DNA of 64,000 nt from positions 310,001 to 374,000 of the forward strand of contig NW_026864155.1 in assembly GCF_026571515.1 (NCBI RefSeq), written 5' to 3'. A program made the translations under genes and the position numbers. Position 1 is the stretch's first letter; each line of letters begins with the position of its first letter. Under the pieces are notes generated by a model that was not told the origin of the DNA, did no database searches, and worked only from the letters and a program-made list of their open reading frames with translations. This document shows positions 1 through 64,000 of the stretch, piece by piece. Origin of the DNA: Ruditapes philippinarum. Lineage: Eukaryota.

Positions 1-2
1 TG

Positions 3-22
3 GCTCTAGAACTAGTGATCCC
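3..22 (+). other. Cloning-vector polylinker remnant (pBluescript-type XbaI-SpeI-BamHI-SmaI half)
   Basis: gctctagaactagtgatccc matches GCTCTAGAACTAGTGGATCCCCC with one G missing. It sits at the very start of the sequence and abuts coding sequence. Confidence 0.75.
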
Positions 23-3000
23 GAAAATTACACGCAGAATGCACCGGATGTACCATATAGACCTCCGAAACCTTTCCCTAAACCAGGTATCAGGTTTCAA
101 CCTTCTCTTTTCTAAATCCACTTGCTTGCATTGTAAATACCGCTAAGACCGGTGTACACAATGACTTGCTTGTACAATAATGCTGTACATAATGTTTATG
201 GCGACGGCTGTCGAATCTTTCTGACGGATTTACGGGATCTGTTAAGCAAAATAAATTGACGTCTTGAGCAAATACTAAGAAACATTTTGTTTTTGGCCAT
301 ATACTTGGTTATGAAATAACATTATATCTCGATTCGGACAACAATTTGTTAGATTAGGGGCCAGGTTTATTATATACTGTCTTTATTTTTTTGTCACTCT
401 GAAAATTATATTGGCATAGCTTAATTATTGCATTGTAGGTCTACGTGCGATGTTAAATATGAAATCTAAATGGCATACCCACATCGTTTATATTAATGAA
501 GTGTGTCCTACTGTGACTTCATGTGGTAAAATCCCTGCACTACGAGTTTGACTTATCTTCTGCTATTTTGGCGCCAAAACGGCACCGTCGTCATTGAAAA
601 TCCGTTATTGACAGATGGATGGTAAAAATATGGCTAATTTTCCGGTTATCCCCTGCAAACCCTTGTGGTTTAGGAAGAAAAGACAGGGGTTATAAATGAT
701 CGGTTCATGGTCGTATAATACTACCATTGTCCTAGAAGATTAATTACTAAATTGCTTAATAAATATGTATTTTTCAACAAGAAAAGAACATTAACATGCT
801 ACAATTTAATATTCCACGCTTATTATTACAGATGATTTGAGTAAACATAAATGGTACCATGGAAACATAGAAAAACATGTGGCTAAAGAGAGATTAAGGG
901 GGGAAGAGGTTAGATTTTTTTTATAAAATTCATTTGTATTTGACTTGGTCTGACTTTTTTTTTTAATTTAAACTAATTAAAAGATGTTGTAATTTTAATA
1001 AGGGATTTTCCAGTGAAAATAAATGAAATTGAACAGCCAGCAGTAAAAGGCGCGCATGAATGCAGTATACATGTGAAATCTTTAAAACAAATTATTACTG
1101 CTGCTGCCACCCAAAGGGTAAAACCTTCTCTTCTGTTTTACACCGAGTAATAATAAACACATTTGTATAATGTATATACAATACAGTAGTCCTTTTTGTC
1201 TAGTTCTTTATTATTCCTTCTGTCGAAGCTCTTAACAAGTTTAGGAACCATAAGGGGCCACTTTTGTGAAGTAATTAAATTTAATAAAAGTACCATTTAA
1301 AAAGAAGCCTTTTCCGTCTCAGCATCAACTTCTCAGTACTATATACTAGCTAATACTGTAATTATCAAATTATTGAATGAAATATTGAATGCATGGTAAG
1401 AGTTCATTTTAAATGTTAAATGTAATTAATATCATTTTAGCATGGGAGTTTCCTGGTGCGGGACTCCTCAAGCAGCAAAGATTCCGCCCATCAGTACACC
1501 ATCGAGTTTATTGACGGAAACGCCGTGAAAAAATTGATGATCATGAAAACGAATAACAAATTTCATTTTTATGAATACGAAGACAAGGTAAATTTTACAC
1601 TAGTCATTTGCATTTGAAATACATATGTAATCCATTCCGTTACTGCAAGAATATCAGTTACCCCAACTTCTTTGACATTTGTGTGAAAGCACTGTTGAAA
1701 TATTTACATTTGGAATTGTATTTGTTTAATTCCTAAATATCCTTACTGATTGGGTGAGAATTACCTCCCTTGATCATTAAGTCTCGTGTTCAAGTAAGTT
1801 GATATGGCTTTTAAGAAAGAGCTCAAATCAGATCAGCTGGACTCCATACCGGCGGCATAAGCTTTTCATTATAGAGAAAGATAAAGGGCAAAGGTCAAGG
1901 TTTGAATGTGCTCATAAACTCATAATATTAAAACTTATACATGTTAAGTCAGATGGCTAACAGTATGATATCTGGCAAGTTATTGGCACTCGATCAAGCT
2001 TTTAGCATTTAAAGAATAACTAGGAATAAAGTTAGACCTGTGCTGGAGAACATCTCCAAGAAAAGATCACACTTTAGATAAATGCCACTCCTTGACCTGC
2101 TTTCATTATTTAATAAGAACAGTTTATAACCTCAAATATTAAGCACTTGTCTAAAAAGGTCATGTTTGGTTTCTGCTTTGGATGGCTTTTGTTCACAGAT
2201 TTGGCTGTATAGTAATTTGCTGGATTCGTTTTTTAGCTCACCTGTCACAAAGTGATAGGGTGAGCTTTTGTGATCGCTTTTCGTCCTGCGTCCATCCGTC
2301 CGTAAACTTTTGCTTTAAATGACATCTCCTCATAAACCACTGAGCCAATTTCATCCAAACTTTACAGGAATGTTCCTTTGGTGGTCACCTTTAAAAATTG
2401 TTCAAAGAATTTAATTCCATGCAGAACTCTGATTGCCATGGCAACCGAAAGAAAAATCTTTAATATCTTCTTTTAAACAACCCTAAGAGCTAGAGCTTAG
2501 ATATTTGGCATGAAACATCTTCTAGTGAGTGTCTACCAAGTTTGTTCAAATAAAAGCCCTGTGGTCAAAATTGGCCCCGCCCCAGGGGGTCATTGATTTT
2601 CCCTATATGCATATAGTAAAAACTAAATAAAAAAAATCTTCTTTTAAAGAACCCAAAGAGCTAGAGCTAAGATATTTGGCATGAAACATCTTCTAATGAG
2701 TGTCTACCAAGTTTGTTCAAATAAAAGCCCTGGGTTCAAAATTGGCCCCGCCCCAGGGGGGTCATTGATTTTCCCTATATGCATATAGTAAAAACTTAAA
2801 AAATCTTCTTTTAAAGAACCCAAAGAGCTAGAGCTAAGATATTTGGCATTTTTCATTTTCTAGTGAGTGTCTACCAAGTTTGTTCAAATAAAAGACCTGG
2901 GTTCAAAATTGGCCCCGCCCCAGGGGAGTCATAGATTTTCCCTATATGCATATAGTAAAAACTTAAAAAATCTTCTTTTAAAGAACCCAAAGAGCTAGAG

Positions 3001-3830
3001 CTAAGATATTTGGCATTTTACATCTTCTAGTGAGTGTCTACCAAGTTTGTTCAAATAAAAGACTTGGGGTCAAAATTGGCCCCGCCCCAGGGGGTCATTG
3101 ATTTTCCCATTATGCATATTGTAAAACTTAAACAATCTTCTTTTAAAGAACCCAAAGAGCTAGAGCTAAGATATTTATCATGAAACATGTTCTAATGGGT
3201 GTCTACCAAATTTGTTCAAATAAAAGCCCCAGGGTCAAAATTGGCCCTGCCCCGGGGGTCATTGATTTTCCTTTTTTGTGTATAGCAAAAACTTAAAAAT
3301 CTTCTTTGAAAAAACCCAAATAGCTAGAGTTTAGAGATTAAGCATGAAACATCTTTTAGTAAATATCTACAAAGTTTGTTCAAATAAAATCCCGGGGTCA
3401 AAACTGGCCCTGTCCCAGGGGTGTCATTGTTTTAACTATATGTGTATAGTAAAAACTTAAAAAATCTTCTTTTAAAAAAACCAATGAGCTAGAACTTAGA
3501 TGTTTAGCATGAAACATGTTCTTATGGGTGTCTACCAAGTCTGTTCAAATAAACAAATAAAAGCCCTTGGGTAAAAATTGGCCCGAGGGGGTGGAGGGGA
3601 GCTATAATTGTACAGGTGAGCGACCTCAGGGCCATCATGGCCCTCTTGTTTTTATTTGTGATTTTTATTTTTCAGAAATTTAAACTTTTGGTTATTTGTG
3701 ATTTTTATTTTTTCAGAAATTTGACCTCGTGGAACATCTGATAAATACAATAATGACAAGTGGGTTGGAGGTCAAAGACAGCAGGTGTGACTGGAAAAAT
3801 ATCAAAGTGAAACCAGTGCCACACCCTTAA
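23..3830 (+). CDS. 3' part of a Pro-rich, C-terminal SH2-domain adaptor-like protein (5' truncated)
   Basis: Exons <23-86, 832-908, 1441-1587 and 3717-3830, all GT-AG and phase-consistent (1,0,0). Translation: ENYTQNAPDVPYRPPKPFPKPD-DLSKHKWYHGNIEKHVAKERLRGEE-HGSFLVRDSSSSKDSAHQYTIEFIDGNAVKKLMIMKTNNKFHFYEYEDK-KFDLVEHLINTIMTSGLEVKDSRCDWKNIKVKPVPHP*. WYHG and GSFLVRDS are SH2 hallmarks. Confidence 0.85.
2231..3650 (+). mobile_element. Non-autonomous Helentron/HINE-like element with internal ~175-bp tandem array
   Basis: 5' TTTTAGCTCACCTG with hairpin, short (CCGT)n, about 6 copies of a ~175-bp unit, subterminal inverted repeat CAGGTGAGC and 3' hairpin AGGGCCATCATGGCCCT followed by CTTGTT. Lies in the last intron of the SH2 gene. 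Confidence 0.8.
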
Positions 3831-4186
3831 TAATTATGGTGGATCAACACTTGTTTCTCCAACAATTACCAGCTATGGTGGTGTATAAATTATTCATTGG
3901 ATTAAGAAGAGCTTCAGATTACTCCCTTAACTTAAAGTTATTTTTCCACAAGAAAAACACCTTTGTTAATTTTGCTTGGATTTAATAAGTGCATTTTACT
4001 TTACATACGAGGGTTTTTTGGACAACCCTCGTAGTGTCATCATACTCATTGTTTTAAATCACAGTTTGAAAAATACAAATATGCAATATATGGTAAAAAC
4101 AACAACAACAGAACACAAATATACTCGAGGCATATTTGACATTATGCTTATTTTTAATCATAAAACATTAATGGAGCCATTCAACA

Positions 4187-5115
4187 TGGAGATAATGGTT
4201 TCAAGTCCTACTGATTGGTTCAACTTCAAGCCCTTTTGGTTTTACAGAGATAATGGGCTTAAGCCCTTCTGGTTTTACAGAGATAATGGTTACAAGCCCT
4301 ACAGGTTTAAGAGAAATAATGGGTCCAAGCCTAGAGATAATGGGTCCAAGTCCTACTGGTTTTACAGAGATAATGGGTCTAAATCCTACTGGTTTCACAG
4401 AGATAATGGGTCCAAGCCCTACTGGTTTCACAGATATAATGGGCCACAGCCCTACTGGTTTCACAGATATAACGGGTTCAAGCCCTACTGGTTTCACAGA
4501 GATAATGGGTTAAAATTCCACTGGTTCCACAGAGATAAGGGGTCCAAATCCTACTGGTTTCACAGATATAATGGGCCACAGCCCTACTGGTTTCACAGAT
4601 AAAATGGGCCACAGCCCTACTGGTTTCACAGAGATAATGGGCCACAGCCCTACTGGTTTCACAGAGATAATGGGCCACAGCCCTACTGGTTTCACAGATA
4701 TAATGGTTCAAGCCCTACTGGTTTCACAGAGATAATGGGTTAAACTCCTACTGGTTCCACAGAGATAATGGGTCCAAATCCTACTGGTTTCACAGATATA
4801 ATGGGCCACAGCCCTACTGGTTTCACAGATATAATGGGCCACAGCCCTACTGGTTTCACAGAAATAATGGGTTCAAGCCCCACTGGTTTCACAGAGATAA
4901 TGGGTTCAACTCCTACTGGTTCCACAGAGATAATGGGTCCAAATCCTACTGGTTTCATAGATATAATGGGTCCAAGCCCTACTGGTTTCACAGATAAAAT
5001 GGGCCACAGCCCTACTGGTTTCACATAAATAATGGGTTCAAGTCCTACAAGCTGCACAGAGATAATGGGTCACAGCCCTACAAGCTGCACAGAGATAATG
5101 GGTCACAGCCCTACT
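4187..5115. repeat. 30-bp minisatellite (consensus ~GAGATAATGGGTYCAAGCCCTACTGGTTTCACA-like)
   Basis: About 30 degenerate tandem units; these explain ORFs 3976-5292. Confidence 0.95.
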
Positions 5116-5537
5116 ATTGCCCTACGTAAGTTTTTCATATTTATACCCTCAAAAGTGACAATGGACAGTTCCAAAAATAGAAGCTGGACAAGTCCATTTA
5201 GGAAATTTAGCAGGTCAAGGGTCAAATGCCTTTATTTAGCCAATTTAGCAGACCACAAATGCTCATCTGAAGTCAATGTGTGTTCTTTATAGAGGGTAGT
5301 AAAACAGGATTATATTGTTTTAATAGTTGCTTTGGAAAGTGTTTGCAATCTCAAAATATTTGTATATACATCATTAAATGATTATGATATTAAATGGCAT
5401 TGTGTATAAAACATAGATTATCAATTAGCATTGACAACTCAACAATTATATATGCATTTAATTATATGCCATATGTAAATAAAAAGTGATTTTACCTATA
5501 ACATTTTCTTTCAATCTATTCAGAGCTGGTTTATCAG

Positions 5538-7277
5538 CTTTCCTGCCATGTTACACAGTTTTCCTGTCATGTTACACAGTTTTCCTGTCATGTAACAGTT
5601 TGCCTGTCATGTAACATAGTTTTCCTGTCATGTTTCAGTTTCCCTGTCATTTTACACAGATTTCCTGTCATGTTACACAGTTTTCCTGTCATGTTACACA
5701 GTTATCCTGTCATGTTACACAGTTTTCCTATCATGTGACACAGTTTTCCTGTCATGTTCCACAGTTTTCCCGTCATGTTACAGTTTTCCTGTCATATTAC
5801 ACAGATTTCCTGTCATGTTACAGTTTTCCTGTCATGTTACACAGTTTTCCTGTCATGTTACAGGTTTCCTGTCCTGTTACACAGTTTTCCTGTCATAAAA
5901 CACAGTTTTCCTGTCATGTTACCAGTTTTCTTCATATTACACATTTCCTACACATGTTACAGTTTTCCTGTCATGTTACACAGTTTTTCCTGTCATGTTA
6001 CAGGTTTTCCTTCATGTTACAGCAGTTCTTGTCAATTTCCTGTCATAAAACACAGTTTTTCTGTCATGTTACACAGTTTTTCCTGTCATGTTACACAGTT
6101 TTCTGTCATGTTACAACTTTCCTGTCATGTTACACAGTTTTTCTGTCATGTTACACATTTTTCCTGTCATGTTACACAGTTTTTCTGTCGTGTTACATAG
6201 TTTTTCTGTCATGTTACACAGTTTTCCTGTCATGAAACACAGTTTTCCTGTCATGTTACACAGTTTTCCTATCATGTTACAGTTTTCCTGTCATGTTACA
6301 GTTTTCCTGTCATGTTACACAGTTTTCCTGTCATGTTACACAGTTTTTCTGTCATGTTACACAGTTTTCCTGTCATGTTTCAGTTTTCCTGTCATGTTAC
6401 AGGTTTCCTGTCATGTTACACAGTTTTCCTGTCATGTTACAACTTTTTTTGTCATGCTACACAGTTTTCCTGTCATGTTACACAGTTTTCCTGTCATGTT
6501 ACAGTTTTCCTTCATGTTACAGGTTCTTGTCATTTCCTGTCATGTACACAGTTTTCCTGTCATGTTACAGTTTTCCTGTCATGTTCCACAGTTTTCCTGT
6601 CATGTTACAACTTTCCTGTCATGTTAACAGTTTTTCTGTCATGTTACACAGCGTTTTTCCTGTCATGTTACACAGTTTTTTTCTGTCGATTTTACACAGT
6701 TTTCCGGTCATGAAACACATTTTTACTGTCATGTTACACAGTTTTTACTTGTAATGTTACACCAGTTTTCATTGTCATGTTACACAGTTTTTCTGTCATG
6801 TTACAGTTTTCCTGTCATGTTCACAGTTTTCCCGTCATGTTACAGTTTTCCTGTCATATTACACAGATTTCCTGTCATGTTACAGTTTTCCTGTCATGTT
6901 ACACAGTTTTCCTGTCATGTTACAGGTTTCCTGTCCTGTTACACAGTTTTCCTGTCATAAAACACAGTTTTCCTGTCATGTTACACAGTTTTCCTGTCAT
7001 GTTACACAGTTTTCCTGTCATGTTATTAGTTTTCCTGTCATGTTTACACAGTTTTCCTGTCATGTTACAGAGATGTCCTGTCATGTTCCACAGTTTTTCC
7101 TGCCATGTTACACAGATTTCCTGCCATGTCACAGTTTTCCTGTCATATTACATAGATTTCCTGTCATGTTTAACAGTTTTCCTGCCATGTTACACAGTTA
7201 TCCTGTCATGTTACAGTTTTCCTGTCATGTGTTACAGTTTTCCTGTCATGTTACACAGATTTCCTGTCATGTTACAC
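5538..7277. repeat. 19-22-bp minisatellite (GTTACACAGTTTTCCTGTCAT)
   Basis: About 1.7 kb of tandem units; these explain ORFs 5630-7420. Confidence 0.95.
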
Positions 7278-7685
7278 CAGCAAGCAGGAGGTTAAGAGGT
7301 GATTGCTTACATTTTGTATCTACACCCCCTGATTTAGTGAAACTTAACATGCATTGTTCTTTCATAACGGTACCTTTTATTTATCATATTTATAATTCTC
7401 GTCAAAATACAAAGAAATGATCTGCGCATTTACGGACAGCATACTATCATTTTATACCTTATAAGAAATTTCTTTTTTAGAAAAACAACACAGGAAAATT
7501 TTTGCACCAAATTATTTCTGTATTTGTAAATAAAAAAAAATGAAAATAAACAGAATAAAACAAATATTTACAGTCAAACTGTATCAAACTATAGACTGAA
7601 ATGAGCGAACTTTTCATCTGACATACATTAAACATGCAACACTGACATAAAGAATAAATTGGCATAATGAGCGCTCAACTAAATA

Positions 7686-7921
7686 TGAGCCGCATCACGA
7701 CAAAACCAACGGAATGCGTTGCAACCAGCATGAATCACGACCAGCCTGCGCAACTGCGCAGTCTGATCAGGATCCATGCTGTTCGCTTACAAACCCTATA
7801 ACAAGTAGAGAAACTGATAGTGAGCAGCATGGATCCTGATCAGTCTGTGTGGATGCGCAGGCTGGTCTGGATCCATGCTGGTCGCAAACGCATAACGTTG
7901 GTTTTGTCGTGACGCAACTCG
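7686..7921. mobile_element. ~240-bp palindromic MITE, family A
   Basis: Ends TGAGCCGC...ACAAAACCAAC / GTTGGTTTTGTC...GCAACTC with internal nested GCATGGATCC/GGATCCATGC inverted repeats. Five copies in the window. Confidence 0.85.
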
Positions 7922-9256
7922 ATTACATTGAGTACAAGTACAACCATTCTGTTATGAACATTCAAAATGAAAATAATTCTTTCTAATCCCTACCTATAAT
8001 TAGAATAGCAAATTTTAGATCCTCACAAAGGGAAGTAATTCAGTACAATTCATAACTAGAGTTATTTGTCTTGCTCAACACACTACAATTATACTCATAA
8101 CAACTCGGCTTTCTCATACAACTTCTTGAAGTCGCCCAGGATGTTCAAAGTGATATGATTACGGGCCCAAAGATATGTACATGTATTGAGTTCAGAGTAA
8201 GTAACTTTGTTGGCTGTAAATATTAAGCTTTGTCAAGTGTTACACAAAGTCAGAGCAAGTAGAATAGTACGACAATTCTTTAGCCAAAAATATTTTAACA
8301 TAAAATCTCTCTTTCACATTAATATAAAGCATTTATAAAAACAATTACATAGACCATAATGTACATGCATATACAAATCGGGACAGTATTGCATTTATTA
8401 TTTTGTTGTTTATATAATCATAATGTAAGTAAATTTGACAAACCATCAACACTAAACAAACTGATGTCATGCAGGGTGCCACAGTAAGAATCTAACAGTA
8501 AATCAGATCTGTCAGACCTGCCTCTATATATCGGCGGCATAGGTAAATCAATATCACAATAGGTATTCAAAAGGAGTTAATTTACTTTAAACCTTACTAC
8601 ATGTGCCATGCTAAATAGCTTACATATATTTATTCATCTTTCAATCTAGACAAAACCATTCATCATTTTAGTGACATTTTTTAAGTAAGAACTGATTAAA
8701 CAGCGAACAGTGCAGGCCATGATCAGATGGCAAGCAAGTGTTGACTGACCCTGACCTGCAATGCTTGCATGGAATGATTTAGTTACCCCTAGCAGGCTAA
8801 GAGTTCAACACATCCATTATGGCTCAAATGTTGTGAAAGCTTGACCATTATTTAAACCACTCTCATGTCCAATTCCTTTTACATTCTAGTACATACTGCA
8901 CTGGTGTCAAAACAGGAAACAACAAGGTCAGGACCAAGTAAGGCTTAAACCTATGACCCTTGTGTTGAGTGGTAGTCATAACTCAGGCCAGTACATAAAC
9001 ATTTTAAGACATCTAGATCTATTTTACTTTACAAAACCTGAGTAAACCACATATTCTTTGCATGTGTGAAATTAGGAAACCAAGGTATAAGACATAAGAG
9101 TTTATTAGACATTAATTTTTTTTATTAAAGTTATACACAAATTTATTCAATGAAGACATTTCCTTCAATCTTAAATTGGCTTTGACCTTTGAAGTAAAAA
9201 AATGTGAAAATTTGGCAACATTTAAGTGTACAAAATAGAAACACTGTTTCACTTTA

Positions 9257-9606
9257 GGCCATCCTTAAAAAAATTTTTGTTTGCAGTAACGCGACCGACT
9301 CACAAAATTTGCCCCTACTCAAAATTTTTTTTCATGGTCTGGATAATTTTTTTTTTTTTTGAATCAGAAAATTATGCCTTGTGCTTTGTTTTCGTTCTTT
9401 TAAAGGTTAATAGAAGAAATAAAATGTAGGTCTTATTAAATTAATTGTTACCAGATTATCAAAGCATATATTGTCCAGCATTTTGAAATTCCATGCTTAT
9501 TTGGGAGAACAGTTCAATAAAAAAAAAAAAAAAAAATCGACCTACCTACCCACCTTGAAAATTCTGGGTCGGGTTACTGCAAACAAACATTTTTTTAAGG
9601 ATGGCC
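9257..9606. mobile_element. MITE with ~40-bp TIRs and TTA TSD (PIF/Harbinger-Tourist-like)
   Basis: TTA|GGCCATCCTTAAAAAAA...GTTTGCAGTAAC ... GTTACTGCAAAC...TTTTTTTAAGGATGGCC|TTA. Confidence 0.8.
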
Positions 9607-10449
9607 TTATGATGAATATGTTATAAACTGTACGAGAATCTGAACCTCAAACTTATTCATTACAAAGTGGGTTATCGAATTGTATAAAATCTGAACAATG
9701 AATTCCAACATTAACAAGAATAACATTTTAGACCCTCAAACAGAAGCATACCGTTACAAAATATTCAAAGTCAGCTTTTTCACAGGTAAGGAAGGTCCTA
9801 ACCTAATCATTATTTACATTGGACAGACGAATGTTTGGAAAACTGCACATTAAAACAATTTTTGAGGACTAAAGAAGAAAAAAAGTCCTGAGAACTTCTT
9901 ACTTGTTGAAGTGAATAATCATTCATACAACTTTGCCTTCATTAAAGTGGATATTAGTGTATTCAAAATACAATAACTTATTATTATATTACACACATGT
10001 ATGTTTTAATTATTTTCTCTGCTTTTTATTTGTTTGTTATTGCACCACAAGAAGAGCATACATTAGCACTTCAGTTACTGGTAAGGAATTCGGTGCCTCT
10101 GCTTTTCAGCACAAAGCACCGAGAGCCTGTCATTCTAAGCTGCTAGTTTCTGCAAACACCACATACAAGTTGCTGCAGCCTAGCAGTGAAGATGTTAGCT
10201 TATTAATAATAAATATGCAAATAAAACAGCACCATAAAATTCTATCTTTATGTAAATAAAGCATTTTCTTCTTCAAGCAACAGAACCAGATGAATAAAAC
10301 ACAATTTACAAATATTTTGTTCATGCTTTAATGCAACAGTGAAACATGCAAATTATAAAAAAACACTACTATTCTTAATAAACAAAATAGAGCACATATA
10401 TTTGTTATCATATACTGAAGCAACTTAAATTTGCTCACTTAACAATAAA

Positions 10450-11448
10450 AAGTAGGACCATTTTAGGCCCTCAGTCAACGCCTACCCTTATGTATATTCA
10501 TAGTCGCTTTTCACAGGTAAGCGGAAGGGTCCAATTAAACCAGGTTTTAATTTGAAACAAACTGTGTAAGGAACCCATAGAAACTGCATGAATTTACATT
10601 TTTCTAAACTTAAGTTGCTAAAAACAAATACCCCTCCCACTCCTGGCAGCAATTCTAACAAGGCTTTTTGAAGTTTTACTATACAATCATAGTAAAAACA
10701 ATTAAACCTGGTGGGCCATTTTTCAAGGTTTGTATTTGAACAAATTTGAGACAATTACTAGCAGATGTTTACATGTTTAATACTAAACTTAGTATTTGGG
10801 TTTTTCAAAGAAGATTTTTCAAGTTTTTGCTAAACATATAAGGAATCAATGACCCGGCGGGCCATTTTGACCCAGGGCTTTTATTTGCACACAGAACTTG
10901 GTAGCATTACCATTTAGAACATGTTTCATGCTAAATATCTTAGCTCTAGCTCTTTGAGTTCTTTAAAAAAGATTTTTTAATGCATATAGGGAAAATCAAT
11001 GACCCCTGGGCAGGGCCAATTTTGACCAGGCTTTTTTTAACAACTTGGTGACACCCATAGAACATGTTCATGCTAAATATCTTAGTCTACCTTTGTTCTT
11101 AAAAGAAGATTTTTAAGTTTTTACTATATGCATATAGGAAAATCAATACCTGGGCGCCAATTTTGACCCCAGGAGCTTTTATTAACATCACTAAAGATCG
11201 TTTCATGCCAAATATTAAGCTCTAGCTCTTGGTTTTTAAAAGAAGATATTTAAAAAATATCTTTCGGTTCCATGGCAATGATTCTGCATGAAATTAAATT
11301 CTAACAATTTTTCAAATGACACAATGGAACATCCTGTAGTTTGATGAAATGCTTAGTGGTTCTATAGAGATTCATTTAGAGAAAAGTTTACAAGCCGTAC
11401 GAAAACGTCACAAAGCTACCCTGTCACTTTGTGACAGGTGAGCTAAAA
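10450..11448 (-). mobile_element. Second, inverted and degraded copy of the HINE-like element at 2231-3650
   Basis: CTGTCACTTTGTGACAGGTGAGCTAAAA at 11421-11448 is the reverse complement of the 5' end. The same ~175-bp unit appears reversed, with many small deletions. Left boundary approximate. Confidence 0.75.
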
Positions 11449-12279
11449 ATAACATTATACATTATTACAAAGCGCCTTTAAATGCTTTATCCCTCAAGTC
11501 TATTCTATAAATAGTAACTACAATGTTACATCCCATTACAACCGTAAATGAAAATTCCCCTCTCGTTGGATTAATCCCATTAAAATCCCATACAATAATT
11601 TATATTTCTCCAAACTTCTATTATGGCTAAATCACAACATCTAAATCCCCCCTTTCATCATAAAACTTTAGTTTTAAAACCAGTCTAAAAAAGCAAGTAT
11701 CTTATTGGTTGAATCAGAATAGAGATTTGAAATTGGCCAATGGCAGTAAAGTGTTAGTAGACTGACTTCCTGTCTGTGTTCCACTTACATGATGATTTTC
11801 CAAAGAAAAAAATCAGTGTTCCAAAATATCAGTGCTTAAATTACATACTTTTAAGATTTGGCACATTAATAACTTAGTAAAAAAAATTTGCACCAGAATG
11901 TCAATTGTGAACTTTTCATTTTGATTTTCTAAAAAAAAACGTAATTTCTTTGGTCATGTTAAGGGTAATGATAATGCAAATATATTTATATATTTATAAA
12001 TAAAGGTACATGCTTTACATGAAATACGTGAATCTTCTGATAAAAATTAACGCAATATATATCAAAACAAGCTTGCATAAGTTGATTTTACATGTATCAT
12101 ATATTTCTATACAGCTATAGACAAAATTTATAAACTTTGTTATTTCACAGGCTATGAATTGGAGGGATATCTAATACAATTTAAATGTGAATATGGCATC
12201 ACAAAAAATTGGGCAAATCATAAAATAAATGGTTTTCTTAAATCTCATGCAAATGTTTTTAAAACTACACAAAACCTCC

Positions 12280-25900: not shown

Positions 25901-28900
25901 TACTTTCAGATTTTACATGAAACTATTGAAATTCAAATGATTTATTTCACATGTTACAGTTTAACTAAGGTAGTAAAATATCAAGTGAGACATTTTAATA
26001 CATCACTCACAATGAAGAAATAAGTTTTAATCCATACAGTTAACCAAATTCTAACTGAAAGATAGACATCATTGTTTGGCTGGTATTCTAACCAAAATGT
26101 CAAATCATTGGATTTATGACGTCTTTGAATTTCCTAAAGAAACATCTGGAAATGTGACTGTGAGCACAGTGCAAATTGTGCCCTAAGGAGATAAATGGAA
26201 ACACTAAGTCACATTCAAATTCCATTACCCACATAAAGGTATGTTAAATTTTGTTTCACATATTTTGGTTAAACCATGTTTTAAAAAGTTTCAAACAATG
26301 TAGATAACTTCTTTACTTTGTATATTCTAGAGTTTATGTCAGATGCATATTACCATATTTTAATTATATGCAACAGTTATTTTGTAAGGTGATAGACAAT
26401 GTGCCTATATTATAATGGATACTGTTGTACCATTGAAGTGTTTGTAAAAAAACTGATAATTTCTTTGTAAAGTATATTGTCTCTTTTTGAATTCCCATAT
26501 AAAAATTTATTGTTTTCACACCTGTTTTAACACCTGTATACAGTATACTGTACAATTGACACTTTTAAAAATTTCTGTTGCAGAGAGTTCATTATGAAAC
26601 CTACACCAAGAAGGCTGAGGACCATCCCTGCATCATTGGCCCCTGTAGAGCGTTTGTTTAGTGTTACAGGCAAAATTTTCCGTCCTGATAGATGCAGTCT
26701 GACTGATAGACGGTTTCATGAACTTATGATGCTAAAGTGCAATGCTAAAATATGATAAAGTGATGTGACAGTAACTAAAAGTGTGTTAAAATGATGACTG
26801 TTGATGAGCTGGAAATCCTTTTTTTTTGTGTATATAATGTATATAATGTATATATTAAATAGCATTAAGAAACTTTTGTTTATAGTTATACATGGAATGT
26901 AATCAATTATCAATCAATTACTTTCTCAAAGTAATTGTAATTTAATTGATTACAGAGGCAAGTCTGAGTAATTAATTGTAATCAATTACAATAAAATCTG
27001 AAAGTAATTGTAATTAAATCAATTACTGATTAATGTAATCATCCCCAGGTCTGTTCCAGGAACAGTTTTTTGAGAGTTTATTTATAAGATTAAAGCTTCC
27101 TATACTAAAATAATTTTTTGGAAAAACTAAATCCTAACCTTGCACATTTTCTGTGGCCCCAGAGTTTTGCCAGATCAAGTGGGGTATGTCCCCTACAATC
27201 TTCTCCATCTATTTTAGCTCCATGATCAATTAACATCTTAAGACATTGTACATGTCCTTCACTAGCTGCCTGATGGAGCGGTGTTATACCATCATCATTA
27301 CCTCTGTAATCATACAATAATAAGTATTGTCCCTCATGAGATACAGATTAATTCATGCATTCTGAGTAAAAAATTTCTTTCAATTGGATTTTATTTTGGT
27401 TTAGTTTAAATAAAGAACACATGAATAAAGCATTGGACAGGTTTTCAATTTGTGACTTTCTGTTTGTTTGTTTTTCCATTTAACCTCTCTTTGAAGACCT
27501 TGACATAGCATTTTAAGATACACCATGATTGCATCCTGGGTGTTTTAGCCAAAGTGGATTCCAAATTAATATCTTCGTGTAGACATATTGCACATGCATG
27601 CTTTAGAAATTATGTTTATCCGACTGGTTATTATTTTGGTATATTAATTCAAATAAAGAACACTTCTTCATGAAAATCATTGCACATGCTTACAATTTTT
27701 CACACTTTGTTTATTTGTTTGATTGTTTTCCCATTTAACCTCTCTTTAGAGACCTTGACCTAGCATTTTAAGATACATCAGATGACTGCATCCTGGGTGT
27801 TTTATCCAGAGTGGATTGCAAAAGTCAATAGAAAATCTCACTTCTGGTGGAAGTCTAACCCACAACCTCATTATGAGTCAAATAAGTCCAATTTTCTACC
27901 CATATACAACTCCTTCACTTTAGATAATGAGCTCATTGAAATCAAAAGAACAAGAAACTAATTTGTCCTCTCTTGAAACACTATCCCTACCACTACATTC
28001 ACAGACTGTCCTGAACAGAATAGTCCTGAACAGAATAACCTTCTGCAAAACTTGGGTTAGATAAGAGCTGTCAGTAGGACAGCATCCTCGGCTATTGTCA
28101 GCTCTTGATAGTAAAACAACAGACTGGATAATGTAGATTTTTCTAATATTTTCTAAATTAATAATACATATAAGAGTTAAGGGAATTGGACAGCGTCACA
28201 TTTTGCTCTCAGATAAGTATGTGAAGTTTCAACCAATTCCCTTATGTAGTTCTGCAGATACCAACTTACACACAAAAACTTAACTAAAGAGTGATGCCAA
28301 TGCGGGAGAAGTACAATTGTTCGTATAGTCAAGCTAACAGTCAATAATAGTTAACTTACACAGAAGAATCTGCTTTTTTATCAAGGAGATATTGTAGACA
28401 TTGAATGGCCCTCTTTCCAGTTTGATTACTGATACATAGATGAATGGCCCGCCATCCAGTGCTGCTTGGTAAGTTGATGTCAAACTTGTACTTCTCAATC
28501 AGAAGCTTCAAACATTCTAATCTACCATGTATTGCTGATAGATGTAAAGCTGTTAGTCCCTGAAAGAAGCAAAATATTAGGTTAAGGTGTGGAAGTTCAA
28601 ACTATAATAGAATCTCAGACATCCTGAGAAGAAGAAAGCTATTGAAATGTTTATTTTAACAGTATATTAAATAAACATTTAATGACAAGGACAGTCATAA
28701 GCTTTAATAGCTTTCTGCCCCATCCCAAATTGTAGGGGTGTAACAATACAGCAAAAACCGTATTCCAATATATTGCCATTTTGCCAAAGCGTATTGCAAT
28801 ATATTGCAATACGTATTGTCGGGTATATGTTTTGATGAAAAGATGGAGTAACATTATATAATATTATTATATGTATATATTCTTAGTAGAAACTTAATAA

Positions 28901-31198
28901 AAATGTAAGGAATAAATAGAAAGTAGTGTCACACAATTTAATAAACAAAACTAGTCGCGTGTAACCTTTCACATCTGGGTTATGCTGCCGCTTATTGACT
29001 TTTAAGTGTACTAGTTGTTGGATATTTTTATCTTACGTTGGCGCCAATTAATGATTTTATGAGCAATTTGTACAAAATTAGAAGGCAATTAATTGAAAAT
29101 TATGATTTTTATAAAATACCGGTTCTCAAAAAATCATACTGCGGTACGAAATTTATTTTTTCATATTGCAATATATCGGTATGCCGGTAAACCGTTACAC
29201 CCTTACCAAATTGTATTATATATAAATTTTGTAAATATTATTCACATATAAATGTGATGTTGAATAAATATGTTTAAACCAAACCATTTTATGCCTTCAC
29301 TGAATTTTTGTTTGTTTTTTGTTTGTATAAGAAGTTCTTTTTTTTTTGAAGAACCAACCAAATAGGAAAGTTAAAGAATTACTGCAATTATAACCATGGC
29401 AAGTGACCCATACAATGACACTGCAGGAGAACTTAATCTGTTAACTTGTATAACTGGATCATATGTGTGGCCGAGTAGTTAACACGTCAGACAAGTAATC
29501 TAAGGATTGCTGGCCAAATTTATTCAAACCCCAACAGGCAAACTGATATTTTGTTGAGCAAGAAACTTTCCACTTATTGCTATTGAAGTTTTGGTTAGTT
29601 CCAGGAACAGATTCGCAAGAGTTTTGATCAATAAACTTATAGCTTCCAAGACAATCAAATTATAATAAATTCATAATTAATTGAATCATATCTATAATGC
29701 AACTCCTTGGCATTTAATTCCACAAGTATATCATTTTCCTGAATAAATTCCCATTGACATTCAGGAAAAGTTCACTAAAACTAATTATATTACAAAAATT
29801 TACAATTTGGTACAAAATTTTGGTGTATTATATTCTACATATTTATTTTGTATTTTACAAGATTCTTCTGAGAGATTTTATATGAAAGTTTATCCATCAC
29901 AGCATAACATAGTACATTTAAGACCCAATGTCATCTGTAGCAATAATGGGTTGTAAAGGTACTTTTCTTATGTCGAGCATAATAACTCACCCATATACCA
30001 ACTCAGCACATGTCAACAGACTGGCCACCATAAATCAATAATACTATAAAATATAGAGTGAACAGATTTGACTTTGTGACAGAGTTTTAGGGCAGTGGCT
30101 GTGCTGGCCCAAATTCCTTTTTATTCACAATTCACTTTTTACCGTAATTTGTAATTATGCACCAGTAAATTCATATTGTAACTGAAATCACACTAAAAAT
30201 GAAACAGGATATAGAGTGGCAGCTTGGCCAAGTGGTTAACGCGTTGGACTAGTAATCTTAGGATTGCTGACCGCATTGTTCAACCCCTGTCAGCAGCAAA
30301 GCCGTAGTTTCCTTGAACAAGAAATTTTACATTCATTACTTAGTACTGATTGGTTCCAGGAACGGATTTGAGAGTGTTTCAATTAAAGCTTTCAACACAA
30401 TCAAACTAAAATAAATGTGTATTAACTAAACAGGATATAATTGTCATGCAGTGTGTGGCTTCAAGTTTTGACATAACCATTTGATTGGTCCAAGGAACTG
30501 AATTTTACATTCATATGGTGGTCCCAATTAAGTCAAAGTACATTGTAACTTTTTAAGTATTGAACTAGTCTCTTTTCTCGTGTGGTTCAATTAACTCACA
30601 AGTCAACAGTAAGTTAGTAACATATTCACAAAAAGATTAAAAGGGATTATTTCCAACTCAGTGGGTAAAGTACAGCGTCAGTTAACGATAGTTCATCTGA
30701 TTGTTCTGCAGGATGTGTGCAGGTCACCTGCATTAGGAAATTGGTTATCTCAATATTCAACTGCAAGACCGACAGACTTTACAAACTCGTATTACACAGA
30801 TGTCAATCTTTACACAAAGCATTGAGCATCGTCTATATATTAAAAAGAAATTGCACACAATTTGTATGTACATGTAGGAAATAGGATACTCAACAGTCAG
30901 TCACTGCTATGGATGGGGGAGGGAGCATGATTGACTGGGCATATGTCATTTCTTTGGATTTTCATATAGTATTGGCATGTATTTAAATGTATCAAATTAC
31001 ATTTTTGTCATAATTAATCTGCCCATGCTCAAGTTTTTGGTCTCTCAAACTCTGCCTTAGCCACTCAACATCGCCGATTGCGGCGGCCATGAATTCGTCA
31101 TCTTGTATTTTCTTGTCATTTCCCACGCGTGTCCGGCGTCTCCGATAAGGTCGTGCAGACCCAGAAGCGCCTGTCTGTGTCTGAGTTTCAAGGGACAT
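19990..31198 (-). CDS. ANKRD53: Ankyrin repeat domain-containing protein 53, 568 aa
   Basis: Exons 31198-31001, 28559-28360, 27303-27139, 22272-22096 and 20956-19990 (1707 nt), all GT-AG and phase-consistent. Translation includes AAAIGDVEWLRQSL...GLTALHLSAIHGRLECLKLLIEKYKFDINL...GITPLHQAASEGHVQCLKMLI...LAKLWGHRKCARIIAAEMWQQGKDNIAKEM. This matches recalled ANKRD53 motifs (AAAVGNVEWL, EYKFPVDL, WNHRACARFLKDAMW). Long low-complexity C-terminal exon. Confidence 0.88.
22620..23439. repeat. ~27-bp satellite (ATGACGCAATTTCTAAAAATAGAAAAA)
   Basis: About 30 tandem units running into the gap. Confidence 0.95.
23440..23875. other. Assembly gap (436 N)
   Basis: Run of N. Confidence 1.
25582..27105 (+). 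mobile_element. tRNA-derived SINE split by a hAT insertion
   Basis: 5' part 25582-25726 and 3' part 27054-~27105 are collinear with the intact copy at 30214-30427. Confidence 0.75.
25727..27053 (+). mobile_element. Non-autonomous hAT transposon (internal deletion derivative) with transposase remnants
   Basis: TIR CAGACCTGGGG/CCCCAGGTCTG and 8-bp TSD TTCCAGGA (25719-25726, 27054-27061). Subterminal GATTAC/GTAATC arrays. BED-finger remnant at 26097-26238 plus 26584 onward (W..F...AQCKLC...SNF..HIK|RVH). hATC remnant at 26621-26755 (PASLAPVERLFSVTGKIFRPDRCSLTDRRFHELMMLKCN). Confidence 0.9.
27390..27820. repeat. Degenerate direct duplication (~240-bp period)
   Basis: TTATTTTGGT...TAAAGAACAC...CCATTTAACCTCTCTTT...GCATCCTGGGTGTTTTA..AGTGGATT occurs twice. 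Confidence 0.7.
28733..29205. mobile_element. hAT-type MITE
   Basis: TIR TAGGGGTGTAAC/GTTACACCCTTA and 8-bp TSD CCAAATTG (28725-28732, 29206-29213). Confidence 0.85.
29465..29670 (+). mobile_element. Degenerate tRNA-derived SINE
   Basis: Similar to 30214-30427. Confidence 0.7.
30214..30427 (+). mobile_element. tRNA-derived SINE with 12-bp TSD
   Basis: A-box-like TGGCCAAGTGG and degenerate B box. TSD AAACAGGATATA at 30202-30213 and 30428-30439. Confidence 0.8.
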
Positions 31199-31239
31199 GA
31201 TAACTTATAAATTTTTAAAAAAAGAGAAAATTTTATCCC

Positions 31240-31261
31240 GTTTCCATGTTGAACGTAAACA
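31240..31261. promoter_or_regulatory. Candidate RFX X-box-like plus forkhead site near the ANKRD53 start
   Basis: GTTTCCATGTTGAAC directly followed by GTAAACA, ~40-60 nt upstream of the ATG. Motif match only. Confidence 0.4.
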
Positions 31262-31569
31262 AAAGGTGTGCTTGATTTACAATTTCGGTTAATGGAATCT
31301 GTTTTTTAATCGAACCAAAAGGTACTTGTTTTTGTTTTTTTTTTGTTGTTTTTTTTTTTGGTAGTGTGAAACAAAAACGAAACACAAGTTGTTTTTTTTT
31401 TTATTGAAAAGATATATTTATTTTTCTTCAATTTGTTATAAAAGTAGTTTTATAGTAACACCAAATCACCCAACAAGGGTCATTATCTTTAGAGCGTTAG
31501 AGAAGCACACTAAATACTGTATTCCGGTATATAGCGGACAAGGCATACTGCTTTAAAATCGTTTAGATC

Positions 31570-31852
31570 ACACTAAGCAGGTATACATTGTATACATTAA
31601 AGAGACAGCTATGAGATACAAGGGAATCTGGGCTCTTTTTGAATAGCCCACTTGGTTCTTTTACATGCCCAGTGTAAAGCACTGGTACCATTACATGCGA
31701 GGATTACCTTGATTTCTTACCAGTACACCTCTAGGTAGGTAGGAAACGCTGAAAGTGTCTCTAAGAAAATCGCAAGGGTGTAACCCAGGATCGAACCTGG
31801 GACCTCAGGAGTGATACTTAGTGGTTTAACCAACCGAGCTATATCGCGCCAC
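31570..31852 (-). mobile_element. tRNA-derived SINE inserted in a dispersed repeat
   Basis: Minus strand reads GGCGCGATATAGCTCGGTTGG (A box) ... GGTTCGATCC (B box). Its flanks (31504-31550, 31863-31915) match the uninterrupted copy at 22326-22455. Left boundary approximate. Confidence 0.65.
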
Positions 31853-32899
31853 CTATGGAATACGAAAAGCTCGCATTTTCACCTAAGATGTCTAAATGAT
31901 CTCTTCACACCAACTTATACGAGAATGAATGAAAACTTGTGCTCCAACATTATTGTGAGTTAAAACCAAATTTTATTGGTACTCAGTGCAATGATCCTTT
32001 GACGAGATAAAATTATACAGAATGATATGCATGTAGTACCTGTTATTCTTTTATAAAATGTATTGATTATTTTGTCATTCGTGAAATATTATGATTTTTT
32101 ATTTACCCAAATTAATAAGGATTAAAGGAAGCACCAAAAGTGATGGGTAAGGCCTAATTAATAGGAGAATCTGGTGAACTCTAAAAGTATTTTATACAGT
32201 AGGTCAACAATTTCATGTAACATTTTTAAAAAAGTTTTTATTTATCATTTTTGAAGCTAGATCTTAGATAAAGCTTGTCTGATGAACTGACTGGCAAAGT
32301 TGTTACATTGTATATTTGTAACTTTTCTTACCGTCATTTGTTGTTTTCAATTTAACCTTCAAAATCATCTAACCATTTTAAGAACAACCAAGTTTGTCAA
32401 AGTTTGACTGACTAAAAAGTGACAGATAATATGACAATAGTTACAAATGAAGAAACTAATGTTTTGAATAAAATTATTCTCGTATTTACAGAAAAAAAAT
32501 GAATTAACGATATAAGATGATTTGCTGCTTTTGAACAAGTTCTTGATGCTCGAGACTTAAACTGGAATATACATTCTATCAGCATCAACATCTATTTATT
32601 CTGTAGTTTTACAAATGTATACCAAGTTTTAAACTCTTCATAAGTGTCCTTTTGAACCAATGGGGATAGTTTGACACTCTTGGTGGTCTGTTTACATTGA
32701 TTAGATTTTAATCAAACCATCGGTTAAAACTTAAAAAAGACTTCGTTTTTTCAATCGTTTGAAAACTTGTCATATAGTGGAAGCTGACTTGTAATACTTA
32801 GCTTGACTTTTTGTTTTCATTTCAATAGATTACTATAAGCATCAATACATATGGCACATAAATTTAGGATAAGGCCATATAAGGCCATTTTAGGTAAGC

Positions 32900-33660
32900 A
32901 ATTATCTTTGGAGCGATAAGCTCTCCCAGTGATGCTGCAAAGTTATAGAAGGACTTAGTCAGTTTGTCGTTGTTGATGCGGAAATGGAAGATGCCTTTTA
33001 ACATTGAGAAATTTTATGCCATGTCATATATATTATTGGCCGCATAAACCTTTAAAAACCCAATATACTCTTAGTCTAAATAATCAACCTTTTCAGATTG
33101 AAAACAAAATTATTTATTTAGGAGATAAAGTCACTACATATCTCTCCTGGTCAACACATAAGAATAAAGTAACAACGAAAGCTAGTCAAACTTTAAATTT
33201 AATAGGGTCCTCAAATCTTCATTCAGTTCGTAAGACCAACTCTAGAATAATATTCTCATGTGCGGAACCATCATCAGAAGAAAGATATTGATAAAGTTAA
33301 ATCAGGTAAAACAGCCAGGCGTTGCCAGTTTAGCAACAAAAACAATTATTCTAAATTTACACGGAGTGTGACCAATTTCCTGTCATCATTAAAGTTGCAA
33401 TCCCTAGAAAGGAGGCGCAAAACGTATGTTAACAGATAGGTTATGTTCTACAAAATAGGTAGTCAATAATGTTGTAGTAGGAGATATGAATCAAGACTTA
33501 CAGTCATACACCAGACTTTTTAAGGCTTTACCACAATCAAGCCTACCATCTTTTTTCATCAAATACATGTAACAATAGAAGTATTCATTTCTTTCCATAT
33601 TTTAAGTCTGCAGTCAACGCTGACAGTCACTGGATTCAAATCAGCGCTGGCTACATGCAC
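32900..33660 (+). mobile_element. Decayed non-LTR retrotransposon (CR1/L2-group) ORF2 3' fragment
   Basis: Broken peptides SPSDAAKL*KDL...RKWKMPFNIEK, IIYLGDKVTTYLSWSTHKNKVTTKASQTLNLI and LKLQSLERRRK are typical of the post-RT region. Confidence 0.75.
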
Positions 33661-34205
33661 TTTGACAACTCCCTAAGTATATTTTTCATGTTTTTAAAGT
33701 ACCAACTGTCATTTATCTTGACGAAAACCATGAACATAATTATTGAAGACTATTTACAGGTTTCTTTTTTTAAGGTGTTTTGGTTTTGCATCTTTTTTAT
33801 CCTTCACGTCCTATGCCATATCGGGTGGACTGAGAAGCTTTAGAGGTCCAGTACACTATCACTATTTCTAACACCTTGCATTGTTTTTTATATTCAATAA
33901 ATGATTGTAGCCATTACTACAGAAGGGTGCAAAGAAGAGTTAATAACGCTTTGCTTTTGGGAAACGACGTAATACAGTACTGTAATTCTTAACAAAATCA
34001 ATACATATCTATATATTGTGGACTTCACAAACTGTTGTCGAACTAACAGGGTTAAGAATGGGGTGATTTATGCATTAAAATATAAATGATAATCTTAAAA
34101 AAATAAACGTAATCACTGAGGGTAAAACGGGCACCTGTTGTTTTGTCCGGTTTCATAACGGCATGCAATGGGCTTAATCAAAGCTTTGGAATTGTGGGAA
34201 GCCTC

Positions 34206-34221
34206 GTTACCGAGATAAACA
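34206..34221. promoter_or_regulatory. Candidate X-box-like plus forkhead site near the SPEF1 start
   Basis: GTTACCGAGATAAAC overlapping ATAAACA, ~130-145 nt upstream of the ATG. Motif match only. Confidence 0.4.
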
Positions 34222-34351
34222 AATGTCCGATCCTCTGCACGACGAAAAATAATATTTTTGTTTTATTCCCACATTTTGGACTTATTATAACACTTACAGT
34301 TACAATAAGTGTCATATTTTTTTATGAACTAGTTCCTTATCAAAAACAGTC

Positions 34352-37300
34352 ATGACTTCCAAAACAAAAGGAGGAAAAACATCGACTCCTTCGGAGCATG
34401 ATAAAATGGAGGAAAAGCTCGATGAACAAGAACTGGAATCATTATATGCATGGGTGGATAGTATTCCACTTTCAAGACCAAAACGAAATATTAGCAGGGA
34501 TTTTTCTGACGGAGGTAAATTTATCTTCATATGTATATTTTTCATGATTTTGTGTGAAAAAGAATTATAAAATTTAATATGAAAAAGGCAAAGCCTCAAA
34601 GCGAGCTCGATGTACTTTTTACGTGAAATAGTATGAAATAATCGCTTATTTTTATTTCAAATGCAGTAACGAGTGCGTGTGACGTCACACGTACTGTGTT
34701 AAATATGGCCCCGCCCCTGTCGTGAAATGAATAACGAGTTTTGAAAACGTTGATAAAACTTTGTTTATTTTATTTCACTCTATAATTTTTCAAGCGAAAT
34801 AAAGATTATTTAAAGTGAAATAAATGTAAAACTGAAAACGTTTGCGACATTAAAATAGCGTACTTGATTTGTTTGTTTTGCACGTGCTGTTTGGCGCTAC
34901 ATTGTGACGTCATGTAAACAATACTTTCAACGTCTGTACAGCGTTAACGACTGAATAAAAGATATTGGTGTTCGGATTCATTTTCTTAGTTAGACCATTT
35001 TCTTTCATTCTAGATAGTTTTCACAATAAAATTCGACAAAAAAATTGTTTTTATTTATCAGATTTCAAACAAAATGGCGCCTTCATTTTTCATTTTTTAT
35101 ACACAGCTTCCGTTATTCTGGTTCCCTGCCCAATTATGGTTCCCATAGATGGCGCGGGTGACCAGTCTACACATCCGTTTTCAGTCAGAATTCCTCAGTT
35201 TTTATCGTTATCTTTAAATTCGAAAGGTTGCGATGTGTCCAATTCGGTACTTTGGACGAAAGTTTTCAAAACCATCACTTAACCAGGTACTCGCGTTACC
35301 GTAAAGCTCGCTTTGCGAGCAGGCCCTTCGGGCCAGCTCGTCGAGCTCGCTATAAAGAAATCTAGATTTTGTTATTGAAATGGTCATAAGGCTGAACATT
35401 CTAGATATCTTAATATTAGACTGGTGTTTTCATAAATTTTAAACATGCTCGAAATTTCATCTGCCATAAGGTGTCACCCCATGTGCTCCAAAATGACATA
35501 GTCTGGAAATGACATTAATTTCCTAAATGACATTATTTTCCTTTAGAAATTAATTTACTAAGGTTAACCATTTAAAAATGATAGAATATGGTGTAGAAAA
35601 TGCAAAAAAGTATCTGACATTTGTTTGAAGTTGAGATTGGAATATCCATCCCTTTGGTATCCTGACGTTTGTGGCAACTTGGCAAGCCATGTTATGGGTG
35701 GGTACCAACCATACCATTGTGACATATATTCAGATCCGATCTGCAACACATGATAGATCTGTGTCATTTGTTCATTTGATTGGCTGATGTGTCCAACATT
35801 CAATTTTAATTTATGATACACATAATTATTCTATTTATATAGATACATATTAATTGAAATTCTAAAATTTTGAAATAAGACAGAAAAGCTTCTGAAAATC
35901 TAAATTAACTAAGAAAGACTTTAATGTCAAAATATTTCTTATTCAATAAAACGTGAACTTTGAAAAATAAAAATGTGGCCATGTAGTAGTGATCCTGTTC
36001 ATGATTGACATGACATTTTCTTTGAAATCAGAATTTACAAGCACAATTACTTGTATATAAATGGCTCATTTTATGTTTTTGACAAATGCATTAATAGGTA
36101 TTGACAAAAACATAAATATGACTGTGGTATTGGCATAGGTAATAAGTTAAACCACTTGATTATAGGTCAAGTTTATTTTTGTTTTATTGGAATAGTGATG
36201 GTGCTAGAGATTATAAAGCATTTTACGAAAGAAAAATATACAGGAATGGTATTACCATCTGCAAATAAATTTGAACTTAAAAAGGACAACTGGAAAGAAT
36301 TAAACAGGTATTATATGTATTGACTGTAAGAGTACCATTACAGTCATGGTACTTCAGGTAAAAATCTCCTGATGTTGGAATGAACAATAATTGAACTGTT
36401 CACTTTATAAAATCTGGGTAAATATTAAGATATTCATATATGTCTTTAAATCATCAACTGTAAAATAAAATGATTATTAAAGATCATTGACCTTTATTTT
36501 AGCACTAAGTTTTGGATGAAAAGATCATGAAAATGAAAGAGATAAATACATTGTATATGATATAATGCTCAGATTTTATTTATATGCAACAGTAATGCAT
36601 GGTTTGGCAAAACTTAAAATTTTTAATGTAACTTAAAGGTCTATTCAATCTCCTGAAACCATGGAGATGATGTAAACCTCATACTGAGAGTTAAGCTTTT
36701 AAAAAAAACTTGGTGTTTTGATTGGAAAAAAATAATCATTCAGAATTAATGCTTTAGTGTTTTTTAATAGCATCTGCTGCATGGAACTAAGTTTTGTTTC
36801 AACTATGCATTACTTACATTCAAACAAACAAACTTATAATGCAAGAGAAAGGTTTTACTTGAATGGATTTTTATTAAAATATTTGTCAGTTATGGTTCAT
36901 TTCAATATAGTTTCTGCCTATGAAGTTCTTTGCCAGTTTTTTGAACCCCATTGCTAATCTATTTATAGCATAATAAAAAAATTGCAGTTGAAAAAAATAA
37001 CTGGTGGTTGCATTATATATTTTATTTCATCTATTCTGTCTCGATAAATTCATTCTTTTAATGGCTATAAAATCATCTCATTCGTATATATGTACTCATC
37101 CCATACAATGTCTCAAGTATAACATTGACTTTACCATAAAATAATTTTGAGAATTGCTACTGGGATTATTGTCAACAAACTTTTACAGTCCTTTGAACTT
37201 GATCTTCATAAGACTTAAAGCTTAAGTGGATGAGTACATATAGTAGTATATATATATATATATATATATATATTTTAGAGTAGAAAAACTCTGCTATAAA

Positions 37301-40300
37301 TTTGCCCTATATTTGTGTTGTGTTTTGCAAGTAAAACCTTTCTCTGCTATTCTGTATACATGTGTTACAATTCTTAATAAAATTTCGTCTATGAAAAGAA
37401 GATTTAATTTGTAGATAAAAACAGACAAGAAGTTGCTGCAGAGTTTTCATTTCAGCTTACAAATTTGGTCAGCTAATGATTGGAATTGATATCTTTGATG
37501 CTAGATATATGGAACATTTCCACTTATTTAAATTGTCTACAAATATAGCTTATCCCTTGCTTTTTTTATCCAGAAATTCCCTTGACTGTTCTCAAACTTA
37601 TTCAGTTATAGCAATCGACAGTTGCATAACTGATCTGCTGCTTTGGGTTTGAAGTGTACGCATCATTAGTGTTGGTTTTTAAATAATCTTTTACTTCATG
37701 AAGTAATATAAGTTAGATAGTTGCCTAATAAAATAAAAAACATTAATTCTTGAATTGTTAAAAAACATCTTGTTCAAATACAAAAAATGTAAAAATAATA
37801 ATTTAATATTAACGCACAGTCATGTTTAGTTTAGACTCCAACATTTTTTTTTTTCATGGAATGTGTGGCATATAAACAAACTTCAAGGAGTTTTTTGCAA
37901 GAGTATGAATTAAGAAATTAAAAGTATTATATTTGCCATCAGTTCTGTAAATGCTTAATAACATTTTCTTATACAATTTCTACATACGGATAGAAGGGCA
38001 GACTTTCTTAAATTTTGCACAATTAAAAAGGGTGTTTAAAATGAATTTTAAGGGATTAAAGTGGGGTCACCATCCTACTTATTTATTTATTCAGCCCTGG
38101 AAGTGATTTTTAGGTCATTTTCAAATGCAGAAATCAATCAAGACACATGTTCTTTTTAGGTCTAAACTATAAATGGCTGTGCATATGAAGTATAGATTTC
38201 AACAATTCCTAGCATAGCTTTTAACAAACCTATAAAGCCACATGTCATAGTTTTAAGATGTAAATTGTTTATCATAATTGTGTGATTGAAATTTTTATTG
38301 TCATTTACATATAGAATGAATTATTCTGTCAAGCTTAAGTTCTGATTATAATAAATTATACAGAAAACAAAATATTTTTACAAAATTGTTGACTACTCTT
38401 TTGTAAGAGAGGCTGTAACTTCAAGAATAACTGACATGTGGCTTTTTTTATACATCATCATTCCATGACATTCCAGATAGACAAGCATGATCTTGTGTTT
38501 GTGTTGTACATTTTGTTGCAATCTTTAATGCAAGTACATGTACATAATTATATCTACATGTAAATGTATAGAGCTAATCTTCATTTCCATCTGATAACAG
38601 CATCATTTACCAGTTTAGGTTTTAGTGTTCCAGTGGATATTGGGCTCAGAAACCAGATTAACAAAAAAATCTGAATCATGATTAAGCCATTGAGAGGGTA
38701 AACCTTCTTAATATTTCATTGCACCCTGTACTTTCAGTTCTAGTAGCGGAAATTATGCACCATTTTTTCCCTAAAATGGTTGAAATGCATAACTATTGCC
38801 CAGCTAATTCAACAGGCACAAAACAATGTAACTGGGACCTCCTTAACAGGTATAGTACAAAGAGTTTAGTTTTCAAAGCAAGTTATTACTGGTTCTTCCA
38901 TCTGTGTGTCACAGAAATTCAAAACTCTTCATGTTTGTTTGTTATAGGGCATACAGATGAAATGTTTGTTCCTTGTCTTCGGGATCATTTTCTTTATAGA
39001 AGAATTTGTTTTTTAATAGTTTTACTAGTTATTTATTTTATTACATTTGTATTATTTTGCATTTCATGGTTTTTGCTTGAATGTGGTTATTTTTTTTGTT
39101 CTAATGTCTAGCTCATTTTATTTTTCATTTTGGGTCTGGGGACCAGGGTCTGGGGACCAGAAACAAACATTTTTTGTTGCCTTATTTTTTATCCATCATC
39201 CTTGTTGTTTTTCATCCATCTTCAAAGCATCAATAAATATTGTAAAGAAAGAAGATTGCAATGTCTGGAATTAGTGGTCTGCTAAAAATCACTTAAAATA
39301 ACAATGGACACATCCAGTTTTACAGCAGGGCATCTCCGTTTGAGGGGGTGGGGACAGCAGGGTGGGGATTGTATAAATTGAAATGAAAGTCCTCAGATCT
39401 ATCCAGATATTGTAATTTCTTTGATTTTTACTTTAACTGATCACCATTTTAAGTAGATAGACTAGTTAACTCCTGTTAGTTAAAACAATATATTGGCTTA
39501 AGAAACCTTTTACTAATGATGATTAGTTAAAACAAATTCCTTGACTTCTGATACCTTTTACTAATGACTTTTTGTTAGTTAAAACAATATATATTGGCTT
39601 CTGATACCTTTTACTAATGACTTTTTGTTAGTTAAAACAATATACTGGCTTTAAAAACATTTCACTAACAAGAAAGCCATCAGATGTATTAGTTTAAGTA
39701 CTTAAAACAAAGAGATTATCAGTCTATAAGTGCTTAAATAAATTAAATACACCGAGGCCGATTATCAATTCTATAAATTTCTAAATCAATAACACCTAAA
39801 GATTGTTTCAAGTTCTTAGTAAATTTACCAAGTGCAAGGAGATCTTGTATTTTTGTTTTTTAATTTTTCAAATGTTAGTTAGGGTTGTTAAATTTTAATT
39901 TCTTTTGCATAATTGTGATAGGAGGTTCATGCAAGTTTTACTTTAAAAATTTAACTTGCATTTATGCCGAGGCATATTATGATTATGATTTAAGGATGAC
40001 TTAATTAAGGAAAAATATTTCTACTGTGTCTAAAAACCAATCGCACTCATTATTATTTGAGTTCTTTTTACATAAAAACAATTTAGCCAAGTTTGGCACT
40101 TTTTAACATAAACCAAAGTAATATAATGATAGAAATATTTAACAATTGCATGAACAGCCTTCATCTCATTGCCTTCATCCATTTAAAAAACTCATGCTTT
40201 TGTTCAGCTTATTTCATTCACTCTTTGGGTTCAAAGGTCAGTTATGTTGTGTTCACTTCAGATCCAAAGCAATAGCACCACGATATTTAATCAAGAGTTT

Positions 40301-43300
40301 CAGCCTGTCTTTTTTATCGCTTTAACAGTATAATCATATAGTTCACAAATTTTCTTTTTTATTGAACAGAGTTGAACAGAGGGTTTTTACATTGGCGTTT
40401 TTGTTGATAGTTAGGTCGTCAGAGTGGATGGAGATATTGCAGATTTTTTTGCTAGTGCACTACATGTACATGTAACGTTAGCTCAATAGTTTGGCGTGAC
40501 TCGATTTTTTTTTCCGCATGGTGTTACTCGATTTTTTCAGTGTTAGTGGCTGAATGTGTAAGGCATTTTTTCCCGGATGAAGGCCTTGTTGATTTACACA
40601 ACTATACCACAGCCAACAATACAAACAAAAAAAAGGAAAACTGGTATTACCTGAACAGGTAAAAATGAATAGATGGATTGATTTTATGTTACCATTAACC
40701 TCATAGGTGATTGGATGAAAATTGATGTATTTTTAGTGTTTTTGTGTACAGTTCAAAAGCGTAGATATTTCTCTTTGGTCAGAAAAAAAATATGAATTTA
40801 TATTTATGTACGAAGTAAACAAATTTGTATTTTTTCTTAATTTTTTTAATCTAATCTAATGATAGGAAAAATCGATGAATATTTGATAATATTTTGTGTA
40901 CAGTACTGCAAGCAAATTTGTACGTATTTTGTTTTTCTTTTAAAGTTTGACCATGATTTAAATAGTGTTCAAGGGATGCAGGATTTTTTCCACAAATTTA
41001 ATATTTCTCCATTTTTTTTTGTTTTTGGTATTCAGACCTTTCTTGAAAGGATGCCAATGTAATTTGTTTTCTACCGGTGTTATGCATTTTCTATTAGGTT
41101 CTAGCATTAAAAGGACTGACGTCCAATTTATTTTCTTTTCTTTTTTTAAAATAATTTATTGAAACTTAAAGCACACAATTTGAGATTCGTTTCACATTAA
41201 CTCTTAGCCTGCTGGTAGCATTTATCATACTTTAAAATTCCGCAAATCATGTTGGCCCGTTTTCACCGCTTTTCAAAACTACTGAATTTATATGATCTGT
41301 TAAAAGCTTTAGGTGAAGTATTTCAATTTTATTTACATAAGAACATTTAAAGTGGATGTCAGTATAATGTTTGCAAACCTTAAGATTTCAAACTGAAGAT
41401 TTTAATTGTACATGAGTATGCTATTCAACATACCATATTTAAATCAAATTTAAAATTAATTTATTCTTCATTTTTCTATACATTTGTATACTTTTCACTG
41501 TGCACAAACCATTTTCCATTGTTTTTCAATGGTATTAGCCCTTAAAGTGCTAGAATTGAAAATAAAAAGCCTTGTCACAAGTATAGATTGAGGCATAGTC
41601 GGCAAAATGGTGGGTCTGTACAAATTGGTAGTATCTGACAGGGCTCTGTGTGCTGATATAAATTTTCATCTTGATATCCCTAAAGTATATAATGGACAGG
41701 GCCAAAATTGGATGCTGGGCAATCCATTATAAAATTCAACAGGAAAATGGTTAAATTCACAAACTATTTTGATAGCATATTTAAAAACTACTTTTTCATA
41801 ATAATTACCTTTGTCTTTTTTATCATTCTGTTCTTTCTGTATTTTGTAGAAATTTTTAAAATGTTCATGTTTATGCTTATAACATACGAACTTGCTATTG
41901 AAAGTTTTGAATTTATTTTCTGATTAACAAAAAACAGGGCTTGAATTTGATATTGCATTTTATATATTTATGGGTTCATGCTCTAAGTTAACATATAATT
42001 TACTTGGACCGAAAGTGATTTAAGCTTTTGCCAGCAATATACAAATTGTTAAGGCATGCCAGCCTCCACATAAGTTTTGTCTGACCTGAGGGTCTATAAT
42101 GTTGGCTCTATAAATTTTTTGACATATTCAGTAATTAGCATTATTCTGATTTAATTTTAAAAATGCTGGAACTGAAGGTGAAGGTCACAAGCATTGAATA
42201 CATACAATATGACTGGACTATTCTATTAATTGACTGTTAACTTCATTTTGATAACCCACCATTCTTTTGTACCCTTTTTAAATTTAATTAACATGATACT
42301 CGTAAAAGATATTTTTTTAAAATTCCCTTTTCAAAATTGTAAAGATTGCATGTGTCAAATCAAGTCCTGTTTTTTTTCTTGATTCTAATTAATAAACTAA
42401 TTGTATTTTAAATACTAACTTGAACAGTTTTCTGCTTTTCTGTAAGTGATGTATATATTTATTATTACATTATTACTATATTTTGCTTTTATTATGTTTA
42501 AAATAAAGAAAAAAGATAAATGTTACTATCCATTAGCTCATATGAGCTAAGTTATGAGAACTTAAAAGTTAGTTTTGTATTATTTTTGGTAAATTGTTTA
42601 ACAAATCAAAGAAATGCTTGTATTATTAAAGTTATGTAACATGTATGGTATGTGACAAATATTGGTCTGATTTTCGTGTTTTCTTTCTGCTACAAGTCAA
42701 AAACTTTTTATGGCACAATTAGCAGCCAGTCCATATGCATGAGAAAGAATAAGAGATTGCTCTGTAATTAAAAATGAGGTTTATTGGAGAAAAAAATGAT
42801 TGCTTTAATAATTGTAACTGAAAAGGAGGTTTATTGTAGAAAAATTATCAATAAAATTTTGTTTTTGAATTTTCAGAAAAGTGTTTTCCAAAATGAACTT
42901 TGAGTTAGCCGATGATGTGATAAATGATTTATGTTTATGTAAACCTGGGATGATTGAGAAGGTCTTACTCATGTTACAAGTAAAGATAAAGAGAGCGGAA
43001 TATGCTAGGGCGCGGAACAGCGACAAACCGGAGGCCGATCAACATCATCACCATCATGATCAGAGTAAGTTTTTGTGTGCCAGACTTTGAATTTACAGTA
43101 TATGAAAACAGCTTTTTAACATCAAAAATCTTTAAGAATGATTATTAATTAAGTAAAAAGAAGTCTAATGTTTAGAACTTATTTAATACTGATCCTAAAA
43201 CGTTTCATTCTACTAAGGTTAAAGATAGTACCTGAACTAAACTTAATGCAAATACCAGATTTGGCTGTTTTGTGGTCCAAGAACAACTTAATGGCTGGTG

Positions 43301-46300
43301 ATCTTACCCAGGTTTTATTTTGTGCCTGAATAAATGTGCAGAGTGTCACCAGATGTGTTGCTCCCACAGTATGGCATGAAAGTCTTAATTTTATTGACTT
43401 AACTCAATCTTGGAAACTTGCATTGTAAATATAACAGTTATAAGAAAAAAGTTAATAAAATCACTATTTTTTTTATGATATCTTAAGAAGACAAGGTATG
43501 AAACAATTATTTTCTACCCTTGTCAACAAATGGTGAATAATTTTATTGAATATAAAAATTTTAATATTTTTTCCCAACAATTCTTTCCAGTATGATAACA
43601 TTATAGAAACGCAGTTTACATTCTATTTGCTTGTATATCAGTTATTGTACATAACATTGTAACTTGTATATAATAGGAACTGTATTTATAGCATGTTATT
43701 CCCTTGTGGCCTTTTTCGTACTGAATAATGAACAATCTTAAACAAACATAGTCTGCCAATTTGAATAAAATTTTGTTTGCTGTTTTATATAGATGGTTAT
43801 TTCAAAAGAAGGTTATGCTTAAAATAATCTTTATAGCTGATTTATATGATTTTGATACTATTCCCAGATAAAAAATAAATTATTAAAATATTTAGAAAAA
43901 GATATTATTTCAAGATACCATCTTAATTAAAAGTGTTTTTAATTAAAAGTGATATAGGACTGTTTATTTTGATAAAAAAAAATTCCATGAAACAAAAATA
44001 GCAAGAACTGTGTGACTTATTTTAAGCATCACATAAAGAAATTGTTACAGATAATTGCATTTTCAAGTTTTATTTTTATATAATGTATGAACTTATGAGT
44101 GTTTACTAAATAAACTAGTTTTGATACTTATGCTGAAAAGTATTTTAAACTCTTCCTTTTATAGTCACTGACGTATAAGTACTTTTAAGTTTGAAAACAT
44201 CACCTTAACTCATAGTGAAAGGGCCTTGTTACTTGATGTATTAGTGAACAGACTTAGGATCACTTGCACCTTACGACTGCAGGTTCAATCCTGCCAGAGA
44301 CCTTTGATTTCTCTTACTGTGAGGAAACTATCCCAATAATTAGCTAAAAAAACGTCAGTGGTTCTACACGGGGTCTGTACTCTCAGTGCCTGAAAAGGCA
44401 GATGGACCTTATTAAACTTAGAACAGGCACAGTGGAATTCCTTAAATAATCCAGGAACATCTGAGGTCTTTCTCCATCATCAAACAAGCTGGAAAGTTAC
44501 CATACAACCTTTATGGTGTTGATTTGACTTAAAAAACCAACAATCTAATATGTGTAGTAATGTGAGTGAAAAAGAAATAATTTTATATTCTTCCAGTGAC
44601 ACCAGGTAGAAAAGGCATGGTTAAAGTTGGTCTTGAAGACACCAAGGGAAGCAGATTTCAAAAAACAAAACAGTGAGTATATATTTAATACAGAGCCAAA
44701 AATGTGGTTTCTTTACATAACTTCTTATTTAGTGCTTTAGAAAGTGTTATGGAAAGTTATAGAAGGTATTATGAAATAAGTGTTGTTTCAAGCGATACAG
44801 TGAGTTTCCTAGATGTGTTACTGTTTTGTTTTTACCCATACACCACCTATAATGTGTATTGAACTTATGTCCCACTTTGAATTTGCAAAATCATTACTAT
44901 TTGTAGGGCACTTATTTTCATGGTTTTCATGAACATGACAATTCATGAGAGTCATTTAAAGACCCATTGAAATTTCATTTTGTCTGCTGTAAGATTATTT
45001 TGCGTCACATTTATTTTTTGCACAAATAGACAATCAATGAATATAATGCCCATGAAAATGCCCTTTTTGACAAAACCACAAAATTTTATGACCACGAAAT
45101 TAAATTAACTCTCAGAATATGGCTCCTGATGAAGAAATTTTTGATATTTTACTAAAATTATCTGTTACTGATCATTTTCTACAGAGACATGGAGAGGCTG
45201 TAAGTGTATTTATGTTACATCAATGACTTGTTGTCAACCTAACTGTCAGTACTTTGATAATTGTTTAACAATTGTATAGATTTTTTCTTTTTATGAAATG
45301 TTTTATTTGCTTTTTAAATTAGAATATCTTAAGAAACCTTAAGGTTATGTTTGTTACCACACAGACTCAGTTTTGAAATGTAGATGAATTTTTTTTTAAG
45401 AATTTTATTTTACTTAGAACACGTAGATAAAAAAATTCACTACTGATTGAAATCAGGAACATGAATGGCTTTAAACTGATAACTTAGACAAAATTAAGTT
45501 TTTATGACAGAATGAGGAAAAAAATGAAATTTCTTCTGTTTTCTTGTGTATTTCATTATTTAATATTTTTCTGTGGCCATCTCTATGGCTGCAATTTTGG
45601 AAATCATCAATTATTTGATATATTTTTACATCTTTATAAATTATAGTCATATTTGTAACTGATACTAATTTGATACTTTTTTTAAGATTTTTATGCAATA
45701 TTTACATTCTTAAGGTAAAAGCAAAGTACGAAAAAATTATATTTCTATAGTAATAATATTGTTAAATGAAAGAATTCTTCTTTAAAATATGGTACTTTTA
45801 CTTTAACAACAGTTACATAGAATTTCCAATGTAAGTGTGCGTTAGTCAGTTTTTTGTTTCTCGTCTAAAATCCTAATTCTGGGCCTGGTTACTGGTACAA
45901 TATTCTATTAATTCCTTCCAATTAACTTACCAATTAATATAGATACTGTACAGTGGGTAATATTTGCGGATGTTTCATTTTCGCTTTTCGGTTTTCAATC
46001 AACCTTGAATTCAAATCTTCCACGAATATTTGCCACTTACGCAACAGGCATATCCATATAAAAAAATGTAAAAAATAAAAAACTCTAGTAATGTCTATAT
46101 AAATCAACAGTGATTAGAAAAAAGACATAATGGACACTTGCAATGGTTTTCGCATGAGGTTATTGTGAGTGAATATTTGGTGAACAATGTTCATAATAAT
46201 CGGCTTTCGTTTTCAAACACTGATTGTTAACTTTCATATACAGACGTTCCGTAAAACAGTTCAACACGGAAAGTCGCAAGTTTTATGCCAGCGTTATCCA

Positions 46301-46553
46301 TTTTGATCGTCGTGAAAACTACAGTGGCTGCTTCTAAACTTAACATCACGAATATATCGAATTTTAGAATTCAGTACTCCGCAAATTTAAAACACGGCAA
46401 ATAAGTTCATTAAAAAAAAAAAACACGAAAATTAGTCCCCGCAAATTAGCCCGCTGTACAGTAGATGTATAATATTTTTTAAATTGTTTCATATGGCCTA
46501 GATTATTAGCTCGACTATTCGCAGAATAATCGAGCTAATGCAGTCACCCATTT

Positions 46554-46592
<39 letters not shown>

Positions 46593-49500
46593 CCTGTGGT
46601 TAAGTTTTTGTATGTAAGCTGGTATCTCCATAACTACTGAAGGGAATGGATTGAAACTTCACACACTTGTTCTCTGTGATTATCTAAGATGATTGGCACA
46701 AGTCCCATAACTCTGAATTGTTTTATTTCATAATTATGCCCCTTTTTCGACTTAGAAAATCTTGGTTAAGTTTTTGTATGTAAGCTGGTATCTCCATAAC
46801 TACTGAAGGGAATGGATTGAAACTTCACACACTTGTTCTCTGTGATTATCTAAGATGATTGGCACAAGTCCCATAACTCTGATTTGCTTTTTTTCATAAT
46901 TATGCCCTTTTGACTTAGAAATTCTTGGTTAAGTTTTTGTATGTAAGCTGGTATCTCCATAACTACTGAAGGGAATGGATTGAAACTTCACACACTTGTT
47001 CTCTGTGATTATCTAAGATGATTGGCACAAGTCCCATAACTCTGGTTTGCTTTTTTTCATAATTATGCCCCTTTTTCGACTTAGAAATTCTTAGTTAAGT
47101 TTTGTGTATGTAAGCTGTTATCTCCATAACTACTGAAGGGAATTGATTGAAACTTCACACACTTGTTCTCTGTGTTTATCTAAGACAATTGGCACAAGTA
47201 CCAATAACTCTGATTTTCTTTTTTACATAATTATGCCCTTTTTCGACTTAGAAATTCTTGGTTAAGTTTTTGTCGTGTAAGCTGGTATCTCCATAACTAC
47301 TGAAGGGAATGGATTGAAACTTCACACACTTGTTCTCTGTGATTATCTAAGATAATTGGCACAAGTCCCATAACTCTGATTTGCTTTTTTACATAATTAT
47401 GCCCCTTTTTTGACTTAGAAATTCTTGGTTAAGTTTTTGCGTGTAAGCTGGTATCTCCATAACTACTGAAGGGAATGGATTGAAACTTCACACACTTGGT
47501 CTCTGTGATTATCTAAGGTGATTGGTACAAGTCCCATAACTCTGAATTGTTTTATTTCATAATTATGCCCCTTTTTCGACTTAGAAAATCTTGGATTAGT
47601 TTTTGTATGTAAGCTTGTATCTCCATAACTACTGAAGGGAATGTATTGAAACTTGAAGAGTTTGTACCTTTTCGGACAATTTTATGTATTCATAGGTAAG
47701 CATTATTATACTCAATGAAACACCCTTGTGACAAATTTTCGAATAGTCGAGCTTTACTGTCCTCCGACAGTTCTTGTTTTATATGTTGAATAATTTTTTT
47801 TTTAAATAATTTTTTTAGTCCATGTTATTGTATAAAATATGATATAAATATTTTTTGTACTTGTATTTTGGGAAGTGTTGTATGATAATGTTAAGAAACA
47901 AACTCCTACAAAAGACTAATTTTATGATGTACTATAGTGTCCAGAGTGCATTTGCAGATTGGCCAAATTTTATATGACTTGCAGAGGCTTTGTTTTGTTT
48001 TGGTTTTAATGGTTTGAAAATTTGCAGGCAAGCAATTATAGAGCCTTTTGTAAGTCTAGATGACTTTCACAGAATGGTCAAACTCTATACTACTTTTTAA
48101 TTTTGGTTTGAGCATTGTAATGATTCAAAATTAGAAATTATTTAGTGAGAGATTTAGTATCTTATGTTGAAAAGGTATCAAAAAGACACTGATAGTATGT
48201 AAGTATCACTGTATGAAGTTGACCCTGACTAAATTTGAAGTGTTTCCAAGAACCTAAATTACATGTTGGTTTTCTTGTGTATGTCGGCTATTATTGTTTG
48301 ATAAGATTTTTTCATATTTACCTCCCTTTGACAAGATTTTGTCATAAAACATTATTTACCTCCCTTTATTTTAATAGGATTTTGTCATAAACATAATTAC
48401 CTCCCTTTATAACTTTCAGTAGGTAGCAGAAAAGCAGTTTAAAGTGAAAGATTTTTTAACCTTCGTCTTGATTGAGATTTTTTATGCCTTTTTCCTCTGT
48501 AAACTCATTGAAGGTGCTATTAGTCAGTTGTTATAAATGAAAGGAGATCAAAAGTCACAAGGCTGTCATGCACTTTGTAGGATTTTTGTTTTTGCTTTTT
48601 TTATCCTTTCTATATATTTTTGTATGTGTCTTTTAAATTATGTTAACAGTAGTTGGCGTGCTGAAAATATTGGTGAATAGTTTACTTAAATTTACTAAGT
48701 AATTGACTGGACATATAATTATGTCGGTTTCAAAAAAAAATCAAGAAGTACTTAATTTCTGTTAGCCTAGAGTTCTTCAAAAACCCAGTGCCTATAACAC
48801 TCCATATGTAATATATAAACGTCATTTTTCATCCTAATTAATGCCATTGTTCATCCTGACTCTTTCCCATATTAAATGTTATTTTTGTAAGAAAAATATG
48901 TAAACTTAACATAAGTGTTTTACATAATTATATATTATAATATATATATTTAGCACAATAACAAAATCGAGATTGGATCTCAACGCTCCATTAAAGCGTA
49001 TAAAGTAAGTACGTGGTGATTTCACTGCTATATCTAGTTGTTGGCCAGTTGTCATTCACGTACCTCATAAAGGAGTATTGAAATATTGTAGCGTAAGAAA
49101 TTTAGAAAACTAAACTATTCGTTCATTCACTTTTTTTTTTGTGTGATTCATTAGGAGAACTGATTTATTGTAGCATAAGAAATTGTAGACAACAAAACTA
49201 TTCGTTCACTTTTCATTTTGTGTGATTCATTAGGAGAACTGAAGTATTGTAGTGTAATAAATATAGAAAAAGAAACTATTCATTCACCTTAGACTGCGTG
49301 TGAGATGCTTATTTTTCGGAAAAAAATATAGAGTAAAATCCTGGAGAAAATAAAGAGTAAAATCTTTTCATTTGAGGAGAATGTGACGTTAGTTAAAGGA
49401 AAGTCTGTTTCAGTCGTGTGTTAGTCTTTGTCTCAAAAAATATGCAGACAGCATCTTATGTGAGGATCTTTCTCCACCAGTAAAAGGATGAAAAGTTGTT

Positions 49501-52500
49501 CATATGTTCTTTATATGTTACCTAAAAACCCGTTAGACAATGATGATTAAATACATGTATGTGTATGGATAACAACTTTAATCATTTAAAACTTTTAGTT
49601 AATCATTGTCCTTGGTGAAGGTCATATTTTTTATTACCATGTACATGTTTATATATAATATATATTGTTTCATAATCTTTTTCTGCTAATGTTTGATACA
49701 AATGTATTTCATAAATGTTTAAGGTATTGTCAGCATATTTCAAGTTGGTAGGTTTTGTTTCATATTTACAGAGAAAAACAGATAACATTCGAACCAAAAA
49801 GGAATCTTGTAAAATTTAAGGAAAATTTCAGTGGAAACAATGAAAAAGGCCAAAGGTACTTTGATGGGGTTATGTGAAAATGACGTATTTATATAAAAGT
49901 TGTTTTATATACATAGCTTGAAAATTCAGATGTTCACAAATATATATACTTTGTTTTGTTCACATGCTTTATAAGCCTTTAGCCCATGCTGCAAGTGGCA
50001 TCTGCCCATGAATCCAGTGCTGACCAAAATCAGCCGACACCTACATGCCATTTGATCATGTTCTGCACTGTTCACTACATTGTATTCAGTCAGTACTTAT
50101 TTTGAAATTTTCCCAAAAATTGATATTATTAAGTTATTTTGTCGAGATTGAAATATATAGACATTCAAGTCTAATAATTTAAAGGGATTTAGCATGGTAA
50201 AAGTTTAACTATTAAGATTAATTTAAAGCAGGTTTTATGGCCCAGTACAAACAGTTGAATGCAGAGACTGGAGGAGTCATGTGACAACCATTTATACACA
50301 GCCATATTATCTGATGAAAGTCCTTATTAGGAATTTTGTAATACTGTATAATAGTTTTACTTTATTAGTTTTAATTTATTCAAATACTTTATGAATTTGT
50401 TGAAGCAAACTGTATAGAACATATACTGTGTCAGTGTGCATAGATAATTTAAAAACTCGTGATTGCCTAAGAAAATTGGCATAATATAAAACAAGACTAG
50501 TTTTAAAATAAATTACTGCAGTCATATTAATGTGATGGAAATTTTCGAAAGCACCTAAACATGTAGATATTTCACCTTCACAATATATGTTTGTGTAGAA
50601 TTGAATTTAAATGCTCGCTTACATGTATGTGTGTTCACAATTGGCTTTCTTGGACTACATTTACAGCCTATTATCAGAGTCTGAACAAATTGTATGATAT
50701 ATCATCATGTAATATGAATGTATGCCTTAACAATTATGTCAATTTTTTTTTATCAAGACAAAATAATGTTACCTTGATATAATTGATAATACATTATTTA
50801 GATATCATATATCATAATTTCTGTGGAGCAGTGACCTAGTGGTTAAGGGGTTTGCCTCTCAACCAACCAGGGATCATGGGTTCGAGCCCTACTCGGGGTG
50901 AAGACCATTTTGCTTCATATGACACCAGTACTGGTAGCAGACTCAAAAATGATCGATAGAAGTTGCAAGAACTTTTTTTCGTAATCTGAAGCTTAAATAA
51001 ATATGTTTAAACTAAACAAATTTCTATGAATTAAATCATTTTAATTTTCTTGTCATATTAATACATTATATGTCATAGGTTTGACATGATTCCACATCAG
51101 CTTTTTCTTTAACCTTTTCCACCCTAAACTTAACCTTTCCACCCTAAATTTATCAAGTGGACATGTCCTACTTTTATTTTGGGACAGACCATTTTTCTTG
51201 TGAGGGATTTTGATATCAGAATGCTAAAATTAAGTAGTATAGAGCCTGGTCAGATGGCTTTGAAGGTAAGACAAATTGGCAAATTCAAAGAAAAACTGCA
51301 CCATTAATATGTAGAGAAATGACAGTTTTGCATTGAATTCCCAAGTTTTGTTATAGAAAATTGGAGTTATTATGGCATAAAAGACCAAAAGATTTCACCT
51401 TGTTAAATGGAAAATGTTTTGTTTTTTTCTGACCAGAAAATACTGTTGTTTTTTACTTTTGTCATAGTTTTTAATTTTTGACCTTGTTTTTCATGTTTGA
51501 CCTAGATTTTCATTTTTGACCTTATTTTCTAACTTTTGTCCAAGTTTTTTTTTTTTAATATTGAACACAGTTTTTTAATTTCTGACCTTGTTTTTATCTT
51601 TAATTTAGTGGTCATGAATACTACAAGTACCTTTCGTAAGTAGTTATATTCAACACTGAACACAAAGCTGTTTGTACAGCACAGTTCTTCTGTTTCTTTG
51701 CATTACATTTAATTCACTGAAAACGGAGAGATTTAGTACCAGGGTTGCCATTTTGACCATTTCTCTAGTACACCAGTCAATTGTAGTGCCGGCCCCTAAA
51801 TCTCAGGTGGGGGGGTGGGGTGAAGGACTGCAGCTGCATTTCCAGGCCCCCCAAGGTGAAAACTTGCAGGACCTGGTCTTACCAAAGGTTAGGTAATCTA
51901 AAAGTCAAAGTTCCTACTACTTAAGAAGTATTCCTCAGTGGTTTGGAGGCTTAAGGTTTACAATTGACTGAACTGTATGTAACAGTATGTTGAACTGTAT
52001 GTAAGTTCATGTTTTTCATTATGATATTTCTTCATTTTCTGAAACTAGATGAAATTAATTTTCAAAGGTTCAGGCCATATTCAAAGCTGAAATATTACAA
52101 AATTATGGCTCCTGTATGTCAATTGGGTAACTGCTTTTATATAATACATGTGCAAAGTCTAATCTGTTAATTTATTACCTAAAATCTTCTGTTTTTTTTC
52201 CAAACTTCTTTTTTTTTTTAATGAAAATACTTTCACTATTCTACTACTCTGGTAAACAGGGTTGTTTTTTTCCACCTATTAATAACAGCTAAGAACTCTA
52301 GAAATTCAAAATAAGGTCATTAAACGAACAAATTTCTAGTTGTCTGGAACACTTGAAATCTAATAAAGTATAAGTGAAGCATTAATTTTAATAGTGCCCC
52401 TAGCCCGGAAGCAACAGATCGCAACTTTTATCATGAGGGTAAATAGAAGCACCTCATGATTAATCAAATTTTCTCATCATGAGTGTACACTGTGCATAAG

Positions 52501-55500
52501 TTATTTTTCAAATAGGTGTCACATTGGTTGCATAGCATGTTTTGCTATTGAATGCTTTTTCAAACTTCTAGAAAACTTTACAAAAATTTGGTTATGCAGG
52601 CAAACTATTTGTTTGACAATTAAACAACCAAAAAAATATGTATGATCAAATTTTAGCATTTATATTGATTTTAATCTTTAATTTTAGTTTTGATAATAAC
52701 AGACATTTGGTCTGATTAAATCAAATTGGTTACGAGACCTGAGCTCAGAATTTGCTTCATGCAATCTCAGATGGTCTTGTAACAGATGCAAAGCTTACTT
52801 ATTTATCCTATGCATTTGAAATTAGTTTTTTTTGCAGTAATTTACAAATTTTTCTAAAAAAAAATAATACTGGGAAGTAACATAGAATTTTTTTTTTTTA
52901 AATTGTGCATACATGTATATATATATATTTTTTATAATTATGTATTGTATAGTTGATGAACATGATTTCAGGGTGGACGACTATGGTCATGTAATCACCC
53001 ATCGTTACCTTGACAACAGGGGATGGAACTCTGGGTACTATATGACACTCTGGGACTTACGTTTTATATTATGTTTACAAACTTGGATTTCCTTGAAAAG
53101 TTTTAAAATTGTGCTTAATATTATAAAACAGCAGTTTCAAAATACACACAGAGATAGCTGTGACTTTGCTGATTGTATGTTTACGTTCTTTGAAATTCAG
53201 TGTAGATTGCCTTTTTGGAAATTTATTATGTTTTCTACGAAAAGGAGCAATTTTATTACATGTTTACAAGTAGATACTTGCATTCACATGTATATGTTGT
53301 TTTTATCAGACTTTTTGAAAGAGTTTTGAGTGGCTAGATAGATTGATTATGAGATTTATTTGTGAAAAAAAAATTTTTTTGACACTACATTATTCTTTTC
53401 AAGGAAGTCGAGGTTTGTTTTTTTTAATGACAGAATAATGAAGGTTTCACTTGTTGATAGAAAGAGAATTAAGTAGCTTTTTTGATAAAAATTTTAGAGT
53501 TTAAAATTGTTTCTTTTTGCATTGCCTCATTGTTTCGCCTATGAAATTCAGTGGAATTACCTTTTACATTTATTTATAAAATGCTCATATTAAAATTATT
53601 CTTTTACAATACCTTGTTTTGCCAATGAAATTCAGTGGAATTATCTTTTACTTTTGATGTATTATCTACTGAGATTGTTGTTCTTATAGAAAAAAAAAAA
53701 AAAAAAAATAAATTAACAATTAAAGTCTATAGGCTATTGATTTAAAGAACAATGAAAATACTAGCCCATTGTTTGTGTATTAAATTTTCTATAATCATCT
53801 TTAATTTTGTTGGTAACATTAAAAATTTTCAGATAAATATATTGTAGAATTATTATAATATATAAACAGGAAATATAGCATTGCCTAAAATAATAAGGAA
53901 AATGATAAACAAAATACTGACATAAAAAGTTAAAGTTCACTTTCAGGGCCGGCAAAATCTGATTTTGACTTACTTGTCGGTTTTTATGTGAAGCATTTTT
54001 TAACTTGTCCATATGATATTGACATACATTTGTAGTTAATTCTTGAATATTTTCACTTGTCCATACAGGCTGTGGGACAACCTGGGCAATACAAACAATT
54101 GATTTTGCCGCCCCTGACTTTTCTTTTCTAATTTTGCTTTTTAAATGCGGAAAACAAAAATTAAATTTACCGGTAATTCAAATATAATTATCCTGAATTA
54201 TCATTAAATGGGTGGTTCTACGGTATGTACATGTATGTACATGATATACACTTATTAACAATTGGAGCTTTATGTACGCCATTTAATAGCAAGTGAAACC
54301 TTCCCACTTTTCTAGGTGTTTTATGTTTTTTGTGTGCACTTTCATGTTTTCTGTGCTAGATATCATGAAGAATATTTTGCTGAAGTGTGGTGTTTGTTGG
54401 AGTGAAGATGGTGTTTGATTTAAAACATAATATGAGCCGCGTCACGACAAAACCAACATAATGCGTTTGCGAGCAGCATGGATCCAGACCAGCCTGCGAA
54501 TCCGCGCAGTCTGATCAGGATCCATGCTGTTCGCTATCAGTTTCTTTACTTGTTATAGGGTCTGTAAGCGAACAGCATGGATCCTGATCAGACTGCGCGG
54601 ATGCGCAGGCTGGTCTGGATCCATGCTTAGGTCGCAAAGCCATTATGTTGGTTTTGTCGTGACGCGGCTCAATTATTGTAATGTTGTGCTATAGAAACAA
54701 TATTTGAGATTATCACATGATACTGTTGGTTCTCAATGAATATTAAAATTATTTGTTCCTTTATATTTTAACAAATTTGACATAAATATGGCCCATCAAA
54801 GGTGTTTTAGTGGGGTTTTCATTTCCCCCATTTTCTGGCTGTATAAAATCATGTGATGAAATAGAATCTTACATTTGCTATAATTTCATTAAGACTTACA
54901 TGTATATTAAACTGTTCTCTGGAATATTTATACATGTATATACCTGGGCACAGGCTTACTTATAAATTTTTTTTATCCTAGAATTGTTTTAATTGTATCA
55001 GTTTAAGTTGATTAAGAAATGACAACATTTGTAAGATTCTATGTATATACATGTAGCTATGCTTTCTGTATGTCTACATGTACATATAACCCTGATAATT
55101 GGTATTATAATTGAAAATTCCTTAATTAATATTATGCTGTATGTTTGTATAATTATAATTAACTTTACTTTAAAGGCCCATTAATTAAGCCTCAAAAAAT
55201 GGTATCATTTGTATTTTTCAAAAAATTTTTTACGTGTGTCCTTTTAAAGTTTTCAAAGTGATATACATTGGCCATATACCTGAAAACATCTTTCCCTTTG
55301 GGTTCTGGCAATAAGTAAAGTTATAGTTAATTAGTATTTTGTATGGCAGCCCATTGCTTACATTTTGCTACATATATCACAAAATTAATGGCTATAAATC
55401 TTAAGTTGCACATTCTAAACCCATAATTATTTAAACATTATAAAACACAATCATGTTTGCCTTTTCTATGCAGAACAAAATCCTTTCATTTTTGTGACAT

Positions 55501-58500
55501 AATGTGCCTTTAAAATGTGCCTTTTTGTTTTGTTTTACAGATTGATGTTGATCATGATGTATTTTTTAAGGGCTTATATACTTACTGTGATATGAGTTTA
55601 TTATGGTACTTGGAGAAAAACAAACAATAATCTTTTTACTTGTATTTCAAAACTTTTACAAGTGTGTTCAGTACATGATTCTGAAAACAGTATTTAATTT
55701 TGTTGTTAAACAAGAACATCACATGTGGTTATAGCGCTTGTTTGTTAAAAATTCTAAGTTAAAAGAGGCATACCGGTAAGTCAAAAAATATCTTTCTGTT
55801 TTTTTACCTTCAGAAATTAGTTTTTTGGTCGAAAAATTGCGAAATTTTGCACCTTGTTCATGAAAAAGCAAAAAGGTTTGGGTTTTTTAATGTTGATAAC
55901 ATTGAAATGTTTCAATGATCGGCTACATTGAAGTGTTTTCATTATGATGACGACAATGAGTTACTGACGCTGCAGGAATTGTAATTGCTTGACTTTTTCT
56001 TCAAAACAGACTAACTAAAAATGAAAATGACATTTTGCTAATTTTTTGGCTGTCAACATCATTCTGTTGAGCTTTAAGTTAGCTATAAATTTCAAAAGCC
56101 TTTATAGCCGATCAATATCATGGTGATTGAACAGTAATTGTTCATGATAAATGTTTAAAAACATGTACAAATGATTGCAACACTCTGTATATCATTGAAT
56201 GTTACCGATAAATTTCAAAGAATTTCCATGAGTCACACAAGTTGCAAAGGCAAAATGTAAAGTTATTCTGACTTTAACCTGTACACTAACCATTTATAAT
56301 TAGAAAGGCACATAATGCCAATTCAATCATTTTTACATTTTTAACACTACAAGGAAATACTGTTTTCAGAATCATATTGATACTGAGTATTAAATTATTA
56401 TGATAGTATGATTGCTTTTGTTTTAAATATCTCAGTACAAATGAGGTATAATTTATAAAAAAAAAATGTGAGATAAAGCTAGAGTTATTTACATAATGTT
56501 TTAATTGGATGTCATTTTCAGATTGTTTTGTTAGCATTATAGTACAGAATATAATTTATTTTATTAATAAACTTGATGATGAGAAAAACAACACTGAATT
56601 TGATTGGCTGTTTCAGATTTTTGAAATTTTAATTTGACCAATAGCTAAGTAGCACAATGTAGACTGTTCTAATATTTCAGATATGTGTAAATTGAAACCA
56701 TAAGATGAAAATGCTGTGTAAAATTTTACTGTAATTATTGTTGTCTCTGTTCTTGTGTTTGTAATCGTATTGTTGTTGTTGTTATTGTTGCGCTAACTTA
56801 GAAAGTATTTTACAGATTACATGAGCAAAAGGCTCCGCCAAAACCTGCTATAAAGCAACAAACTATACAAAAGAAACGGCCAGGTCAGGTGGTCGAGTCC
56901 GATATGGTGCCGAGGTACGTCGTTGAAGAGAAGGAACAGGAAGTGCTATCACGTGACGAAACTATACAAGTAAGTCAGAGTGCCACCTATCCCGAATTAA
57001 TATTCTCTTAAATTTTTAACATTGCAGAGTGGAGCATATTCCACCTCGTCAGAGAAATAAAATACTGGAAGGCGATTTGGTCCCGCGTATTTTGTTAGAA
57101 GAGCGGGAACAAGAAGTCCTTGCTAAGGATGAAATGGTCAAGGTCAGTGGCTACAGTGTCCACACATTAGTAGCACGTTTTGTGTGTGGCAAAATTTACA
57201 ATTGTTGTGGAGTGTTTTAGCTCAGTGCTAGCTGCAATTGTTTTGTTAGTTTTGTAATTTGTATACAATTATATATTTTTACACTTATTCTGAAAATTGC
57301 CACATTAAAAGATATCATTTCAAAATTAAAGAAAAAATTGCCATGTAGAATGTCTTTTCTCTATCATTTTTTGCTTGAAGCCAAATGTTTTTGTAAAATT
57401 TTGTAATCTTTGGTTTAAACAATATTCATTTCTTTTTGCATATTTTCAAACAAAATTTCAATATATAAATTGCATCGAGGATTGAGTAGAAAGCTTAACG
57501 CTTATTTGATTTTAACTCTCTCCTGTTTTGTAATCTTTGATCATTATCAATAAAAAGAATGAAATTTAAAGGGGGCCCCATTTAATGTGGCAACTTTCAT
57601 GTTTCTCAGGTTTAGACTTGGGCAAGGATTTTTTATCATGCATATACAGTCAAACCTGTGCTAAAGACCACTTTCAGAGTTATTACCCTTACCTATAAAA
57701 TGGACTTCTCCTGCTTTGAATTTGGGACTGTCCATTATAAAAATGAGGGATTTTTATATCAAAATAATATCTAATTAAGGCAGTAGAGGGCCTCAGGTCA
57801 GATGGCAGAAAAAATTTTCCCTTTAGCAAATACAATATTTGCCATGGCAACTTCTGGTACACATCATATAGTTAACAATGAAGGCATTTGAATGTGTTTG
57901 TTCAACAGCGCATTAATATTTCATTTAAATTCGCTGTCCATGTCATTAAAATGTATTTTAAGGAAGAACCTTAGTTAAAGAAACTGTCCGGTTAGCTCAA
58001 TAGGTAGAGCTCTGATTATTTGGGTTTGATTCCTGGACAGTGCAGGTCACTTTCTTTGTGATTGATCATGAAATCCTTTCTACATGTTCTACGGTCATTT
58101 ACACTGTACCTCTGCTCTGGCATGTACAGAAATTATCAGTATCTTGCAAAAGTGAAGGCAACTAGTACTGGTGAACTGCTTGATAGCCTGTCCAGGATCG
58201 ATTCGGTGACTGAACTGTGCCCTGGTATTTAAATTCAATTTGGTTTACTCCTGTGATCCAGAGTGAAAACTTCAAAACTACCAACACCACACCATTTTTA
58301 TAAACGCAAAAATATTCACTTTTGTAGTGAGGAAGTTATAATATAGTTCCACATATAACCTGTATATATATCTTCTATAAGGTTTTCAATGTTGGCCTTT
58401 TCTGCAGGTTTCACTGGTTAGGTTTAGTTTAAACAATATTTTATTAATAATCCACACATTTACATAATAAATTACATAAAATAAAATTTACGGATTGAGT

Positions 58501-61500
58501 AGGAAGCTTGTAAAGCTTTTTTGAAAACTCTCTCTGGTTAGGTTTACTTACATTTTACTTGCTTTTTATACAGTTATTCTAGCAGATATAATACTGAACT
58601 AGATAAATGTTAAGTTAATTTTGTAATTCAGAAAGATTTATTATGCGTTTTGGCAAAGTGGATTTCTATTAATACACTTGGTTGCTTAAGGTTATCTATC
58701 TTAATTGAATTGCTTATTGAATATGGCTTGTAGAAATAAAATTCATTGATGGCATATCATTGATTAAAAGGTGTAGATTTTTGCACTGCATTATATTACT
58801 CAACACTTGCTTGTCAAAGGGTGGTTTTTTTTAAGTTTGAGGTGAAAATTTATGCACCATTTTTGAACGTACACCACAATTCTCATGTCTGAATATTAAA
58901 TTTACATGTATATATACAAATGTACATGTATATCAAAATTTGAGAAGTAAAATGATGAAAATATATCATCTTTAAAAAAAAAAAATGGCATTATTCAAGG
59001 GTGTATGATAATGAGGGGAAGGTTTTGGGCCCTTTGGGGATAAGAATGTGTGAGGGGGAAGGGGGCGGGGACGTGATGGTAGTAGCCAGAAGCCGGCGGA
59101 AAGGGTAATTCTTTATTTCTGTTTTCTGTATTTAAAGGTTTTCATTGGTTAATTTTATCATATTCTCAGTTATACTCTTCTTTTCTTACTGTCATAAAGT
59201 CATGTAGAAATTTTAGTCTTAAAGTTATTTCACATCTTAAGTTAGTAAATCACCTGATATTTATCTGCATGAAGCCTATGACTAATATTGATTTCTTCAC
59301 TTCTTAAAGTTGTTTCTATTAAAATTAAAACTAAGATTAAAATATTTGCCTTATTTTTATTAAAATTTGTTTTTTTAGATTTCCGTTTCAGTTCAATTTT
59401 TTTTGGCAGTCATCTCTTTAATAAGATTATACAGAAGTTGACTGTAGTTATAACACAGCTTTTAGCTTTTTGAAGGCTATTTAGATATTGAAGGCTACAT
59501 AGATTTTGAAGGCTATTTATATTTTTAGGGCAATTTAGATATTGAAGGCTTACATAGATTTTGAAGGCTAGGCAATTTAGATATTGAAGGCTACATAGAT
59601 TTTGAAGGCTATTTATATTTTTAGGGCAATTTAGATATTGAAGGCTTACATAGATTTTGAAGGCTAGGCAATTTAGATATTGAAGGCTACATAGATTTTG
59701 AAGGCTATTTATATTTTTAGGGCAATTTAGATATTGAAGGCTATTTATATTTTGAAGGCTTTTTAGATATTGAAGGCTACATAGATTTGGGCGACTGCTT
59801 AAACATTTTAATGCATACCTTTTATAATAGAAGAAGTCGTAATTTTACAGTAATTAAATTTTAATGTTTTTCATTTTTCAGTTTCATTTTAAGAGATGTC
59901 CAGATATGTAACATTTACAATTCATATGTAGCAATAAGCCTTTGATTATATGAATATATTTTGTAATAAACAAATAAAAATGTATAATTTATATTGGAAT
60001 TGTAAGGAAATTATTGTTATTTAAGAATTCTTTTAAAATATTCAAATGATTTTGGCAGAATTTTCAAGCCTAATAGGCTTAATGTCACCTGTATAGAGCG
60101 TCGGGTCTGCCTACACATTTTACAATCTGACAAAAACTGTTGGTTACTGAATTTTATTATTTGGATACTCGGACATCCCTTATTTTTTTCATGGACTGGT
60201 CCAAATTCTAAGCGGGCCAAGTCCATTATATAAATCCAGCAAGACAAGGGTTTAAATTTCATAACATCTACAAATTTTTAAGAAATTGATTGGTAAATCT
60301 TTTATACTTTTACGACAAGAACTAAAAAGTTATATATCACTTCAAAGGATGCTCTAGCTTAATGAAACAAACCAGTTTTGCACTACTCTAGAATAATTCA
60401 GATGTATTTTGGATTTACCCTTTGCAAAATATCGAGAATTTTGTTATTTAAGAAATTATATTTGACAGTATAACCTGCTAATAAAATGATATTTTAGATT
60501 GTAAGATAATTAATCTATGATGATCTCAGAAAGATATTAATTGCAATAAGTATGGAATGTTGTTTTTATGCTCCCAAATACTTAATTAGGTGAGGCGTAG
60601 ATTACCCTTGTCTGTTGTTCGGCTGTCTGTCCATCGAGTGACATAACAGTGGAATGACTGGAAGACAGTATATTTCTTGTTTTTAATGTAGACTTGCATG
60701 ATGTAAGCTAGTATAGTATAATAAAATTATTGAAAACATCATAATGTAAATAAATGTTTATTTTGTAAGTAAAAATCATATATTAATCATTCTTGCTCTT
60801 AATTATCTTTATTAAAAAAATCTTTCATTAATTGGCCAAAGAATACGAAAACCTATGGGCATTTTTCCAAGCTTTCTACATGTTAACATGAACTGCAGCA
60901 TGGAGCATTTATCTCACTTGCTGTGTATGAAAACAGACTGTCATTTTAGAAATATTTGTTTGTTTATATTTAGAAATTTATATTGTACACAATATCTTTG
61001 GTGGTGGAATGTATTTAGCAAAGTATCTTTAATGTTGTATTAAATCTATACTTAGATGAAAAGTTATAAACAATTTATTTAACTCAGGGTTAGTATTCAT
61101 CAGTACTTACAGTTTAAAGAAGGTTGATAATTTAGATGCAGACCAAAAGCTTAATAAATATAAATTTCAAAATCTTGTATAGATCAGCAGAGACACTTAA
61201 AACATAATGCAAATGTAATATGAAAAATATAATGATGAAATTATTATACTATTATTATACTTAAATTGAAAATTTCCCAATTAGCAACTAATGCTTTTAA
61301 TTAAGGTCATATAATTATGCAAAGTAAAAATGATTATTTCACAAAAAAGATTTTTTTAATGAATTTTGTCAAAATATTAACAAATTCATGTGTTCTACAA
61401 AGTGCAGACTACCAAATATATAATAAAACACTTTACTTTTTTTAAATCTAGTGTGAATGAAAATTACTGGCTTGGTCACAATTAAGTATAGAGCCTGCAT

Positions 61501-62766
61501 GGCTTATTTAGGCTAAACAATCTGTGCAGACTGCATGAAGCATTCACTCAATTCGGTTCATTTTACCTTGAACTCCTTATAATTAAAAATTGACTCTTCC
61601 AAATTCAATGTGGGACAAGTCCATTATATGAAATCAGCAGAGAAAGAAATACACTAGTCTTAAATTTCACTAAAATAGTGTAATGTGAACTAGTCCTAAT
61701 TCACTGAAATGGTGAATTATTATAACTGACCTAGTCCTAAATTAGCTTTTGGTGTATTGTCAACCAACCCTAAATTCACTTATGGTGTATCTTCAACCAG
61801 TCCTAAATTCACTCAAGGTGCATTGTCAACCAGTCCTAAATTCACTTATGGTGTATCGGCAACCAGTCCTAAATTCACTTTTGGTGTATAATGTCAACCA
61901 GTCCTAAATTCACTTATGGTGTATCTTCAACTAGTCCTAAATTCACTCAAGGTGTATTGTCAACCAGTCCTAAATTTACTTATGGTGTATCGTCAACCAG
62001 TCCTAAATTTACTTTTGGTGTATTGTCAAACAGTCCTAAATTCGCTTTTGGTGTATTGTCAACCAGTCCTAAATTCACTTTTGGTGTATTGTCAACCAGT
62101 CCTAAATTCACTTTTGGTGTATTGTTAACCAGTCCTATATTCACTTAAGGTGTATTGTCAACCGAGCCCTTATAATTCACTTAAGGTGTATCGTAAACCA
62201 GTCCTAAATTTACTTTGGTGTATTGTTAATTTGTTGATTTATGCAATTATAACCTTGATTATCTTATACTGCACGTGTGTAAAAAACTGTATCTTTTGGA
62301 ATTTAGAAAGTCAATTAATTCTATGCATATCATGCAAAGAAAAGAAGAAATTTTAAGAAAATATTAAGTACATGTACTTTAAAATTGATGAATACTAACC
62401 TTGGACTTTCTGATATTTATTATGATGCAATTTTCAAGTGAGTCATCGGCCAAATTTGAAGCTATTGAAATGTTAAATAAACTCGAATACTTCTCTATTT
62501 TACTGTATTTAGAAATGGCTTGGATTCTAGTACTGCTCATAAGTTTTCCTTTGGCTTATTTATGTTTTCTTTTGGTTAATTTCAAACTATTTATATAGTC
62601 CACTAATATTTCACTTTTTTTCACACCAACTAATTTTTTTTTATATTTGTAGATTTTACAAGCAAAAATTTCCCGCTTAGAACACTTACTACATTTAAAA
62701 GACATGAGAATTGATGATCTACAAACACGGGTTGAGTCAATGCGGCCAACGGGAATCAAGAAATGA
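34352..62766 (+). CDS. SPEF1: Sperm flagellar protein 1 (CLAMP; CH domain plus C-terminal coiled coil)
   Basis: Core exons 34352-34514, 38738-38849, 42877-43064, 44597-44672, 56816-56969 or 57028-57142, and 62653-62766. Translation includes LYAWVDSIPLSRPKRNISRDFSDGVLVAEIMHHFFPKMVEMHNYCPANS...NWDLLNRKVFSKMNF...EEKEQEVLSRDETIQILQAKISRLEHLLHLKDMRIDDL. Candidate cassette exons lie between 45185 and 53034. Confidence 0.93.
34583..35355 (-). mobile_element. HINE-like element in SPEF1 intron 1
   Basis: Subterminal inverted repeat AGCGAGCTCGA/TCGAGCTCGCT. Terminal hairpin AGGCAAAGCCT at the left end and GC hairpins at the right end. Confidence 0.55.
39470..39670. repeat. ~50-bp tandem repeat, about 4 copies
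   Basis: GTTAGTTAAAACAATATA..TGGCTT..ACCTTTTACTAATGA repeated. Confidence 0.8.
44220..44545 (+). mobile_element. Degenerate SINE (second family; fragment also at 62930-63040)
   Basis: B-box-like GGTTCAATCC. The core GTGGTTCTAC...GCCTGAAA...CACCTGAGGT..TCC..CA..AAGCTGGAAAGT is shared with 62930-63040. Confidence 0.6.
45185..45199 (+). CDS. SPEF1: SPEF1 candidate 15-nt microexon (phase 2-2; Q-DMER-L)
   Basis: cattttctacag|AGACATGGAGAGGCT|gtaagt. Confidence 0.65.
45813..45830 (+). CDS. SPEF1: SPEF1 candidate 18-nt microexon (phase 2-2; YIEFP)
   Basis: cttttactttaacaacag|TTACATAGAATTTCCAAT|gtaagt. Confidence 0.5.
45946..46461. mobile_element. MITE with TA TSD (pogo/Tc1-mariner-like)
   Basis: TA|CTGTACAGTGGGTAATATTTGCGG ... 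CCGCAAATTAGCCCGCTGTACAG|TA. Confidence 0.8.
46503..47779 (+). mobile_element. HINE/Helentron-like element with (GTCGGC)n and ~166-bp internal tandem array
   Basis: Subterminal inverted repeat AGCTCGACTATTCG/CGAATAGTCGAGCT, microsatellite at 46553-46591, about 6.3 near-identical units, and 3' hairpin ACTGTCCTCCGACAGT plus TCTTGTT. Confidence 0.85.
48954..49004 (+). CDS. SPEF1: SPEF1 candidate 51-nt cassette exon (TITKSRLDLNAPLKRI)
   Basis: atttag|CACAATAAC...CGTATAAA|gtaagt; open in the phase-2 frame. Confidence 0.6.
49772..49855 (+). CDS. SPEF1: SPEF1 candidate 84-nt cassette exon (EKQITFEPKRNLVKFKENFSGNNEKGQ)
   Basis: tttgtttcatatttacag|AGAAAAACAG...GGCCAAAG|gtactt; purine-rich and open in the phase-2 frame. 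Confidence 0.55.
50823..51017 (+). mobile_element. tRNA-derived SINE
   Basis: A-box-like GTGACCTAGTGG and B box GGTTCGAGCC. The tail resembles that of 30214-30427. Possible TSD AATTTCT. Confidence 0.75.
51609..51635 (+). CDS. SPEF1: SPEF1 candidate 27-nt microexon (GHEYYKYL)
   Basis: tttttatctttaatttag|TGGTCATGAATACTACAAGTACCTTTC|gtaagt. Confidence 0.6.
52972..53034 (+). CDS. SPEF1: SPEF1 possible 63-nt cassette exon (VDDYGHVITHRYLDNRGWNS)
   Basis: gatttcag|GGTGGAC...TCTGG|gtacta; a GC-richer island open in the phase-2 frame, but the splice sites are weaker. Confidence 0.4.
54433..54671. mobile_element. Palindromic MITE family A (best-preserved copy)
   Basis: TGAGCCGCGTCACGACAAAACCAACATAATG ... 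CATTATGTTGGTTTTGTCGTGACGCGGCTCA. Confidence 0.9.
55174..55509. mobile_element. Possible Kolobok-like MITE (TTAA TSD)
   Basis: TTAA|AGGCCCATTA ... TAATGTGCCT|TTAA; short TIR with 1 mismatch. Confidence 0.45.
56816..56969 (+). CDS. SPEF1: SPEF1 alternative penultimate exon A
   Basis: ttttacag|A-LHEQKAPPKPAIKQQTIQKKRPGQVVESDMVPRYVVEEKEQEVLSRDETIQ|gtaagt; phase 2 to 0. Confidence 0.85.
57028..57142 (+). CDS. SPEF1: SPEF1 alternative penultimate exon B (paralogous to A)
   Basis: cattgcag|A-VEHIPPRQRNKILEGDLVPRILLEEREQEVLAKDEMVK|gtcagt; phase 2 to 0. Confidence 0.8.
57985..58280 (+). mobile_element. Degenerate tRNA-derived SINE (third family)
   Basis: A box TAGCTCAATAGG, degenerate B box GGTTTGATTCC and an ACC/AAC-rich tail. 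Confidence 0.6.
59470..59788. repeat. ~19-bp minisatellite with ~96-bp higher-order period
   Basis: TTGAAGGCTA...TAGAT units; the block starting at 59541 recurs at 59637. Confidence 0.9.
61650..62225. repeat. 30-bp minisatellite (GGTGTATTGTCAACCAGTCCTAAATTCACT-like) in the last SPEF1 intron
   Basis: About 18 tandem units; these explain ORFs 61891-62356. Confidence 0.95.
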
Positions 62767-64000
62767 TTTTAAATTTTGCTCAGGTTTATTCCATTATATC
62801 ATAAAAGGTGGGCATGCATCATGTACTAAGGTAGAAGGGGTTTTAATGAATACTAATATGACTTCCTTTGGAGTAAATATGATAATTGTTAAGCTCATGT
62901 TGATTGCTATCTAGATAGTTAAAGAACGTCGGTCGGTGGTTCTACTCGGGTGCCAGATTGTGCCTGAAATAATGCACTGAAGGGCACCTGAGGTTTTCCT
63001 TCACCAGTAAAGCTGGAAAGTCACCATATGACGTACAATTATTGAAAGAGCTCATGTTAGTTAGTCAGTTTGTTAAAGATATACTATGCTCAAATTTGAT
63101 TTTAAAAATTTTAAAAATTGCATACACAGTTCTTTGTAGTAAAAATAAAATTTTACTTATTTTGTATGTTATTTTTAACTTTTAAACCCCCTAAAAAGGG
63201 GTCACTTAAAAAAACTCAAACACATGTATCAGAAAAATTCTTTTGTAAAATCTACACTAACAACCTGAAAAAAGGGACAAAATATATTATACATGCTGTC
63301 ATTTTCTAAATGTATATAATTTGGTATTATTATTATAATTTTTTTTTTTTGCACATATATTTAAACTAATATTGTCACATTATTTTGTCTGTTAACAAGC
63401 ATATTTATCACAAAAAAAAACACACCCATTTTAAAAGTTATTAATACCTTTTGAAAATACAATGCAGGCCGATTGGCTCGAGTCTGTACCGTCTGCCACT
63501 TGATTTCAGTATATTGGAATTAAAACCCCTTTAATTAACAATGGAAAGTTCCTAATTCCAAGCAGGGCAAGTCCATTAAAATTTACTGGGGGTGTCCGGG
63601 ATTTTTTACTGACTGAATTATTTAAACATCAAGTGGCTCAAAAAGGAAGTAAATTTTGATACATCTGTTTAGAATCTCTGTGACTGACCCTAAAAGAAAG
63701 TGAATTCTAATTCATCTTTTTAGAATCTTTATTCTTTTAACACCTTACTATTTCCTCTGACTGTCTTAGCTAGTTAATTCTGGTCTTTTAACTGTTCAGC
63801 TGAGGCTACTTTATTTACTAACAGAAATGTTAAAGATAGATATTTGTCTTCATGCAGCATTTTTATTATTATTTCAACTCGTCAATGTGAAATGCTTTAT
63901 TAAGGATGTCAGTTTCATTAAAATGGTATCCTTAGTCCTAGCTGACGTTCCACTACTCTTTGTAGCAAAGAGTGATGGAGCGAAAACGATGATTTGATTT

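What the first reader, a model, noticed from the sequence alone, without database searches (positions are those of the whole stretch)
44597..56816. Array of frame-symmetric micro/cassette exons giving a combinatorial SPEF1 linker
Seen: between a phase-2 donor (44672) and phase-2 acceptors (56816/57028) lie six AG..GT-bounded segments of 15, 18, 51, 84, 27 and 63 nt (45185, 45813, 48954, 49772, 51609, 52972). All are multiples of 3 and open in the phase-2 frame, and four have a perfect GTAAGT donor. The split-codon ends (CA, CT, AT, AA, AG, TC, GG) never begin TA or TG, so no skipping combination creates a junction stop. Inference: a tunable linker adding 0-86 aa between the microtubule-binding CH domain and the coiled coil. 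That would give up to 64 combinations, or 128 with the alternative exon pair, and could set cross-linking spacing or phosphorylation sites (e.g. GHEYYKYL). Standard gene predictors would likely miss these exons.
Basis: partly seen in the sequence, partly recalled or inferred. Interest (0 to 1): 0.8.

Follow-up and report, generated by a model that had tools for sequence, protein, structure and literature searches.

The report
Clam SPEF1 cassette micro-exon array
The six tiny segments are real alternative exons of the Manila clam SPEF1 gene, already in the public RefSeq annotation, that add short peptides to the flexible linker of a cilia microtubule-binding protein; this is a tidy but not new case of combinatorial splicing.

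Summary
The window is Ruditapes philippinarum (Manila clam) and the gene is "sperm flagellar protein 1-like".

Counting alone does not lift them above chance. The 12.1-kb interval holds 414 open AG..GT segments of 3n length on the + strand and 407 on the - strand.

RefSeq nevertheless lists 46 protein isoforms (X1-X46), and every one of the six cassettes occurs in some of them.

Homologous cassettes occur in other heterodont bivalves. The 63-nt exon is 95% identical in Mercenaria and Dreissena. The 24-, 15- and 51-nt exons have homologues in relatives, two in assembled transcripts.

The 34 annotated linker forms are exactly all paths through a 30-junction graph. The five middle cassettes are never joined to each other, and the largest annotated insert is 43 aa, not 86.

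So the exons are real and variably used, but free 64/128-fold mixing is not shown. "Predictors would miss them" is wrong.

The cassettes sit in the disordered region just before the coiled coil. AlphaFold suggests the 63-nt cassette docks on the CH domain.

The parts
34352..34514 (+). Exon 1 coding part (start codon as in RefSeq isoforms); start of the CH_2 domain
   Evidence: tblastn of P0001 at 100% identity; Pfam CH_2; boundaries
36196..36307 (+). Exon 2, version a (isoform X3 only); mutually exclusive with the next two
38738..38849 (+). Exon 2, version b (isoforms X2, X46)
   Evidence: Pfam CH_2 E 9e-11
40541..40658 (+). Exon 2, version c (all other isoforms)
42877..43064 (+). Exon 3: end of the CH domain and start of the disordered region
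44597..44672 (+). Exon 4, constitutive; ends with two bases of a split codon (phase-2 donor)
45185..45199 (+). Cassette c15 (15 nt), in 25 of 46 RefSeq isoforms
   Evidence: homologue in a related clam's transcript contig P0096; single copy in the genome
45813..45830 (+). Cassette c18 (18 nt), in 5 isoforms; no homologue found elsewhere
   Evidence: single copy
48175..48198 (+).
   Evidence: Homologues in Mercenaria isoforms. Two Logan transcript contigs (P0094 and P0239) differ only by it. Single copy
48954..49004 (+). Cassette c51 (51 nt), in 12 isoforms
   Evidence: homologue in the Mactra protein P0107
49772..49855 (+). Cassette c84 (84 nt), in 5 isoforms; found only in this species
   Evidence: a targeted search found only R. 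philippinarum proteins; single copy
51609..51635 (+). Cassette c27 (27 nt), in 5 isoforms
   Evidence: only weak similarity to a Mercenaria 18-nt cassette and to the start of oyster exon 5; single copy
52972..53034 (+). Cassette c63 (63 nt), in 19 isoforms; the best conserved cassette
   Evidence: 95% identity to Mercenaria and Dreissena, 80% to Mactra, 67% to Mya; the only confident island in the linker in AlphaFold models; single copy
56816..56969 (+). Exon 5a: end of the linker and first half of the coiled coil; mutually exclusive with 5b
   Evidence: including both would shift the frame
57028..57142 (+). Exon 5b, the alternative to 5a
62653..62766 (+). Proximal last exon (canonical SPEF1 C-terminus, stop at 62764-62766). 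The alternative distal last exon lies 474-773 nt beyond the window end

Best explanation
What it is: the six segments are genuine alternatively spliced cassette exons of the Manila clam SPEF1-like gene. They belong to an array of seven cassettes (15, 18, 24, 51, 84, 27 and 63 nt). The array lies between constitutive exon 4 and a mutually exclusive exon pair (5a/5b).

How it works: all cassettes are multiples of 3 and share the same split-codon phase, so any subset keeps the frame. They add 5-43 residues (annotated forms) to the intrinsically disordered region, about seven residues before the coiled-coil dimerisation helix of a protein whose CH domain binds the microtubule seam.

Annotated junction grammar: c15 is optional; then at most one of c18/c24/c51/c84/c27; then c63 is optional; then 5a or 5b. 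That gives 34 linker forms. Three versions of exon 2 and two last exons add further variety.

Shown: the exons exist, preserve the frame, are in RefSeq, and are partly conserved across heterodont bivalves.

Inferred: the variants tune the reach, solubility or valency of the SPEF1 dimer. The 63-nt cassette adds a conserved motif that docks back on the CH domain.
For: - Identity of the gene: CH_2 domain exons. The protein representative P0001 matches the window exons at 100% and is XP_060565501.1, sperm flagellar protein 1-like isoform X22 of R. philippinarum. It lies on a 548,059-bp contig, the same length as the window's contig.
- RefSeq isoforms: 46 were recovered and decoded, and each of the six cassettes plus c24 is present in 5-25 of them.
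- Conservation of c63: 95% identical in Mercenaria and Dreissena, 80% in Mactra, 67% in Mya.
- Conservation of the others: c24 has homologues in Mercenaria, and two Logan transcript contigs differ only by it. c15+c24 occur in another transcript contig. c51 has a homologue in Mactra.
- Related architectures: Mercenaria has 23 isoforms, Mya 16 and Dreissena 8, with the same layout. Oyster transcript contigs exist with and without a cassette at the same site.
- Not exonised repeats: six cassettes are single copy, and c51 was not tested.
- Position in the protein: solved structures cover the CH domain (residues 18-142) and the coiled coil (188-249) of isoform X45. The insertion point is about residue 181. 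AlphaFold gives pLDDT below 50 across the linker.
- Function of SPEF1: CH domain + IDR + parallel coiled-coil dimer that bundles microtubules, and deleting the IDR makes the protein aggregate (10.1101/2025.07.31.667833). The CH domain binds the seam every 8 nm, and a dimer could sit on one microtubule or bridge C1 and C2 about 8 nm apart (PMC11642885).
Against: - I obtained no read-level RNA evidence in this species.
- RefSeq XP_ isoforms are computed models. The 34 linker forms equal all paths of the junction graph, so individual full-length combinations are not demonstrated.
- c18 and c84 have no homologue in any other species searched. They could be low-level, lineage-specific splicing.
- Sequence statistics alone do not separate the six from hundreds of chance candidates.
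- The functional reading (reach, valency, docking) rests on literature about other species and on AlphaFold models with shallow alignment depth over the cassettes.
Confidence: 0.85

Rival explanations
1. The exons are real, but much of the apparent diversity is noise plus enumeration by the annotation pipeline. Only the conserved cassettes (c63, c24, c15, c51) matter. c18, c84 and perhaps c27 are young, rarely included exons without function.
For: - The 34 annotated linker forms are exactly all paths of a 30-junction graph. Mercenaria and Dreissena sets are likewise complete enumerations.
- c84 was found only in R. philippinarum, and c18 has no homologue.
- Each of c18, c84 and c27 occurs in only 5 of 46 models.
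Against: - c18, c84 and c27 have good acceptors, and c18 and c27 have perfect donors.
- None lies in a repeat.
- All keep the frame and stay open, which noise exons need not do.
- Inclusion levels are unknown.
Confidence: 0.3
2. The cassettes act mainly as discrete interaction motifs, not as length spacers. In particular c63 folds back on the CH domain and changes microtubule binding or fixes the geometry between head and coiled coil.
For: - c63 is at least as conserved as neighbouring constitutive exons. Against Mya it is 64% identical, compared with 54% for exon 4 and 61% for exon 5b. It is 95% identical to Dreissena and Mercenaria.
- In two AlphaFold models (clam X38 and Dreissena X3) it is the only confident island in the linker, with pLDDT about 80.
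- Each model has only two 3-residue strands: one in c63 and one at conserved CH-domain residues just after helix 4. They must therefore pair with each other.
Against: - The two models share most of their alignment, so they are not independent.
- I could not inspect coordinates or predicted aligned error.
- The other cassettes are predicted disordered.
Confidence: 0.3
3. The segments are chance AG..GT-bounded open stretches in an AT-rich intron, and the models containing them are artefacts.
For: There are 414 such segments on the + strand against 407 on the - strand, no excess of 3n lengths, and 8 GTAAGT on + against 6 on -.
Against: - All six are in RefSeq isoforms.
- Four of the seven cassettes have clear homologues at the same place in the protein in other genera, two of them in assembled transcripts.
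Confidence: 0.03
4. The five middle cassettes are a regulated mutually exclusive cluster, chosen by competing RNA pairing between one docking site and selector sequences, as in Dscam.
For: In the annotated junction graph, c18, c24, c51, c84 and c27 are never joined to each other.
Against: - No k-mer (7-10 nt) upstream of the cassettes is complementary to the intron after exon 4 or after c15 beyond what random positions give.
- In Mercenaria two neighbouring middle cassettes are joined in annotated isoforms.
- Low inclusion of each cassette would give the same picture.
Confidence: 0.04

Closest known systems
Fast skeletal troponin T (TNNT3): alternatively spliced small exons 4-8 in the N-terminal variable region (PMC2447309 abstract; Breitbart et al. 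1985, listed in its references). That these give up to 64 isoforms together with a mutually exclusive exon pair is from my own knowledge.
   Same: A run of very small, frame-preserving cassette exons in a flexible region. It is combined with a mutually exclusive exon pair further down, giving dozens of isoforms from one gene.
   Different: A different protein and organelle (a cilia microtubule binder, not the thin filament). Here the annotated junctions allow only restricted combinations. In addition, the gene has three alternative exons inside its folded domain and two alternative last exons.
SPEF1/CLAMP of mammals and Tetrahymena (CH domain + disordered region + coiled-coil dimer; binds the microtubule seam and bundles microtubules)
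   Same: - Same family by Pfam CH_2.
- CH fold matches 9nw3 at 0.9 A and 9ntm at 2.0 A.
- The coiled coil matches the Spef1-CC crystal chain 9ijx.
- Same domain order.
   Different: No comparable isoform diversity is described for SPEF1 in the papers I could search. The clam gene varies the linker, part of the tubulin-contacting helix and both halves of the coiled coil.
Bilaterian neural micro-exon programme (SRRM4/eMIC-dependent, 3-27 nt exons with a UGC motif near the acceptor; own knowledge)
   Same: Four cassettes are 15-27 nt, frame-preserving and lie in a protein-interaction or disordered region.
   Different: There is no TGC within 40 nt upstream of any cassette that could be examined. 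The gene is ciliary, not neuronal. Three cassettes are 51-84 nt.
Dscam / myosin heavy chain type mutually exclusive exon clusters
   Same: Exon 2 (three versions) and exon 5 (two versions) are duplicated, mutually exclusive exons. The middle cassettes are never joined to each other in the annotation.
   Different: The cassettes are unrelated in sequence and length, so they are not duplicates. They can all be skipped. No docking/selector complementarity was found.

Membership tests
SPEF1/CLAMP family | N-terminal CH_2 (PF06294) calponin-homology-like domain | tested here: met
   Exon-by-exon Pfam hits covering profile positions 1-25, 25-62 and 60-95. Genome scan. The AlphaFold model matches SPEF1 CH structures 9nw3, 2ee7 and 9ntm.
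SPEF1/CLAMP family | C-terminal coiled-coil dimerisation helix homologous to Spef1-CC | tested here: met
   Isoform X45 residues 188-249 match crystal chain 9ijx_A at E 3.5e-12. A long helix is predicted with pLDDT above 90.
SPEF1/CLAMP family | Binds and bundles microtubules; localises to the ciliary central pair | not testable with these tools
   Known for mouse and Tetrahymena only.
Frame-preserving cassette exons | AG acceptor, GT donor, length a multiple of 3, open in frame, same phase at both ends | tested here: met
   Direct reading for all seven cassettes.
Frame-preserving cassette exons | Both inclusion and skipping occur in transcripts | tested here: inconclusive
   RefSeq isoforms show both for every cassette. 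Transcript contigs of relatives show both for the c24 homologue.
Micro-exons (27 nt or less, the common definition) | Exon length at most 27 nt | tested here: met
   c15, c18, c24 and c27 qualify. c51, c63 and c84 are small cassette exons, not micro-exons in the strict sense.
Troponin-T-like free combinatorial array | Neighbouring cassettes included independently of each other | tested here: not met
   In the annotated junction graph the five middle cassettes are never joined to each other. c15-c27, c18-c63, c84-c63 and c51-5a junctions are also absent. The result is 34 forms, not 128 or 256. This may reflect detection limits.
Dscam-like mutually exclusive cluster | Docking site complementary to selector sequences upstream of each variant | tested here: not met
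   The k-mer complementarity test gave no more than random positions. The 36 nt upstream of c51 were left out.
SRRM4/eMIC-type micro-exons | UGC motif close upstream of the 3' splice site | tested here: not met
   The nearest upstream TGC lies 66 nt or more from every cassette examined. c51's immediate upstream was not examined.

The most novel reading that the evidence does not exclude
Heterodont bivalves run SPEF1 as a modular isoform code. This would use three alternative tubulin-contacting helices, a cassette array in the linker, two alternative acidic halves of the coiled coil and two alternative basic halves, giving up to about 200 proteins.

Different cilia types (gill, sperm, larval velum) would then get different seam-binding cross-linkers. 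The conserved 63-nt cassette would act as a switch that docks the linker onto the CH domain.
Probability: 0.15. Interest if true: 0.55.

Novelty: already known. Interest (0 to 1): 0.3.

Why it matters
SPEF1 stabilises the seam of the ciliary central-pair microtubules and works as a dimer. How far apart and how rigidly its two heads are held is set by the region these cassettes alter.

Bivalves depend on several very different kinds of motile cilia. A gene that varies the linker, the tubulin-contact helix and both halves of the dimerisation helix is therefore a natural system for asking how one microtubule cross-linker is adapted to different axonemes.

The exons themselves are already in RefSeq, so the value lies in the functional question, not in the discovery of exons. 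I found no paper describing this isoform diversity.

Tried and rejected
- Chance model. Counts of open 3n AG..GT segments, GTAAGT donors and 3n excess are the same on both strands. The statistic alone supports nothing, and the decision came from outside evidence.
Local scripts left them out, and genome searches were placed beside them.
- The typed protein query was an unchanged part of stored RefSeq protein P0202.
I therefore could not fetch the Mercenaria, Mya or Dreissena loci or inspect the transcript contigs.
- The search for short same-species transcript fragments found only genomic read-through ORFs.
- The docking/selector RNA-pairing test was negative.
- Rbfox, PTB, CELF, QKI and UGC motifs are not enriched near the cassettes.
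- Origin of the cassettes from repeats was rejected for six of the seven. The only large repeat in the interval, 46502-47782, holds no cassette.
I stopped that step and used the identities already given.
Window exons were searched one at a time, and whole proteins used were public ones returned by the tools.


Full report
**What the window is.** The region is AT-rich (about 30% G+C) and belongs to a 1.4-Gb assembly, contig C12642, 548,059 bp. A CH_2 (PF06294) exon lies at window 38737-38850. Exon-by-exon Pfam scans place profile positions 1-25, 25-62 and 60-95 on open frames at about 34.4 kb, 38.7/40.5 kb and 42.9 kb. A search of 1.84 billion protein representatives with the exon-3 open frame alone returned P0001 (342 aa, 98% identity). 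Its exons match the window at 100%. It is XP_060565501.1, [quoted passage not shown], on a contig of the same length as the window's. So the window is Manila clam and the gene is its SPEF1 orthologue.

**Gene model.**
- Exon 1: 34352-34514.
- Exon 2 in three mutually exclusive versions: 36196-36307, 38738-38849, 40541-40658.
- Exon 3: 42877-43064.
- Exon 4: 44597-44672, which ends on two bases of a codon.
- Exon 5a (56816-56969) or 5b (57028-57142). Both take one base and end in phase 0, so including both shifts the frame.
- A proximal last exon at 62653-62766, or a distal one 474-773 nt beyond the window end (L005:474-773).

**The observation.** As a statistic it is not above chance:
- The 12,143-nt interval has 414 AG..GT segments of 9-150 nt that are multiples of 3 and open in the required frame on the + strand, against 407 on the - strand.
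- It has 8 GTAAGT on + and 6 on -.

Sequence counting therefore cannot decide the matter.

**What decides it.** A homology search with P0001 plus two cluster look-ups recovered all 46 RefSeq isoforms X1-X46 of this gene. The counts are c15 in 25, c18 in 5, c51 in 12, c84 in 5, c27 in 5 and c63 in 19. There is also a seventh cassette of 24 nt, in 9 isoforms, which I located at 48175-48198. It has a GTAAGT donor but a purine-rich, weak acceptor.

**How combinatorial is it?** From the 46 proteins I rebuilt the junction graph. It has 30 distinct junctions and 34 distinct paths from exon 4 to 5a/5b, and these 34 are exactly all paths that the graph allows. Two things follow.

First, the isoform list looks like a complete enumeration from junction-level evidence. 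It does not prove that each full-length combination exists.

Second, the graph is restricted:
- c15 is optional.
- The five middle cassettes are never joined to one another.
- c63 is optional after c15, c24, c51 and c27, or directly after exon 4.
- c15-c27, c18-c63, c84-c63 and c51-5a junctions are absent.

The largest annotated insert is 15+51+63 nt = 43 aa, not the 86 aa of all six together. With three versions of exon 2 and two last exons, the ceiling implied by the annotation is about 200 proteins.

**Is the "at most one middle cassette" rule regulated?** I cannot tell whether it reflects regulation or low inclusion of each cassette. A test for Dscam-like docking/selector complementarity was negative. 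In Mercenaria two neighbouring middle cassettes are joined.

**Independent support from relatives.**
- Mercenaria mercenaria (23 isoforms), Mya arenaria (16) and Dreissena polymorpha (8) have the same architecture. The Mercenaria and Mya sets also show three exon-2 versions and two last exons.
- c63 is 95% identical in Mercenaria and Dreissena, 80% in Mactra and 67% in Mya. It maps back to 52970-53035 with E about 1e-13 in a search of the interval.
- Against Mya, c63 is at least as conserved as constitutive exon 4 and exon 5b: 64% against 54% and 61%.
- c24 has homologues in Mercenaria. Two Logan assemblies of about 2.2 kb (P0094, 264 aa; P0239, 272 aa) differ only by this cassette. A full-length open reading frame on a 2-kb contig must be spliced RNA, because the gene spans over 30 kb. 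That is an inference, since I could not inspect the contigs.
- Another such contig (P0096) carries homologues of c15 and c24 together.
- c51 has a homologue in Mactra.
- c27 shows only weak similarity to a Mercenaria 18-nt cassette and to the start of oyster exon 5.
- c18 has no homologue. A targeted search on c84 returned only R. philippinarum proteins.
- Oysters, mussels and Lingula have other cassettes at the same site. Some appear in transcript assemblies with and without the cassette.
- Six of the seven cassettes are single copy in the genome; c51 was not tested. The only big repeat of the interval (46502-47782, very high copy) holds none.

**Where the cassettes act.** Solved structures cover the CH domain (isoform X45 residues 18-142; 2ee7, 9ntm, 9nw3) and the coiled coil (188-249; 9ijx). 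The insertion point is about residue 181. AlphaFold models of clam X38 (c15+c51+c63) and Dreissena X3 (c63) give a confident CH domain and a long C-terminal helix, with a linker at pLDDT below 50. The exception is a 12-15-residue island inside c63 at pLDDT about 80. In both models the only two beta segments are three residues in c63 and three conserved residues of the CH domain just after helix 4. They must therefore pair with each other. The CH part of the model superposes on seam-bound SPEF1 at 0.9 A.

**Published work on SPEF1.**
- It is a CH domain + IDR + parallel coiled-coil dimer about 8 nm long. It bundles microtubules and phase-separates, and deleting the IDR makes the protein aggregate (10.1101/2025.07.31.667833).
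- Its CH domain binds the seam every 8 nm. A dimer could sit on one microtubule or bridge C1 and C2 about 8 nm apart (PMC11642885).
- Tubulin contacts listed there include helix 4. Helix 4 is encoded by the thrice-duplicated exon 2.

**Most likely mechanism.** The shown part is a conserved, frame-neutral cassette array that changes the length and composition of the disordered tether next to the dimerisation helix. The inferred part has two elements. Most cassettes alter reach, solubility or multivalency of the dimer. c63 is a specific motif that docks on the CH domain. Known splicing-regulator motifs (Rbfox, PTB, CELF, UGC near the acceptor) are not enriched, so the regulators are unknown.

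**Limits.**
I have no read-level evidence for this species.
- I did not search with a joined model of the window's exons.

**Verdict.** The feature is already in public annotation, although I found no paper on it. It is an ordinary kind of thing, a troponin-T-like small-exon array, in an interesting protein.

Noticed in passing
window 36196-36307, 38738-38849, 40541-40658: Exon 2 exists in three mutually exclusive, equally phased versions (112, 112 and 118 nt). The triplet is conserved in Mercenaria and Mya isoforms. It encodes CH-domain helix 4, which contacts alpha-tubulin in Tetrahymena SPEF1A, so the isoforms may differ in seam binding.
   Followed up: partly
window 62653-62766 and L005:474-773 (474-773 nt beyond the window end): There are two alternative last exons. 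The proximal one gives the canonical SPEF1 C-terminus. The distal one gives a diverged second half of the coiled coil plus a His/Gln/Ala-rich tail of about 70 residues. The same choice is annotated in Mercenaria and Mya.
   Followed up: partly
window 52972-53034 (protein level): AlphaFold places the 63-nt cassette as a short strand plus helix (pLDDT about 80), paired with a conserved 3-residue strand of the CH domain. This holds in the clam and in Dreissena isoforms. The rest of the linker is predicted disordered.
   Followed up: partly
window 46502-47782: A very high-copy dispersed repeat (over 12,000 first-look candidates, copies 93-97% identical) with an internal array of 166-bp tandem units (46597-47654). 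It sits inside the cassette-bearing interval but holds no cassette.
   Followed up: partly
window 61733-62226: A 33-bp tandem repeat of about 15 copies, open in several frames, about 430 nt upstream of the proximal last exon.
   Followed up: no
window 51813-51893: An open stretch with weak similarity to the c63-end/exon-5a junction region of the Mya, Mactra and Mercenaria proteins (E 0.07-1.3). It is possibly a decayed exon copy, or chance.
   Followed up: no
window 48050, 52001, 55776: Three further GTAAGT sites in the interval do not correspond to any annotated exon. I did not test whether any marks an additional rare cassette.
   Followed up: no
protein P0104 (Mya arenaria GenBank model 'SPEF1-like protein'): This non-RefSeq model strings the 5a-type and 5b-type exons together in one protein. 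That shows how the duplicated exons mislead some predictors.
   Followed up: no

Follow-up and report, generated by a model that had tools for sequence, protein, structure and literature searches.

A tandemly duplicated, probably mutually exclusive exon pair encodes the start of the SPEF1 coiled coil in the clam Ruditapes philippinarum

SPEF1 steadies the central-pair microtubules of motile cilia, and its binding to microtubules, at the central pair or the seam in motile cilia, is known for the vertebrate and Tetrahymena proteins. In the 64,000 nucleotides of genomic DNA analysed here, referred to as the window, a SPEF1 gene carries two small neighbouring exons that encode similar peptides. 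This raises the question of whether the two exons are alternative versions of one protein segment, what would keep them apart in the mature mRNA, and what a choice between them would change in the protein. The answer reached below is that exons A and B are very probably a tandemly duplicated, mutually exclusive pair, which predates the split of Venerida and Myida and of which both copies are under purifying selection.

The DNA comes from Ruditapes philippinarum. The gene is a genuine SPEF1, with a CH_2 domain and a coiled coil matching PDB entry 9IJX. The exons in the window are 100% identical to RefSeq protein P0001, annotated as 'sperm flagellar protein 1-like isoform X22 [Ruditapes philippinarum]'. 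Translations of the upstream exons match the Pfam family CH_2 (PF06294), the N-terminal CH-like domain, with E-values of 1.8e-6 and 3.2e-5. Exons were searched singly, and comparisons at full length relied on proteins from the databases. Isoforms P0074 and P0076 match the SPEF1 CH domain in PDB 2EE7 ('Sperm flagellar protein 1') with E-values of 4.9e-41 and 7.5e-37, respectively. The same isoforms, which join exon A (P0074) or exon B (P0076) to the last exon T1, match the SPEF1 coiled coil in 9IJX with E-values of 7.5e-12 and 3.7e-12. These matches at about 1e-12 bear out the preliminary description of the locus, which had placed the exon pair at the start of the SPEF1 coiled coil. When searched alone against PDB, exon B gave 9IJX as its top, albeit weak, match (E 0.58) and exon A gave no SPEF1 match; neither exon alone matched a family in a Pfam search.

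Exon A comprises 154 nt (56816-56969) and exon B 115 nt (57028-57142), both on the forward strand, as are all exons of the window mentioned below. They are separated by an intron of 58 nt (56970-57027). Both are bounded by AG/GT splice sites: exon A lies between ttttacag and gtaagt, beginning with ATTACATG and ending with CTATACAA, and exon B lies between cattgcag and gtcagt, beginning with AGTGGAGC and ending with TGGTCAAG. The product of exon A is a segment of 51 amino acids, consisting of a basic, proline-rich linker up to KKRPGQ and then VESDMVPRYVVEEKEQEVLSRDETIQ, while exon B yields the 38-residue segment VEHIPPRQRNKILEGDLVPRILLEEREQEVLAKDEMVK. The translations are exactly those quoted previously, when the two peptides were called paralogous. 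In a pairwise BLASTP comparison, 14 of 29 residues are identical and 25 of 29 positive (E 3e-11), with the paralogous part formed by the last 29 codons; the linker part has diverged, and the exons differ in length by 39 nt. In a six-frame translation of the whole window (127,822 segments of 29 residues), exon B is the only segment that matches the exon A core at ten or more of the 29 positions. On the DNA level, the two copies are 55% identical over the 87 shared bases, with 15, 6, and 18 differences at the first, second, and third codon positions, a saturated pS of 0.86, and a pN of 0.34. The earlier suggestion that the protein pattern was kept despite strong DNA divergence, and that both copies are under selection, is in line with these values and with the orthologues retained by at least four further clam species.

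The two exons also share their phases. In each, the first base completes a codon and the last base ends on phase 0, and both lengths are 1 mod 3. The last two bases of the constitutive exon E4 (44597-44672), CA, belong to an incomplete codon and set the phase that the first base of A or B completes; E4 is joined to A in RefSeq isoform P0062 and to B in P0071. The nearest upstream exon is the cassette exon m7 (52972-53034, 63 nt, encoding VDDYGHVITHRYLDNRGWNSG), which likewise joins A (P0065) or B (P0064). A high-copy palindromic element is located between m7 and exon A, at 54433-54671. Downstream, the last exon T1 (62653-62769) begins in phase 0 and provides the coiled coil with its canonical basic C-terminal half, ILQAKISRLEHLLHLKDMRIDDLQTRVESMRPTGIKK, before the stop codon. 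T1 is paired with A or with B in ten RefSeq isoforms. Either exon thus fits the upstream exons, as had been proposed, and only the statement that the exon at 62653 is the last one needs correction: T1 is one of two alternative last exons, and its paralogue T2 is located at the window-equivalent positions 64474-64776, 474 nt past the end of the window. Double inclusion does shift the frame in the way that was described. When A and B are read together, translation runs through SGAYSTSSEK into a TAA at 57058-57060, 82 nt upstream of the exon B donor. When both are skipped, a stop is reached after nine codons in T1.

Exactly one of the two exons is present in all 46 RefSeq isoforms of the gene (A in 20, B in 26), never both and never neither, although these isoforms are automatic models, and out-of-frame transcripts with double inclusion would not appear among them as proteins. 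All four combinations of A or B with T1 or T2 are represented. Transcript data add to this picture. In Logan RNA contigs from three studies, exons A and B are found apart from each other, in pieces whose ends coincide with the exon ends; in runs X5 and X12, the boundaries of both exons are exact, and at an exon end the pieces continue for 8-30 letters that do not align. Run X12 contains both exons with allele differences. The contig depths of A and B are similar in the three studies (23.7/32.7, 11.5/9.07, and 83.1/72.4), while the depth bins of the flanking introns are mostly 0-5. A GT..AG joint from 53034 to 57028, which bypasses exon A, is found in RNA contigs of X1 and X12, and two Logan transcript ORFs from one clam species are identical apart from the A/B swap. 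The joint from 56969 to 57028, which would connect A to B, was absent among the joints listed for four runs, a weak piece of evidence, as the joints listed are dominated by the element at 54433-54671. Together, the RefSeq models, the presence of both exons in RNA contigs of three studies, and the bypassing joint agree with the mutually exclusive use that had been suggested. Exclusivity is read here from RefSeq models and RNA contigs, with which rare double inclusion would be compatible. The similar depth of A and B in the same three samples does not favour a strict separation by tissue, such as the one tentatively suggested between sperm flagella and gill or larval cilia.

The choice between A and B is embedded in a larger set of alternatives. 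Exon 2, which encodes part of the CH domain, is present in three copies about 2 kb apart, which are also 1 mod 3. Three clusters of duplicated exons (exon 2 in triplicate, A/B, and T1/T2) and seven cassette micro-exons thus occur in one small gene. The preliminary description had spoken of two SPEF1 isoforms with different coiled-coil starts. The different starts stand; the number does not, since the alternatives of this gene combine to give at least 46 models.

In the proposed mechanism, a mature mRNA would take exactly one exon, A or B. Either exon completes the codon that the upstream exon leaves unfinished and passes a phase-0 boundary on to T1 or T2. The exclusion itself is suggested to be chiefly steric. 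Because the intron between A and B is only 58 nt long, any branch point serving exon B lies at most 50 nt from the exon A donor, and a usable one would be too close to it for splicing. Only two sites resembling the yUnAy branch-point consensus are present in this intron: A57000, at 31 nt from the exon A donor, and A57019, at 50 nt from the donor and 8 nt from the AG. According to PMC7969005, the steric threshold between a 5' splice site and a branch point is approximately 50 nt. The same paper attributes the exclusion of exons 2 and 3 of alpha-tropomyosin, and of exons 4a and 4b of OGDH, to a branch point located too near to the upstream 5' splice site. The clam pair resembles these cases in its very short spacing between donor and putative branch points, at most 50 nt, and differs from them in that the frame rule additionally forbids double inclusion. 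Transcripts that include or skip both exons would additionally be filtered out by the frameshift, which leads to a stop codon.

It is possible, though the less favoured reading, that surveillance does all of this work. The 58-nt intron would then be spliceable, transcripts with both exons or with neither would be made and then be removed or useless, and trans-acting regulators would choose the exon. Many invertebrates splice introns of about this length. The exon lengths of 1 mod 3 fit such a scheme, as do the stop codon 82 nt before the next junction upon double inclusion and the early stop upon double skipping. Moreover, the exon 2 copies, about 2 kb apart and likewise 1 mod 3, indicate that this gene may need nothing beyond the frame rule. 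On the other side of the balance are the A-to-B joint, absent among the joints listed for the four runs (weak evidence, as noted above), and the positions of the only two branch-point-like motifs, of which one is 31 nt away from the donor and the other just 8 nt away from the acceptor.

Competing RNA structures, formed by docking and selector sites, are known to govern tandem mutually exclusive exons such as those of insect Dscam and 14-3-3zeta (PMC6071210). Such a mechanism is improbable here: the RNA fold of 56940-57060 is no better than that of shuffled sequences (z -0.11). The region 56300-57700 contains short, AT-rich inverted repeats with 71-95% complementarity, none of which convincingly brackets the exons.

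The age of the pair can be estimated from other bivalves. RefSeq isoforms from Mercenaria, Mya, and Dreissena include pairs of A and B exons, exon A orthologues were found in these three genera and in Mactra, and at least four clam species besides R. philippinarum retain orthologues of both exons. A region-restricted protein search with exon A returned four species only, none beyond those already found. Orthologous exons share 22.4 of 29 residues (A with A) and 22.1 of 29 (B with B), compared with 14.9 of 29 between A and B, and both exons are approximately 76% identical between orders. In the phylogenetic tree, the A-type exons form a clade (support 94/96), and so do the B-type exons (84/90). 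Exon B, whose absence or decay in relatives had been named as an outcome that would speak against the pair, is present alongside exon A in these clams. The annotated proteins of Unionida, Mytilus, oysters, and Solemya contain one B-like exon each. Since a single B-like exon is seen in these other bivalves, B looks like the ancestral copy and A like the derived one. On the basis of these comparisons, the duplication is placed before the split of Venerida and Myida, in the clade Neoheterodontei, with purifying selection apparently acting on both copies since then.

The consequences for the protein can be considered in the light of the mouse structure. A 2025 preprint proposed that dimerisation and phase separation of Spef1 are driven by its coiled coil, by means of an N-terminal half that is acidic and a C-terminal half that is basic; in the mouse protein, the acidic half contains E186, E188, E190, and E196, and its core includes I184, L191, and V198 (bioRxiv 10.1101/2025.07.31.667833). 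In the alignment with 9IJX, exon B starts to align at chain residue 2 and exon A at residue 16. The two exons encode the linker and the first 2.5 heptads of a parallel dimeric coiled coil, corresponding to its acidic N-terminal half. Both retain equivalents of the four glutamates and of the hydrophobic core at positions 184, 191, and 198. Because both copies keep these residues, coiled coils of the A type and of the B type should dimerise. The main difference resides in the linker preceding the helix, which in A is 13 amino acids longer, basic, and proline-rich with a conserved PK[KR]RPGP motif, and which in B reads VEH.PPR.R.K. A few surface and core positions differ as well. The functional difference between A and B would thus probably concern partner binding or regulation at the start of the helix, and not dimerisation itself. 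Clam A or B with T1 resembles the mouse coiled coil in aligning with it (E about 1e-12) and in keeping the acidic and core equivalents. In the clam protein, the acidic half (A/B) and the basic half (T1/T2) appear to be swapped independently. No report of alternative copies of the coiled-coil exon in vertebrate SPEF1 was found.

It is very improbable that one of the exons is an annotation artefact or a functionless duplicate that is decaying or spliced as noise: the RefSeq X-isoforms are automatic predictions and the single raw-read RNA run (X24) barely covered the gene, but both exons reach similar depth in RNA contigs of three studies, each type forms a clade with about 76% identity between orders while synonymous sites between A and B are saturated, and both retain the four acidic residues and the core of the mouse coiled coil.

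Tandem duplicated exon substitutions and mutually exclusive exons have been catalogued in humans (PMC9741552, PMC8373072) and reviewed (PMC9013439). The clam pair shares their features: the exons are adjacent, homologous, and of the same phase; a given mRNA contains only one of them; both products of an ancient duplication have been conserved; and the isoforms are identical outside the homologous segment. It departs from the human catalogues in that SPEF1 and neoheterodont bivalves are absent there, and in that the clam copies differ by 39 nt. In molluscs, duplicated alternative exons have been described for the alternative oxidase of oysters (PMC5589949) and, in molluscs, annelids, and helminths, for COQ-2 (PMC7434440). 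These genes are likewise spiralian, and in them, too, swapping a duplicated exon alters a functional segment. They encode other proteins, and the A/B pair of clam SPEF1 is one of three duplicated-exon clusters. No paper on the SPEF1 A/B pair was found in the literature, and its isoforms are present as automatic RefSeq models. The view that the pair had not been described for SPEF1 thus applies to publications, and not to automatic annotation, which already contains it.

The pair is a clean and conserved case of mutually exclusive splicing with a very short intron outside vertebrates and insects, and it illustrates that automatic annotation can already contain such events without their having been described. 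With two versions of the acidic half and its linker and two of the basic half, clams provide natural variants for probing which traits of the coiled coil and its linker are important. A more far-reaching and tentative proposal is that SPEF1 of Neoheterodontei is modular, with A/B setting the acidic half, T1/T2 the basic half, and the three exon 2 copies part of the microtubule-binding CH domain. The seemingly independent swaps might then yield combinatorial dimers that differ in self-association (phase separation) and partner binding across ciliary and flagellar cell types. If this modular reading is true, the clam isoforms would offer naturally occurring mutants with which to examine the electrostatic head-to-tail model proposed for mouse Spef1.

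The exons upstream of the duplicated pair A and B match Pfam CH_2, and the exons of the window show 100% identity to the database protein P0001, 'sperm flagellar protein 1-like isoform X22 [Ruditapes philippinarum]'. Protein searches were run with single exons, while full-length comparisons used database proteins rather than self-joined spliced models. Full isoforms match both the SPEF1 CH domain (PDB 2EE7; E 5e-41 and 8e-37) and the mouse Spef1 coiled coil (PDB 9IJX; E 7.5e-12 and 3.7e-12). The upstream part comprises E1 (34352-34514), three tandem copies of exon 2 (36196-36307, 38738-38849, and 40541-40658; 112, 112, and 118 nt), E3 (42877-43064), and E4 (44597-44672), which contributes two codon bases at its 3' end. 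Between 45185 and 53034 lie seven in-frame cassette micro-exons of 15-84 nt (45185-45199, 45813-45830, 48175-48198, 48954-49004, 49772-49855, 51609-51635, and 52972-53034). All seven match RefSeq isoform sequences and together form a variable linker. The exon at 62653, taken as the last one in the preliminary description, is indeed used as such (T1, 62653-62769), but not solely, as its paralogue T2 is an alternative located 474 nt past the window end (window-equivalent 64474-64776; L016:474-776 in the adjoining 3' DNA). T1 encodes the canonical C-terminus ...RPTGIKK; T2 retains the first 23 coiled-coil residues, followed by a His-, Gln-, and Ala-rich tail of ~75 aa. Either can join A or B. Isoforms of Mercenaria and Mya have the same T1/T2 pairing, and Mactra has a T2-like end.

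Exon A spans 56816-56969 (154 nt) and exon B 57028-57142 (115 nt), each on the + strand and between AG and GT. As described previously, they share entry and exit phase, with the first base closing a codon and the end falling on a codon boundary, and the peptides quoted for them are exact translations. They are separated by an intron of 58 nt, and their paralogy is borne out by 14 identities and 25 similarities in the final 29 residues (E 3e-11). In a six-frame translation of the 64-kb window, no other 29-residue window with at least 10 identities to exon A was found besides exon B. Over the 87 bases they have in common, DNA identity is 55%, with saturated synonymous differences (pS 0.86) and a pN of 0.34, in agreement with the proposal that the protein pattern was held despite DNA divergence. 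Judged from their sequences, A and B are ancient duplicates with a maintained protein pattern.

The proposed mutually exclusive use is evident in the RefSeq isoforms, 46 in number (18 cluster representatives and their members). A is present in 20/46 and B in 26/46; none of the 46 contains both exons or neither. All four combinations of A or B with T1 or T2 are represented. The alternative coiled-coil starts predicted earlier are present, in at least 46 isoform models rather than two isoforms. As an annotation-independent check, 51570-57300 was compared with Logan contigs from runs X1, X5, and X12, each belonging to a different study. The runs represent RNA, as the intron bins flanking A and B mostly have depths of 0-5. 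A and B appear as separate contig pieces, whose ends in X5 and X12 coincide exactly with the predicted splice sites; some continue into 8-30 unaligned letters. This is how the two arms of an alternative-exon bubble would be expected to look. Depths of A and B are about equal within each run (23.7/32.7 in X1, 11.5/9.07 in X5, and 83.1/72.4 in X12). A GT..AG joint in X1 and X12 (53034->57028) leads from the upstream cassette exon straight to B, skipping A. No A-to-B joint is among the joints listed, in tables dominated by a high-copy element at 54433-54671; the listing leaves out 552 joints, and A and B may on rare occasions be included together. In one raw-read RNA run, the SPEF1 gene was barely covered. 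Furthermore, two Logan transcript ORFs of one species, P0087 and P0094, differ only in that one has an A-type and the other a B-type segment.

A frame rule against double inclusion and double skipping can be read from the sequence, both exons being 1 mod 3 in length. Joining A to B leads to the previously indicated TAA at 57058-57060, 82 nt upstream of the B donor, while skipping both leads to a stop after nine codons in T1. The 58-nt intron would sterically exclude A-to-B splicing, with the frame rule as backup. Only two yUnAy motifs occur in this intron, with the adenine 31 nt or 50 nt from the A donor, the latter only 8 nt from the acceptor. For steric exclusion, PMC7969005 gives a threshold of ~50 nt between the 5' splice site and the branch point. 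Steric exclusion plus the frame rule is, by a modest preference, the probable means of enforcement. That the frame rule, surveillance, and regulators alone would suffice appears rather unlikely. A choice between A and B by competing RNA structures is highly improbable, given a folding z of -0.11 and an inverted-repeat search that gave no support.

The exon 2 copies encode the middle of the CH domain, and all three are 1 mod 3 in length with AG/GT sites. RefSeq isoforms use the third copy in 43/46 cases, the second in 2/46, and the first in 1/46. This triplet looks like a further mutually exclusive cluster of SPEF1, located in the microtubule-binding domain. A second SPEF1-like gene (G000:C10554:60726-77077, - strand), on a contig other than that of the window (G000:C12642:310001-374000), has one exon 2, one coiled-coil exon (..SDNIPRVLYEEKEMECQAKEETIQ), and one last exon, and is a paralogue devoid of exon duplications. 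The gene model of P0097, a non-RefSeq 'SPEF1-like protein' of Mya arenaria, combines the A-type exon, the B-type exon, and the two last exons. This is most likely an artefact of ab initio prediction that overlooked mutually exclusive exons. The intronic element at 54433-54671 is palindromic and MITE-like (~240 nt, arms 95% complementary), shows numerous internal rearrangement joints, and reaches an enormous depth in RNA runs, ~29,000x per strand in raw reads, on both strands. It belongs to a very abundant transcribed repeat family. The intron between B and T1 contains two tandem-repeat arrays, 59468-59788 (periods of 96/18 nt) and 61733-62226 (33 nt, ~15 copies).

Both copies are kept in relatives, as A-or-B alternatives are also present in RefSeq isoforms of Mercenaria mercenaria, Mya arenaria, and Dreissena polymorpha, and an A-type exon in Mactra. 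According to NCBI taxonomy, Ruditapes, Mya, and Dreissena are Neoheterodontei of the orders Venerida and Myida. Mean identities over the 29-residue core are 22.4 (A-A) and 22.1 (B-B) for orthologues versus 14.9 for A-B. A maximum-likelihood tree separates the A exons (94/96) from the B exons (84/90) as distinct clades inside a bivalve group; deeper forks lack resolution because the alignment is short. The duplication is older than the Venerida/Myida split. In protein-level comparison, a single exon is found in Unionida, Mytilus, oysters, Solemya, gastropods, and Lingula. That of the other bivalves is B-like (VPRIL, LAKDE, final K/R; VEH.P also in Unionida), and the stretch alignable to the mouse structure is longer in B, starting at chain residue 2 rather than at residue 16 as in A. 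B is accordingly the ancestral-like and A the derived copy.

Mutually exclusive exons from tandem duplication are a well-known event type (PMC9741552, PMC9013439), with mollusc cases of duplicated alternative exons (PMC5589949, PMC7434440). Full-text searches on SPEF1 together with mutual exclusivity, on SPEF1 together with Ruditapes, and on mutually exclusive or tandem duplicated exons in molluscs yielded no account of the A/B event, and SPEF1 is absent from the Manila clam splicing paper. The isoforms already exist as automatic RefSeq models.

The Spef1 coiled coil dimerises in parallel over seven heptads; its core comprises I184, L191, V198, and L201 onward, its N-terminal half is acidic through E186, E188, E190, and E196, and its basic C-terminal half involves K204, R207, K215, and R218 (bioRxiv 10.1101/2025.07.31.667833). 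The preprint's authors propose that head-to-tail electrostatic contacts aid phase separation; droplets were lost in coiled-coil-breaking mutants and weakened in charge mutants (bioRxiv 10.1101/2025.07.31.667833). The alignment to 9IJX puts I184-V198 at the ends of A and B; T1 corresponds to the basic half. None of the four acidic positions is lost in A (VVEEKEQEVLSRDETIQ) or B (LLEEREQEVLAKDEMVK), and residues 184, 191, and 198 are hydrophobic in each; for this reason both types are predicted to dimerise, with no apparent obstacle to A/B heterodimers in the e/g positions. A and B differ at positions 182-184 (Y-V-V vs I-L-L), 193/194 (S-R vs A-K), and 197-199 (T-I-Q vs M-V-K). The chief difference is the linker, which is longer, basic, and proline-rich in A, with a PK[KR]RPGP motif conserved across A orthologues, and carries VEH.PPR.R.K in B. 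The A/B switch would tune binding or regulation at the helix start rather than dimerisation itself.
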